Part shown: one piece after another, positions 1 through 43,463 of the stretch
Layout of the letters: each line of letters opens with the position of its first letter
Numbering within the stretch: position 1 is the first letter of the stretch
Source: Anaerolineae bacterium
GTDB lineage: Bacteria; Chloroflexota; Anaerolineae; B4-G1; DUEL01
Assembly: GCA_041082215.1 (NCBI GenBank)
Contig: JBDOIF010000043.1
Span: 1 to 43,463 of the forward strand
Reading direction: 5' to 3'
Length of the DNA stretch: 43,463 nucleotides
Notes under the pieces: generated by a model
Told to the model about the DNA's origin: nothing
The model's database searches: none
The model's input: only the letters and a program-made list of their open reading frames with translations
Translations under genes and position numbers: made by a program

Positions 1-50
1 GGAAGTGGTGTCCCAACTTATGTCCGAACCTCAGGGCTTAACGGGTGGCA

Positions 51-196
51 GCCCTCACCCCTCCCCCTACCCCCGCCCCTCTCCCGCGCGGCGGGGGAGG
101 GGAGGGGGTGCCCGCCGGAGGCGGGCGGGGGTGGGCGAGGGCCACTCCCGTCGCGCGAGGGAGGGGGGGCCGCCGGAGGCGGGCGGGGGTGAGGGC
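51..196. repeat. GC-rich REP/MITE-like palindromic element (CCCTCACCCC...GGGGTGAGGG type)
   Basis: Terminal inverted repeat GCCCTCACCCC (51-61) / GGGGTGAGGGC (186-196); internal 22-bp direct repeat CCGCCGGAGGCGGGCGGGGGTG at 112-133 and 170-191; a short relative lies at 32833-32877. Confidence 0.7.
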
Positions 197-224
197 CAGA
201 GCGGATGGCGATCGGGTTCGCCTG

Positions 225-253
225 TTGCGGTAACCCTCCCCCTGCGGTATAAT
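225..253 (+). promoter_or_regulatory. Putative sigma70-type promoter for the rseP operon
   Basis: TTGCGG (225-230), 17-bp spacer, TATAAT (248-253), 100 bp upstream of the ATG, which has a GAGGT RBS. Confidence 0.6.
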
Positions 254-352
254 GTCAGAGCAGGAGTTACGCACTGGCGGCGGATAGCACACCACGGAGA
301 CGTGGTAAGAGCCGACAGAATGGCGTAAGTCCTGTGAACAGCGAGGTAAAAT

Positions 353-1657
353 ATGATCGAGCTTTTCAAGTGGCTGGGGCTGGCCCTGGTGCTCCTGCTG
401 GGGCCGATGATCCTGCTCCACGAGCTGGGGCACTTCCTTTCGGCCAAGCGGGCCGGGGTGCGGGTGCTGGAATTCGGTGTAGGGTTTCCGCCTCGCCTCC
501 TTACCCTGGCGCAGGAGAACGGGATGTTGAAGGTAGGAGGCACGTCTCTGATGTTGCCCCCCTGTCTTCCCCTGCCTGAGGGGCTGAAACCGGGCCAGAT
601 GGTGGAGGTCGTTGCCCGGCGGGACATTCGAGGAAGGCAGTGGGTTGTGGAGGTGGCCCGCACCGATGCTCTGCCTGGCCGGGAGGAAGCAGGCCAGGAG
701 CTGCGGCTGAGGGGGCAACTCGAGGCCGTCGAGCCTGGCACCCGGTACACGCTGAACCTCCTGCCCCTGGGCGGGTTCGTCCGCATGCTGGGGGAGGAGG
801 ACCCCTCCGATCCCCGAAGCCTGGCCGCCCAGCCCAAACGCTGGAGGGTGACGGTCCTGCTGGCCGGTCCGCTGCTGAACCTGCTGGCTGCCTTCCTCGT
901 CCTCACCGCCGCCTATTCCCTGGGAATCCCCGATCGGTATTTCGTGCGGGTTGAGGAAGTCGTTCCGGGGACGGCAGCCGAGGCGGCGGGGATCCAGCCG
1001 GGAGACCTCCTGGTCGCCGTGAACGGGCAGACGCTGGAGGAGGGGCCAGCGGAGCTGCGGGAGTACATCCTGGCCTCCCCGGAGCAGCCTCTCTCGCTCA
1101 GCGTGGTGCGGCACGGGGAGACGCTCACCATCGTCGCCACACCAGGTACACAGGACGGGCATGCCTTTCTGGGAGTTCAGATGCAGGCCTGGCCGGATGC
1201 CGCCTCCCTGGTCCGCTACCCGCTTCCCAGAGCGATGGGCGCAGCGACAGGAGACCTGGCTGGTGTCGTCCTGAGCATCTTCCGCCTGCCCCGGATGGTG
1301 GCCGAGGGACAGGTCGAGCCATCGCAGGTGCGCCCGACCGGGGTGCCGGGTATCCTGCAGTTGCTGGCGCTTTACCTCAAGCAGAGCCTGGAATGGGGCG
1401 TTTCCTTCCCTGTGCTTCGGGTCAGCGCCCTGATCAGCCTGGCCATTGGACTGACCAATCTCCTCCCGTTTCCGGCGCTGGATGGGGGACGGGTGCTCTT
1501 TGTGTTGATCGAAGCAGTCTGGGGCCGGCGCGTCAGCCCTTCTGTGGAAGCGGTGGTGCATATGGTGGGAATGGCGGTCCTGCTGGCCCTTTCTGCTGTG
1601 ATCATCGTGCAGGACATCGTCAACCCCTTGCTTCCCTGGTCTCTGCTGGGACGGTGA
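353..1657 (+). CDS. rseP: M50 family intramembrane zinc metalloprotease with PDZ domain (RseP-like)
   Basis: HELGH zinc motif, GFPP / NLLPLGGFVRM loop motifs, AGPLLN, PDZ segment (AAGIQPGDLLVAVNG), NLLPFPALDGGR. Confidence 0.9.
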   Translation: MIELFKWLGLALVLLLGPMILLHELGHFLSAKRAGVRVLEFGVGFPPRLLTLAQENGMLKVGGTSLMLPPCLPLPEGLKPGQMVEVVARRDIRGRQWVVEVARTDALPGREEAGQELRLRGQLEAVEPGTRYTLNLLPLGGFVRMLGEEDPSDPRSLAAQPKRWRVTVLLAGPLLNLLAAFLVLTAAYSLGIPDRYFVRVEEVVPGTAAEAAGIQPGDLLVAVNGQTLEEGPAELREYILASPEQPLSLSVVRHGETLTIVATPGTQDGHAFLGVQMQAWPDAASLVRYPLPRAMGAATGDLAGVVLSIFRLPRMVAEGQVEPSQVRPTGVPGILQLLALYLKQSLEWGVSFPVLRVSALISLAIGLTNLLPFPALDGGRVLFVLIEAVWGRRVSPSVEAVVHMVGMAVLLALSAVIIVQDIVNPLLPWSLLGR

Positions 1658-2638
1658 ATGAATATGGAAAAGTTGCTGAACGCCCTGCGCACCGGCCAGA
1701 TCGCCCGAAGCGATCTCCAGGGCCTCTCTAACCTGAGCCGGGAACAGGCGGAGGTTGCCTGGGGGGTCTGCAGGCGCCTTCCGGCCACGACGCGTCGGGA
1801 GATCGTGTGGGCGCTGGTGGAGATCGCCGAGAACGACTTTGAGCTCAACTTCGATGAGGTGTTCTGTCTGGCCCTGGAAGACGAAGACGCCGATGTCCGC
1901 CATGCAGCGATTGAGGGGCTATGGGAGGATGAGGACATCCGGTTGGTGCCGAGGCTGGTCGCCCGGCTGCTGGAGGACCCGGCGGCCGAGGTCCGGGCAG
2001 CGGCGGCGACCTCTCTGGGGCGGTTCCTGCTCCTGGGGGAGTTGGGCAAGATCCAGCCCCACCCGCACCAGCAAGCCTTTCAGGCGCTGCTGGCCGCCCA
2101 CACCTCCCGAAGCGAAGGGATCGAGGTCCGGCGGAGGGCCCTGGAATCGCTGGCGTACTCGGGCGAGGAGGCGGTGGCCGAACTGATCCGCGCTGCCTAT
2201 GAAGACCCGGATGAGCGGATGCGGGTGAGCGCGGTCTTCGCCATGGGGCGCAGCGCCGACGACCGATGGGCGCCGGAGGTGATGCAGGAGCTCCACAGCC
2301 CCAGTCCGGAGATGCGCTATGAGGCTGCCCGCGCCTGCGGGGAGCTGGCGCTGGAGGAGGCAGTACCGGCCCTGATCGAGCTGGTAGAGGATGTGGACCC
2401 CGAGGTCCAGGAGGCCGCCATCTGGGCGTTGGGGCAGGTCGGCGGCGACGAGGCGCGCCGTGTCCTCAGGGCCTGTGCTCGCTCGGGGAACGAGGCAGTC
2501 CAGGATGCCGCGCGGGAAGCGCTGCGGGAGCTGGAATTCCTCCACGGTGATCTGGGGACCTTCCTCCTGTTCGATTTCCTCGAAGGGGATGAGGAGGACG
2601 AGGAGGAAGAGGAGGACGAGGAGGAAGCTCTCTGGTGA
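1658..2638 (+). CDS. HEAT-repeat protein with acidic C-terminal tail
   Basis: Repeated L-x-D-x-D-x-x-VR-x-x-A-x-x-x-LG units; poly-E/D tail; start at 1658 or 1664. Confidence 0.85.
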   Translation: MNMEKLLNALRTGQIARSDLQGLSNLSREQAEVAWGVCRRLPATTRREIVWALVEIAENDFELNFDEVFCLALEDEDADVRHAAIEGLWEDEDIRLVPRLVARLLEDPAAEVRAAAATSLGRFLLLGELGKIQPHPHQQAFQALLAAHTSRSEGIEVRRRALESLAYSGEEAVAELIRAAYEDPDERMRVSAVFAMGRSADDRWAPEVMQELHSPSPEMRYEAARACGELALEEAVPALIELVEDVDPEVQEAAIWALGQVGGDEARRVLRACARSGNEAVQDAAREALRELEFLHGDLGTFLLFDFLEGDEEDEEEEEDEEEALW

Positions 2639-3849
2639 GATCGGCTGTCCGTGTGGCCCTTGTCCCTGTCGGCTTGCTGCTCCTGGCCTCCTTGCTCCCC
2701 GCAAGGGCGCAGGAGCAGCCGCCCATTCAGGTGGTCCGTGCTTGGGTTGAGTACGCTTTCGGCCAGCAGGCCACCTTCTCTATAGAGGTTTCCGCCAGCG
2801 CCGGGATAGAGGGGCTCTATCTTTACCTTCAAAAAGAAGGGGACGCGCGGGTGGAGGTCGTCCCTGTCCCCTTCTCCGAATCGGAGCCCACGGTGCAGGC
2901 CAGCTTCCAGCGGGACCTCCGCTTTTCCCCCTTTCCCCCGTTCGGCCAGGTGGTCTGGTGGTGGGAGGTGCGGGATAGGGCCGGCCATCAGCAGATCACT
3001 GACCCTCTCGCCTTCCAGTATGTGGACAACCGGTTCGAGTGGCAGGCCGGTGCCGCCGGGCCGGTCCGGGTCCATGCCGTGACCGACGACCCGGTCTACC
3101 TGCGGGCAGCGTTGGACATCGCCCAGGCGAGCCTGGCACGCATCGGGCAGGGGTTGGGGGGGCCGCTGCCGGAGGCGTTGGATGTCTATCTCTACCCGTC
3201 GCTGATGGACCTGCGGGCGGCGCTGGAGATGGGCGGGCGGGAATGGATGGGCGGTCAAGCCCGGCCGGAGCTGGGGGTTGTGCTGGTGGCGATCCCCTAC
3301 GACGATGAGTTCGTTGCCCGGATGGAGCGGGAGATCCCCCACGAGCTGACCCATCTGCTGCTCTACCAGGCTGTCGGCCCGGAGGGGTACCCCTATGTCC
3401 CTGCCTGGCTGAACGAGGGGCTGGCGACGGCCAGCGAGACCCGACCCGATCCCACACTGGATGCGTTGTTAGAGAAGGCACGAGTGGAGGGACGGCTGAT
3501 CCCCCTGGCTGAGCTCTGTGCCCCCTTTTCCTCGGACCCTGAAAAGGCCCTTCTTTCCTACGCTATAAGCTCCAGTCTGGTCAAGTATATCCAGGGGCGC
3601 TACGGATGGACGGGCATCCGCAGCCTGCTTTCAGCCTACGCCGATGGGGCGAGCTGCGAGGGAGGGGTCGTCCAGGTGCTGGGGATCAACCTCGGTCAGT
3701 TGGAGCTGGCCTGGAAGGCCCATCTGATGGGGCTGAGTGGGTGGGCCACCTGGCTTTCGGAGAACAAAGCCTGGCTTTTCCTGTGGGGGTTGAGCCTTCT
3801 GCTGGCCCTGCCGATGGCGGGCCTTGGCCGCACGCGCCGGAAATCATGA
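2635..3849 (+). CDS. Secreted/membrane-anchored MA-clan zinc metallopeptidase
   Basis: Signal peptide (…PARA/QE), HELTH followed by PAWLNEGLA, C-terminal hydrophobic helix and basic tail; GTGA overlap with the upstream gene. Confidence 0.85.
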   Translation: MRSAVRVALVPVGLLLLASLLPARAQEQPPIQVVRAWVEYAFGQQATFSIEVSASAGIEGLYLYLQKEGDARVEVVPVPFSESEPTVQASFQRDLRFSPFPPFGQVVWWWEVRDRAGHQQITDPLAFQYVDNRFEWQAGAAGPVRVHAVTDDPVYLRAALDIAQASLARIGQGLGGPLPEALDVYLYPSLMDLRAALEMGGREWMGGQARPELGVVLVAIPYDDEFVARMEREIPHELTHLLLYQAVGPEGYPYVPAWLNEGLATASETRPDPTLDALLEKARVEGRLIPLAELCAPFSSDPEKALLSYAISSSLVKYIQGRYGWTGIRSLLSAYADGASCEGGVVQVLGINLGQLELAWKAHLMGLSGWATWLSENKAWLFLWGLSLLLALPMAGLGRTRRKS

Positions 3850-3874
3850 AGCTCTGCGTCCTCCCGTGGTGGTG

Positions 3875-4408
3875 ATGGAGCGGTTGCTGGTGTTCGACCT
3901 GGAAACCCGGTATACGGCCGATGAGGTCGGAGGCTGGGGCCATATCCGGGATATGCGGCTGGCAGTGGGGGTGACTTACAACCCCGCCGAGGGTGTCTAC
4001 CTGGCCTACACCGAGGCGGAGGTGGAGCGGCTGATCGCCGATCTCTACGCCGCCAGCCGGGTGGTGGGCTACAATCTCTACCGCTTCGACTACGAAGTGC
4101 TCCGCAGGTACACCGGCCGCCGGCTGGACGACCTGCCGACGGTGGATATGATCCAGGACCTGGAGCGGGTACTGGGCTGGCGGCCCGGGCTGGATAGCGT
4201 GGCCGCGGCAACGCTGGGGGAGCGCAAGAGCGGCGACGGCCTGGACGCCGTCCGCTGGTTCCGGGAAGGGCGGCTGGAACAGGTCATCGCTTACTGCAAA
4301 AGGGATGTGGAGATCACCTGGAAGGTCTATGACTTCGGCCGGCGGAACGGGTATGTGCGTGTCCTCGGCCGCTCCTGGCAGCCCCGGATGGTTCCGGTAC
4401 GATGGTAG
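3875..4408 (+). CDS. RNase H-like DEDD exonuclease-fold protein (YprB / helicase-associated type)
   Basis: VFDLET, GYN-x-x-x-FDY and YCxxDV motifs; ATG at 3875 preferred over 3824. Confidence 0.8.
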   Translation: MERLLVFDLETRYTADEVGGWGHIRDMRLAVGVTYNPAEGVYLAYTEAEVERLIADLYAASRVVGYNLYRFDYEVLRRYTGRRLDDLPTVDMIQDLERVLGWRPGLDSVAAATLGERKSGDGLDAVRWFREGRLEQVIAYCKRDVEITWKVYDFGRRNGYVRVLGRSWQPRMVPVRW

Positions 4409-5343
4409 GAAGCGCATTTGAGCCAGCCTATCTTTCCCTCCTGCGATCGGGGGAGCTGCGGAAGCGAGTACAGCTTGCCTATGACCGCCTCCATGCCTGC
4501 GATCTCTGTGGCCGGAAGTGCGGGGTGGACCGTTATGAACAGCCTGGTTCGTGCCGGACCGGGGTGCGGGCGCTGGTCTCCAGCTTTGGCCCTCACTTCG
4601 GAGAGGAGGACCCGCTGCGTGGGTTCAGGGGGTCCGGCACGATCTTCTTCGCCTGGTGCAACCTGAACTGCCAGTACTGCCAGAACTATGACATCAGCCA
4701 GTTGGGGCATGGGGAGGAGGTGGAGCCAGAGGAGCTGGCCTCGATGATGCTGGCCCTTCAGGCCCGGGGCTGCCACAATGTCAACCTGGTCTCTCCGACC
4801 CACGTGGTGGCTCCCATCCTGGCCGCCGTCCTCATCGCCGCCGGGGCGGGCCTCCGATTGCCTCTGGTCTGGAACACGGGCGGCTACGATTCCCTGGAGG
4901 CGCTGGAACTGCTGGACGGTGTGGTGGATATCTATATGCCGGATATGAAATACGCCGACGCGGAGATCGCCTACCGATACTCCCGGGTGCGGGACTATCC
5001 AGCGGTCAATCGGGCCGCGGTGAAGGAGATGCACAGGCAGGTGGGGGACCTTTTGCTGGATGAGCGGGGAATCGCGCTGAGGGGGCTTCTGGTCCGCCAT
5101 CTGGTGCTGCCGGGGGGTCTGGCAGGGACGCCGGAGATCGCCCGTTTCCTGGCGGAGGAGGTCTCCAGGGATACGTACATCAACGTGATGGACCAGTACC
5201 GGCCCTGCTACCGGGCCCATGAGCACCCGCCGCTGGACCGTCCCATTACGGCGGAGGAGTATGAGGAGGCGGTGGAGGCGGTCCGGCAGGCGGGGCTGCA
5301 TCGCCTGGACCGTCGTGTGCCCCGGCTTTTCCGGCTGTGGTGA
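4402..5343 (+). CDS. Radical SAM protein, PflX-like
   Basis: N-terminal CDLCGRKC, HFGEE, GSGTIFF, CNLNCQYC (CxxxCxxC), LVRHLVLPG, MDQYRP. Confidence 0.85.
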   Translation: MVGSAFEPAYLSLLRSGELRKRVQLAYDRLHACDLCGRKCGVDRYEQPGSCRTGVRALVSSFGPHFGEEDPLRGFRGSGTIFFAWCNLNCQYCQNYDISQLGHGEEVEPEELASMMLALQARGCHNVNLVSPTHVVAPILAAVLIAAGAGLRLPLVWNTGGYDSLEALELLDGVVDIYMPDMKYADAEIAYRYSRVRDYPAVNRAAVKEMHRQVGDLLLDERGIALRGLLVRHLVLPGGLAGTPEIARFLAEEVSRDTYINVMDQYRPCYRAHEHPPLDRPITAEEYEEAVEAVRQAGLHRLDRRVPRLFRLW

Positions 5344-5381
5344 GCGGAGACGTGGAGACACGGAGACGCGGGGAGGAGGAG

Positions 5382-5681
5382 ATGGTCGGAGAAGGGTCGA
5401 AGGAGCTGGTTCGCCTTCACGCCATTGTTGAGGGGGTTGTGCAGGGGGTGAACTTTCGCTACTATACCATGCGCAGGGCCCGCAGCCTGGGCCTGACAGG
5501 CTGGGTCGCCAACCGGTGGGATGGAAAGGTGGAGACGGTGGCGGAAGGGCGGCGGGAGGACCTGGAGGCGTTTCTGGATTTCCTGCATGAAGGTCCGCCA
5601 TCGGCCGTTGTCACCCGCGTAACCCCCCGCTGGGAAAAGGCAAAAGGGGAATTCACCGATTTCAGGGTGATCTATTTATGA
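5382..5681 (+). CDS. acyP: Acylphosphatase
   Basis: GVVQGVNFR, GWVAN-x-x-DG-x-VE, GPPSA; GGAGGA RBS before ATG 5382. Confidence 0.9.
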   Translation: MVGEGSKELVRLHAIVEGVVQGVNFRYYTMRRARSLGLTGWVANRWDGKVETVAEGRREDLEAFLDFLHEGPPSAVVTRVTPRWEKAKGEFTDFRVIYL

Positions 5682-6961
5682 AGAACAACCGGGAGCGGTT
5701 GGCCTGGTTCATCCTCCTGTTCTCTTTCTTTCTCTGCGTGGTGCTTGCCGTGGGTACCCCGCTGGGAGTGCAGTATTTCCTGCGGACCGCTTCCGCGTCC
5801 CAGAAGGCATCGCTGGAACCGCAGGAAGGGACGCCCCGGATGCGGCGGCGAGGGCAGGGGGAGGCCATCGCCCTCATCGGGCCGACGTGGGATGTCCCGG
5901 CTGGCACGGTGATCTCCACCGACACCGCAGCCGAGGGGCTGCTCACCCTCTACACGCCCGGCCCGGAGTCCGAGGCGGTGGCCTGGGTGAAGATCTATGA
6001 CCAGACGGAGGTGGTCCTGCGCTATGCCCGGTCTCCCCGTTTTTCGGTCAGCTCGCTCCCTCACAGGGTGGCACTGGAAGTGCGTCTGCCGACCCACCCC
6101 CAGGCAGATCTGTCGCCCGAGCAGACGGGACGGGCTGAGGCCCGCGTGCGGGTCAGCGTGGTGCCAGCGGGAGGCCGGGACACGGTGATGGAGATCCATA
6201 CCTCCCACTTCGTCGCCTTACTCCAGGGGGGAAGCTACGAGATCCGGGTCAGGGATGGGCAGGCCGAGCTGAGCGTCATTGAAGGCACTGCCCAGATCAC
6301 CCCGCCCGACGGCAAAGCAGTCGTGGTGGATCGTTCCCAGCGGGCCGTCGTCCGCTCCGGCTCGGGGAGCGTGGACATCCTGCCCGGGGAACGGAACCTG
6401 CTGAGGAATGGCGACTTCCGCCTGCCGCTGGAGGAGGACTGGCAGGTCTACCATAAGGATGTGCAGCAGAACCCACCAGGCACAGTAGAGGCGATCACCT
6501 TTGCTGGCCGCTCCGTCGCCCGGTTCCACAGGGAGGGGATGGGGCACGCCGAGGTCGGGATCGGGCAGCAGGTCAACTACGATGTTCGGGATTTCACTTC
6601 ACTGGTCTTCCGTCTCAGCGTGCTGATCCAGAACCAGAGCCTGCCCGGATGCGGCCAGTTGGGGTCCGAGTGCCCCATTCTCGTCCGTATAGACTACAAG
6701 GACGTCTACGGGACCGACCGGACCTGGTACCACGGTTTCTTTTCCCAGCCTCCGGGGGGAACCGACCTGCTGAATCCGTGGGACGAACGGATCCCTCCTC
6801 AGGCGTGGTATACCTTTGACTCCGGAAATCTGATTGACCCTGAGAACCCGGTCGGGCCTTTTGAGGTCCCTCCCGCCCTGATCAAAGGGGTCACCATCTA
6901 CGCCTCAGGCCACTCCTTTGAGGCGCTGGTGACGGATGTGGAGCTCCTGGCGCAGGAATAA
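5678..6961 (+). CDS. Single-pass membrane protein with FecR-like beta domain and C-terminal carbohydrate-binding-like domain
   Basis: N-terminal TM helix; beta-rich LSVIEGTAQI-type FecR-like segment; NLLRNGDF start typical of jelly-roll/CBM-like modules; ATGA coupling to acyP. Confidence 0.6.
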   Translation: MKNNRERLAWFILLFSFFLCVVLAVGTPLGVQYFLRTASASQKASLEPQEGTPRMRRRGQGEAIALIGPTWDVPAGTVISTDTAAEGLLTLYTPGPESEAVAWVKIYDQTEVVLRYARSPRFSVSSLPHRVALEVRLPTHPQADLSPEQTGRAEARVRVSVVPAGGRDTVMEIHTSHFVALLQGGSYEIRVRDGQAELSVIEGTAQITPPDGKAVVVDRSQRAVVRSGSGSVDILPGERNLLRNGDFRLPLEEDWQVYHKDVQQNPPGTVEAITFAGRSVARFHREGMGHAEVGIGQQVNYDVRDFTSLVFRLSVLIQNQSLPGCGQLGSECPILVRIDYKDVYGTDRTWYHGFFSQPPGGTDLLNPWDERIPPQAWYTFDSGNLIDPENPVGPFEVPPALIKGVTIYASGHSFEALVTDVELLAQE

Positions 6962-8187
6962 CCCAGCAGCCGGGTCACCCGTTCCATCACGGCTTCGGCA
7001 ACGGCTACTTTACTCATCAGTGGCAGCTCGTCCACCTGCCCTTCCCGGTCCAGGATCGCCACCCGGTTGGTTTCCACCCCGAAGCCTGCGTCGGCGGCGG
7101 TGATGTCGTTGGCGACGATCAGGTCCAGCCGCTTGGCTGCGAGCTTGGCGCGGGCGTTCTCGACCAGGTCCTGGCTTTCGGCAGCGAAGCCGACGACAAC
7201 CCGCGGGAGGCCGGTGTCGGCCCGATGTGCTGCAACTTCGGAAAGGATGTCCGGAGTGCGGGTCAGCCGCAGGGTCAGTTCTCCCTCTCCCTTCTTGATC
7301 TTGTGGGGGGCGGTCTCAACGGGCCGGTAGTCGGCCACCGCGGCGGACATCAGCAGCACGTCGGCATCCTCCACGGCGCTCAGGACCGCGTCCCGCATCT
7401 GGCAGGCAGTGGTCACCTCCACCCGCCGCGCTCCCACCGGCGTGGGGAGGGAGGTGGGACCGGTGATGAGGACGACCCCGGCCCCCCGGTCCAGTGCCGC
7501 CTGGGCCAGCGCAAACCCCTGTCGGCCGGAGGAGGGGTTGCTGAGGAAACGGACGGGGTCGAGGGGTTCCCGGGTGGGGCCGGCGGTGACCACCACCTTT
7601 CGACCGGCCAGCGGCCCTGCCCGTCCCAACACCCGGCGGATGTGGCCCAGTAGCTCCTCCGGCTCGATCATTCTCCCCTCACCCGTAAGGCCCGATGCCA
7701 TCCGGCCGTGGACCGGCCCGGCGAAGTGGACAGAGCGTGTCCGCAGGACCTCCACATTGGCCTGGTTTGCCGGGTGGGCCCACATTCCCGCATCCATCGC
7801 CGGAGCGACCAGCACCGGGCAGGAGGCGGCCAGGGCGAGGGTGGTGAGCAGGTTGTCGGCGATGCCGTGGGCCAGCTTGGCCAGCGTGTTGGCGGTGGCG
7901 GGGGCGATCACCATCAGGTCGGCGGCGTGGGCCAGGCCGATGTGGGCGATGTGGGTGGGCAGCCCCTCGGTGGGCGCGGCCCACAGGTCGGTGTAGACCG
8001 GCCGGCCGGTGAGGGCCTGAAAGGTGAGGGGGGCCACAAAGCGGGTCGCGGCCTCCGTCATCACTACGTCCACCTGCGCCCCGGCCTGGGTCAGGTGGCT
8101 GGCCAGCGTGCAGACCTTGTAGGCGGCGATCCCCCCCGTAACGCCGAGAAGGATGCGCCTGCCGGTCAAAAGAGGAATCGGGTCCAT
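6898..8187 (-). CDS. coaBC: Bifunctional phosphopantothenoylcysteine decarboxylase/synthetase
   Basis: ILLGVTGGIAAYK, APATAN, APAM, VTAGPTREPLDPVRFLSNPSSGRQG, AAVADY, VGFAAE, IVANDI; AAGGAGG RBS before ATG 8187. Confidence 0.95.
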   Translation of the reverse strand: MDPIPLLTGRRILLGVTGGIAAYKVCTLASHLTQAGAQVDVVMTEAATRFVAPLTFQALTGRPVYTDLWAAPTEGLPTHIAHIGLAHAADLMVIAPATANTLAKLAHGIADNLLTTLALAASCPVLVAPAMDAGMWAHPANQANVEVLRTRSVHFAGPVHGRMASGLTGEGRMIEPEELLGHIRRVLGRAGPLAGRKVVVTAGPTREPLDPVRFLSNPSSGRQGFALAQAALDRGAGVVLITGPTSLPTPVGARRVEVTTACQMRDAVLSAVEDADVLLMSAAVADYRPVETAPHKIKKGEGELTLRLTRTPDILSEVAAHRADTGLPRVVVGFAAESQDLVENARAKLAAKRLDLIVANDITAADAGFGVETNRVAILDREGQVDELPLMSKVAVAEAVMERVTRLLGYSCARSSTSVTSASKEWPEA

Positions 8188-8226
8188 CGAACCCTCCTTA
8201 TCCTGCACGGCTCTTGTGGGAACAAC

Positions 8227-8275
8227 GTGGCGCAGGCCGCCAGGCCTGCAGGGACAGGCTAACAGCCTGCGCTAC
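8227..8275. repeat. REP-like hairpin (GT[A/G]GCGCAGGC...GCCTGCGCTAC)
   Basis: Arms GTGGCGCAGGC / GCCTGCGCTAC with internal CAGGC...GCCTG sub-hairpins. Confidence 0.7.
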
Positions 8276-8400
8276 GCCCGGCTATTTTGTGGGCATAGCG
8301 CTCCCCGACCACGCAGATTCCCGGAGAACCTCCTGCACCATTGTGCACGGGTTAATTTTTCAAAGCTCATTATCCTGCGCTATATTTTCCTGCAAATAAT

Positions 8401-9165
8401 CTACCGATTCAGCTCGTAGATGATCCTTAGTCCGTGGAGGGTGAGCCAGGGGTCCACCACGTCAATCACTTCTGTCTCGCGGGCGATAATCTCCGCCAGC
8501 CCTCCGGTGGCGACGACGCGGGTCTCGGGGCCCAGTTCCGCCCTGAAGCGGGCCACCATTCCCTCCACCAGCCCTACATAGCCGAAGAGGAGCCCGGACT
8601 GCATGCTGTGGACGGTGTTGCGGCCGATAACGGAGGGAGGGCGGGTGAGCTCGACGCGGGGCAGCTTGGCGGTGCGCTCGAAAAGGGCCTGGGCGGCGAT
8701 ACCGATGCCGGGGGCGATGGCCCCGCCCAGATAGTCCCCTTCGGCGGAGACGGCGTCGAAGGTGGTGGCGGTGCCGAAGTCCACCACACAGGCGGGGACG
8801 CCGTAGAGGGCCCGCACGGCGGCGGCGTCCACCACCCGGTCCGCCCCCACCTCCCGTGGGTTGTCGTACCGGATGCGCACGCCGGTCCGCACCCCTGCGT
8901 CCACCACCAGCGGCTCCTGGCCCAGGTATTCCCGGCAGGCCTGAACGAAGGTGGGGGTGAGGGGAGGGACGACGCTGGCGATGGCGATGCCGGTCACCTC
9001 TTCCGGCCGGTGGCCCCGATGGCGGAAGAGCTGGTCCATCAGGATGCCGTATTCGTCGGGCATCTTGTCGTGGATGGTGCGGATCCGCCAGCTTGGGCCG
9101 AGCTTTTCCCCTTCGTAAAGGCCAAAGGTGATGTTGGTGTTGCCGATATCTATAGCCAGCAACAT
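8401..9165 (-). CDS. coaX: Type III pantothenate kinase
   Basis: LAIDIGNTN, SVVP, VGADR, VDFGTATT, GGAIAPG, ATGG; AAAGGAGG RBS before ATG 9165. Confidence 0.95.
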   Translation of the reverse strand: MLLAIDIGNTNITFGLYEGEKLGPSWRIRTIHDKMPDEYGILMDQLFRHRGHRPEEVTGIAIASVVPPLTPTFVQACREYLGQEPLVVDAGVRTGVRIRYDNPREVGADRVVDAAAVRALYGVPACVVDFGTATTFDAVSAEGDYLGGAIAPGIGIAAQALFERTAKLPRVELTRPPSVIGRNTVHSMQSGLLFGYVGLVEGMVARFRAELGPETRVVATGGLAEIIARETEVIDVVDPWLTLHGLRIIYELNR

Positions 9166-9240
9166 CGGGAGACCTCCTTTCGTCCGTCGGGCCGGGGGAT
9201 CGGGGCGGGGAGTGGTCAGGGAAGAGAGGGCGCTTCTTCC

Positions 9241-9274
9241 TGCCGTCTCGGTCGCCTCGGCGATCCCAGCGGCA
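9241..9274 (-). ncRNA. pan RNA motif-like hairpin in the coaX 5' leader
   Basis: UGCCG-CU-G-GG-A-UCGC-cgag-GCGA-CC-G-AG-A-CGGCA folds into one stem with two bulged As (GAUC...GACCGAGAC), located in the leader of a pantothenate gene. Confidence 0.6.
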
Positions 9275-9338
9275 CCCTGAGGTGAAACAGGCCTGAGTTT
9301 CAAAGAGCTCACGGCCCCGAGGGGTCCGTGGCGATGGT

Positions 9339-9366
9339 ATTATATTTCAACGCGGGCGGGTGTCAA
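9339..9366 (-). promoter_or_regulatory. Consensus sigma70-type promoter of coaX
   Basis: Minus strand TTGACA (9366-9361), 16-bp spacer, TATAAT (9344-9339). Confidence 0.8.
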
Positions 9367-9383
9367 GGCGGATGTACGACACA

Positions 9384-9580
9384 GGTGTATTTCAGTTTGG
9401 GGGCGAGATGTCTCCGGCCCGGGCCGGACCTGGGGAAACACGAATGGCGCGAATGGAAACGAATACCGCAAGTGGCGCAGGTATCCCTCCTGTTTGCTGT
9501 ATTCGGGCCATTCGTGGGATTCGCGATCCACCGGCGAGCGGGAGGACCACTCGCCCCGAAATTGAAATGCGCCCCTACGG
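9384..9580. repeat. Nested inverted-repeat (REP-in-REP) element
   Basis: Outer arms 9385-9407 / 9550-9572, followed by GCGCCCCTAC; perfect 16-bp palindrome 9413-9428; inner arms 9439-9454 / 9501-9516 with 1 mismatch. Confidence 0.7.
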
Positions 9581-9583
9581 CAC

Positions 9584-9615
9584 AAAAGGAGGCGGGGTCC
9601 CGCGGAACCCCGCCT
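9584..9615 (-). terminator. Intrinsic terminator downstream of the panT-like gene
   Basis: Minus strand AGGCGGGGT-tccgcggg-ACCCCGCCT followed by CCTTTT. Confidence 0.65.
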
Positions 9616-9652
9616 GCCGTTGTTGGGAGGAAAGGGGGAGGGCCGGGCTGGG

Positions 9653-10195
9653 CTACAGCTTGGATTTGCCCGTGCCTGTTTCGATGCGCTTCCAGGCGAC
9701 CACCACCGCGACGACAATGATGCAGGCTACGATGATCTCAGGAATCCCGTGGGTCACGCCGACGGTCAGGGCGACACCCGGAGCCATATACCCCCGGACC
9801 GTCGCCATGGTCAGCACGAGGACGGTGTTGGTGAGCGTGCCAACGGTGGCGGCGACGATCAGCGCGACGTATTCATTGAACCGCTTGAGGCCCGCATAGG
9901 TGAAGTAGGCAGTGATGCCGATGAAGATACGGGGGAGAATGGCCACCAGAGGGTCTTTGAAGAGGGGGACTGTGGCCTGGAGGAAGCTGAAAATGCCGAA
10001 GATTGTGCCGATGACTCCCCCGACGAGCCAGCCCTCCATGATCCCGCCGATGATGGCCGGCACGTGCATGATGGTGGCATTTCCCGCTGCGGTGGGGACC
10101 GGGATGAAGCCGAGCCGGGTAGCGCCGAGGAGGATCGCGATGGCGGAGAGCACACCAGCGATCACGATCTTACGGACGGTGAAGCCCTTTTCCAT
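9653..10195 (-). CDS. panT: ECF transporter S component, PanT-like (pantothenate)
   Basis: 180-aa all-hydrophobic protein with LGFIPVP, TIMHVPAIIG, ILPRI and GTLTNTVLVL motifs; pantothenate gene context. Confidence 0.8.
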   Translation of the reverse strand: MEKGFTVRKIVIAGVLSAIAILLGATRLGFIPVPTAAGNATIMHVPAIIGGIMEGWLVGGVIGTIFGIFSFLQATVPLFKDPLVAILPRIFIGITAYFTYAGLKRFNEYVALIVAATVGTLTNTVLVLTMATVRGYMAPGVALTVGVTHGIPEIIVACIIVVAVVVAWKRIETGTGKSKL

Positions 10196-10404
10196 CTTGG
10201 TTTACCTCCCTTTCCGTTTAGGATTAGAGCCGATCTCCAGATGAGGAGACAGCCGCCAGGACTGAAGACAGAAAGAGGCAGGCTCATCAGCGGGCATTCC
10301 CCTCTCCTCCCCTGTGCGGTGATCTGCCAGCCCCTGCTCGCCGTTTTCTCCTCTCCTGCCTTCGATGCCTTCGCGAAAGGAATAACACCGCGCCACCCAT
10401 ACGG

Positions 10405-11625
10405 TCACGGCTGCACCACGCCCAGGTAACGCAGCATGGTAAGGACATACAACCGGGTGGCCTCGATGAGCTGGGCGATGTCCAGATATTCGTCTACCTG
10501 ATGGGGGATCTGTGTGTTTCCTGGCCCGCAGGTGACGATGGGAATACTGGCCCATGCATAGAGGATGGTCCCATCGGTGCTGCCCGGCACGCCGCCGTAG
10601 GTCGGCTCTTTCCCGGTGAGGTCGCGGTACGCCTCAGCCATTGTCTGGACCAGCGGCTCGTCCCGGGGCGTGGCGGTGGGGGGCCTGCTGTCCAGCACCT
10701 CCATGGTGAACTCCGCCTCCGAATCGCGCTGGCCGTTCAGGATGGCCCGGATCTGGTCGGCGAGCCGTTCTGGCGACTGGCCGGGGATGAGGCGGATATC
10801 CAGCGTGAGGGTGCCCTCCCCTGGCATAACGTTGTTCTGGGGTTCCCCCGCCACGGGCGAACGGATGATGGTCGGTGTGATGCTGGGCTGCCCCAGGAAG
10901 GGGTGTGAACCGTGGGCCTCGATGGTGGCAGCCTCCAGCGCCTCCAGCTGGGTCAGTGCCCGTCCCAGCGGGTAGATGGGGTTGATCCCTTCCAGAGGCA
11001 TGCAGCCGTGGGACATTTTGCCTTTTGCGGCGATGCGTACCCACATCACCCCTTTCTGAGCGATGCAGAGGCGATTGTCCTCCGGCTCGCAGATCACGGC
11101 GGCGCTCACTCTCTCCGCCCAGCCCTGCCGGACAAAGTGCTTCACCCCCAGCATCAGCCCCTCTTCATCGGCCAGGGCGCCCAGAAGGACGTTCCCCTTC
11201 AGCCGAACGCCGCTTTCGATGACCGCTTTCATCGCGCAGAGGGCGGCCACCAGCCCCCCCTTCATGTCACAGGAGCCGCGCCCGTAAATCCTGCCGTCTG
11301 CAACCTCGCCGCCGAAGGGGTCGTACTTCCATTGGGACCGATCCCCTTCGGTGACCACGTCTGTATGCCCCTCGAACATCAGGGTCTTCTCCCCTTCACC
11401 CTCCAGGACAGCGATCACGTTGGGCCGGCCCGGCGCTGCCTCCTCCCAGTGGGGGGATAGCTCCATCTCCTCCAGCCGCTCCCGAATCCACCGGGCCGCC
11501 TGCTCTTCTGTCTCCCCCTTCTCCGGACGGTAGACGCTGGGGATGCGGACCAGCTCCTGGGTCCATCGGACCACTTCATCGGGATTGATCAGTCGGAGGA
11601 CCTGTTGTTCCAGTTGGGTTAGCAT
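10405..11625 (-). CDS. M20 family metallo-amidohydrolase (ArgE/DapE-like)
   Basis: EGHTDVV, GRGSCDMKGG, DEEG, CEP, SHG and HQVDE metal ligand motifs. Confidence 0.9.
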   Translation of the reverse strand: MLTQLEQQVLRLINPDEVVRWTQELVRIPSVYRPEKGETEEQAARWIRERLEEMELSPHWEEAAPGRPNVIAVLEGEGEKTLMFEGHTDVVTEGDRSQWKYDPFGGEVADGRIYGRGSCDMKGGLVAALCAMKAVIESGVRLKGNVLLGALADEEGLMLGVKHFVRQGWAERVSAAVICEPEDNRLCIAQKGVMWVRIAAKGKMSHGCMPLEGINPIYPLGRALTQLEALEAATIEAHGSHPFLGQPSITPTIIRSPVAGEPQNNVMPGEGTLTLDIRLIPGQSPERLADQIRAILNGQRDSEAEFTMEVLDSRPPTATPRDEPLVQTMAEAYRDLTGKEPTYGGVPGSTDGTILYAWASIPIVTCGPGNTQIPHQVDEYLDIAQLIEATRLYVLTMLRYLGVVQP

Positions 11626-11651
11626 GACCTGCTCCTTGTGCTCATAGGGGT

Positions 11652-12509
11652 TTAAAAGGGAAAGGCGTTGCGGAAGATCGTCATCGCGGCCGAGAAGGCC
11701 AGCATGGTGAAATAGGCGACATAATCCGCGCGTGAGAAGCGGAATTTGACCAGTTTGGTGCGTTTGCGCCCTCCGATATAGCAGCGGGCCTGCATGGCCA
11801 GGATCAGGTCCTCGGCCCGACGGAAGGCGTCTATGAACAGGGGAACGATCAGCACAATGACCTGACGGGTCGTCTGAATGAACTGGAGCTTCCCCTTGGT
11901 GCCAAGGTCAGCACCCCGCGAGGCCTGGGCCTTCATGATGATTTCCAACTGCTCGGCCAGGATGGGTACAAAGCGGAGGGCGGTCGTCCCCACCAGGGCC
12001 AGCTCGTGGCCGGGCACGCCGATCTTGGAGAAGGGGGAGAGCATCGCCTCCATGCCGTTGGTGAGGTCCGAGGTGGTGGTCGTGTTGGTGAGGAGGCTGG
12101 TCAGGAAGAGCAGTTCCAGGAACCGGAGGGTGGAGATAATGACCAGTTGGACGCTCCCGTTGGTGATGTGGATCCAGCCCCAGCGGAGAATGGTCTGCGA
12201 TTCGGCGTTGTAGGGAATGTACGCATCTCCGTAGAAAAGCAACTGCAGGATCGCCAGCACCACGATGAAGGGAATAGCTGGCTTGACCCCGGAGAGGATG
12301 TATTTGAGTGAGATCTTGGAAAGAAGCACAAACCCCAGGCAGGCCAGAAGGAGGATCACGTTGGCCATATAGGAGATATTGAAGGTGATGGCGATGATCA
12401 CAAAGAGCGTGATGGAAATCTTGGCCCGTGGGTCCAGCCGGTGGACCAGGGAATCGCCGGGCAGGTACTGGCCGATCGTTATGTTGCGGAGGAATTCAAA
12501 ATCTTCCAT
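11652..12509 (-). CDS. ecfT: ECF transporter transmembrane T component
   Basis: GQY-x-PGDS-x-x-H-x-LDPRAK, LRFVP, AQASRG, AMQARCY. Confidence 0.92.
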   Translation of the reverse strand: MEDFEFLRNITIGQYLPGDSLVHRLDPRAKISITLFVIIAITFNISYMANVILLLACLGFVLLSKISLKYILSGVKPAIPFIVVLAILQLLFYGDAYIPYNAESQTILRWGWIHITNGSVQLVIISTLRFLELLFLTSLLTNTTTTSDLTNGMEAMLSPFSKIGVPGHELALVGTTALRFVPILAEQLEIIMKAQASRGADLGTKGKLQFIQTTRQVIVLIVPLFIDAFRRAEDLILAMQARCYIGGRKRTKLVKFRFSRADYVAYFTMLAFSAAMTIFRNAFPF

Positions 12510-13357
12510 ATGGCTTCTTTCCCTTCCTGGACGCTGATGACCGTTGTCGGGGGAAGCTTGCCCCGCTGTGCCAGTTCGTGGACGATCTCGGTGATCTGAG
12601 GGACGCCGAGGCCGTAGCGGACCAGTTCTTCGGGACGGGAGAAGACCTCGCGGGTCGTCCCGCTCATCACCGTGCGCCCGTCGTCAATGACGTAGACCCG
12701 GTCCACCAGCTCCGCCACGTCCTCCATATTGGGGGAGACAAAGATCACGGTAAGGCCGTATTCTTCGTGGAGTCGGCTGATGTGCCCCAAAAGCTCCTTG
12801 CGGCTCCTGGGGTCCACACCGGAGGTGGATTCGTCCAGGATGAGGACTTTGGGCCGGAGGGCCAGGACGCCAGCGATGGCAGCCTTCCGCATCTCGCCGC
12901 CGCTGAGGGTAAAAGTGTAGCGGTCCTTGAAGGCCTCAAAGCTCAGCCCCACCATCTCCATCGCCTCCCGCACCCGCTCCCGCACCTCGTCCATCGGGAG
13001 TCCCATCTTGAGGGGGCCGAAGGCTACGTCGTCTCCCACGAACCGCTCGAAGAGCTGCTGTTCGGGGTACTGGAAGACCAGCCCCACCTTCTGCCGCAAC
13101 GCCCGGATGTCAACGGCGGGATCGGCCAGGTCCACCCCGTCCACGATGACCTTCCCCCGTTCCCGGGGGCGGATCAGGCCGTTGAAGTGCTGGACAATGG
13201 TGGATTTTCCCGCACCGGTCCGTCCGATGATCCCCACCGCCTCGCCGGGGTAGATTTCCATCGTCACCCCTTTGAGGGCCGTCACCTCCAGAGGGGTGCC
13301 CCGCAGGTAGTTGTGGTGCAGGTCGTTGACCTGGATGATCGGCTCTCTACCCTCCAT
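12479..13357 (-). CDS. ecfA2: ECF transporter ATPase A'
   Basis: GRTGAGKST, VFQYPEQQLF, LSGGE, ILDES. Confidence 0.9.
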   Translation of the reverse strand: MEGREPIIQVNDLHHNYLRGTPLEVTALKGVTMEIYPGEAVGIIGRTGAGKSTIVQHFNGLIRPRERGKVIVDGVDLADPAVDIRALRQKVGLVFQYPEQQLFERFVGDDVAFGPLKMGLPMDEVRERVREAMEMVGLSFEAFKDRYTFTLSGGEMRKAAIAGVLALRPKVLILDESTSGVDPRSRKELLGHISRLHEEYGLTVIFVSPNMEDVAELVDRVYVIDDGRTVMSGTTREVFSRPEELVRYGLGVPQITEIVHELAQRGKLPPTTVISVQEGKEAIWKILNSSAT

Positions 13358-14214
13358 CAGCGCACCCTCCCATTTCGCCGGCAGACCTCTTCCACGACCT
13401 CCTGGACGGTGAGGAGGTCGGGTGGGAAGTCGGGCCTCAGTTTGTGGAGCTCGTAGGCTACCTCGGTGGGCTGGGGCACATCCAGCATCAGCTCCCGCAG
13501 CGCCTCCACCTGACTGAACACCTCGCGGGGCGTGCCCTCCATCACAATACGCCCTGCCTCCATCACGATCACCCGGTTCCCCTCCGTGGCCTCGTGCATA
13601 AAGTGGGTGATGGCGATGACCGTGATCCCCTCTTCCTGATTCAGCCGCCGCACCGCCTTCAGCACCTCATTCCTGCCAACGGGGTCCAGCATGGCGGTGG
13701 ATTCGTCCAGGACCAGCACGTCGGGCTTCATGGCCATCACACCGGCGATAGCCACCCGCTGCTTCTGACCGGCGGAAAGGCGGTGGGGCGCCCGGTGGCG
13801 GTAGGGCAGCATGTCCACCACGCCGAGGGCCCACTCGACCCGCCGTTCGATCTCCTCGGGAGGAAGCCCCAGGTTCTCGGGGCCAAAAGCTACGTCGTGT
13901 TCCACCAGGGTGGCGACGATCTGATTGTCGGGGATCTGGAACACCATCCCCACGCTGCTGCGGATGTCCAGGGTGTGCTGGGGGTCTTTTGTGTTCATCC
14001 CCTTCACCCAGACGTCCCCTTCTGTGGGCAGGAGCAGGGCGTTCAGATGCTTGGCCAGGGTGGATTTGCCGGACCCGTTGTGCCCGACGATCACGAGGTA
14101 GTCCCCCCGATAGAGGGAGAGGTTGATGTTGCGGAGGGCGATGATGGGGTTTGCCGATTCGGCGTTGTAGGCGAAGGTTACGTTCTCCACTCGAATGATG
14201 GGTTCTTCGGACAA
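13357..14214 (-). CDS. ecfA1: ECF transporter ATPase A
   Basis: GHNGSGKST, VFQIPDNQIV, LSAGQKQR, VLDESTAMLDP; TTG start. Confidence 0.9.
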   Translation of the reverse strand: MSEEPIIRVENVTFAYNAESANPIIALRNINLSLYRGDYLVIVGHNGSGKSTLAKHLNALLLPTEGDVWVKGMNTKDPQHTLDIRSSVGMVFQIPDNQIVATLVEHDVAFGPENLGLPPEEIERRVEWALGVVDMLPYRHRAPHRLSAGQKQRVAIAGVMAMKPDVLVLDESTAMLDPVGRNEVLKAVRRLNQEEGITVIAITHFMHEATEGNRVIVMEAGRIVMEGTPREVFSQVEALRELMLDVPQPTEVAYELHKLRPDFPPDLLTVQEVVEEVCRRNGRVR

Positions 14215-14258
14215 ATAGCACCCCCTTTTTTCGCTGTGGGTATCCGTTCAGTCTGTGG

Positions 14259-15239
14259 TTATCCTCCCACTGATCCAAGGTCGCCGGGGGCCGGGATACC
14301 CCCCAGGGAGGAGGCCCTGGTGACAGCGCGGACGACGGCCTCCGCCATCGCTTCGGCGGCGAAAGCGCCCAGGATGCTCACGTCCGGCCTTTCTTCTGCT
14401 TCTCCTGTTGCCAGGGCGAAGATCGCGTCCCCATCCCACATTGTGTGGATGGGGCGGATGGTGCGCGCCAGCCCGTCGTGGGCCATCTGGGCCATCTTGT
14501 TCGCTTCCTCTTTGCTCAGGCGGGCGTTAGTGGCGACAACCCCGATCGTGGTGTTCGTGGCGGGGAAGCCCCGTGCCGCACCGGCCAGCCCATGGCGGAG
14601 GGCCTGCATCGTATCCAGGAATCGGCCGCTCTGGGGATCGCGCGTGCCGGCCAGGATTTGGCCGGTCTGGGGGTCCACCACGTCGCCGAAGGCGTTGACG
14701 GCGACCAGGGCAGCCACGATGATGGGGCCCAGGTGGATGCTGGCCGTGCCCACCCCGGACTTGGTGGCGTAGAAGGGGCCGAGAAGCTTCCCCACCGTGG
14801 CCCCGGTGCCCGCTCCTACCGAGCCTTCGGCCACAGGGCCATCGGTGGCCGCTTCGCAGGCGGCGTAGCCAGCGGCCGCATTGGGGCGGGCGGAGGGGCT
14901 GCCGATGGTGAGGTCGAACAGGACGGCGGCGGGGACGATGGGGACTCTGGCGACGCCCGTGTCGAACCCTATCCCCCGCTCCTCCAGGAAGCGCATCACC
15001 CCGCCGGCAGCGTCCAGGCCAAAGGCGCTGCCTCCGGCCAGCAGAACAGCGTGGACCTCCTGTACCAGGCGGGTGGGGCGCATCAGGTCGGTCTCCCGGG
15101 TACCCGGCGCAGAGCCACGCACGTCCACCCCGGCGACGGCTCCCTGAGGGCAGAGGACCACTGTGCAACCGGTGATTCCGTTCAGGTCTGTGTAATGGCC
15201 AACCCGGATCCCCCGGATATCTGTGATACCGTTGCCCAT
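14259..15239 (-). CDS. P1 (DmpA/ThnT-like) autoproteolytic amidohydrolase
   Basis: ITDI-x-GIRVGH, RGSAPGTRETD, GGSAFGL, VPIVP, GAGTGA, NTT (Thr nucleophile type), HTMWDGD; AGGAG RBS before ATG 15239. Confidence 0.88.
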   Translation of the reverse strand: MGNGITDIRGIRVGHYTDLNGITGCTVVLCPQGAVAGVDVRGSAPGTRETDLMRPTRLVQEVHAVLLAGGSAFGLDAAGGVMRFLEERGIGFDTGVARVPIVPAAVLFDLTIGSPSARPNAAAGYAACEAATDGPVAEGSVGAGTGATVGKLLGPFYATKSGVGTASIHLGPIIVAALVAVNAFGDVVDPQTGQILAGTRDPQSGRFLDTMQALRHGLAGAARGFPATNTTIGVVATNARLSKEEANKMAQMAHDGLARTIRPIHTMWDGDAIFALATGEAEERPDVSILGAFAAEAMAEAVVRAVTRASSLGGIPAPGDLGSVGG

Positions 15240-15292
15240 AGCACCTCTCCTGTACACGTCTGGATTCCGAGGGGAGAACAAACTGCGGGGAT

Positions 15293-15335
15293 AGTCGTCT
15301 GTCGACATTATACTACAGACAATGCAATCCGTCAA
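15293..15335 (-). promoter_or_regulatory. Promoter of the P1-ECF-M20-panT operon with overlapping operator box
   Basis: Minus strand TTGACG (15335-15330), 17-bp spacer, TATAAT (15312-15307), running directly into the TGTCGACA palindrome (15300-15307). Confidence 0.8.
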
Positions 15336-15344
15336 GCAGGTTGA

Positions 15345-15391
15345 TTGACAACGGCCAGAAAGCATGATACACTATATGTCGACTGTAGACA
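15345..15391 (+). promoter_or_regulatory. Promoter of gntR-panB-panE with overlapping operator box
   Basis: TTGACA (15345-15350), 17-bp spacer, extended TG-n-TACACT (15365-15373), then TGTCGACTGTAGACA (15377-15391). Confidence 0.8.
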
Positions 15392-15432
15392 AATTGTTGG
15401 GCGACTCCCCCCTCTCCCCTGGGCGGTGAGAA

Positions 15433-16125
15433 ATGAGCAATGAAGAGCTGACCCTTCCCAAGGTCTCGTACAGGTCCCTGCGGGTCGCGGCCTACGCCGC
15501 GATCCGCGAAGCGATCCTCGCCGGGCAGCTTAAGCCAGGCGAGCGCCTCGTCGAGGCGGAGCTGGCGCAGCAGTTGGGCATCAGCCGTGCCCCTGTGCGG
15601 GAGGCGATCCGACAGCTGGAGTCGGAGGGGCTGGTCGTCGGCCTCCCCCATCGGGGCGCCTTCGTGGTCCGGCTCTCCCCGCAGGACCTCTGGGAAATCT
15701 ACACCCTTCGCGCCGCCGTGGAAGGCCTGGCCGTCCGGCTGGTGGCCTCTGCTCCCGACCCGGAGGTGATGCAGAGGCTGGAGGAGCTGGTCCATCGGAT
15801 GCGGGAAGCGGCCAGGAAGGATCAGAGAAAAGAGCTTCCCCGCCTCGACCTCCTCTTCCACGAGACGATCTGCCAGGCCGCCGGCCACCGTCGGCTTCTT
15901 GAAGCCTGGCAGGGCATGTATGCCCAGGTCCAGATGTTCATCTCCATCAGCGGCCACTACGAGGTCCCTCCCCAACAACTGGTAGCTTACCACGAAGAGG
16001 TCCTGGAGGCAATCCGCAAAGCAGACCCGGGGCGGGCCGAAAGGCTGCTCAGGGAGCATATCCTGACGGTGGGTGAGCGCATCGTCGCCACGCTGCAGGC
16101 AAAGGGGAATGAGGAGCAAGGATAA
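15433..16125 (+). CDS. GntR family regulator with FCD domain
   Basis: wHTH LKPGERLVEAELAQQLGISRAPVREAIRQLESEGLV; FCD motifs RAAVEG, DLLFH, H-x-x-VLEAI. Confidence 0.93.
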   Translation: MSNEELTLPKVSYRSLRVAAYAAIREAILAGQLKPGERLVEAELAQQLGISRAPVREAIRQLESEGLVVGLPHRGAFVVRLSPQDLWEIYTLRAAVEGLAVRLVASAPDPEVMQRLEELVHRMREAARKDQRKELPRLDLLFHETICQAAGHRRLLEAWQGMYAQVQMFISISGHYEVPPQQLVAYHEEVLEAIRKADPGRAERLLREHILTVGERIVATLQAKGNEEQG

Positions 16126-16176
16126 GGGTGCGGCTGGTAAAACCGCTCTACAGACTGATTTTATGGAGGCAGAAGC

Positions 16177-17025
16177 ATGGAGCGCAAGAAAGTAACGATC
16201 GTTGACCTTCAGGAGAAGAAGGAACGGAGGGAGCCGATCACGATGGTCACCGCCTATGATTACCCGACCGGCCTTCTTGTAGACCAGGCAGGAATTGATA
16301 TCGTCCTCGTTGGGGACTCGCTGGCGATGGTGGTGCTGGGGCACGAGAACACCGTCGAGGTCACGATGGAGGAGATGCTCCATCACTGCAAGGCGGTCGC
16401 CCGCGGGGCCAGGTATCCTCTCCTGGTGGGGGATATGCCCTTTATGTCCTATCAGGTCCACCGCCGGGAGGCGATCCGCAACGCCGGCCGTTTCCTCAAG
16501 GAGGGCCGGATGGACGTGGTGAAGCTGGAGGGCGGCCTGGAAATGGCTGAGACGGTGAAGGCCATCGTGGATGCGGGGATCCCGGTGATGGGGCACATCG
16601 GACTGACCCCCCAGACGATCTCGAAGCTCGGGGGGTTCAGGGTGCAGGGCAAGAGCGTCGAGGCGGCCAGGAAGCTTGTGGAGGACGCCCGCGCACTGGA
16701 AGAGGCAGGGGCTTTCGCCATCATCCTCGAAGCTGTCCCCGACCGGCTGGCTGCTCTGATCACCGAACGGGTGCGCGTGCCCACCATCGGCATCGGCGCG
16801 GGCCCTCACTGCGATGGCCAGGTGCTCGTCCTCCACGATATGATCGGCCTCTTCGACCGCTTTACCCCCAAGTTCGTCAAGCGGTACGCCAATATCTTTC
16901 CCATCGTTGTGGAAGCTCTGACCCGGTACAGGCAGGAGGTACTGGATGGGACCTTCCCCCAGCCGGAGCACTGCTTCACGATGAAGGATGAGGTGTACGA
17001 GGCGCTGCTGGCGGAGCTGGGGTGA
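16177..17025 (+). CDS. panB: 3-methyl-2-oxobutanoate hydroxymethyltransferase
   Basis: TAYD, LVGDSL, DMPF, VKLEGG, GHIGLTPQ, IGIGAG, DGQVLV. Confidence 0.96.
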   Translation: MERKKVTIVDLQEKKERREPITMVTAYDYPTGLLVDQAGIDIVLVGDSLAMVVLGHENTVEVTMEEMLHHCKAVARGARYPLLVGDMPFMSYQVHRREAIRNAGRFLKEGRMDVVKLEGGLEMAETVKAIVDAGIPVMGHIGLTPQTISKLGGFRVQGKSVEAARKLVEDARALEEAGAFAIILEAVPDRLAALITERVRVPTIGIGAGPHCDGQVLVLHDMIGLFDRFTPKFVKRYANIFPIVVEALTRYRQEVLDGTFPQPEHCFTMKDEVYEALLAELG

Positions 17026-17075
17026 GACGCGGGGAGGGGGTGATGCGGGGACGCGGAGATACGGAGGGAGAAGCA

Positions 17076-17999
17076 GTGAGGATCGGGGTGATCGGTTCCG
17101 GGGCGATGGGTTGTCTCTATGGGGCCTACCTCTCCCGGGTGGCGGAAGTAGTCCTCTTCGACTCCTGGGAAGCGCACGTGGAGGCGATCCGTGAACAGGG
17201 GCTGTTCCTGGAGGAACTGGACGGATCTCAGGAGTGTTTCCGGCTCCCGGCCACGACGAAGGTCGGGGAGGTGGGGGAGGTTGATCTGGCGCTGGTCTTC
17301 GTCAAATCCCACCAGACCGCCTGGGCGGCGGAGGTGGTTCGGACGGTCCTGCGGCCAGAAGGGATCGCCCTCACGCTCCAGAATGGCGTGGGGAACCGGG
17401 AGGTGCTGGCCCGGGCGCTGGGGGAGGAGCGGGCGCTGCAGGGGGTAACGGCCCACGGGGCCACGCTCCTGGGACCGGGGCGGGTCCGGCATGCGGGCCA
17501 GGGCCCCACCCATCTGGCCCTCTCCCCCGTCACCGGGGAGTGGGTGGAGCGGATCGCGGAGCTCTTCCAGGCAGCCGGGCTGGAGGTCCATCTCTCCGAG
17601 GACCTGGACGGGTTGATCTGGGGGAAGCTGCTGATCAACGTGGGGGTCAACGCGCTCACGGCGATCCTGCGAGTGCCCAACGGCCATCTGGTGGAGAACC
17701 CTCCGGCGCGGGAAGTGATGGGGCTGGCAGTGCGGGAGGCCGCGGCTGTGGCCGGGGCCATGGGAGTGCGGCTGCCGTACCCCGATCCGGTGGGACGGGC
17801 AGAGGAGGTCTGCCGGGCGACGGCGGCCAACCGCTCCTCCATGCTCCAGGACGTGTTGCGGGGAAGTCCCACGGAGATTGACGTCATCAACGGGGCCATC
17901 GTCCGGGAGGGGGAGCGGCTCGGGCTAGCGACCCCCGTGAACAGGCTGCTGACGCTTCTGGTGAAGGCGATCGAGCAGAGTTATAATGTGCGGGTCTGA
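17076..17999 (+). CDS. panE: Ketopantoate reductase family protein
   Basis: GSGAMG, VKS, LQNG, WGKL-x-IN, SSMLQD, TEID-x-ING; GTG start at 17076 with GGAGG RBS. Confidence 0.92.
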   Translation: MRIGVIGSGAMGCLYGAYLSRVAEVVLFDSWEAHVEAIREQGLFLEELDGSQECFRLPATTKVGEVGEVDLALVFVKSHQTAWAAEVVRTVLRPEGIALTLQNGVGNREVLARALGEERALQGVTAHGATLLGPGRVRHAGQGPTHLALSPVTGEWVERIAELFQAAGLEVHLSEDLDGLIWGKLLINVGVNALTAILRVPNGHLVENPPAREVMGLAVREAAAVAGAMGVRLPYPDPVGRAEEVCRATAANRSSMLQDVLRGSPTEIDVINGAIVREGERLGLATPVNRLLTLLVKAIEQSYNVRV

Positions 18000-18023
18000 A
18001 AGAGCGCTCAAACAAATGGATCG

Positions 18024-18121
18024 CCGCTGAGGCGCAGAGGGCGCAGAGATGGGTCGTGGACGTGGAGAGGCGCTGAACAGGAAAGGCTCCGCCAGGCTCT
18101 GCGTCCTCTGTGCTTTTACGG
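18024..18121. repeat. REP-like inverted repeat of 9-mer units (GCAGAGG[A/G]C)
   Basis: Arms CCGCTGAGGCGCAGAGGGCGCAGAG (18024-18048) / CTCTGCGTCCTCTGTGCTTTTACGG (18097-18121). Confidence 0.7.
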
Positions 18122-18146
18122 TTCAGACGCTAACGGGAGGAGCAAA

Positions 18147-19496
18147 ATGGACGTAAAGAAAGGCTTATCGGCGGAGGAGATCGTCCGGCTGAACCGGGAG
18201 TACACTTTCTTCTCCTGGACAGCCCAGGCAGCGGTGGACCCGATCCCTGTGGTCCGGGGTGAGGGGGTGTACTTCTGGGATGCCAGCGGGAAGCGGTATA
18301 TTGATTTCGCCTCCCAGTTGATGAACCTCAACATCGGCCACCAGCACCCCAAAGTGGTCCGGGCCATCCAGGAGCAGGCCAGCCGCCTCTGCTACGCCTA
18401 CCCGGGGATGGCGACGGAGCCGCGGGGGCTTCTGGGGCGCATGCTGGCGGAGGTGACCCCTGGCCGGTTGAAGAAGTCCTTCTTCTGCCTGGGCGGGGCG
18501 GAGGCGAACGAGAACGCTATCAAGATCGCCCGTATGGTCACCGGCCGCTGGAAGGTCATCGCCCGGTACCGCTCCTACCACGGCGCAACGCACGGAGCCA
18601 TCGCCCTCACCGGCGAACCCCGCCGCTGGCCGGCTGAGCCAGCGATGCCAGGGGTGATCCACGTCTTCGATCCTTACTGCTACCGGTGCCACTTCGGCTG
18701 GACCCCCGAAACCTGCCATCGGGAATGCATCACCCATATCGAGGACGTGATCCGCTTTGAGGGGCCGGAGAACATTGCAGCGGTTCTGATGGAGGGGGTG
18801 ACCGGCTCCAACGGCATCATCGTCCCGCCGGACGACTACTGGCCGCGGATCCGGGAGATCTGCGATCGGTACGGCATCCTCCTGATCTCCGACGAGGTGA
18901 TGAGCGGGTTCGGGCGGACCGGCAGGTGGTTTGCGGTGGACAATTGGGGGGTGGAGCCGGATATGATCACGATTGCCAAGGGGCTAACTTCCGGCTATGT
19001 GCCACTGGGCGCGGTGGTGGTCTCTGAGGCCATCGCCGACCATTTTGAGGATCACGTCCTCTGGTGCGGGCTGACCTACAGTGGCCACACGCTGGCCTGC
19101 GCCGCCGCCATCGCCACGCTTCAGGTGTACCAGGAGGATGGCCTTATCGAGAACGCTGCCCGGATGGGCCGGGTGCTGGGGCGTCGGCTGGAGGAGCTGA
19201 AAGAGCGCCATCCCTCGGTGGGGGACGTGCGGTATATCGGCCTCTTCTCGGTCATCGAGGTGGTGAAGGACCGGAAGACGAAAGAGCCGATGGCCCCCTG
19301 GAACGCCAAATCCTCGGAGATGGGGGCGATGGGGGAACTGGCGAAGTTCCTCCGGCAGAATGGCCTCTATACTTTTGTGCGGTGGAACTGGGTCTTTGTT
19401 GTCCCCCCTCTGTGCATCAACGAAGCCCAGATGGATGAGGGATTGGCGATCATTGACGAGGCGCTGAAGATCACCGACGGGGCCTGCACGGGCTGA
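18147..19496 (+). CDS. Class III PLP aminotransferase (omega-amino acid; beta-alanine/taurine-type)
   Basis: GGAEANE, SYHG, SDEVMSGFGRTG, AKGLTSGYVPLG, GLTYSGH. Confidence 0.9.
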   Translation: MDVKKGLSAEEIVRLNREYTFFSWTAQAAVDPIPVVRGEGVYFWDASGKRYIDFASQLMNLNIGHQHPKVVRAIQEQASRLCYAYPGMATEPRGLLGRMLAEVTPGRLKKSFFCLGGAEANENAIKIARMVTGRWKVIARYRSYHGATHGAIALTGEPRRWPAEPAMPGVIHVFDPYCYRCHFGWTPETCHRECITHIEDVIRFEGPENIAAVLMEGVTGSNGIIVPPDDYWPRIREICDRYGILLISDEVMSGFGRTGRWFAVDNWGVEPDMITIAKGLTSGYVPLGAVVVSEAIADHFEDHVLWCGLTYSGHTLACAAAIATLQVYQEDGLIENAARMGRVLGRRLEELKERHPSVGDVRYIGLFSVIEVVKDRKTKEPMAPWNAKSSEMGAMGELAKFLRQNGLYTFVRWNWVFVVPPLCINEAQMDEGLAIIDEALKITDGACTG

Positions 19497-19503
19497 TCGG
19501 AGA

Positions 19504-19569
19504 AGACACGGAGACACGGGGGACGTGGAGAAAGCAGAGAACTCCGCGTCCTCCGTGTCTCTCTGTGGT
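19504..19569. repeat. REP-like 20-bp hairpin between convergent genes
   Basis: GAGACACGGGGGACGTGGAG (19511-19530) / CTCCGCGTCCTCCGTGTCTC (19542-19561); half-sites of the same family at ~5346-5373 and ~17024-17066. Confidence 0.7.
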
Positions 19570-19581
19570 AGGGTCAGCAAA

Positions 19582-21051
19582 CTATATCTCTCGCAGCAGC
19601 CCGGTCATCTCGTTGAATCGGGTGATCAGGGCGTCTATCTCCTCCACCTGTCCGTGGATGCCGGTCCAGTAGTCGGGATCGTACCACTGGGCCTGGATCT
19701 CCTCGTAGGTCTTTCCCTGCTGCTCCACCCAGGTGTAGTACTTGAGGTTGTGGATGCGGCGGCGGTCCCAGTATCCCAGCTCGAACACGTAGTCCACCGT
19801 ACATCCCAGGAGATAACGGTGGTAATCGGCGGCGGCGTCCAGCTCGGTGTACTCCCCCCGCTCCTGCCGCAGCTCCAGCAGCCGGCTCTGGTAAAGCTCC
19901 ATCGAGTCGGTGAAGACGGTAAGGACCACGTCGTGTTCTCCCAGCTCATACCACCTGGCGAACTTGATGGCGGAGAGGACGTTGGCGATACTGGAGATGC
20001 CCAGGAGGTCGAGCCGCTCCACCAGCCCTTCCGGCACCCCTCGCTTCAGCAGATAGGCCCGCCCGGCCGGCTCGTTGAAGAGCCGTACCAGGCTCATGCA
20101 GGCCTCGTCGTCTATGGCCATCACCATATCGGTGTTGCGGACGTTGTGGATCCAGGGGACGTGCTTGTCGCCGATCCCCTCGATGCGGTGGCCGCCGAAG
20201 CCGTTGAGGATCAGGGTGGGGCACTGGAGCGCCTCGCTGGCGGCGACCTTGCTGGTGGGGAAGACCTTCTTCAGATAATCCCCGCAGCCGATGGTGCCGG
20301 CCGAGCCGGTGGTGAGCACCACCCCCCGGTAGGTGTCCCGCGGCCCCAGCTCCTGCTGGAGGACCTCCTCCATCGCGTGGCCGGTGACCTCGTAGTGCCA
20401 GAGGTGGTTGCCGAACTCCTCGAACTGGTTGAAGATAAAGACGTCCTCCCGCGTCTCCCGCAGCTCCCAGGTTTTGTCGAAGATCTCTTTGACGTTGCTC
20501 TCACAGCCCGGCGTGGCGATCACCTCTCCGGCGAAGCGGGAGAGCCACTCGAACCGTTCGCGGCTCATGCCCTCCGGAAGGATGGCGATGGACTCACAGG
20601 CCAGCAGGGTGGCGTTGTAAGCTCCGCCCCGACAGAAGTTACCGGTGGAGGGCCAGACCGCCTTGTGGTAGGTGGGGTCGAACTGACCGGTGACCAGCCG
20701 GGGCACCAGGCAGCCGAAGGTGGCCCCTACCTTGTGGGAGCCGGTCGGGAACCACTTGCCCACCAGGGCGATGATGCGGGCCGGGACTCCGGTGAGCGCA
20801 GGCGGCAGTTCGACGTAGTTGACCCCGCCGAACCCGCCGCCTGAGGGAACCGGCTCGTTCTTCCAGGTGATGCGGAACAGGTTGAGGGGGTCCACATCCC
20901 ACAGGCCGATCTTCCGTAGCCGTCCCTTGATCCCGTCGGGGATAAGGGAGGGGTCCCTCATCTGAGCGAAGGTGGGGATGACGATCCCCCGCTCGCGGGC
21001 GCGTTGCACCGTCCGATCCAATCGGGTTTTGTTCACGCTCAGATCAATCAT
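19582..21051 (-). CDS. PLP-dependent fold-type II (PALP, cysteine/threonine synthase-like) enzyme of unknown specificity
   Basis: FPTGSHKVG (PLP lysine), STGNF, GSAGT, HRIEGIG, GISS. Confidence 0.82.
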   Translation of the reverse strand: MIDLSVNKTRLDRTVQRARERGIVIPTFAQMRDPSLIPDGIKGRLRKIGLWDVDPLNLFRITWKNEPVPSGGGFGGVNYVELPPALTGVPARIIALVGKWFPTGSHKVGATFGCLVPRLVTGQFDPTYHKAVWPSTGNFCRGGAYNATLLACESIAILPEGMSRERFEWLSRFAGEVIATPGCESNVKEIFDKTWELRETREDVFIFNQFEEFGNHLWHYEVTGHAMEEVLQQELGPRDTYRGVVLTTGSAGTIGCGDYLKKVFPTSKVAASEALQCPTLILNGFGGHRIEGIGDKHVPWIHNVRNTDMVMAIDDEACMSLVRLFNEPAGRAYLLKRGVPEGLVERLDLLGISSIANVLSAIKFARWYELGEHDVVLTVFTDSMELYQSRLLELRQERGEYTELDAAADYHRYLLGCTVDYVFELGYWDRRRIHNLKYYTWVEQQGKTYEEIQAQWYDPDYWTGIHGQVEEIDALITRFNEMTGLLREI

Positions 21052-21064
21052 CGGTTCGCTCTCC

Positions 21065-22129
21065 TTATAAAATCAGCATCGCATCGCCAAAGCTGTAGAA
21101 ACGGTAGCGGAGCTGGATCGCCTCGGCGTAGGCCCGATCCAGCAGCTCCTTGCCGCAGAAGGCGGCCACCAGCATCAGCAGGGTGGAGCGGGGGAGGTGG
21201 AAGTTGGTGATCAGCCCGTCCACAACCCGGAAGCGGAAGCCGGGGTAGATGAACAGGTCCGTTTCCCCCTCGAAGGCGGCCACCGGACGCCATGGGCAGC
21301 TTTCGTCCTCCTCCCCTTCGACGGCCCGCAGTGCTGCCGTTTCCAGTACCCGCACGGAAGTCGTCCCCACGGCGATCACCCGTCCTCCCTCCAGCCTGGC
21401 CCGGTTGATCTGGGCGGCGACCTCCGGGGTGAGGGAGCAGTACTCGGTGTGTATCCGGTGTTCCTCCACCTGCTCCTCCTGGACGGGGCGGAAGGTGTCC
21501 AGCCCCACATGGAGGGTGACGAAGGCCGAGCGCACCCCCATCTCCCGCAGCCGCAGCAGGAGCTCCGGGGTGAAATGGAGGCCGGCGGTGGGGGCAGCGG
21601 CCGATCCGGGCGTGCGGGCATAGATGGTCTGATACCGCTCAGGGTCGTCCAGTGGCCTGTGGATGTAGGGAGGGAGTGGGATGCGGCCCACCGCTTCGGC
21701 CAGCGAAAGGGCGGGCCGGTCAAAAGCCAGCACCCGCTGTCCCCGTTCCCCCTCCTCCAGCACCTCCGCCCCCGCCCCGACCGGCTCTCCGTCGGGGCGG
21801 CTCAACACCTCCAGCCGGAGGCCGGCACGCACCCCCCGACCGCGCACCAGCGCTTCCCACACCCGCTCCGAGCGGGGGCGCAGCAGCAGCAGCTCCACCT
21901 GTCCACCCGTGGGTTTCCGGGCGAAGAGCCGGGCCGGGATCACCCGGCTCTCGTTGTGGATCAGAAGGTCCCCGGGCCGCAAGAACTGGGGGAGGTCCCG
22001 AAAGTGGCAATGGTGGAACTCCCCTGTGGAGCGGTCCACCACCATCAGGCGGGATACGTCCCGCGGCTCGATGGGCGTCTGGGCGATCAGTTCTGGAGGG
22101 AGGGAATAATCGAATTCAGAGGTTTTCAA
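21065..22129 (-). CDS. queA: S-adenosylmethionine:tRNA ribosyltransferase-isomerase
   Basis: FDYSLPPELIAQ, PLPPYI, YQT, AAPTAGLHF, AVGTTS, TNFHLPRSTL, YRFYSFGDAMLI; TTG start at 22129 with GGAGGAGG RBS. Confidence 0.95.
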   Translation of the reverse strand: MKTSEFDYSLPPELIAQTPIEPRDVSRLMVVDRSTGEFHHCHFRDLPQFLRPGDLLIHNESRVIPARLFARKPTGGQVELLLLRPRSERVWEALVRGRGVRAGLRLEVLSRPDGEPVGAGAEVLEEGERGQRVLAFDRPALSLAEAVGRIPLPPYIHRPLDDPERYQTIYARTPGSAAAPTAGLHFTPELLLRLREMGVRSAFVTLHVGLDTFRPVQEEQVEEHRIHTEYCSLTPEVAAQINRARLEGGRVIAVGTTSVRVLETAALRAVEGEEDESCPWRPVAAFEGETDLFIYPGFRFRVVDGLITNFHLPRSTLLMLVAAFCGKELLDRAYAEAIQLRYRFYSFGDAMLIL

Positions 22130-22509
22130 GTGGAAGCTGCCTCCTCCGACGGCTTCTTTTCCTCCTGCTCTGCCCCAGCCTTTGGCCCCCCAAGCCCTAT
22201 CCAGAGGGCGGCGATCAGGCAGCCGATGGCCAGCAGGTCGAGAAGGCCGCAGCAGCAGGTGGACCCTCCAGCGATCCAGGGGGCGCCCCGGGCTGCTCTG
22301 GGTAGTTGGAAGAGAAGGCGGGGGAGGATGGCCACGTCCAGAATCCGGCCTGCGTCGAGCAGGACCAGCAGGGCGAAAGCGATCACCGCCAGGAGCGCTG
22401 CGGTCCCTTTCCGACGGGAAAGCAATACTGCCGCGACGATCATCCCTGCCAGGTGGGCAAGGGCGGCGAGGATGGTAGCTACATACTGAAAGGTTGTTGC
22501 CCGCTCCAT
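22126..22509 (-). CDS. Small hypothetical membrane protein (127 aa, ~3 TM helices)
   Basis: GGGAGGT RBS, ATG 22509, hydrophobic helices, CCC motif, TTGA overlap with the queA start. Confidence 0.7.
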   Translation of the reverse strand: MERATTFQYVATILAALAHLAGMIVAAVLLSRRKGTAALLAVIAFALLVLLDAGRILDVAILPRLLFQLPRAARGAPWIAGGSTCCCGLLDLLAIGCLIAALWIGLGGPKAGAEQEEKKPSEEAAST

Positions 22510-22543
22510 AGATTTGCACCTCCCGTTTTGGGTCTTGAGGGTA

Positions 22544-22571
22544 ATTGTACACCGAACTACAGTCTGGGCAA
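22544..22571 (-). promoter_or_regulatory. Putative promoter for the membrane protein-queA-PLP enzyme unit
   Basis: Minus strand TTGCCC, 16-bp spacer, TACAAT. Confidence 0.5.
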
Positions 22572-22603
22572 GGGATTTCGCGGATTTCACCGTCCCGGGC
22601 AGC

Positions 22604-22631
22604 TTGTTCTTTATCGGGGGGCGTGTATAAT
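22604..22631 (+). promoter_or_regulatory. Putative promoter for the cyclase-STAND gene
   Basis: TTGTTC (22604-22609), 16-bp spacer, TATAAT (22626-22631). Confidence 0.55.
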
Positions 22632-22678
22632 TCCGGCTGGAGCGGCTGTCCGATCGCCGGGTGGAGGGAAGAGGAGGG

Positions 22679-25600
22679 ATGCAGTGCCCATCCTGCGGGG
22701 GTGAGAACCCGCCCGACTTCGTCTTCTGCGGCCATTGCGGAGCGCCGCTGCCTCGCAGGTGCCCCCACTGTGGGTTTGAGAACCCCCAGGGATTTTCCTT
22801 TTGCGGCCGATGCGGAGCGGACCTGTTGATCACCTCCGCTCTAGCTCCGCAGCGTGCTCTGGAAGGAGAACGGCGCTTTGCAGTGATCCTCTTCGCCGAC
22901 ATGGCCGGCTTCACCCGTATGTCGGAGCAGCTCGATCCAGAGGAAGTAACATCGCTGATCAACCTCTGCCTGGATGAGATGACAGACGCGGTGCTCCGTC
23001 ACGGGGGGCGGGTGGATAAATATATCGGGGATGGGCTGATGGCGGTGTTCGGTGTCCCCACGGCCCACGAGGACGACCCGGAGCGTGCCCTGCGCGCCGC
23101 TCTGATGATGCGGGAACGGGTCAAGGAGCTGCATCTGGGGCTGGAGATCCCCTCCATCTCCCTCCATATCGGGCTGGCCTGTGGGGAGGTGGTCGCTGCG
23201 GGTGTAGGGGGAAAGGGCTACAGGGAGTATACCGTGATCGGGACCTCGGTCAGCCTGGCTGCCCGGCTGGAGGAGGCCAGCGCACCGGGGCAGATCCTGG
23301 TGAGTGAGGATATGGCCCGACTGACCGAGCGCGCTTTCGTCTTCCGTCCCCGGCAGCTTGGCTACCTGCCCGGGTTGACCGGTGAGGTGCGGGCCTTTGA
23401 ACTGCTGCGGGCACGCCCCCGGGCGGAGCAGTCCCGCCACCCAAAAGAGTTCCGCTCCCCTCTGGTAGGACGAGATGCGGAGTTTGCCCTCCTGTGGCGT
23501 TCCCTGGAAGGGGTCGCCGCCGGGCGTGGGGGGGTCCTCTCCATAATCGGCGAGGCCGGGATCGGGAAGTCGCGGCTCATCCAGGAAGTGAAAGCCCAGG
23601 TTGAGGCCAAAAGCCCCAACCTGGTCTGGCTGGAAGGCCACCCCCTGGAACACGGCGAACCGGTCCGTTACGGTTGCTACCGGGCCCTCCTGCGCGAGGC
23701 CATCCGAATCTCCGGCATCAACCTCTCCCTCCCGCCGGAAGAGTTGCTGCTCTCCTTCCTGGAAGACCTGCTGCCCGGACGGGCAACGGATATTTACCCC
23801 TACCTGGCTCAGATGATGGACTTCCCCCTTGCTCCGACGATGAAGGAGCGGCTGACGCGGCTGGACGGCGAGAGCCTCAAATGGCAGACCTTCCGGGTGC
23901 TGGTGGAGTGCTTCTCCGCCCTGGCCTCCCGAAAGCCACTGGTCCTGGTCCTCGAAGACCTCCACTGGATAGACCCCACGTCGGCGGAGCTGCTCCGGCG
24001 GATGCTGGCCCTCGTTACTCAGCTCCCCCTGCTCATCGTGGCCGCCTATCGCCCCGATCCGGGCCGCCCTTCGTGGCGGCTGCGCGAGCTGGCCGGACGG
24101 GAATATGCGGATGTCTATACCGAGCTGTGGCTGCACCCCCTGACGACCGCAGCTATCGAGCAGATGGTCTACTACCTCCTGGGCGCGGAGAGGGTCTCCC
24201 GACAGGCCCTGGAGTTTGTGTGCACACGCTCGGAGGGGAATCCTCTCTTCACCGAGGAGATCGTCCGTTCGCTGGTGGACCGGGGCTATCTGGTTGAACG
24301 GGAGAGGGGGTGCTGGGACCTCCTCAGGGTGGATGCGGCGAACGCCATCCCCGACACGGTGCAGGGCATCCTCCAGACCCGGATAGACAGCCTGGGAGAG
24401 GAAACCAAACGGGTGCTCCAGATGGCGGCATGCTGGGGCCGCCAGTTCTCCCGTTCCATACTGGAGGCTGTGGTTCCCCTGATGGGCGTTCCTCCCGATG
24501 CGCTGGACCTGCACCTGAAGCGACTGGAGGAGGCCGGATTCATCGAGGAGCGAGAAGGTCCATCGGGGGCGGAGTACGCTTTTCGCCACGTGTTGATGCA
24601 GGAAGCGGTGCGGGGCGGTCTCCTGCGAGAACGGCGCTGGGCGATCCATCTCCAGTTGGCCCAGGCTCTGGAACGGCTGTATGCTGGCTCGCTGGCGGAT
24701 CGGTATGGCGTCCTGGCTTATCACTATGCCCAGGCTCAGCAGGTGGACCGGGCGCTGGAGTACTATCTGAAGGCAGGGGACTGGGCGCGGGCCAACCACG
24801 CCCTGGAGGATGCCCTCCGCTACTATGAGCAGGCGCTGACTTACCTGAAGGAGCGGCCGGATCCCGTGCGGATGGCCAAGACGCTGATGAAGATCGCGCT
24901 GATCGGCCTGAACAAGTTTGACTTTCAGGCCGCCAGTGAGTGGTACGAGGAGGGCTTCCGGTTCTGGTCCCCGCCGACGAGGTCACAGGAATCCGCCGGC
25001 AAGGAGGTCCTCAGACTGGCGATCCCCTCCTGGCCCGTTCTGGACCCGGCACAGGCAAGCGACGCTTATTCCCACAACGTACTGGCCCAGCTTTTTGAGG
25101 GGCTGGGGCAGTATGAGATCGAGGAGATCAACGTCCTGCCTGCCGCGGCGGAGCGGTGGGAGGTGGGCGGCTATGGCCATCGGTACCTTTTCTTCCTGCG
25201 TCGGGATGGCTGCTGGTCGGACGGGCAGCCAGTGACAGCCCACGACTTCGTGCTGGCAGTCCGGCGTATACTGGACCCTGCCACCCGCTCCCCTGTCGCT
25301 CCGGTCCTCCGCGACATCGCCGGCGCCCGGGCCTTCGCCTCCGGTGAGACGACGGACCCCTCCCGGCTCGGCGTGCGGGCCCTCGATGATTGGACTCTGG
25401 AGGTGACGCTGGAACAGCCGGTCTGCAGCTTTGCCAGCCTGCTCCCCTTCCGGGTCTTCTTCCCGGTCCCGGCCTCCCTTTTCGAGAGCTATGGCGATGG
25501 ATGGGCACGGCTTGACCGGATTGTGAGCAACGGTCCGTTCTCCGTCAGGGAGTGGGAGGAGGGACGGCTGCTGGTCCTGGAGAGGAACCCCTACTACCCG

Positions 25601-26557
25601 GCCCCCTTCCAGGGGAATGTGGGCCGCATTGAATACCGGGTGGCGCGGGGCGATGTCGAGATTCTGGCCCTCTACGACGCCGATCAGGCGGACGCGGTCG
25701 AGGCAAGCCTGGGGGATATCGAACGGCTTCGTCAGCGGTACGGCGAGCAGTTGGTCGTAGCCCCCCAGTTCTTTGTCCGCTACCTGGGGTTCCGCTGCGA
25801 CCGCCCTCCTTTCGACGACGTGCGGCTGCGCCGCGCCTTTGCCCAGGCGGTGGACCGGGAGGCGATGGACCGGCTCAACGAGCGGCTGGGCCACCTTCCG
25901 GCGATGGGGGGCTTTGTGCCGCCGGGAATGCCCGGCCATTCGCCCGACATCCGTCTTGGCTACGACCCCGATGGGGCCAGAAGGCTGATGACAGAGGTGG
26001 GGTATCCCCATGGTGAGGGCTTCCCCCCGGTTCAACTGCTGGTGGGCCTTCGGGCCGACGCCCAGGCGATGGCGACGCTCCTTTCCGAGTCCTGGCGGGA
26101 TGTGCTGGGGGTATCGGTGGAGGTCCAGACATGCCCGGCGGACGAGTTTTTCCGGCGGCTGACCGATCCCCCCGCCCTGTTCATCCTGGCCTGGACGGTG
26201 GACTTCGCCGAACCTCGCCTCTTCCTCGACCTGCCCTTCCACAGCTCCAGCTCGGTCAACCGTGCCCGCTGGCACAGCGCTGAGTACGACCGGCTGGTCG
26301 AAGAGGCGGCCAGGGTGGCCGATCCGGACCGCCGGATGGAGATGTACCACCAGGCCGACTCCCTGCTGGTCGCTCAGGAAGTGGTCGTCCTGCCCCTGAG
26401 CTATGGGCAACGGGTGATGCTGGTCAAGCCGTGGGTCCGCAATTTCCCTGCATCCTGCTATATCGTTGCCCGGTACAGGGATGTGATCGTTGAGAGAGGA
26501 GAAAGCAGCCCCGAGGCGTCCCCTTGTTCTCAGCCGGCCCTCAGCGAGCGGAGGTAG
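22679..26557 (+). CDS. Double zinc ribbon + class III nucleotide cyclase + STAND AAA ATPase + TPR + family 5 solute-binding (OppA-like) fusion
   Basis: CxxC x4; FADMAGFT, DKYIGDG; GEAGIGKS, LVLEDLHW, GNPLF, FRH; helical repeats; C-terminal LDP, WSDGQPVTAHDF, NGPF, PFDDVRLRRAF, PPGMPG. Confidence 0.88.
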   Translation: MQCPSCGGENPPDFVFCGHCGAPLPRRCPHCGFENPQGFSFCGRCGADLLITSALAPQRALEGERRFAVILFADMAGFTRMSEQLDPEEVTSLINLCLDEMTDAVLRHGGRVDKYIGDGLMAVFGVPTAHEDDPERALRAALMMRERVKELHLGLEIPSISLHIGLACGEVVAAGVGGKGYREYTVIGTSVSLAARLEEASAPGQILVSEDMARLTERAFVFRPRQLGYLPGLTGEVRAFELLRARPRAEQSRHPKEFRSPLVGRDAEFALLWRSLEGVAAGRGGVLSIIGEAGIGKSRLIQEVKAQVEAKSPNLVWLEGHPLEHGEPVRYGCYRALLREAIRISGINLSLPPEELLLSFLEDLLPGRATDIYPYLAQMMDFPLAPTMKERLTRLDGESLKWQTFRVLVECFSALASRKPLVLVLEDLHWIDPTSAELLRRMLALVTQLPLLIVAAYRPDPGRPSWRLRELAGREYADVYTELWLHPLTTAAIEQMVYYLLGAERVSRQALEFVCTRSEGNPLFTEEIVRSLVDRGYLVERERGCWDLLRVDAANAIPDTVQGILQTRIDSLGEETKRVLQMAACWGRQFSRSILEAVVPLMGVPPDALDLHLKRLEEAGFIEEREGPSGAEYAFRHVLMQEAVRGGLLRERRWAIHLQLAQALERLYAGSLADRYGVLAYHYAQAQQVDRALEYYLKAGDWARANHALEDALRYYEQALTYLKERPDPVRMAKTLMKIALIGLNKFDFQAASEWYEEGFRFWSPPTRSQESAGKEVLRLAIPSWPVLDPAQASDAYSHNVLAQLFEGLGQYEIEEINVLPAAAERWEVGGYGHRYLFFLRRDGCWSDGQPVTAHDFVLAVRRILDPATRSPVAPVLRDIAGARAFASGETTDPSRLGVRALDDWTLEVTLEQPVCSFASLLPFRVFFPVPASLFESYGDGWARLDRIVSNGPFSVREWEEGRLLVLERNPYYPAPFQGNVGRIEYRVARGDVEILALYDADQADAVEASLGDIERLRQRYGEQLVVAPQFFVRYLGFRCDRPPFDDVRLRRAFAQAVDREAMDRLNERLGHLPAMGGFVPPGMPGHSPDIRLGYDPDGARRLMTEVGYPHGEGFPPVQLLVGLRADAQAMATLLSESWRDVLGVSVEVQTCPADEFFRRLTDPPALFILAWTVDFAEPRLFLDLPFHSSSSVNRARWHSAEYDRLVEEAARVADPDRRMEMYHQADSLLVAQEVVVLPLSYGQRVMLVKPWVRNFPASCYIVARYRDVIVERGESSPEASPCSQPALSERR

Positions 26558-28262
26558 AGCGATCCCCCGGTCTGTGCTACGTACCTGGCTCCTTGTTCCC
26601 CTCCTCCTGCTGGCGACCGCCTTCCGGCTGAGCGGCCCGGCCTGGGATGGAGGGATCGGCGCCCACCCGGATGAACGGTATCTGGTGGGGGTCGCGGAGG
26701 GGCTGCGCTGGCCGGACCGGCTCGATCCCTTCGTGTTGGCCCCCGACTTCCCCTACGGCCATCTCCCCCTGTACCTCGTGGCGCTCCTGGGCGGGGGGGA
26801 CCGGCTGCTGGCGGCCCGCCTGCTGGGCGGCCTTTTCGACGTGGGGACGGTGGCGCTGGCAGCGGCGCTGGGGCGGAGGGTCGGAGGGAGGAAAGCAGGG
26901 GTGCTGGCAGCCGTCTTCCTGACGGTGATGCCCTTCCTTGTCCAGCAGGCCCACTTTGCCACCGCCGATCCCTTCCTGGCCTTTTTCACCACCGGCGCGC
27001 TGCTCTTCGCCGCCCGGCTGGCGGATGGCGGAAGGCGGCGGGACGGAGTGCTGGCCGGGCTGTGGGCGGGATGGGCGGTGGGGTGTAAGGCCGGAGGACT
27101 GCTCCTGGCGCTCCCCCTGCTCGCCGCCTGTGCGGCGGGGCCAGGGCCGACAAGGGTGCGGGCCGGACAGGGGGCGGTTGTGGCCGGGGCCGCGATGGCT
27201 GGTTTTGCCCTCACCAACCCGTTTGCCCTGCTCGACTTCCCCCGCTTCTTCGCTGGCGTTGCTGCTCAGACGGCGATGGCCCGGGGGGCTGCCGGGGTTC
27301 CTTACACCCTCCAGTACCACGGGACGCTTCCTTACCTCTACCCTATCCTTCAGCAACTGGTTTGGGGGATGGGGCCAGTGCTGGGCGGGCTTTGCTTCGG
27401 CGGCCTGGGAGCTGCTCTGTGGCAGGCGGCGAGGCGTCCGCCGACCCCGGCAGCGTGGGTGGGGTTGAGCTGGGCGCTCCCCTTCTTCGCGTTCACCGGC
27501 GGATTGTACGTCAAGTTCCCCCGCTATCTGCTCCCACTGACCCCGCTCCTGGCGGCCTACGGGGCACGGCTGCTGCTGGCCTGTCCGGGTCGGTTGCTGA
27601 AAGGGGTCCTGGCGATGCTGGCCGTCCTCCCCGCCGGCCTCCTCTCGCTGGCGCTCGTCCTCTCCTACCGGCAGCCGCATCCCTGGGTGGCGGCCTCCGC
27701 CTGGCTGCGGGAACACCTGCCGCCGGGGTCGGTGATCGCGGTGGAGGCGTGGGATCACCCCCTGCCGCTGGATTCGACCGGGTATGTGCTGGAGGAGCTG
27801 CCCCTGTTTGACGAGGAGACGGAGGCAAAGTGGGACCGGATCGAGGGGGTGCTGGCGGAGGCGGACGTGGTGGTGGTGGCCAGCCGGCGGGGGTACGGTG
27901 CGCTGGCGGGATGGCCGGAGCGGTTCCCGGAGACCGCCGACTACTACCGCGACCTCTTCGCCGGACGGCGGGGGTTTGCCGTCGTCGCCTGCTTCGGCCG
28001 CTGGCCCCGGATCGCGGGGCTGGCGCTGGCCGACGACCCTTTCGCCGCGGTAGGGCTGCCCGCACCGGACCTGGTCTGTCGGCCCTCGCCGCCGGTGCTC
28101 CCGCTGCCCCGCCTGGACGAGAGCTTCGTGGTCTACGACCATCCGGTGGTGATCGTCCTGCGAAAAGTGGCTGATTTGGGGCTCTCGTGCTATAATTTTC
28201 CTCACGCCGTCTTCTGTTTCAGGTCCCCCCCGTACCTGTGCCCTTGTGGTCAGTGTCCATAG
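26490..28262 (+). CDS. GT-C fold membrane glycosyltransferase (PMT/ArnT, GT39-like)
   Basis: HPDE after TM1, FPYGHLP, HFATAD, K-x-PRYLLPL, DESFVVYDHP; start uncertain (TTG 26490 or GTG 26574). Confidence 0.8.
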   Translation: MREEKAAPRRPLVLSRPSASGGRAIPRSVLRTWLLVPLLLLATAFRLSGPAWDGGIGAHPDERYLVGVAEGLRWPDRLDPFVLAPDFPYGHLPLYLVALLGGGDRLLAARLLGGLFDVGTVALAAALGRRVGGRKAGVLAAVFLTVMPFLVQQAHFATADPFLAFFTTGALLFAARLADGGRRRDGVLAGLWAGWAVGCKAGGLLLALPLLAACAAGPGPTRVRAGQGAVVAGAAMAGFALTNPFALLDFPRFFAGVAAQTAMARGAAGVPYTLQYHGTLPYLYPILQQLVWGMGPVLGGLCFGGLGAALWQAARRPPTPAAWVGLSWALPFFAFTGGLYVKFPRYLLPLTPLLAAYGARLLLACPGRLLKGVLAMLAVLPAGLLSLALVLSYRQPHPWVAASAWLREHLPPGSVIAVEAWDHPLPLDSTGYVLEELPLFDEETEAKWDRIEGVLAEADVVVVASRRGYGALAGWPERFPETADYYRDLFAGRRGFAVVACFGRWPRIAGLALADDPFAAVGLPAPDLVCRPSPPVLPLPRLDESFVVYDHPVVIVLRKVADLGLSCYNFPHAVFCFRSPPYLCPCGQCP

Positions 28263-28276
28263 CGAAGGAGGCGCTG

Positions 28277-28918
28277 ATGAAGGCCCACCGCCCGCTGATC
28301 TTTCTGGTCCTGCTCCTGCTCCTTCCCCCTGGCTGCCAGGGAGGGAGCAGCGAAGGGCCATTCTTCCGGGACCGATTCGGCGATCCCCACAGCGGCTGGG
28401 GTAGCGAGAGCCGGGAGGCGTTCGATCGGGGCTATGAAGAAGGGGAGTACTTCATCGAGGTGTATGAGCCGAACTGGTTTGCCTGGGCAACCCCCGGCCG
28501 GCGCTTCGACGATGTGGTCGTCGAGGTGGATGCGCGGCAGCTCTCCGGCTCACCGACGGGCCACTTTGGCCTCCTCTGCCGCTACCGCTCATCTCGCGAT
28601 TTCTACTACTTCGCCATTACCGGCGACGGCTACTATGCTATCCTCCGGGTGCAGGATGGAAAGCAGAAGGTGCTGACCGGAGCCGGGTTTCTGCCCACCC
28701 AGGCCGTCCGGACCGGAGGGGAGGCCAACCGCATCCGCGCTATCTGCCAGGGGGATCGCCTCACCCTCGTGGTCAACGGGCAGGAGCTGGGTACGGCGAC
28801 GGACGACACCTTCTCCCGGGGAGACGTGGGCCTGGGGGTGGGGTCCGGTCCGGACGGCGGCATCCGGGTCCACTTCGACAACCTGGTGGTGACGCGGCCG
28901 GAAGGGGGTGAGGAATGA
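28277..28918 (+). CDS. Putative lipoprotein with beta-jelly-roll (DUF1080/LamG-like) domain
   Basis: AAGGAGG RBS, signal peptide with PPGC, GLLCR, FYYFAI-x-GDG, L-x-VNG, GDVGL, VHFDNL. Confidence 0.75.
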   Translation: MKAHRPLIFLVLLLLLPPGCQGGSSEGPFFRDRFGDPHSGWGSESREAFDRGYEEGEYFIEVYEPNWFAWATPGRRFDDVVVEVDARQLSGSPTGHFGLLCRYRSSRDFYYFAITGDGYYAILRVQDGKQKVLTGAGFLPTQAVRTGGEANRIRAICQGDRLTLVVNGQELGTATDDTFSRGDVGLGVGSGPDGGIRVHFDNLVVTRPEGGEE

Positions 28919-29541
28919 GAAAGGGGTGGCTGTTGATGGCGGGGGCGGCCTTGTTGCTGGCCGCCTGTGGAGGTGGAGGGGAGGGGCAGGGCGGCGGAGG
29001 GCTGCCGTGGACCGACGATTTCTCCACCCCCGGTAGCTGGCTGGCCGAGTCGGATGCCACCGCCCAGGTGGAGGTGCAGGACGGCGTGATGCGGATCTAT
29101 GTCGCTGTGCCGGACCAGCTGGCGTGGACGGTGGCAGGGCGGGACCTGGGGGATTTCCACCTCGCCGTTGAGGCCACCCAGGTCGCCGGCCCCGACGACA
29201 ACGAGTACGGCCTGCTGGTACGGGTGCAGGACCACAGCAATTTCTACCGGTTCTCCATCAGCGGCGACGGCTATTTCCTGGTCAGCAAGTTCGTTGCGGG
29301 GCAGCAGGAGCTTCTGGGGCTTAACTGGACCCCCTCGGAGGCAATCCGGCAGGGGCAGGCGACCAACCTGCTGGAGGTGATCTGCCAGGGCAGTACGCTG
29401 ACCTTCATCGTCAACGGGCAGCAACTGGCCCGGGTGGAAGACACCCAGTTCCCCCACGGCGACATCGGCCTCTACGCCGGGAGCTTCTACGAAGGGGGCG
29501 TGGAGGTCCACTTCGACAACCTGAAGGTGACAGAGCCGTAG
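28915..29541 (+). CDS. Lipoprotein, paralog of the preceding gene
   Basis: LAAC lipobox; GLLVR, FYRFSI-x-GDG, VNG, GDIGL, VHFDNL. Confidence 0.8.
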   Translation: MRKGWLLMAGAALLLAACGGGGEGQGGGGLPWTDDFSTPGSWLAESDATAQVEVQDGVMRIYVAVPDQLAWTVAGRDLGDFHLAVEATQVAGPDDNEYGLLVRVQDHSNFYRFSISGDGYFLVSKFVAGQQELLGLNWTPSEAIRQGQATNLLEVICQGSTLTFIVNGQQLARVEDTQFPHGDIGLYAGSFYEGGVEVHFDNLKVTEP

Positions 29542-29547
29542 ACAGAT

Positions 29548-30249
29548 ATGGACGAACTGCATCCGCGTCGCCCAAGCCGACTTACTGAACAGGCTGTGGC
29601 TTGCCTGGAAGCGTTAGCCCGGCGTGGACTGGGGCGGAAAATTTCGATCGGCGGAGCCGTGGGCTTGTCGCATTACTGCGACTATCGTTCCACTCACGAT
29701 GTGGATGCGTGGTGGACACTGGAGGCAAGCGAGGAAGATCGGCGACGGGTTGTTGAGGTGATTCAGGAAACACTGCAGTCTTTCGGCACAGTTCGGGTGC
29801 GAGCATGGGGAGATATGGTCAGTGTGGAGCTCCTGCAGGAGGGGCAGACGGTTTTCAGCTTTCAGGTCGCCAGACGGTCGGCCCAGTTGGAGCCCTCGCG
29901 TCCTGCCCCTTGGGTTGATGTGCTGCTGGATAGCCTGGAGGACGTGGTAGCCAGCAAGATGGTCGCTCTGGTCGAACGAGGTGCCCCTCGTGACTTCCTG
30001 GATATCTATACATTGTGTCAGGCCAATGTGATGACTCCAGCTCAGTGCTGGACCTTGTGGCGGGAGAAAGAGCACCGTGCTGGCGGCGATGTGGACACAG
30101 CCCGTGCCCGCCTGGCGGTGCAGACCCATCTGGCTCGTATCGCCGTGCATAGGCCGCTCGAACGGATCGCTGACCCGGAGGAGCGGGAGAGGGCCAGGCG
30201 GGTTCGTGAGTGGTTCGCAGGGGAGTTTCTGGATGCCCTTTCGAATTGA
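29548..30249 (+). CDS. AbiEii/MenT-like nucleotidyltransferase (type IV TA toxin family)
   Basis: IGGAVGL...YRSTHDVD and SKMVALVERGAPRDFLDIY motifs; visibly more A/T-ending codons than neighbouring genes. Confidence 0.8.
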   Translation: MDELHPRRPSRLTEQAVACLEALARRGLGRKISIGGAVGLSHYCDYRSTHDVDAWWTLEASEEDRRRVVEVIQETLQSFGTVRVRAWGDMVSVELLQEGQTVFSFQVARRSAQLEPSRPAPWVDVLLDSLEDVVASKMVALVERGAPRDFLDIYTLCQANVMTPAQCWTLWREKEHRAGGDVDTARARLAVQTHLARIAVHRPLERIADPEERERARRVREWFAGEFLDALSN

Positions 30250-30538
30250 CGGGGTGCTGTACCCGGATAGAGAACCACCACAACAAGTGGACACCCTGGT
30301 CGAACGGGTGGATTTTCTGGCGCGACTATGTGCCGCATGGGACTTCGGCATCCTGCCCGACCCGGAAGTGGTGAAGGAGATCCGCTGCCCTCATTGGCGG
30401 GAGGCGGTGGATGCATGCCGCTTCCTCACTTCACCGACCTACCATCTTCTCCGTGCCTGGCACGGCCTGGAGCCTCTCCCCTACCTGGGCACACGGCTGG
30501 CCTACATCGCGGACGATCCTTGCCTGCAATGGATATGA
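30233..30538 (+). CDS. Hypothetical 101-aa protein coupled to the nucleotidyltransferase
   Basis: GGGGAG RBS before ATG 30233, overlaps the upstream stop, and its TGA overlaps the mtaB ATG. Confidence 0.65.
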   Translation: MPFRIDGVLYPDREPPQQVDTLVERVDFLARLCAAWDFGILPDPEVVKEIRCPHWREAVDACRFLTSPTYHLLRAWHGLEPLPYLGTRLAYIADDPCLQWI

Positions 30539-31806
30539 GTACAACTCGGCGCATTTACCTCCACAGTCTGGGCTGTCGCCTCAACCAGAGCGAGGTGGAG
30601 GAGATGGCTCGCCGCTTTGCCGGGGCGGGGTGGATGGTGGTGACCGACCCCGTCGAAGCGGATGTCTGCCTGGTCAACACCTGCGCTGTCACCGCCGAGG
30701 CGGAGCGGAAGAGCCGCCACAGGCTCCAGGCGCTCCGCCGGGCCAACCCCTCCGCCCGCATCGCCGCCGTCGGCTGTGCGGCTACCCTCAGCCCGGAACG
30801 GCTGGCTGGCCTGGAGGGGGTGGCCTGGGTGGTGCCCAACGAGGAGAAGGAGCGGGTGGTGGGCATTGTGGCCGGCGACCTCCCCCTTACCCCTGCTGGC
30901 GAGGGCGACCGGCAGGTCGCCCATACCGGGCGCACCCGCGCCTTCGTCAAGGTGCAGGATGGGTGCGACAACCACTGCACCTACTGCGTGGTCCGCCTGC
31001 TGCGCGGCCCGGCCCGGAGCCGGCCCCTGGAGAGGGTGATGGGGGAAGTGCAGGAACGGGTTGCGGCGGGGTACAGGGAGGTGGTGCTGACCGGGGTGAA
31101 TCTGGGGGCCTACGGGCGGGACCTGGGGATGGAGCGTGGGCTGGCCCGGCTGATAGAGGCGATCCTGGAACGGACGGTGCTCCCCCGTCTGCGCCTTTCC
31201 TCTCTGGAGCCGTGGGACCTGGACGAACCGTTCTTTGAATTGTGGGCTGATCCCCGGCTCTGCCGTCAGCTCCATCTGCCGCTTCAATCTGGCTGTGACA
31301 GGATACTGCGGCGGATGGGCCGTCGGATCACGACGGGGGAATACGCCCGGCTGGTCGAGGCAGCCCGGTCCGCCATCCCGGACCTGGCCCTGACCACCGA
31401 TGTGATGGTTGGCTTTCCTGGGGAGGATGAGGAGGCTTTTGTTGAGAGCCTGGCTTTTGTCGAGCGGGTGGGCTTTGCCCGGCTGCATGTCTTCTCTTTT
31501 TCCCCCCGGCCGGGGACTCCGGCCGAGCGGATGGGGGGGCAGGTAGGGCCTCAGGTGCAGAAGGAGCGGGCCCGGAGGATGGAGGCGCTGGGCGCCTGCC
31601 TGGCGGAGTCCTTCCGCCGCCGGTTCGTGGGGCGGGAGATGGCGGTGCTCTGGGAGCGGCAGCGGTCGGATGGGCTGTGGCGCGGTCTCACCGACAACTA
31701 CCTGCAGGTGGTCGCCCCTTATCCGACCATGCTGCACAACCGCATCACCCGCACGCGGCTCCTGGAGGTCCGTGATGGCGTGCTGGTAGGGGAGGTGATC
31801 GAGTGA
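30535..31806 (+). CDS. mtaB: tRNA t6A37 methylthiotransferase (MtaB-like)
   Basis: LGCRLNQSE, NTCAVT, KVQDGCDNHCTYC, HLPLQSG, VGFPGE, FSPRPGTPA, C-terminal TRAM-like segment. Confidence 0.85.
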   Translation: MSTTRRIYLHSLGCRLNQSEVEEMARRFAGAGWMVVTDPVEADVCLVNTCAVTAEAERKSRHRLQALRRANPSARIAAVGCAATLSPERLAGLEGVAWVVPNEEKERVVGIVAGDLPLTPAGEGDRQVAHTGRTRAFVKVQDGCDNHCTYCVVRLLRGPARSRPLERVMGEVQERVAAGYREVVLTGVNLGAYGRDLGMERGLARLIEAILERTVLPRLRLSSLEPWDLDEPFFELWADPRLCRQLHLPLQSGCDRILRRMGRRITTGEYARLVEAARSAIPDLALTTDVMVGFPGEDEEAFVESLAFVERVGFARLHVFSFSPRPGTPAERMGGQVGPQVQKERARRMEALGACLAESFRRRFVGREMAVLWERQRSDGLWRGLTDNYLQVVAPYPTMLHNRITRTRLLEVRDGVLVGEVIE

Positions 31807-32144
31807 GCGACTGCGTCTTCTGCCGGATCGTGCAGGGCCAGGCCCCGGCCCGCATCATCTATCAGGATCAGGAGGTGACGGCCTTCTACGACCTGCGGCC
31901 CCAGGCCCCGGTCCACGTCCTCATCGTGCCCAACCGGCACATCGCCGGTGTGGGGGAGGCGGAGCCGGGGGATGAGTCGGTGCTGGGGAAGCTCTTCACC
32001 GTGGCCCGCCGCATGGCGGAGGAGCTGGGGATCACAGAGGGGTACCGGCTGGTGGTCAACAACGGTCCGCTGGCCGGCCAGTCCGTTTACCATCTTCACC
32101 TTCACCTCCTGGGCGGCCGCCCTTTCCGCTGGCCACCAGGCTGA
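31803..32144 (+). CDS. hinT: Histidine triad nucleotide-binding protein
   Basis: DCVFCRI, PQAPVH, GQSVYHLHLHLLGGR. Confidence 0.92.
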   Translation: MSDCVFCRIVQGQAPARIIYQDQEVTAFYDLRPQAPVHVLIVPNRHIAGVGEAEPGDESVLGKLFTVARRMAEELGITEGYRLVVNNGPLAGQSVYHLHLHLLGGRPFRWPPG

Positions 32145-32175
32145 GGCAACACGTTTCACGTTGAGGAGGTGTCCC

Positions 32176-32832
32176 ATGCTGGTTCGCGACCGAATGACCC
32201 CCAATCCGACCACCGTCACACCGGATACGAGCGTGAAGGAGGCGCTGGAGCTTCTGCGCAGCCGCGCCTTCCGCCATCTGCCGGTGGTGGACCGGGAGGG
32301 TCGGCTGGTGGGGATCACCACTGAAAAGAGCCTGGTTTATGCCTCGCCAGCTTCCGATCTCTCGTTGAGCGTCTTCGAGGTGGACTTTCTGCTCTCCCGG
32401 ATGAAGGTGGAGCAGGTGATGACGAGGGAGGTGGTGACCGTCTCGCCCGACCTGCCCATCGAGGAGGCGGCACGGGTGATGATTGACCATCGCATCGGCT
32501 GCCTGCCGGTGGTGGAGGAGGGCAGGCTCATTGGCATTATCAGCGACACCGACATCTTCCGGGTCTTCGTCGAAGGGCTGGGTGGGGGGCATCCCAGCCT
32601 GCGCGTCACGGTGGTCATCCCGGAGCGGGTGGGAAGCCTGGCCCGGGTGGTGGATCGGATCGCCGCGATCGGCGGCAACATCCATTCACTGGGCACCTTC
32701 TGGGGGGAGCGGCCCGAGGACCGGATCATTGCCTTCCGGGTGGAGCGGGTGGATCGGGAGAGGCTGATCCAGGTGCTGAAAGAAGAGGGGATCGAGATTC
32801 GGCACGTGTGGGGGCCGAAGGGAGAGGTCTGA
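32176..32832 (+). CDS. CBS pair + ACT domain protein (AcuB-like)
   Basis: Two CBS repeats (HLPVVD..LVGI; CLPVV..LIGIIS-x-TD) followed by an ACT-like domain; GAGGAGG RBS. Confidence 0.85.
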   Translation: MLVRDRMTPNPTTVTPDTSVKEALELLRSRAFRHLPVVDREGRLVGITTEKSLVYASPASDLSLSVFEVDFLLSRMKVEQVMTREVVTVSPDLPIEEAARVMIDHRIGCLPVVEEGRLIGIISDTDIFRVFVEGLGGGHPSLRVTVVIPERVGSLARVVDRIAAIGGNIHSLGTFWGERPEDRIIAFRVERVDRERLIQVLKEEGIEIRHVWGPKGEV

Positions 32833-32877
32833 CCTCACCCCATCCCCCTCACCCCCTTCCGGGGGGTAGGGGTGAGG
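32833..32877. repeat. Short CCTCACCCC...GGGGTGAGG hairpin (REP-like, possible terminator)
   Basis: Inverted arms immediately after the stop codon; same family as 51-196. Confidence 0.6.
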
Positions 32878-32885
32878 TCGCCAGC

Positions 32886-32913
32886 TTGACATTGGTAGAG
32901 GTTAGGGTATACT
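32886..32913 (+). promoter_or_regulatory. Promoter of the ABC transporter operon
   Basis: TTGACA (32886-32891), 16-bp spacer, TATACT (32908-32913). Confidence 0.75.
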
Positions 32914-33034
32914 TTTCCCCTGAGTTCTGAGGTCGTTTCACGTCTGCAGCGAGAGGAGGTGAGGCGAGGGAAGGAACCAGAGCGATCCCCGGTTGGTTAT
33001 GCCCACGCTAAGTCCAGAGTTAAAAGGAGGAGAG

Positions 33035-34657
33035 ATGAAACTGCTGCGCATAGTCAGCATCCTGACGGTGGCCTTCATCCTGATGGCCCTGGGGGCGGCC
33101 TGCAAGCCGAGCCCGACGCCGCCCCCCACGGAGGCCCCCACGGAGGCCCCCACGGAAGCCCCCACCGAGGCTCCCACGGAGGCCCCCACCGAAGCGCCGC
33201 CTGCGGAAATCGAGCCCCTGATCATCGGCACCACCGACTCCGTGACCGACCTGGACCCGGCCAACTCCTATGACTTCCACACCTGGGAGATCCATCACAA
33301 CACGATGGATACCCTGCTCACCTACATCCCCGGCACCACCGAGCTGCAGCCGGGTCTGGCGGAGCGGTATGAGGTCAGTGAGGACGGCCTGGAGTACACC
33401 TTCTACCTGCGCCAGGGCCTCAAGTTCCCCGATGGCACCGACTTCAACGCCGATGCGGTGGTCTGGTCCATCAACCGCGTGATGCGGCTGCAGGGTGACC
33501 CCAACTGGCTGGTCACCTCCTTCGTGGACCACGTGGAGAAGGTGGACGACTATACCGTGAAGTTCGTCCTCATTGACCCGGTGGGCTTCTTCCCGCTGCT
33601 GGTGGCCACTCCGCCTTACTCCCCCATCAGCCCCAACTGCTATTCAGAGGACGAGATTGACGCGGATTCCACCTGCGGCGGCATCGGCCACTACATCATC
33701 AAGCGGTGGGAGCGGGACGTGGAGATGGAGCTGGAGGCCAACCCCGATTACTACGGCGATCCGCCCGCCTACCCGCGGATCATCGTCCGCTACTTCGCCG
33801 ATTCCACCGCAATGCGGCTGGCCCTGGAGTCCGGTGAGATTGACGTGGCCTGGAAGACCCTGACCCCCTCCGACTACCAGGACTTCCGCGGCAACCCCAA
33901 CTATATTCTCTATGAGGGGGCCGGTCCCTACATCCGCTACATCTGCTTCAACGCCAGCAAGCCCCCCTTCGACAACGCGCTGGTCCGCCAGGCCATCTCC
34001 CTGGCCATTGACCGCGATGCCATCTCCAGCGTCGTCTTCCAGGGGACTCACCAGAGCCTGTACAGCATGGTCCCGGCCGGGATGTTCTCCCACATAGACG
34101 CCTTCCCCGAGCGGGACCTGGAGCAGGCGAAGGCGCTCCTGGCCGAGGCCGGCTACGACGAGAACAACCCGCTGGTGATGGACTTCTGGTGGACCCCCGA
34201 TCACTACGGCCCCACCGAGGGTGACGTGGCTTCGGTGATGAAGCAGGCCCTGGAGGAGACGGGCGTGATCCAGGTCAACCTCCAGTCCGCCGAGTGGGCC
34301 ACCTACACCGACTACTTCGGCCCCGGTACGATGCCGGTCTTCCTGCTGGGGTGGTACCCGGACTACCTGGACCCGGATAACTACACCACGCCCTTCGCTG
34401 GCTGCGATGAGTCGGACGACCTGGGCATCTTCTACTGCAACGAGCAGATGGACGGACTGCTCGATCAGGCCCGGCTCTCCACCGATATGGCGGAGCGCGA
34501 GGATCTGTATAGGCAGATCCAAGAGCTCTGGACCACCGAGGTGCCCACCATCCCCTTCACCCAGGGGTTGCTGCTCGTCGTGACCCAGAAGAACATCGGT
34601 GGGGTCATCCTGGACCCGACCCTGTTCCTGCACTACTTCACGCTCACCAAAGAATAA
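33035..34657 (+). CDS. ABC transporter substrate-binding lipoprotein, family 5 (Dpp/Opp/Nik type)
   Basis: GAAC lipobox, PTEA linker, LDPA, YTFYLRQGLKFPDGTDFNA, PFDN-x-x-VRQA, GWYPDY-x-DPD; AAGGAGG RBS. Confidence 0.92.
   Translation: MKLLRIVSILTVAFILMALGAACKPSPTPPPTEAPTEAPTEAPTEAPTEAPTEAPPAEIEPLIIGTTDSVTDLDPANSYDFHTWEIHHNTMDTLLTYIPGTTELQPGLAERYEVSEDGLEYTFYLRQGLKFPDGTDFNADAVVWSINRVMRLQGDPNWLVTSFVDHVEKVDDYTVKFVLIDPVGFFPLLVATPPYSPISPNCYSEDEIDADSTCGGIGHYIIKRWERDVEMELEANPDYYGDPPAYPRIIVRYFADSTAMRLALESGEIDVAWKTLTPSDYQDFRGNPNYILYEGAGPYIRYICFNASKPPFDNALVRQAISLAIDRDAISSVVFQGTHQSLYSMVPAGMFSHIDAFPERDLEQAKALLAEAGYDENNPLVMDFWWTPDHYGPTEGDVASVMKQALEETGVIQVNLQSAEWATYTDYFGPGTMPVFLLGWYPDYLDPDNYTTPFAGCDESDDLGIFYCNEQMDGLLDQARLSTDMAEREDLYRQIQELWTTEVPTIPFTQGLLLVVTQKNIGGVILDPTLFLHYFTLTKE
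33125..33196 (+). repeat. 12-bp coding tandem repeat x6 (Pro-Thr-Glu-Ala)
   Basis: CCCAC[G/C]GA[G/A]GCN units in frame after the lipobox. Confidence 0.9.
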
Positions 34658-34687
34658 GGCGGAGCCAGGATGATGTGATGTGAAGAC

Positions 34688-34733
34688 GGAGGGGTTTTGA
34701 TGGGGGCTTTCCCTGTCAAAACCCCTCCCTTTA
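34688..34733 (+). terminator. Strong hairpin after the SBP gene (partial terminator or mRNA-stabilising stem)
   Basis: GGAGGGGTTTTGA (34688-34700) / TCAAAACCCCTCC (34716-34728), perfect 13 bp, followed by CTTTA. Confidence 0.65.
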
Positions 34734-34789
34734 TGTAGCGCAGGATTCATCTTGCGCAATCTGTGGTGATTTTTACAGTGGGAGGTGTT

Positions 34790-36244
34790 ATGCGCTCGCT
34801 TCGAGCCTATATCATCACCCGTTTCCTCCTCACGATCCCGATGGTCCTGATCCTCCTTGTGCTGGTCTTCATCCTCCTGCGGGTCATGCCGGGCGATCCC
34901 ATCAAGGCAGCGATGCGGCCCGGTGTGCCCCAGGAGTATCTGGACCAGATCCGGCATGCCCAGAGGCTGGACCGACCGCTGGTGCTCAACCTGCGGGGTA
35001 GCTGGGCCACAGTCCTCGAGCCGGTCGTCGTCCTCTACGAGGAACATGACCCCGCCAGCACTCCGGTGATGCTGGTGCTGGAGGGAGAGCGGCTCTCCGT
35101 CACTGACCGGCACACTGAGGGTAACGAGGATTGGGTCCGTCTCGCCGCCGAGGAGGGGGGGAAGTACTGGATCGAGCAGGAAAAGCTCCGCTGGCTGCGG
35201 CAGGTGGAGTTTCACTTCTCTACAATTGAAGAGGCGGCCCTGCCGGAGGGGGTGTCGGGCGAGTGGAAATACGTGGAGCTGCACCAGGGCGGCCTGGAAG
35301 GCTGGGCCCCCGCCGACCAGTTCGACATCGCTGTCAACCCCTTCGACAGTCAGTTCTTCAACTACTTCTGGGGGTTGGTCACCCGCTTCGATCTGGGCCA
35401 GTCCATCACCCTGCGGGGCCGTCCTGTGGCTGCTGACCTTGCCCTCAAATTCCCTGCCACGCTGGAGCTTTCCATCTTTGGCATGCTGGTGGCCGGGCTG
35501 GTGGGGGTCTTCACCGGCGCTTACGCCGCCTACAAACGGCGCAGCGTGGCCGACTACGGCCTGCGCATCTACAGCATCGTCGCCTACGCTGTCCCCATCT
35601 TCTGGCTGGGGCTGATGTTCCAGCTCATCTTCGGCGTCGGCCTGAAGTGGCTCCCCGTGGCCGACCGGGTGAGCACCCGCCTCCGACCGGAGACCATCGC
35701 CCAGGTCTATCACCTTCAGGAGGTCCTCACCGGCCCCTGGGGGGAGAAGCTTCTTAAGGTTACCGATTTCTTTTCCAATTTCTTCATCCTCAACTGTATC
35801 GTCACCGGCCAGTGGGCCAGCCTGGTGGATGTGTTGAAGCATCTGATCCTGCCCTCCCTGACCCTGGGCCTGTACCTCTCCGGCATCTTCACCCGCCTCA
35901 CGCGGGCCAATATGCTGGACGTGCTCCAGCAGGACTTTGTGATGGCCGCCCGGGCGCGGGGCATCAAAGAGCGGATCGTTGTCTATAAGCATGCCCTTCA
36001 GAACGCCTTTATCCCCATCCTGACTATGTTCGGCCTCCAGTTCGCCATCCTCCTGGCCGGGGCGGTGCTCACCGAGACCACTTTCAACTGGCCGGGGATG
36101 GGGCTTTTCCTGGTCGAGCGGATCACAGCGCGGGACTTCCCCGCCATCCAGGGCACGGTGGTCTTTTTTGCCCTGCTGGTTGCCCTGGTCAGCCTGATCG
36201 TGGACATCATCTACGCCCGGGTGGACCCGCGAGTGCGGTATTGA
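34790..36244 (+). CDS. ABC permease DppB/OppB-like with large extracytoplasmic insertion
   Basis: PGDP, DLGQS, PATLEL, P-x-FWLG, ARARG (EAA loop), TETTFNWPGMG, DPRVRY. Confidence 0.9.
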   Translation: MRSLRAYIITRFLLTIPMVLILLVLVFILLRVMPGDPIKAAMRPGVPQEYLDQIRHAQRLDRPLVLNLRGSWATVLEPVVVLYEEHDPASTPVMLVLEGERLSVTDRHTEGNEDWVRLAAEEGGKYWIEQEKLRWLRQVEFHFSTIEEAALPEGVSGEWKYVELHQGGLEGWAPADQFDIAVNPFDSQFFNYFWGLVTRFDLGQSITLRGRPVAADLALKFPATLELSIFGMLVAGLVGVFTGAYAAYKRRSVADYGLRIYSIVAYAVPIFWLGLMFQLIFGVGLKWLPVADRVSTRLRPETIAQVYHLQEVLTGPWGEKLLKVTDFFSNFFILNCIVTGQWASLVDVLKHLILPSLTLGLYLSGIFTRLTRANMLDVLQQDFVMAARARGIKERIVVYKHALQNAFIPILTMFGLQFAILLAGAVLTETTFNWPGMGLFLVERITARDFPAIQGTVVFFALLVALVSLIVDIIYARVDPRVRY

Positions 36245-36260
36245 GAGGAGGAGCAGCCTG

Positions 36261-37148
36261 ATGACAGCCATTTCCCAGGCTCAACCGAACTTCCTGGTCC
36301 GTATCCTGGAGGGCCGCAGGTGGTATGGGGCCGAGTGGTATATGACGGCGGTAGGGGCCTTCATCGTCGTCTTCATCGTGACGCTGACCATCCTTTCCTT
36401 CCTGACGCCCAACCTGGCCCCCTACGACCCGGAGGCGCGGGTGGGCCATCCCTTTACTCCGCCGTCTGGTGAGCACATCTTCGGCACCGATCAGCTTGGG
36501 AGGGACATCTTCAGCCGTATTATCTACGGCTCGCAGATCGTGATGCAGGTGGCCCTCCTCTCCGCTACTTTCTCCCTGATCGTCGGAGTGCCCCTGGGGT
36601 TGACCTCCGGCTTTCTGGGGGGACGGCTGGATCAGGTGCTCTCTCTCATCATGGACAGCATCTACTCCTTCCCCGGCCTGATCCTGGCCATCGCCCTGGC
36701 CGCCCTCCTGGGGTCCGGCGTGCTGAACATCTCCATCGCCATCGCCGTCGTCTACATCCCTATCTTCTTCCGGCTGGTGCGCGGACAGGTGCTCTCTATC
36801 AAGCAGGAGCTGTACGTGGAGGCGGCCCGAAGCCTGGGAGCGCCGGGCCGTGTCATTCTCTGGCGGTATATCTTCCCCAACGTCATTCCCTCCGTGGTGG
36901 TGGTCTTTTCCCTTAACATTGCCGACGCCATCATCACTGAGGCCGGCCTGGCCTTTATCGGCCTGGGGGTGGACCCCTCCAAGCCGGATTGGGGCTACGA
37001 CATCTACCGCGGCCGCTCAGAGCTGGTGGGTGGGCGCTGGTGGCCGGTCACTTTCCCCGGCCTGGCCATCGCCACCGTGGCGTTGGGTTTCAGCCTCTTC
37101 GGCGAAGGGCTGAGCGAAATCCTGAACCCCCGGTTGAGAGAAGCATGA
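36261..37148 (+). CDS. ABC permease DppC/OppC-like
   Basis: HIFGTDQLGRDIFSR, YVEAARSLGA, EAGLAFIGLG, PDWG. Confidence 0.92.
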   Translation: MTAISQAQPNFLVRILEGRRWYGAEWYMTAVGAFIVVFIVTLTILSFLTPNLAPYDPEARVGHPFTPPSGEHIFGTDQLGRDIFSRIIYGSQIVMQVALLSATFSLIVGVPLGLTSGFLGGRLDQVLSLIMDSIYSFPGLILAIALAALLGSGVLNISIAIAVVYIPIFFRLVRGQVLSIKQELYVEAARSLGAPGRVILWRYIFPNVIPSVVVVFSLNIADAIITEAGLAFIGLGVDPSKPDWGYDIYRGRSELVGGRWWPVTFPGLAIATVALGFSLFGEGLSEILNPRLREA

Positions 37149-38110
37149 ACGAACCACTGGTACGTATCCGCGATCTGACCGTCGTCTACAAAACCCGGGT
37201 CGGACTGGTCCGGGCGGTGGATCGGGTCAGCCTGGACATCTACCCGGGTGAGGTGCTGGGGCTGGTGGGGGAGTCTGGCTGTGGCAAGTCCACCCTCGGC
37301 ACGGCGCTGCTGCGGCTGGTGCGCCAGCCCGGCCGCATCGCCGACGGCGAAATCTGGTTCGATGGGCGGAACCTGCTGGCGCTGAGCGAGGAGGAGATGC
37401 GCGGGCTGCGCGGCGCCCGCATCTCGATGATTTTTCAGGACCCGATGACCTCCCTCAACCCCCTCCAGCGGATCAGCGACCACGTTGTCGAGACGATCCG
37501 CACCCACAAGCCCCAGATCAGCGAGCGGGAGGCCCGCCAGCAGGCGGCCGAGCTGATTGACCGGCTGGGTATTATGGCCGAGCGGCTGGACGACTACCCC
37601 CACCAGTTGAGCGGCGGGATGCGACAACGGGTGATGATCGGCCTGGCCCTGGCCCTCCGGGCCGACCTGATCGTGGCCGATGAGCCGACCACCTCGCTGG
37701 ATGTGATCGTCGAGGCCCAGTTCCTCGATCTCCTCAAGGAGCTCCAGAAGGATTTCGGCCTGACGATCCTCCTCATCACCCATAACATCGGCATCGTGGC
37801 CCAGCTTGCGGATCGGGTGGCGGTGATGTACGCAGCCAAAATGGTGGAGCTGGCCGATGTGGAGCCGCTCTTCGCCGGGCCACTTCACCCTTACACCCAG
37901 GCCCTCCTGGCCTCGGTGCCGAACATCCGCCTGGAGGGGGATATGCTGAAGATTATGCAGGGCTCGCCCCCCGACCTGATCAACCCGCCCTCTGGCTGCC
38001 GCTTCCATCCACGCTGTCCCCACGCTTTCGACCGCTGTGCACAGGAGGAGCCGTCGCTGGCGGAGGTCCGACCGGGCCGGTGGGTGGCCTGCTGGCTGCA
38101 CCACACGTAA
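37145..38110 (+). CDS. Peptide ABC transporter ATPase DppD/OppD-like
   Basis: GESGCGKS, FQDPMTSLNP, LSGGMRQR, ADEPT, HPYT, GCRFHPRC. Confidence 0.93.
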   Translation: MNEPLVRIRDLTVVYKTRVGLVRAVDRVSLDIYPGEVLGLVGESGCGKSTLGTALLRLVRQPGRIADGEIWFDGRNLLALSEEEMRGLRGARISMIFQDPMTSLNPLQRISDHVVETIRTHKPQISEREARQQAAELIDRLGIMAERLDDYPHQLSGGMRQRVMIGLALALRADLIVADEPTTSLDVIVEAQFLDLLKELQKDFGLTILLITHNIGIVAQLADRVAVMYAAKMVELADVEPLFAGPLHPYTQALLASVPNIRLEGDMLKIMQGSPPDLINPPSGCRFHPRCPHAFDRCAQEEPSLAEVRPGRWVACWLHHT

Positions 38111-38147
38111 CACGCACCATGCTTCAGTTCTCACACGAGGGCAGAGT

Positions 38148-39149
38148 ATGTCGAATGCAAACCTGGTCGAGGTACAGGGTCTGAAAAAGTGGTTCCCCGT
38201 CCAGCGCAGCTTCGTCGAGCGGCTGGTCACCCGTCAGCGGGACTTCGTCCGGGCGGTGGATGGGGTGGACTTCGAGATCCGGCGCGGGGAGGTCTTCGGC
38301 CTGGCCGGCGAGAGCGGCAGCGGGAAGACGACGACGGGCCGATTGATCCTCCGCCTCACCGATCCGACGGAGGGCCGCATCCTCTTCCAGGGGACAGACC
38401 TGGCCGCCCTGGGGGAGGAAGAGATGCGGCAGATGCGCCGCCATATGCAGGCCATCTTTCAGGACCCCTACGCCTCTCTCAACCCTCGTATGAAGATCGG
38501 CGACGCCATTGGCCATAGTCTGGAGATCTTCGGGCTGGCGAAGGGGGAGGAGAAGCGAGGGCAGGTTCTCGACATCATGGAGCGGGTGGGGCTGACCCCC
38601 GCCTCCATTCTTTACGATAAGTACCCCCACCAGCTCAGCGGCGGACAGCGGCAGCGGGCGGTCATCGCCCGGGCGCTCGTCCTTCGCCCCGACCTGGTGG
38701 TGGCCGACGAGCCGATCGCGATGGCCGACGTCTCGGTGCGGGCGCTCCTCCTCGACCTGATGCTGCGGCTCAAGGAGGAGTTCAACCTTACCTACCTCTT
38801 CATCACCCACGACCTGGCGACGGCCAAGTATATCTGCAATCGGATCGCGGTGATGTATCTGGGCAAGATTGTGGAAGTGGGGCCGCTGCGCCAGGTCTAC
38901 ACCAGCCCTCAGCACCCCTACACCCAGGCGCTGCTGGCCGCCGTCCCCGTGCCAGACCCAAAGGCCCGTCGAAAACCCCCCATGCCTAAGGGGGAGATCC
39001 CCAGCCCCATCAACCCACCCTCAGGCTGCCGCTTCCATCCCCGTTGCCCGGCGGCAATGGGGATCTGCTCGCAGGAGGAACCCAAACTGGCGGAGGTGGA
39101 ACCGGAGCACCGGGTGGCATGCCATCTCGTGACCTCGAGCAGTGTCTGA
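38148..39149 (+). CDS. Peptide ABC transporter ATPase DppF/OppF-like
   Basis: GESGSGKT, FQDPYASLNPR, LSGGQRQR, ADEP, HPYT, GCRFHPRC. Confidence 0.93.
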   Translation: MSNANLVEVQGLKKWFPVQRSFVERLVTRQRDFVRAVDGVDFEIRRGEVFGLAGESGSGKTTTGRLILRLTDPTEGRILFQGTDLAALGEEEMRQMRRHMQAIFQDPYASLNPRMKIGDAIGHSLEIFGLAKGEEKRGQVLDIMERVGLTPASILYDKYPHQLSGGQRQRAVIARALVLRPDLVVADEPIAMADVSVRALLLDLMLRLKEEFNLTYLFITHDLATAKYICNRIAVMYLGKIVEVGPLRQVYTSPQHPYTQALLAAVPVPDPKARRKPPMPKGEIPSPINPPSGCRFHPRCPAAMGICSQEEPKLAEVEPEHRVACHLVTSSSV

Positions 39150-40816
39150 TCGTCAGTGATCCTGCCCGGCTGAAGGCCGTCGCCGAGTTCTGGGGCCTGG
39201 AGGGGCTGCCGACCCGGCGTCGGGAGGCAGCCGCTGCCTTGATGGAGCGGATGCTGGCCCCCGGAGGGGTCGAGCGGGCCTGGGAGTCCCTTTCCCCCGA
39301 AGAACGAGAGGCCCTGGCAGCCCTCCGGGAAGCTGGAGGGGAGATGCCCTGGCCCACCTTTTCCCGCCGCTGGGGCGAGGTCCGCGCGATGGGGCCGGGG
39401 CGAATGGCCCGGGAGCGTCCCTGGCAGGCCCCCATCTCCCCCACCGAGGCCCTCTGGTATCGGGGGCTTCTCTTCCGTATGCCCGCGCAGGGTCCGGCCG
39501 GCCTGTACGAGGTCGCCCTTCTTCCCGAAGAAATTCTGGCCCGCCTCCCGGAGCTTCCAGCCCCTTCCCGTATCTCGATGAGGCCGACCGATGTCCCTTC
39601 CCATCTCCTTCCGGCCAGCGATCACCTGCTGGACGACGCCTGTACCCTCCTGGCCTATCTCCAGACCCACTCCGTGCGGGCCGGGGCCGACGGCGAGTGG
39701 CCGGCTCACCACCTGACCGGGCTGGCCCGTCAGCTTCGAGACCCCGATCCAGGCCGGATGGCTTTCCTCCGCCACCTGGCGGATCGGCTGGGCTGGCTGC
39801 GGGTCGGCCACGATGGCTGCCTTCGCCCCGACCCCGGTCCGGCTGCGGCCTGGCTCCGGGCTTCCACCGGCGAGCAGCGGGCCGCTCTCGCCCGCGCCTG
39901 GCGGGACGACCCTGCCTGGAACGACCTCTGGCATGTCCCCACCCTCCGCCCCGAGAAGACCGGCTCCTGGCGAAACGACCCGCTCCTTGCCCGGCGGGCG
40001 ATCCTCCGCCATCTCTCTGCCTGCCGCCCGGGGGAATGGTACAGCCTGGCGGAGCTGGTCGCAGCGATTCAGGAGGCCGACCCCGACTTCCAGCGGCCCG
40101 ACGGCGACTATGCTGCCTGGTACATCCGGGACGCAGCCACCGGAGAGTACCTGAGCGGCTTTGCATCGTGGGAGGCAGTGGAGGGGGCGTTGATCCGCTA
40201 TCTCCTCACCGGCCCCCTCGCCTGGCTGGGGCTGGTGGACCTGGGGACGGGGATGGAGGGGGGACCGCCGGTCGCTTTCCGCCTTACCCCTGCCGGGGCG
40301 GCCTTCCTGGGGATGGAAGGGCCGCAACCGGAACCGGAGCAGGGGTTGCCCTCCCTCACTGTCCGCCCGGACCTGACGGTCCTGGCTCCCGCTGTCCGCC
40401 GGTACGAGCGGTTCCAGCTCAGCCGCATAGCCGATTGGGTCCGCACCGGCGACCCCTATATTTACCGCCTCACCGCAGGCTCGCTGGAGCGGGCCCGGCA
40501 GCAGCGGATCTCGCCGGAGCGGGTGGTGGCTTTTCTGGAAGAAGTGACCGAAAGGGGCGTCTCGCCCTCGCTGCGGAACGCCCTCAGTCGCTGGGCGCGC
40601 CACGGCTCTCAGGTGCGGATCGAGCGGGGGGTGTTGCTGCGGGTGGGGGACGAGGCGCTGATGGATGAGGTCCTCCGCAACCCCGCCGTGCGCCGGCTCG
40701 TCCGGGAGCGGCTTGGCCCGACGGCCGCGCTGGTCGCCCCCGCCGACTGGCCCCGGCTGGTGGAGGTGCTGGTGGAACAGGGGCTGTTGCCGGGCCTGGA
40801 GGGGGTGGAGGAATAA
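39119..40816 (+). CDS. XPB/Ssl2 helicase-associated domain protein (no helicase motifs)
   Basis: LAWLGLVD, LTVRPDLTVL, YRLT-x-x-SL-x-RA, W-x-x-x-G-x-VRI in the C-terminal region; start at 39119 inferred. Confidence 0.7.
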   Translation: MPSRDLEQCLIVSDPARLKAVAEFWGLEGLPTRRREAAAALMERMLAPGGVERAWESLSPEEREALAALREAGGEMPWPTFSRRWGEVRAMGPGRMARERPWQAPISPTEALWYRGLLFRMPAQGPAGLYEVALLPEEILARLPELPAPSRISMRPTDVPSHLLPASDHLLDDACTLLAYLQTHSVRAGADGEWPAHHLTGLARQLRDPDPGRMAFLRHLADRLGWLRVGHDGCLRPDPGPAAAWLRASTGEQRAALARAWRDDPAWNDLWHVPTLRPEKTGSWRNDPLLARRAILRHLSACRPGEWYSLAELVAAIQEADPDFQRPDGDYAAWYIRDAATGEYLSGFASWEAVEGALIRYLLTGPLAWLGLVDLGTGMEGGPPVAFRLTPAGAAFLGMEGPQPEPEQGLPSLTVRPDLTVLAPAVRRYERFQLSRIADWVRTGDPYIYRLTAGSLERARQQRISPERVVAFLEEVTERGVSPSLRNALSRWARHGSQVRIERGVLLRVGDEALMDEVLRNPAVRRLVRERLGPTAALVAPADWPRLVEVLVEQGLLPGLEGVEE

Positions 40817-40833
40817 GAGGAAGCAGGAGGCAT

Positions 40834-42042
40834 ATGCAGCACGCAACACGCAATACGCAATATGTAGCCAACGCCTTTCAGGAGCGGTTCGGCTATCCCC
40901 CCTCGGTGGTGGTACGGGCGCCGGGGCGGGTGAATCTCCTGGGCGGCCATACCGATTACAACGAGGGGTTTGTCCTTCCGGCGGCGCTGGACCGGGCGGC
41001 TTGGGTGGCGGCGGCCCCGCTGGAAGAGCCGGTCGCCCGGGTGGTGGCTCTTGACTTTGGGGCAGAGGACACGTTCAGCCTGGCCCCCGTCCCGCCGCCG
41101 GTCGGCGGTTGGGCGGACTACCCCCGGGGGGTGGCCTGGGCGCTGGCCGGGCGAGGGCTTGAGCCGGTGGGGATGGAGGCGGTGCTGACCTCCGACGTGC
41201 CGGTGGGAGCGGGCCTTTCCTCGTCCGCCGCCGTGGAGGTGGCCTTCGCCTGGACCTGGCGCGCCCTCTCCGGCTTCGACCTGGGTCGGACGGAGGTGGC
41301 CCTTCTCTGCCAGCGGGCCGAGAATGAGTACGTGGGCGTCCGCTGTGGGATCATGGACCAGATGGCCGCGGTCTGGGGCAGGGCGGACCACGTGCTGCTG
41401 CTGGATTGTCGCACGCTGGAACTGGAGCCGGTCCGGCTGCCGGAAGGGGTCGCCGTTGTGGTGGCCGACACGACCGTGCGGCGGGAGCTGGCCTCCTCCG
41501 AGTACAACCGGCGACGCCAGGAGTGTGAGGAGGCGGTCCGGCTTCTCTCCCACCACCTGCCGGGCATCCGCGCCCTGCGGGATGTCTCTCCCGATGACTT
41601 CTTCCGTCTCCAGCACCACCTGCCGGAGCCGTACCGGCGGCGGGCCCGCCATGTGGTGACGGAGAACGCCCGCGTGCTGGAGGCGGCGGAGTCATTGCGG
41701 GTGGGAGATGTGGAAAGGGTGGGGGAGGCCATGCGGCGGTGCCACAGGAGCCTGCGCGACGACTATGAGGTCAGTTCGCCGGAGCTGGACCTGCTGGCGG
41801 AGACGGCCTGGGGAGTGCCGGGCTGCTACGGCGCGCGGCTCACAGGGGCAGGTTTCGGTGGCTGTGCTGTGGCGCTGGTGGCGGAGGATGCTGTGGACAG
41901 GCTGCGGGAAGCGCTCAGCCGCAGCTACGAGGCTCGCTTCGGCCGCCAGCCCATCCTCTACGTGTGCCACGCATCCGACGGCGCCCGCGTGGAACTCCCC
42001 CCGGCTGGCGCGGCCAGCCTTCCCACCGGATGGTATCTATAG
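40834..42042 (+). CDS. galK: Galactokinase-like GHMP kinase
   Basis: APGRVNLLGGHTDYN, PVGAGLSSSAA, CGIMDQ, YN-x-RR-x-EC, GARLTGAGFGGC. Confidence 0.88.
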   Translation: MQHATRNTQYVANAFQERFGYPPSVVVRAPGRVNLLGGHTDYNEGFVLPAALDRAAWVAAAPLEEPVARVVALDFGAEDTFSLAPVPPPVGGWADYPRGVAWALAGRGLEPVGMEAVLTSDVPVGAGLSSSAAVEVAFAWTWRALSGFDLGRTEVALLCQRAENEYVGVRCGIMDQMAAVWGRADHVLLLDCRTLELEPVRLPEGVAVVVADTTVRRELASSEYNRRRQECEEAVRLLSHHLPGIRALRDVSPDDFFRLQHHLPEPYRRRARHVVTENARVLEAAESLRVGDVERVGEAMRRCHRSLRDDYEVSSPELDLLAETAWGVPGCYGARLTGAGFGGCAVALVAEDAVDRLREALSRSYEARFGRQPILYVCHASDGARVELPPAGAASLPTGWYL

Positions 42043-42067
42043 GACAACTCCACAGGAGTTGTCCTAC
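42040..42067. repeat. Perfect 12-bp hairpin between convergent galK and rpoC (GTAG-type REP or terminator)
   Basis: TAGGACAACTCC-aca-GGAGTTGTCCTA(C). Confidence 0.7.
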
Positions 42068-42097
42068 GCTGCTCCGGGGTGAATCTACAGGGCAGGC

Positions 42098-43463
42098 TCA
42101 CTCATCCAGCGGCTCGAACGCCGCAAAGTCGGGCTCGGTCTCCATGGAGGGAGTGGGTATCAGCGGCGGGACCGGCCTCTCCCCTTTAGGGCGGATCACC
42201 ACTCCCTCATACGACTCGATCGGCCCGTCCGACTCCGGGTTGTCGCCACGGTAGCCGGTGCCGGCGGAGATCAGCTTGCCGATGATCACATTCTCCTTGA
42301 GGCCGTACAGCCGGTCCACTTTCCCTTCGATGGCCGCTTTTGCCAGCACCTTGATCGTGTGCTGGAAGGAGGCGGCGGAAAGGAAACTGTCGGTGGCAAG
42401 GGCGGCCTTGGTGACCCCCAGCAGGACGGCCCGGGCCTTGGCCGGCTGACCCCCCTCGGCGACGATTTTGCTGTTGATCTCCTGCAACGCCAGCCGGTCC
42501 ACCAGATCGCCCGGCAGGAGGTCCGTATCGCCGGGGTCGGTGACCTGCATCTTCCCCAGCATCTTGCGGATGATGACCTCGAAGTGTTTGTCGTTGATGT
42601 TCACGCCCTGGGAGCGGTAGACCTTCTGGATTTCGGAGAGGATGTGCATCTGGGTGGCCTCCCGTCCCAGGACCTGGAGGATGCGGTGGGGGTTTGTGAT
42701 GCCCTCCGCCAACTGGGTGCCTGCCTGGATGCGCTGGCCTTCGGCCACCAGGATGCGGGCGGCCGGGGGAATGTCGTACTCCCGCTCCTCCCGACGTTCG
42801 TAGATGACGCGGATATGCCGTCCTTCACGGCGGACCATTCCGCTATGATTGGCCAGGATTTCCTGGTCACCCCGCTTGGCGATCAGGTCGCCGGCCTGGA
42901 CCTTATCGCCGTCTTCCACGTTGATGCTCCAGTTGCCGGGGATCTCATACTCGTCGGTGAGGATCTCGCTCTTGATCACCTGGACCCGCTTGCGGCCGTC
43001 TGTGCGGACGATATGGACCACCCCGTCTATATCGGAGATTTCGGCCTCGCCCTTGGGGTGTTTGCGGGCCTCGAACAGCTCCTCCACGCGCGGGAGGCCG
43101 CTGGTGATGTCCCCGCCTGCTGCCACACCGCCCGTATGGAAGGTCCGCAGGGTAAGCTGGGTGCCGGGCTCGCCGATGGACTGGGCGGCGATGATGCCGA
43201 CCGCTGTGCCGATATGGACCATCTTCCCCCGGCCCAGGTCCCTCCCGTAGCAGAGGACGCAGATGCCGTGCTGGAGGTTGCAGGTCATAGGGGAACGGAC
43301 GAACACGTCATCTATCCCCGCTGCTTCGATCGCTTCGACGGCGTCCTCGTTGATCTCCTGGTTCCGGTCAACGATCACCTCGCCGGTTTGGGGATGGACC
43401 ACCGGCGCGGCGGCGACGCGGCCCACAAGCCGCTCGGCCATCGTCTGCCCGCCGACATCGTCC
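42098..43463 (-). CDS. rpoC: DNA-directed RNA polymerase beta' subunit, 3' part (5' end lies beyond the window)
   Basis: [60 protein letters not shown]. Confidence 0.97.

Follow-up and report, generated by a model that had tools for sequence, protein, structure and literature searches.

We tentatively propose that a divergent gene cluster in an Anaerolineae bacterium is a GntR(FCD)-repressed locus for the acquisition and turnover of pantothenate, in a host that has lost PanC and PanD. Its core is likely, on homology and gene context, to be a salvage system in which import by a PanT-like ECF transporter and cleavage of pantetheine by an S58 hydrolase feed CoaX and CoaBC. A second amidohydrolase, of the M20 family, may extend this core by a branch that runs through PanE and PanB. 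If correct, this would be an undescribed form of bacterial recycling of CoA fragments, combining an importer, two amide-cutting enzymes and two retained enzymes of the vitamin B5 pathway.

A divergent locus in a genome lacking panC and panD

The sequence analysed (the window) was the whole of contig JBDOIF010000043.1, positions 1 to 43,463, from assembly GCA_041082215.1. Searches of the window with Pfam and NCBIfam profiles confirmed each of the ten divergon genes named in an earlier note on this DNA. The minus-strand arm encodes an S58 Ntn hydrolase of the ThnT/NylC clade, a predicted pantetheine hydrolase (PF03576, E = 5e-51), followed by ecfA1 (13357 to 14214; TIGR04520, 369 bits, over the cut-off), ecfA2, also written ecfA' (12479 to 13357; TIGR04521, 324 bits, just below the cut-off of 330; NF010158, 332 bits), ecfT (11652 to 12509; PF02361, E = 8e-36), an M20 dizinc amidohydrolase of the ArgE/DapE family (10405 to 11625; TIGR01910, 269 bits, over the cut-off) and a predicted PanT-like ECF S component (9653 to 10195; PF12822, E = 3.5e-28). 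The plus-strand arm encodes a GntR-family regulator with an FCD domain (15433 to 16125; PF00392 and PF07729), the ketopantoate hydroxymethyltransferase gene panB (16177 to 17025; TIGR00222, 338 bits, and NF001452, 391 bits, both over the cut-off), a panE gene of the 2-dehydropantoate 2-reductase family (17022 to 17999; TIGR00745, 285 bits, over the cut-off) and a class III omega-aminotransferase of the NF004718 type (18147 to 19496; 581 bits, over the cut-off). By these profile matches PanB and PanE are bona fide members of their families.

The S58 open reading frame extends to 15365, but relatives of the protein align only from residue 43 on, where M43 is an ATG codon; the gene therefore probably spans 14259 to 15239, leaving a 193-bp regulatory region. 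Beyond the S-component gene, also on the minus strand, lie coaX, encoding a type III pantothenate kinase (PanK; NF009855, 337 bits, over the cut-off), and coaBC, encoding a bifunctional PPCS/PPCDC (6898 to 8208; TIGR00521, 446 bits, over the cut-off). The coaX reading frame runs to 9312, and M50, seen in the sequence at 9165 where the profile alignment also begins, is most likely the true start, giving a probable gene from 8401 to 9165. Two minus-strand pattern matches separate this pair from the S-component gene: a strong terminator-like hairpin 3' of that gene (9590 to 9615; an 11-bp stem with 8 GC pairs, then a T-rich tail) and a putative sigma-70-like promoter upstream of coaX (9339 to 9366; TTGACA-16-TATAAT, 12 of 12 consensus positions). 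This suggests that coaX-coaBC is a neighbour of the locus and probably forms a transcript separate from the S-component arm.

The earlier note had found no panC or panD in the window. This absence extends to the whole assembly (96.13% complete, 174 contigs), in which the profiles TIGR00018, PF02569 and PF02261 gave zero matches each, whereas control genomes were matched, and a profile search for the archaeal PPS (PF02006) likewise found nothing. The best score for type I PanK (TIGR00554) in this genome was 43.9 bits against a cut-off of 235, leaving coaX as its sole recognisable PanK, and coaBC is single-copy by tblastn. panC and panD were also absent from 15 of the 18 M20-bearing genomes checked.

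The divergent promoters and two putative GntR-type operators (TGTCGAC-N-GTMGACA-like repeats, found by repeat search) lie between the arms (15293 to 15392), where the repeats overlap promoter-like sites at 15335 to 15307 on the minus strand and 15345 to 15373 on the plus strand. Genome-wide, no sequence matches the motif better than these operator-like sites. The motif stands beside a TATAAT in 5 of 5 orthologous intergenic regions, and operators recur in 6 of 6. The regulator would bind TGTCGAC-N-GTCGACA-like operators overlapping both promoters. The same divergon occurs in at least five other genomes, a recurrence that is far beyond chance, and the neighbourhood is kept across several Chloroflexota families.

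A probable salvage core

Among solved structures the closest relative of the S58 protein is Nyl50 (271 bits), followed by ThnT (212 bits, E = 1.5e-61, over residues 44 to 344). The N|T self-cleavage motif, at residues 271/272 of the reading frame, aligns with that of ThnT, and all 107 HSPs with relatives keep the nucleophilic Thr. ThnT is described as a pantetheine hydrolase that converts pantetheinyl groups to cysteamine, and type III PanK as unable to use pantethine or pantetheine. The earlier claim that this enzyme, there called P1, removes cysteamine is supported by its homology to ThnT. A nylon hydrolase scores higher than ThnT, however, so that the S58 protein may differ from ThnT in function.

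Gene context points in the same direction. In 36 of 80 related loci the S58 gene lies within 3 kb of coaX, coaBC, panB, panC, panD, panE or a PanT-like gene, against a chance expectation that we roughly estimate at 1 in 80; the other 44 have no pan or coa neighbour. Five loci have the order coaX-coaBC-S58, four pair the S58 gene with an S-component gene, and three (G010, G039 and L083) carry a full panB-panE-panC-panD-coaX-coaBC-S58 operon. We infer that the S58 protein, a self-processing Thr-nucleophile hydrolase, probably cleaves pantetheine at its beta-alanyl-cysteamine amide, releasing pantothenate and cysteamine; this step would open CoA fragments to the neighbouring, pantothenate-specific CoaX and to CoaBC, under their own promoter. 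We propose a native pantetheinase role for the ThnT/NylC clade.

The earlier assignment of the S component to PanT agrees with its sole significant solved relative, the remote Levilactobacillus brevis PanT (PDB 4RFS, chain S; E = 1.6e-9, 41.5 bits), and its homologues adjoin coaX in three further loci. The structure of the L. brevis transporter is that of Zhang 2014, although the review text leaves the PDB entry unnamed; ECF-dependent pantothenate uptake is described in the literature. The dedicated transporter would import pantothenate and/or pantetheine-type CoA fragments.

The M20 enzyme and the retained panB-panE pair

The catalytic residues of the M20 enzyme are conserved at the positions that match the metal ligands, EE pair and lid His of DapE, and its dN/dS is 0.21-0.24. 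Outside one family (f24), its gene adjoins the S58 gene in all 18 loci and panB-panE in 10 of the 18. The operon linkage M20-panB-panE is repeated in four families and includes the single-strand operons S58-S component-ecfA1-ecfA2-ecfT-M20-panB-panE (L137) and S58-M20-panB-panE (L138). Such tight, repeated linkage in panC-less genomes makes action on pantothenate or pantoate a reasonable inference. We therefore consider it possible, at somewhat less than even chance, that the M20 enzyme acts on the pantoyl-beta-alanine bond, the other amide, and that PanE and PanB would link the pantoate so formed with 2-oxoisovalerate and methylene-THF, net flow being taken as hydrolytic because there is no PanC. 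In 2023 pantothenase activity was still reported to lack an identified protein.

This branch is essentially the route of the earlier note, and its M20 step is supported by gene linkage, though several genomes argue against it. Four genomes have the M20 and S58 genes and lack both panB and panC; a pantothenase in them would break down a vitamin that the cell needs and strand pantoate. In panC-containing genomes of f24 an M20 homologue (42-44% identity) is flanked by panE and panB, and there a pantothenase would be futile. At least two genomes (G005 and G040, perhaps also G002 and G009) have panB without panC or an M20 orthologue, so that panB retention there is independent of M20. The equilibrium of ketopantoate reductase strongly favours reduction, which also argues against a hydrolytic branch. 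If it operates, the branch would be an overflow or recycling arm of the salvage locus and not a stand-alone growth pathway.

The aminotransferase would take the released omega-amine, beta-alanine and/or cysteamine. Its best PDB relative is the taurine:2-oxoglutarate aminotransferase 6JIX (421 bits). The gene comes after panE or panB in three other loci, and the orthologue is unlinked, on a different contig, in another genome; it is the least firmly linked member of the locus.

The earlier note had proposed a salvage or catabolic pathway, with biosynthesis/salvage as the alternative. Several points speak against a purely catabolic reading. ECF transporters are high-affinity vitamin scavengers, a poor fit with catabolic flux, and the CoA genes are adjacent; S58 or PanT-like genes adjoin coaX or coaBC in many genomes, including the full biosynthetic operons, and M20 genes occur in panB-less genomes. 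Nor does control by an FCD-type GntR regulator, which had been read as a sign of catabolism, by itself imply it. The best reading of the theme of the locus is pantothenate supply to CoA synthesis rather than catabolism of a growth substrate.

Alternative explanations

The salvage core could be retained with a different role for the M20 enzyme, which would free pantothenate from another imported conjugate, such as pantothenoyl-L-cysteine (a carboxylate-bearing counterpart of pantetheine) or another N-pantothenoyl or N-acyl amino acid, while PanB and PanE run forward to supply pantoate to an unrecognised ligase or for another product. ArgE/DapE-type M20 enzymes hydrolyse N-acyl amino acids whose carboxylate is free, as the TIGR01910 match would fit, and in the four genomes without panB and panC only a pantothenate-yielding role makes sense. 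This would also suit the theme of supply to CoaX and CoaBC, and panB without panC or M20 in G005 and G040 hints at an M20-independent fate of pantoate. It gives, however, no positive reason for the M20-panB-panE linkage in four families, the loci examined yielded no candidate ligase, and the genome lacks PPS, so that we regard it as rather unlikely. More doubtful still is a PanC-independent biosynthesis, in which the M20 enzyme would replace PanC non-orthologously by condensing pantoate from PanB and PanE, without ATP, with beta-alanine made from malonate semialdehyde by the aminotransferase, phosphorylation by CoaX pulling the equilibrium. It has the classic pattern of a missing gene: 11 genomes retain panB without panC, the co-localised enzyme handles the right type of bond, and within family f61 a genus without M20 has panC adjoining panB whereas the M20-bearing genus lacks panC. 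On this view every gene in the locus would contribute to the pantothenate supply of the neighbouring coaX-coaBC, and there is precedent for ATP-free condensation of acids with amino acids in PM20D1, a mammalian M20 enzyme. Against this, forming an amide by condensation without activation is thermodynamically poor (by rough estimate, sub-micromolar pantothenate at millimolar substrates), beta-alanine would have no clear source in most carriers, where panD is absent and the aminotransferase not always linked, and the distribution fits poorly in the panB-less M20 genomes, in f24, with both panC and the M20 homologue, and in G005 and G040, with neither.

It is very improbable that the arms are functionally unlinked and that panB-panE simply survive from an ancestral panB-panE-panC-panD-coaX-coaBC-S58 operon, lying near the salvage genes by descent only. 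The full operon does exist in relatives, and panB has been lost from most genomes of the order (detected in only 8 of 41). However, in panC-less genomes from three or more families both genes are intact and show purifying selection (dN/dS 0.08-0.13 for panB and 0.22-0.25 for panE), they have been re-assorted into new M20 operons (L137 and L138), and both arms share operator-bearing divergent promoters in 6 of 6 loci.

Comparison with known systems

PanB and PanE are common to the locus and to canonical panBCDE biosynthesis, whose PanC and PanD this genome lacks. The proposed branch would share its first step, pantothenate to pantoate and beta-alanine, with pantothenate degradation in Pseudomonas (pantothenase, EC 3.5.1.22). 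The Pseudomonas route continues through pantoate 4-dehydrogenase, aldopantoate and dimethylmalate, whereas here PanE and PanB would run backwards to 2-oxoisovalerate; the locus is also tied to CoA synthesis genes and to uptake by a vitamin-type ECF transporter. ECF-PanT of L. brevis and PanU of B. subtilis likewise combine EcfA-EcfA'-EcfT with a small S component. In Bacillota the ECF module is shared, whereas that of the locus is dedicated, encoded with its own S component and two hydrolases, and its substrate may be pantetheine, instead of or besides pantothenate.

The animal vanin pantetheinases are extracellular, GPI-anchored members of the CN-hydrolase (nitrilase) superfamily, with a fold unrelated to S58. 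They catalyse the reaction predicted for the S58 protein, pantetheine to pantothenate and cysteamine, and share the physiological rationale of turning CoA fragments back into vitamin B5. Nyl50 and NylC (PDB 9CXR and 3AXG) belong to the same self-processing, Thr-nucleophile clade as the S58 protein and cleave amides between aliphatic omega-amino/acyl units, which resemble the beta-alanyl-cysteamine amide, but have been characterised only on synthetic polyamides; the main text of the Nyl50 papers searched makes no mention of pantetheine, ThnT or a natural substrate. ThnT, from the thienamycin cluster of Streptomyces cattleya (PDB 3S3U, 3TM1 and 4IHD), shares the S58/DmpA-OAT fold family, about 300 aligned residues, the N|T motif, the Thr nucleophile and the predicted cleavage of the pantetheine amide. 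ThnT delivers cysteamine for an antibiotic, whereas the S58 protein is predicted to yield pantothenate as its useful product, serving primary CoA metabolism, and its gene sits in pan, coa and PanT operons across Chloroflexota.

Organization of the locus and the incomplete pantothenate pathway

Profile searches with Pfam and NCBIfam models recovered every gene named in the earlier note, all between 6.9 and 19.5 kb of the window, whose G+C content is 62-71% throughout. The genes for the S58 hydrolase, ecfA1, ecfA2, ecfT, the M20 amidohydrolase, the ECF S component, coaX and coaBC lie on the minus strand, and those for the GntR/FCD regulator, PanB, PanE and a class III aminotransferase on the plus strand. 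The reported adjacency of coaX and coaBC to the divergon was borne out, but pattern matching found two features between the S component gene and coaX, namely a hairpin resembling a terminator (9615-9590) and a promoter with a perfect consensus (9366-9339). coaX, which most likely starts at M50, and coaBC are therefore neighbours of the locus that probably form a separate transcript.

The canonical pantothenate pathway (PanB, PanE, PanD, PanC) is incomplete here. The absence of panC and panD from the window, which had been noted previously, extended to the whole assembly (3.53 Mb, 174 contigs, 96.13% complete), as did that of the archaeal phosphopantothenate synthetase (PPS), through which alone the archaeal-type route (PoK and PPS) was judged. 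The assembly gave no match to TIGR00018 or PF02569 for PanC, to PF02261 for PanD, or to PF02006 for PPS; nine control genomes matched for PanC, control genomes also matched for PanD, and four archaeal control genomes matched for PPS. tblastn of this genome with the PanC and PanD of a relative likewise found nothing, and indicated that coaX, coaBC, panB, S58 and the S component gene are each single-copy. The best score for a type I pantothenate kinase in the genome was 43.9 bits, against a cut-off of 235; the type II model matched none of the control genomes and hence says nothing on presence. Nearly all genomes compared here are metagenome-assembled (82-100% complete for those cited), and statements of absence therefore hinge on their completeness.

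The 427-aa open reading frame beside coaBC (5678-6961) was considered as a hidden ligase and rejected, as it matched no family and resembles a membrane-anchored secreted protein. It is unrelated to a 427-aa orphan that follows panB in genome G040; that orphan has no Pfam match and no homolog in the window's genome. A search of the locus gaps for a riboswitch or 'pan' RNA motif returned at best an irrelevant snoRNA model (Rfam, E 0.065). Further along the window, a 1298-aa plus-strand reading frame (22661-26557) combines a TOMM-kinase/cyclase-like NTPase region (residues 88-736) with an OppA-type solute-binding domain (residues 779-1264). The minus-strand queA frame (21065-22768; 567 aa) carries its QueA domain only from residue 214, and its 5' part was disfavoured by a GC3 caller; either it has a long N-terminal extension or its first start codon was placed too far upstream.

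A predicted pantetheine hydrolase of family S58

The S58 protein belongs to the peptidase S58 family (DmpA/OAT superfamily) by a match to PF03576 (Pfam, E 5e-51), and a PDB sequence search identified as solved relatives Nyl50 (9CXR; 271 bits), ThnT (212 bits, E 1.5e-61) and NylC (approximately 125 bits). S58 enzymes of the ThnT/NylC type undergo cis-autoproteolysis at an Asn-Thr bond, which frees an N-terminal Thr nucleophile. This motif is present in the window's protein, where ATN|TTIGVVATNA aligned with TLN|TTLAVVATDA of ThnT, and the Thr at the nucleophile position was kept in all 107 related S58 HSPs, preceded mostly by N and at times by S or H. The most likely start of the protein is M43, giving a gene at 14259-15239, since relatives align only from that residue and the 126 bases upstream are A+T-richer promoter DNA. 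Published accounts describe ThnT as a cis-autoproteolytic pantetheine hydrolase of thienamycin biosynthesis, where the pantetheinyl group is degraded to cysteamine, and Nyl50 (9CXR) as a nylon-6,6 hydrolase.

The strongest argument for a predicted pantetheinase came from gene context. Within 3 kb of S58, a coaX, coaBC, panB, panC, panD, panE or PanT-like gene was found in 36 of the 80 loci fetched with the window's S58 protein. Given about seven such genes per genome, chance would produce such a neighbor in roughly one of 80 loci, a figure that we estimated rather than computed. No pan or coa neighbor was visible in the other 44 loci, some of which are on short contigs. Recurrent layouts were panB-panE-panC-panD-coaX-coaBC-S58 (G010, G039, L083), coaX-coaBC-S58 (L052, L055, L073, L087, L113), S58-panD-panB(-panC) in 11 loci of Dehalococcoidia, and S58 adjoining an S component gene (L066, L076, G002, G003). 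Across the window's order, S58 occurred in 32 of 41 genomes (23/24 of family f1, 8/8 of f2, 0/8 of f3, and the window's own). Together, homology and these pan, coa and PanT neighbors suggest that S58 hydrolyzes pantetheine. According to a review, type III pantothenate kinase cannot use pantethine or pantetheine, and the pantetheine bypass requires the type I enzyme; an organism with CoaX only would thus use pantetheine only once it had been hydrolyzed to pantothenate. A limited literature search returned no paper tying the S58 ThnT/NylC clade to CoA salvage, and the terms 'pantethe', 'ThnT' and 'natural substrate' do not occur in the main texts of two Nyl50 papers.

The closest relative of the locus (L036) contains two S58 copies, at 5247-6215 and about 11101-12100, one in the window's position after the divergent promoter (73% identity) and the other between M20 and the S component gene, as in genome G008 (62%). 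The pair points to duplication and loss as the origin of the window's gene order. In two f33 loci (L135, 12467-15695; L134, 5707-8926), the genes after S58 encode a histidine-phosphatase-family protein and an oxidase of the FAD/BBE type, and M20 lies a few genes off; these genomes encode neither panB nor panC. This phosphatase could remove the phosphate of 4'-phosphopantetheine before S58 acts. Genome G005 has, roughly 3 kb away from its S58 and panB genes, a gene for a NUDIX-GNAT fusion protein (L023, 7617-8567). Besides ThnT, the thienamycin pathway uses a CoA pyrophosphatase of the Nudix type and a GNAT protein, and the resemblance may or may not be coincidental.

The ECF importer and its putative regulation

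The transporter genes encode an ECF module by their matches to PF12822 (S component, 99 bits), TIGR04520 and PF02361. The S component matched no NCBIfam model, and its sole significant PDB match was a remote one to 4RFS chain S (E 1.6e-9, 41.5 bits). A review describes the PanT transporter of L. brevis. Homologs of the window's S component gene lie directly upstream of coaX in three cases (L032 of genome G037, L075, L080), a context that supports its assignment as PanT-type. Three further, more distant ecfT-like genes were detected by tblastn elsewhere in the genome, and the module in the window is therefore a dedicated one.

The regulator has an N-terminal GntR winged helix (PF00392) and a C-terminal FCD domain (PF07729). 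Repeats of the TGTCGACA type, a palindrome predicted to be an operator of the GT-N-AC type, were kept in 6/6 intergenic regions. Two copies of a TGTCGAC-N-GTMGACA-like element lie in the 193-bp interval that separates S58 from gntR, one overlapping the -10 box of the transporter-arm promoter and the other abutting that of the gntR-arm promoter; in each of the five orthologous intergenic regions inspected, the same element immediately adjoined a TATAAT box. Such an arrangement is consistent with the GntR protein repressing both arms, with a ligand acting as either inducer or co-repressor. The two window elements ranked first in a genome-wide search allowing up to three mismatches. A wider regulon was considered and rejected, the best matches to the operator consensus being confined to the S58-gntR intergenic region. 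On another contig of the assembly (C155), a paralogous gntR is preceded by a single related palindrome.

That contig carries another ECF operon of the 'import and convert' kind, also GntR-controlled (about 17971-24913; L116, 3971-10913). Its order is a perfect palindrome, TGTCAACTGTTGACA, a GntR/FCD regulator 35% identical to that of the window, a LarA-like racemase, a 260-aa protein without family, a fused double ECF ATPase, ecfT and another class III aminotransferase.

Distribution of the M20 enzyme and its relation to PanC

The M20 protein scored 268.9 bits against TIGR01910, the model of the ArgE/DapE deacylase subfamily (cut-off 217.6), and reached the cut-off of no NCBIfam equivalog model, including those for DapE, ArgE and YgeY. 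H. influenzae DapE has dizinc ligands, a catalytic Glu pair and a lid-domain His. The M20 motifs GHTDVV, CDMKGG, DEEG, CEPE, SHGCMP and PHQVDE line up with their DapE counterparts, and the aligned metal ligands, Glu pair and lid His are kept.

M20 orthologs are rare, occurring in 2 of 41 genomes of the order (E<=1e-60) and 14 of 401 sampled Chloroflexota (E<=1e-90). The neighborhood proposed in the earlier note recurred across genomes: S58 was present at all 18 M20 loci examined outside family f24 (the window, L024, L036, L037, L040, L049, L058, L064, L095, L100, L105, L131-L135, L137 and L138), with the flanks of several lower-GC loci (L037, L040 and L095) read solely by tblastn with the window's proteins. 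Ten of these loci also carry panB-panE, in three forms: the GntR divergon (window, L024, L036, L049, L058, L105); a divergon without gntR, followed by coaBC and coaX (L131, L132); and a single-strand operon, either S58-Scomp-ecfA1-ecfA2-ecfT-M20-panB-panE (L137) or S58-M20-panB-panE (L138).

We checked 18 M20-bearing genomes, a set that leaves out G135 and G207, for panC, and 15 lacked it (G000, which is the window's assembly, G008, G041-G045, G256, G065, G428, G316, G396, G391, G413, G253). Among these 15, panB was found in 11, and not in G045, G391, G413 or G253; the panB tally includes five genomes flagged as unpublished, on which no claim rests. panD was absent from all six M20-bearing genomes searched for it (G000, G256, G065, G428, G316, G292). 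Within family f61, the genus without M20 (G252, G340) has panC beside panB, and the genus with M20 (G428, G316, G396) has no panC; within f33, panC occurs in five M20-less genera, and the genus with M20 lacks both panB and panC.

Only three of the 18 genomes, all of f24 (G292, G380, G444), combined panC with an M20 homolog. This homolog, 42-44% identical to the window's protein, has panE on one side and panB-panC on the other; the two stretches fetched (G292, G444) showed no S58. In G292 (L136, 7689-14871), panE and the M20 homolog diverge from panB, which is followed further on by panC and a CN-hydrolase gene, with a threonine-aldolase-like gene adjoining. The nearest NCBIfam model to the CN-hydrolase is N-carbamoylputrescine amidase, below its cut-off; the genome has no panD, and this enzyme may be a source of beta-alanine.

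Selection on panB and panE, and the aminotransferase

Compared with L036, L049 and L024, dN/dS was 0.08-0.13 for panB and 0.22-0.25 for panE, similar to M20 (0.21-0.24) and S58 (0.17-0.23), at dS values of about 0.85-1.7 that are near saturation. panB and panE in panC-less genomes are not relics. panB also occurs without either panC or M20 in G005 and G040, and perhaps in G002 and G009, which are fragmentary at the locus. In G040 (family f3; L028, 8420-10748), which has no panC, S58 or M20, panB lies between genes for Na+-decarboxylase subunits (OadB, biotin carrier, carboxyltransferase) and the 427-aa orphan.

The aminotransferase placed in the right arm by the earlier note is present, but its linkage is the loosest of all members. 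Genes of the same NCBIfam family follow panE or panB in L036, L049 and G005/L041; close orthologs are located away from the locus in G008, G003 and G025, and the gene after panE in G008 encodes a zinc alcohol dehydrogenase (TIGR02822) instead. The best solved relative is taurine:2-oxoglutarate aminotransferase (6JIX, 421 bits), and the substrate could be beta-alanine or cysteamine-derived amines, in either direction. Convergent with this gene is a 489-aa PLP-dependent protein (19582-21051, minus strand) with a distant likeness to cysteine synthase (PF00291, 47 bits); its homolog occurs in one of 80 related loci (L111, 29% identity), away from any aminotransferase.

Proposed function of the locus

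Homology to a characterized enzyme and the strong, varied gene context lead us to regard as probable a salvage core made up of the ECF-PanT importer, the S58 pantetheinase and the neighboring CoaX and CoaBC. Imported pantetheine would be hydrolyzed by S58 to pantothenate, which would then enter CoA synthesis through CoaX and CoaBC.

The role of M20 is more tentative. Its recurrent operon linkage suggests that it handles pantothenate or pantoate, and the pantoyl-beta-alanine bond is the simplest assignment. Because there is no PanC, hydrolysis of this bond followed by PanE and PanB running backwards from pantoate would be biochemically orthodox. We rank this reading, the 'reverse Pan' route of the earlier note, first, as a possibility we favor at less than even confidence, and regard it as a branch for overflow or recycling within a salvage locus, not as a dedicated catabolic pathway. 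Against it stand the vitamin-type importer and the CoA genes next door, the four genomes with M20 and S58 but no panB, the few with panB but neither panC nor M20 (G005, G040), and the M20 homolog that f24 keeps alongside panC.

M20 might instead hydrolyze another conjugate, such as pantothenoyl-cysteine, with some ligase also existing; we consider this rather unlikely. That M20 is an ATP-independent replacement for PanC we think improbable. Adjacency of the two arms by descent alone seems to us very improbable. By its context, M20 is a candidate for pantothenase (EC 3.5.1.22), which hydrolyzes pantothenate to pantoate (or pantoyl lactone) and beta-alanine and whose protein identity was stated in 2023 to be unknown; the gene is a concrete, clonable candidate for this orphan activity. 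More than ten genomes retain panB-panE under selection and lack panC. They present a clean pathway hole, and any of its possible answers (PanE and PanB used in reverse, a new ligase, ATP-free condensation) would be new biochemistry.

Digesters, sediments and subsurface habitats are rich in Chloroflexota. If the pantetheinase reading is correct, genome-based prediction of vitamin B5 auxotrophy and cross-feeding in this phylum would change. Taken as a whole, it is plausible, if somewhat short of an even chance, that M20 acts on the pantoyl-beta-alanine bond, either as the first pantothenase sequence, feeding reversed PanE and PanB, or as an ATP-independent PanC replacement giving vitamin B5 to Chloroflexota without panC and panD, and that S58 is a native bacterial pantetheinase, which would provide the 'nylonase' clade with a natural substrate. 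The best solved relative of S58 is a nylon hydrolase, and knowing what the clade acts on in nature could help to direct the search for enzymes useful in recycling polyamides. Since bacteria with only type III pantothenate kinase are held to be incapable of using pantetheine, a cytoplasmic pantetheinase whose gene accompanies those for PanT, CoaX and CoaBC would, if true, constitute an undescribed salvage route.

Follow-up and report, generated by a model that had tools for sequence, protein, structure and literature searches.

Pantetheine is the commonest breakdown fragment of coenzyme A (CoA), and bacteria equipped only with a type III pantothenate kinase do not phosphorylate it; since that kinase cannot act on pantetheine, the fragment should be useless to them. 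Whether a self-processing amidase gives such bacteria access to the vitamin B5 locked in pantetheine is the question raised by a locus of an Anaerolineae bacterium (Chloroflexota; assembly GCA_041082215.1, contig JBDOIF010000043.1), analysed here over a window that comprises the whole stretch of 43,463 nucleotides. A 2026 review names ThnT, from antibiotic biosynthesis, as the sole pantetheine hydrolase known in microbes (PMC13602198), and the accessible text of a curated B5 reconstruction of 2,228 gut genomes lists no pantetheine hydrolase role (PMC6593275). A search of open-access papers and preprints, supplements excluded, likewise found no bacterial pantetheinase of primary metabolism and no link between P1/S58 proteins and pantothenate.

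The P1 family protein encoded at this locus (hereafter S58) probably recovers vitamin B5 from CoA fragments, as judged from its sequence and surroundings, because an amidase close to ThnT heads a B5 uptake operon and has CoA genes as neighbours in two phyla. On balance, we favour a cytoplasmic amidase of the pantetheine type that would yield pantothenate for a type III kinase blind to pantetheine.

Organization of the Locus

The longest open reading frame of the S58 gene extends from 14259 to 15365 on the minus strand. Translation probably begins at the ATG of position 15239, which is preceded by the ribosome-binding site GGAGAGG; this gives a product of 326 aa and agrees with the extent assigned to the gene in the original prediction (Table 1). 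It is the only S58 gene found in this genome and stands first in a predicted unit that continues with ecfA1, ecfA2, ecfT, an M20 deacylase gene and the gene for a PanT-like S component, separated in that order by 44 bp, 0 bp, an overlap, 26 bp and 209 bp. This tight packing, the promoter-like site upstream (one of eight seen in a scan of the region, where 1.4 were expected) and the hairpin behind the S component fit the claim that S58 is the first gene of an ECF-PanT transcript. No match was returned by an Rfam scan of the whole window, and the unit is therefore taken to have no riboswitch.

Table 1. Features of the locus, in order of position.
Feature	Position	Strand	Evidence
CoaBC	6898..8208	-	PF04127 E 6e-72; PF02441 E 1.6e-35
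CoaX, type III pantothenate kinase	8401..9165	-	PF03309 E 1.6e-77; NF009855 above cut-off
Promoter-like TTGACA-16-TATAAT before coaX	9366-9339	-	12/12 matches
Terminator-like hairpin after S component	9615-9590	-	11 pairs, 8 G-C, T-rich tail
PanT-like ECF S component	9653..10195	-	PF12822 E 3.5e-28
M20 ArgE/DapE-family deacylase within ECF operon	10405..11625	-	TIGR01910 268.9 bits, cut-off 217.6
EcfT transmembrane component	11652..12509	-	PF02361 CbiQ E 8e-36
EcfA2 ATPase	12479..13357	-	TIGR04521 323.7 bits, just below cut-off 330; PF00005 match
EcfA1 ATPase	13357..14214	-	TIGR04520 369 bits, cut-off 315
S58/P1 Thr-Ntn amidase, 326 aa, predicted self-processing	14259..15239	-	PF03576 E 5e-51
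N229-T230-T231 codons AAC-ACC-ACG, predicted autocleavage site N/T	14555-14547	-	Sequence and alignment
Operator-like repeats TGTCGAC..TRYAGACA (two), between divergent S58 and gntR promoters	15300-15321, 15377-15391		
Promoter-like TTGACG-17-TATAAT before S58	15335-15307	-	11/12 matches
GntR/FCD regulator, divergent from S58	15433..16125	+	PF00392, PF07729
panB	16177-17025	+	PF02548 E 1e-119
panE	17022-17999	+	PF02558, PF08546
Class III aminotransferase, 3' of panE	18147..19496	+	PF00202 E 6.5e-97; NF004718 above cut-off

With EcfA1, EcfA2, EcfT and a PanT-family S component, the transporter has the make-up of ECF-PanT and a predicted specificity for pantothenate. The S component has a single significant match in the PDB, 4RFS chain S (E 1.6e-9), which, like 6ZG3, is described as an ECF-PanT structure in PMC11521937. 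The S component is also 51% identical to the one encoded between a P1 peptidase and CoaX in Clostridioides difficile, and this counterpart matches both 4RFS and 6ZG3. For the M20 deacylase, the best solved relative is DapE (7uoi). As for CoaX and CoaBC, their expected adjacency to the ECF operon was confirmed, but not their membership of one unit with it: coaX is preceded by its own promoter-like site, and coaX-coaBC is therefore probably transcribed separately.

Upstream of the S58 unit, gntR, panB and panE diverge from it. The pattern of the two intervening repeats recurs nowhere else in the window (chance expectation 0.01 matches), and they may serve as the GntR operator. The aminotransferase behind panE, which is kept by panE at one orthologue locus (L011) and lies more distantly at another (L090), can be assigned a putative role in beta-alanine/malonate semialdehyde metabolism. 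PanB and PanE are present in this genome; PanC, PanD and the archaeal PPS were searched for in it and not found.

The same genes could be read as a degradative pathway, in which S58, with the same or a similar activity, would open pantetheine, the M20 protein would act as a pantothenase (pantothenate to pantoate and beta-alanine), the aminotransferase would remove beta-alanine, and PanE and PanB would run in reverse from pantoate to 2-oxoisovalerate. PanB and PanE in a genome where PanC, PanD and archaeal PPS were not found would suit such a purpose, as would the GntR/FCD regulator at the head of the divergon and the recurrence of a B5-type transporter, M20, aminotransferase, PanB, PanE and S58 in Thermovenabulum (L090), whose genome likewise shows no PanC. 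We nevertheless consider breakdown unlikely: ECF transporters scavenge vitamins with high affinity, the equilibrium of the PanE reaction lies towards reduction, coaX-coaBC lies directly downstream of the ECF operon, and many orthologue loci have an anabolic layout (coaX-coaBC-S58 or panBECD-coaX-coaBC-S58) devoid of M20 and aminotransferase genes.

Relationships of S58 within the P1 Family

The 326-aa protein matches Peptidase_S58 (PF03576) with 174.5 bits (cut-off 23.9) over profile positions 1-301 of 307, and its AlphaFold model (pLDDT 94.8) has the alpha-beta-beta-alpha fold common to the solved members Nyl50, ThnT, NylC, BapA and DmpA (Foldseek probability 1.00). Sequence and fold both place it in the threonine-nucleophile branch formed by Nyl50, ThnT and NylC, which precede BapA/DmpA, in that order, among the Foldseek matches. 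Its closest solved relative is Nyl50 (E 1e-79 and 272 bits by sequence; 48% identity and TM 0.87/0.94 by Foldseek), ahead of ThnT (E 1e-61, 212 bits, 44-49% identity, TM 0.81; 47% by BLASTP against the ThnT sequence encoded at the S. cattleya pSCAT locus) and NylC (125 bits, 32% identity, TM about 0.8). DmpA and BapA share 20% identity with it by Foldseek (TM about 0.69), and with S58 as phmmer query none of their chains matched at E 0.01 or better; their nucleophile is a Ser, whereas S58 has a Thr at this position. The original prediction had placed the protein on the ThnT rather than the DmpA side of the family, and these comparisons bear it out.

The codons AAC-ACC-ACG, read on the minus strand, indeed encode N-T-T where the site had been predicted. 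In HMMER alignments, this motif lies opposite an NTT in both Nyl50 (9cxr) and mature ThnT (3tm1), with Asn-Thr at the ThnT position N281/T282, and T230 aligns with the residue altered in the ThnT entries entitled T282C and T282A. Across an alignment of 59 sequences, T230, N182 and D269-G270-D271 do not vary, and K151, N229 and T231 are each at least 90% conserved. The precursor is thus predicted to consist of an alpha chain (1-229) and a beta chain (230-326), most likely separated by self-cleavage between N229 and T230, upon which T230 would become the catalytic nucleophile.

The N-T-T motif had also been taken as a mark of ThnT, a view that did not hold. Nyl50 carries N-T-T as well, with Thr227 as nucleophile according to its preprint (bioRxiv 10.1101/2024.11.14.623603), NylC cleaves at N266/T267 (7yu0 title), and many orthologues have N-T-V (26 of 91 locus-encoded homologues, against 41 with N-T-T). 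Because Nyl50 and NylC share it, the Asn-Thr site is not exclusive to ThnT. A tree of 118 rows, rooted on two distant P1 peptidases (NylC, DmpA and BapA, which are not among the rows, were ranked by their PDB bit scores and Foldseek positions instead), places ThnT inside an ingroup of 116 rows (support 100) that holds all pan-linked members; its backbone is without resolution, so that descent of ThnT from pan-linked ancestors does not follow. Of the two outgroup genes, one has an M81 peptidase and a peptide-type ABC transporter as neighbours, and the second an amidase. More generally, distant P1 peptidases (31-43% identity) occur by peptide or amino-acid transporters or in other unrelated contexts: among the four examined, genes for peptide or amino-acid transport adjoin two, whereas pan genes adjoin none.

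ThnT (PDB 3TM1, 3S3U, 4IHD, 4IHE), from the thienamycin cluster of Streptomyces (Streptantibioticus) cattleya, belongs to the same Pfam family and fold as S58, with the N/T-T site aligned at T282 and the invariant Asn, Lys and D-G-D positions in common. Its conversion of pantetheine to pantothenate and cysteamine is the very reaction that, by analogy, is proposed for S58; pantetheine was reportedly described as a ThnT substrate by Freeman et al. in 2008. The two differ in that ThnT has insertions of about 40-60 residues relative to S58 and serves secondary metabolism, thnT being flanked by a metallo-beta-lactamase-fold gene on one side and by the gene of a SARP regulator on the other, whereas the S58 gene is part of a primary vitamin B5/CoA operon. 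The endohydrolase of 6-aminohexanoate oligomers, NylC (PDB 3AXG, 5XYG; Arthrobacter sp. KI72), shares the fold of S58 and, like it, has Asn before the Thr nucleophile. The nylC gene is carried on a plasmid together with nylA and nylB; no nyl genes were found in the window, where the neighbours of S58 are ECF, pan and coa genes, and the locus thus does not share the NylC association with nylA and nylB on a mobile element. Nyl50 (PDB 9CXR, 9DYS), a nylon-66 hydrolase of similar length to S58 from a metagenomic panel of NylC homologues, is known only for this promiscuous activity on a man-made polymer, and its panel is described as having no nylA/nylB-type neighbours (bioRxiv 10.1101/2024.11.14.623603).

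The L-aminopeptidase/D-esterase DmpA and the beta-peptidyl aminopeptidase BapA (PDB 1B65, 3N2W) also have the Pfam family and the fold in common with S58 and are self-processing, as S58 is predicted to be, but differ from it in the Ser nucleophile. The autoprocessing site of DmpA is Gly/Ser. Outside the family, Vanin-1, the pantetheinase of animals (nitrilase superfamily), carries out the reaction proposed here and recovers pantothenate from CoA breakdown; it has an unrelated fold and a Cys nucleophile and is an extracellular, GPI-anchored protein.

Linkage to Pantothenate and CoA Genes

The gene context of orthologues provides new evidence on S58. Loci were counted as linked when CoaX, CoaBC, PanB, PanE, a PanT-like S component, its EcfT or M20 was encoded within 6 kb. 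Such linkage was found at 36 of 80 orthologue loci (54-73% identity, mostly Chloroflexota), in at least four gene orders, with PanB at 13, CoaBC at 12, CoaX at 11, M20 at 10 and the S component at nine. In the Bacillota-type phylum of Thermovenabulum, where 47 of 151 genomes contain S58, 18 of the 40 loci fetched are linked, and coaX follows directly 3' of S58 in 13 of them. Database records display further arrangements: birA, P1 peptidase, ECF S component and type III PanK in C. difficile; type III PanK, ECF S component and P1 peptidase in Anaerotruncus; and ECF S component and P1 peptidase in L. eligens (Lachnospira). Clustering with DmpA-type enzymes that lack pan linkage, the outcome that the original prediction had set against itself, is thus the opposite of what was found (36/80 and 18/40 loci linked).

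No pan/CoA neighbour was seen at the other 44 of 80 and 22 of 40 loci; for 35 of those 44, the nearest ORFs were scanned with Pfam (125 of 203 candidate ORFs) and none was pan-related. Unrelated neighbours at about half of the orthologue loci would be expected of an enzyme that hydrolyses oligoamides or peptides in general and is not specifically linked to vitamin B5, and nylon was hydrolysed by about 40% of the 95 NylC homologues in a panel (bioRxiv 10.1101/2024.11.14.623603). A merely coincidental neighbourhood is nonetheless highly improbable, given that coaX lies within 6 kb at 13 of 40 and 11 of 80 loci, against a rough chance expectation of ~0.5% for a single-copy gene in a genome of 2.5-3.5 Mb, and that linkage takes several gene orders in two phyla.

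Two observations argue against a beta-alanine-related or PanC-like role. A superoperon panB-panE-panC-panD-coaX-coaBC-S58 occurs in one genome (G022) and also in a second (G051), as established by tblastn and coordinates, so that S58 there accompanies a complete de novo pathway, PanD included; and in genus g3, S58 is kept in 11/11 genomes that have neither PanB (0/11) nor PanC (0/11). In this auxotrophic genus, all eight fetched loci are unlinked to pan/CoA genes. As candidates in their own right, replacements of PanC or PanD by S58 were largely rejected on phylogenetic profiles. Co-occurrence with the type I kinase is uninformative, because CoaA was found in only 2 of the 151 genomes of the Bacillota-type phylum, neither of which has S58.

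An enzyme of the DmpA/BapA type could release beta-alanine from peptides or amides to feed PanC where PanD is absent. S58 enzymes of this type cleave N-terminal beta-amino acids, PanD was not found in this genome, and panB and panE adjoin. However, neither was PanC, S58 persists in all g3 genomes without PanB or PanC, and S58 shares an operon with PanD in G022, G051, L125 and L149; with just 20% identity to DmpA/BapA and their Ser nucleophile (BapA S250A, 3n5i title) added, this role appears very unlikely.

Could the Thr nucleophile instead accept a pantoyl group from a donor such as pantoyl lactone and move it to beta-alanine, so that pantothenate is made independently of PanC? S58 family members (DmpA, BapA) can perform aminolysis through an acyl-enzyme intermediate, panB, panE and the aminotransferase gene are co-located with S58, and 24 of 29 PanB-positive genomes in an order-level sample are without PanC. 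Genus g21, where PanB is present in 8/8 genomes and both S58 and PanC in 0/8, speaks against this synthesis, as do the operons that contain S58 together with PanC (G022, G051, G052) and the retention of S58 where PanB is absent; we regard it as extremely unlikely. Hardly more credence is given to the specific case in which this locus and its Thermovenabulum counterpart would bypass PanC, with pantoate from PanB/PanE and beta-alanine from the aminotransferase joined by the Thr-Ntn enzyme. The joining would proceed without ATP through a pantoyl-enzyme intermediate, possibly with the involvement of M20, and, if true, vitamin B5 would be made by chemistry not known in biology. Much more probable than this bypass is that the S58 family represents the long-missing pantetheinase of primary metabolism in bacteria with type III kinases only, gut Clostridia included.

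A Putative Route from Pantetheine to CoA

In the pantetheine salvage that we favour, the substrate would most likely be pantetheine or a very close pantothenoyl amide, whose beta-alanyl-cysteamine amide bond S58 would cut to give pantothenate and cysteamine. A dead-end CoA fragment, either imported or made in the cell, would thereby be converted into a substrate of CoaX/CoaBC; the step would make pantetheine usable because the neighbouring CoaX cannot phosphorylate it. The kinase argument, already part of the original prediction, is backed by B. subtilis, in which growth on pantethine is supported by CoaA only and not by CoaX (PMC11487621).

The position of S58 immediately 3' of coaBC at 12 of 80 loci would also suit an amidase for other compounds of the CoA pathway, such as pantothenoylcysteine, 4'-phosphopantetheine, CoA-derived mixed disulfides (cysteinopantetheine) or mis-ligated and damaged CoaBC products, in which case its function would be to repair or recycle such compounds and not to salvage free pantetheine. 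That the operon also encodes M20, another amidase, hints at more than a single amide substrate. We know of no relative with a repair-type CoA amidase activity, the PDB title "ThnT, a pantetheine hydrolase" names pantetheine, and hydrolysis of 4'-phosphopantetheine would be futile in an operon that produces it. Although cysteinopantetheine is a natural metabolite of salvage in B. subtilis (PMC11487621), a function of this kind is improbable.

If S58 is a pantetheinase, CoA salvage would gain a step in Chloroflexota and many Clostridia (Clostridioides, Anaerotruncus, Lachnospira), and the users of pantetheine in models of vitamin cross-feeding would be redefined. The finding would also bear on pantothenamide antimetabolites, which are destroyed by pantetheinases. 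Finally, the thermostable "nylon hydrolases" now engineered for recycling would acquire a native function, "nylonases" such as Nyl50 being pantetheinases with a side activity.

Fusion partners of S58 homologues were considered as Rosetta stones (an SSF symporter, HPPK, GNAT and an NAD(P)HX dehydratase) and none was decisive; the SSF part is not specifically PanF, scoring 29 bits against a cut-off of 328. At the locus itself, a simple salvage model does not account for the chemistry suggested by M20, by the aminotransferase and by PanB/PanE in a genome where PanC was not found.

The S58 gene and its product

The product of the S58 gene is a Peptidase_S58 protein according to Pfam (E = 5e-51), with an AlphaFold model of pLDDT 94.8, and is covered by no NCBIfam model. 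Within the longest frame, an ATG at 15239 preceded by a GGAGAGG ribosome-binding site gives a protein of 326 aa. Since its N-terminus coincides with the domain start of solved relatives, a signal peptide is not expected and the protein should be cytoplasmic. The window's own genome (96% complete) carries a single S58 gene and no second copy. The original prediction was confirmed in what it had observed as a whole, including the exact position of the N-T-T codons (N229-T230-T231, AAC-ACC-ACG). Across an alignment of 59 sequences, T230, N182 and D269-G270-D271 never vary, and K151, N229 and T231 are conserved at 90% or above; these positions correspond to the residues to which catalysis and autoprocessing are ascribed in NylC.

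Features of the S58 locus and its surroundings
Feature	Position	Strand	Basis
CoaBC	6898-8208	-	profile searches
CoaX	8401-9165	-	profile searches
Perfect promoter consensus before coaX	9366-9339	-	consensus scan
Terminator-like hairpin after S component	9615-9590	-	consensus scan
ECF S component	9653-10195	-	profile searches
M20 deacylase (ArgE/DapE family), between ecfT and S component	10405-11625	-	profile searches
EcfT	11652-12509	-	profile searches
EcfA2	12479-13357	-	profile searches
EcfA1	13357-14214	-	profile searches
S58 ORF, longest frame	14259-15365	-	ORF call
N229-T230-T231 codons	14555-14547	-	sequence reading
Promoter-like site before S58	15335-15307	-	consensus scan
Two operator-like repeats, TGTCGAC..TRYAGACA	15300-15391
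PanB and PanE	16177-17999
PLP-dependent enzyme, 489 aa	19582-21051	-
1298-aa ORF	22661-26557	+

Placement within the P1 family

The protein was compared with PDB sequences by phmmer (cut-off E 0.01) and, through its AlphaFold model, with solved structures by Foldseek. Both searches recovered Nyl50 (9CXR; E = 1e-79; 48% identity, TM 0.87/0.94), ThnT (E = 1e-61; 44-45%, TM 0.81) and NylC (E = 3e-35; 32%); 9YYS (E = 1e-60) and Nyl12 (E = 4e-28) were found by phmmer and are absent from the Foldseek list, and DmpA and BapA gave 20% identity in Foldseek and no phmmer match at E ≤ 0.01. By BLASTP, the S58 protein shares 47% identity with the ThnT encoded on the S. cattleya megaplasmid. The N-T-T site is real but no mark of ThnT, being shared with Nyl50, while NylC cleaves at N266/T267 and the orthologues vary: a simple pattern found N-T-T in 41, N-T-V in 26 and other variants in three of 91 locus-encoded homologues, leaving 21 unmatched.

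The phylogeny (IQ-TREE, LG+G4, quick search, SH-aLRT support, 118 rows) combined ThnT and the window protein with homologues encoded at the loci (270 aa or longer), ten from the plasmid collection and every fifth 50%-cluster representative of 295-380 aa; two distant P1 peptidases served as the root. ThnT falls inside the 116-row ingroup (support 100), in which nearly every subclade, Firmicutes lines included, has pan-linked members, and it groups (support 96) with two alphaproteobacterial homologues lacking pan context. The family placement is strong; since the deeper forks are poorly separated, ThnT is placed in the same family-level clade and no finer, and its descent from pan-linked ancestors is not demonstrated by this tree.

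Linkage to pantothenate and CoA genes

Scanning a single genome for each species yielded 80 orthologue loci (54-73% identity), mostly from Chloroflexota, in which linkage within 6 kb of S58 was scored by tblastn with the window proteins. At least one of CoaX, CoaBC, PanB, PanE, S component, M20 and EcfT was found in 36, in orders such as coaX-coaBC-S58, ecfA1-ecfA2-ecfT-M20-S58-S, S58 near panB, and S58-S-coaX. Among the 44 negative loci, the nearest ORFs of the 35 with usable flanks were scanned with Pfam (125 of 203 candidates), the other nine having very short flanks and falling outside the scan; none of the 125 is pan-related, the recurrent neighbours being G6PD with DegV, an AI-2E transporter, FTCD with PGA_cap, a HAD hydrolase and BirA.

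Of 151 genomes from the phylum of Thermovenabulum, 47 encode the S58 protein. Forty full-length loci were fetched, leaving aside three split matches, one 40%-identity match, second copies and weak matches, and 18 are linked to pan/CoA genes; coaX is linked in 13 in all, and in 12 it follows S58 directly in the same orientation, some of these loci having an S component in between or birA upstream. Annotated records give birA, P1 peptidase, ECF S component and type III PanK in C. difficile; type III PanK, ECF S component and P1 peptidase in Anaerotruncus colihominis; and ECF S component and P1 peptidase in Lachnospira eligens. In four Clostridia loci (L094, the C. difficile record NZ_CP149720; L133; L134; L139), birA lies just upstream of S58, followed by the S component and/or coaX. 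The Clostridia loci put S58 inside the pairing of birA with coaX, which is a fused gene in some bacteria; an NCBIfam model name lists the bifunctional form.

Distant P1 peptidases (31-43% identity) have peptide/amino-acid ABC transporters, an M81 peptidase, an amidase and unrelated genes as neighbours. The chance of a single-copy coaX falling in a 13-kb neighbourhood of a 2.5-3.5 Mb genome is roughly estimated at 0.5%, against 11/80 and 13/40 observed, related genomes not being independent. Despite this non-independence, functional coupling is favoured by the varied gene orders and by the recurrence in a second phylum, and the pan/CoA linkage is strong.

Two other contexts were observed. In three Thermodesulfobacteriota/Deltaproteobacteria loci (L079, L084, L088), a HAD_2 hydrolase gene lies directly 3′ of S58 (~11040-11870), which may parallel ThnH, the HAD phosphatase acting before ThnT. 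Five close homologues (P0123, P0156, P0167, P0134, P0182) are fused to other domains, namely GNAT acetyltransferase (twice), SSF symporter, HPPK and NAD(P)HX dehydratase; the GNAT fusion resembles the pairing of ThnT with ThnF in thienamycin biosynthesis, and the fusions are not decisive for function.

Operon layout and regulation

Downstream of S58 come EcfA1, EcfA2, EcfT, M20 and the S component, then CoaX and CoaBC. The promoter-like site, the hairpin and the coaX promoter consensus indicate that S58 heads a six-gene unit, as foreseen for the ECF transcript, with coaX-coaBC probably transcribed apart. The opposite strand carries, divergently from S58, the gene of a GntR/FCD regulator, panB, panE and the gene of a class III aminotransferase. 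The two operator-like repeats occur only in the shared S58/gntR intergenic region, one covering the -10 of the S58 promoter-like site; they are likely GntR/FCD operators of a pantothenate regulon, and both divergent arms may be under joint control.

The sole significant solved relative of the S component among PDB sequences is 4RFS chain S, and it is 51% identical to the C. difficile S component, itself matching 4RFS and 6ZG3, both of them ECF-PanT structures (PMC11521937). Five EcfT genes in the genome exceed the Pfam cut-off, so that the S58-linked ECF module is one among several and seems to be dedicated. The M20 gene adjoins S58 in 10 of the 80 orthologue loci and is also present in the Thermovenabulum cluster; its product is a candidate second amidase on pantothenoylcysteine, or a pantothenase.

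Phylogenetic profile and probable function

The same order was sampled with 101 genomes of 85% completeness or more: an S58 orthologue is present in 57 (19/19 in family f1, 36/39 in f2, 1/42 in f3, and the window's genome), PanB in 29, a full-length PanC match in five and PanD in three. S58 occurs in 11/11 genomes of genus g3, PanB and PanC in none, so that S58 is bound neither to de novo synthesis nor to β-alanine supply. Where the pathway is complete, S58 sits at its end: genome G022 has panB-panE-panC-panD-coaX-coaBC-S58 (panE through coaBC confirmed by Pfam), and G051 has the same panB-to-S58 order by coordinates. The G022 cluster (L123, 4810-10855) is a seven-gene superoperon with overlapping or abutting genes. 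In G052, PanC, S58 and PanB are adjacent. S58 thus coexists with PanC and PanD and is not their replacement; genus g21, which has PanB in 8/8 genomes and neither PanC nor S58, also speaks against S58 as a PanC substitute.

This distribution fits an amidase that would be useful to auxotrophs and prototrophs, mostly attached to coaX, coaBC or a pantothenate transporter, and making pantothenate. We take ThnT as the chemical precedent for pantetheine hydrolysis. The original interpretation thus stands in part, in family placement and linkage; substrate and physiology we infer, leaning slightly towards a pantetheinase, which would give a known type of enzyme another physiological role. In B. subtilis, genetic work shows that pantethine can be used through CoaA and not through CoaX (PMC11487621). 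No type I PanK above cut-off was found in four S58-bearing genomes checked, and CoaA is nearly absent from the wider sample, occurring in 2/151 genomes.

Excerpts of a 2026 review name only ThnT among known microbial pantetheine hydrolases (PMC13602198), and those of a curated gut-microbe vitamin B5 reconstruction handle pantetheine solely via a kinase shunt (PMC6593275). According to the Nyl50 preprint, the NylC homologues in its panel have a native function that was not determined and is probably not nylon degradation (bioRxiv 10.1101/2024.11.14.623603). A link between a P1/S58 enzyme and pantothenate was not found in the open-access literature, supplements lying outside the search.

The pathway gap

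The window's genome has PanB, PanE, CoaD and CoaE, but searches of it for PanC, PanD and archaeal phosphopantothenate synthetase found none of them; in the order sample, 24 of the 29 PanB-positive genomes are without PanC. PanB and PanE without PanC constitute a real pathway gap, implying either a novel ligase or a function of both enzymes outside biosynthesis. By Pfam, the Thermovenabulum locus (L090, 2823-14589) reads DUF997-SSF symporter-M20-aminotransferase (class III)-PanB-OPT transporter-S58-PanE-AFOR (aldehyde:ferredoxin oxidoreductase)-IclR, which is the window's enzyme set with a PanF-like transporter replacing ECF-PanT, and no PanC was found in that genome either. This recurrence points either to PanE and PanB run catabolically, with M20 as pantothenase, or to a ligase filling the PanC gap; under both, pantetheine hydrolysis would remain the most economical role for S58.

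Elsewhere in the window, the PLP-dependent enzyme has a distant cysteine synthase likeness (PF00291, E = 3e-12; CysK model far under cut-off), its gene converging on that of the class III aminotransferase, and the 1298-aa ORF shows an unusual combination of zinc ribbons, adenylate/guanylate cyclase, AAA_16 ATPase and a family-5 solute-binding domain.
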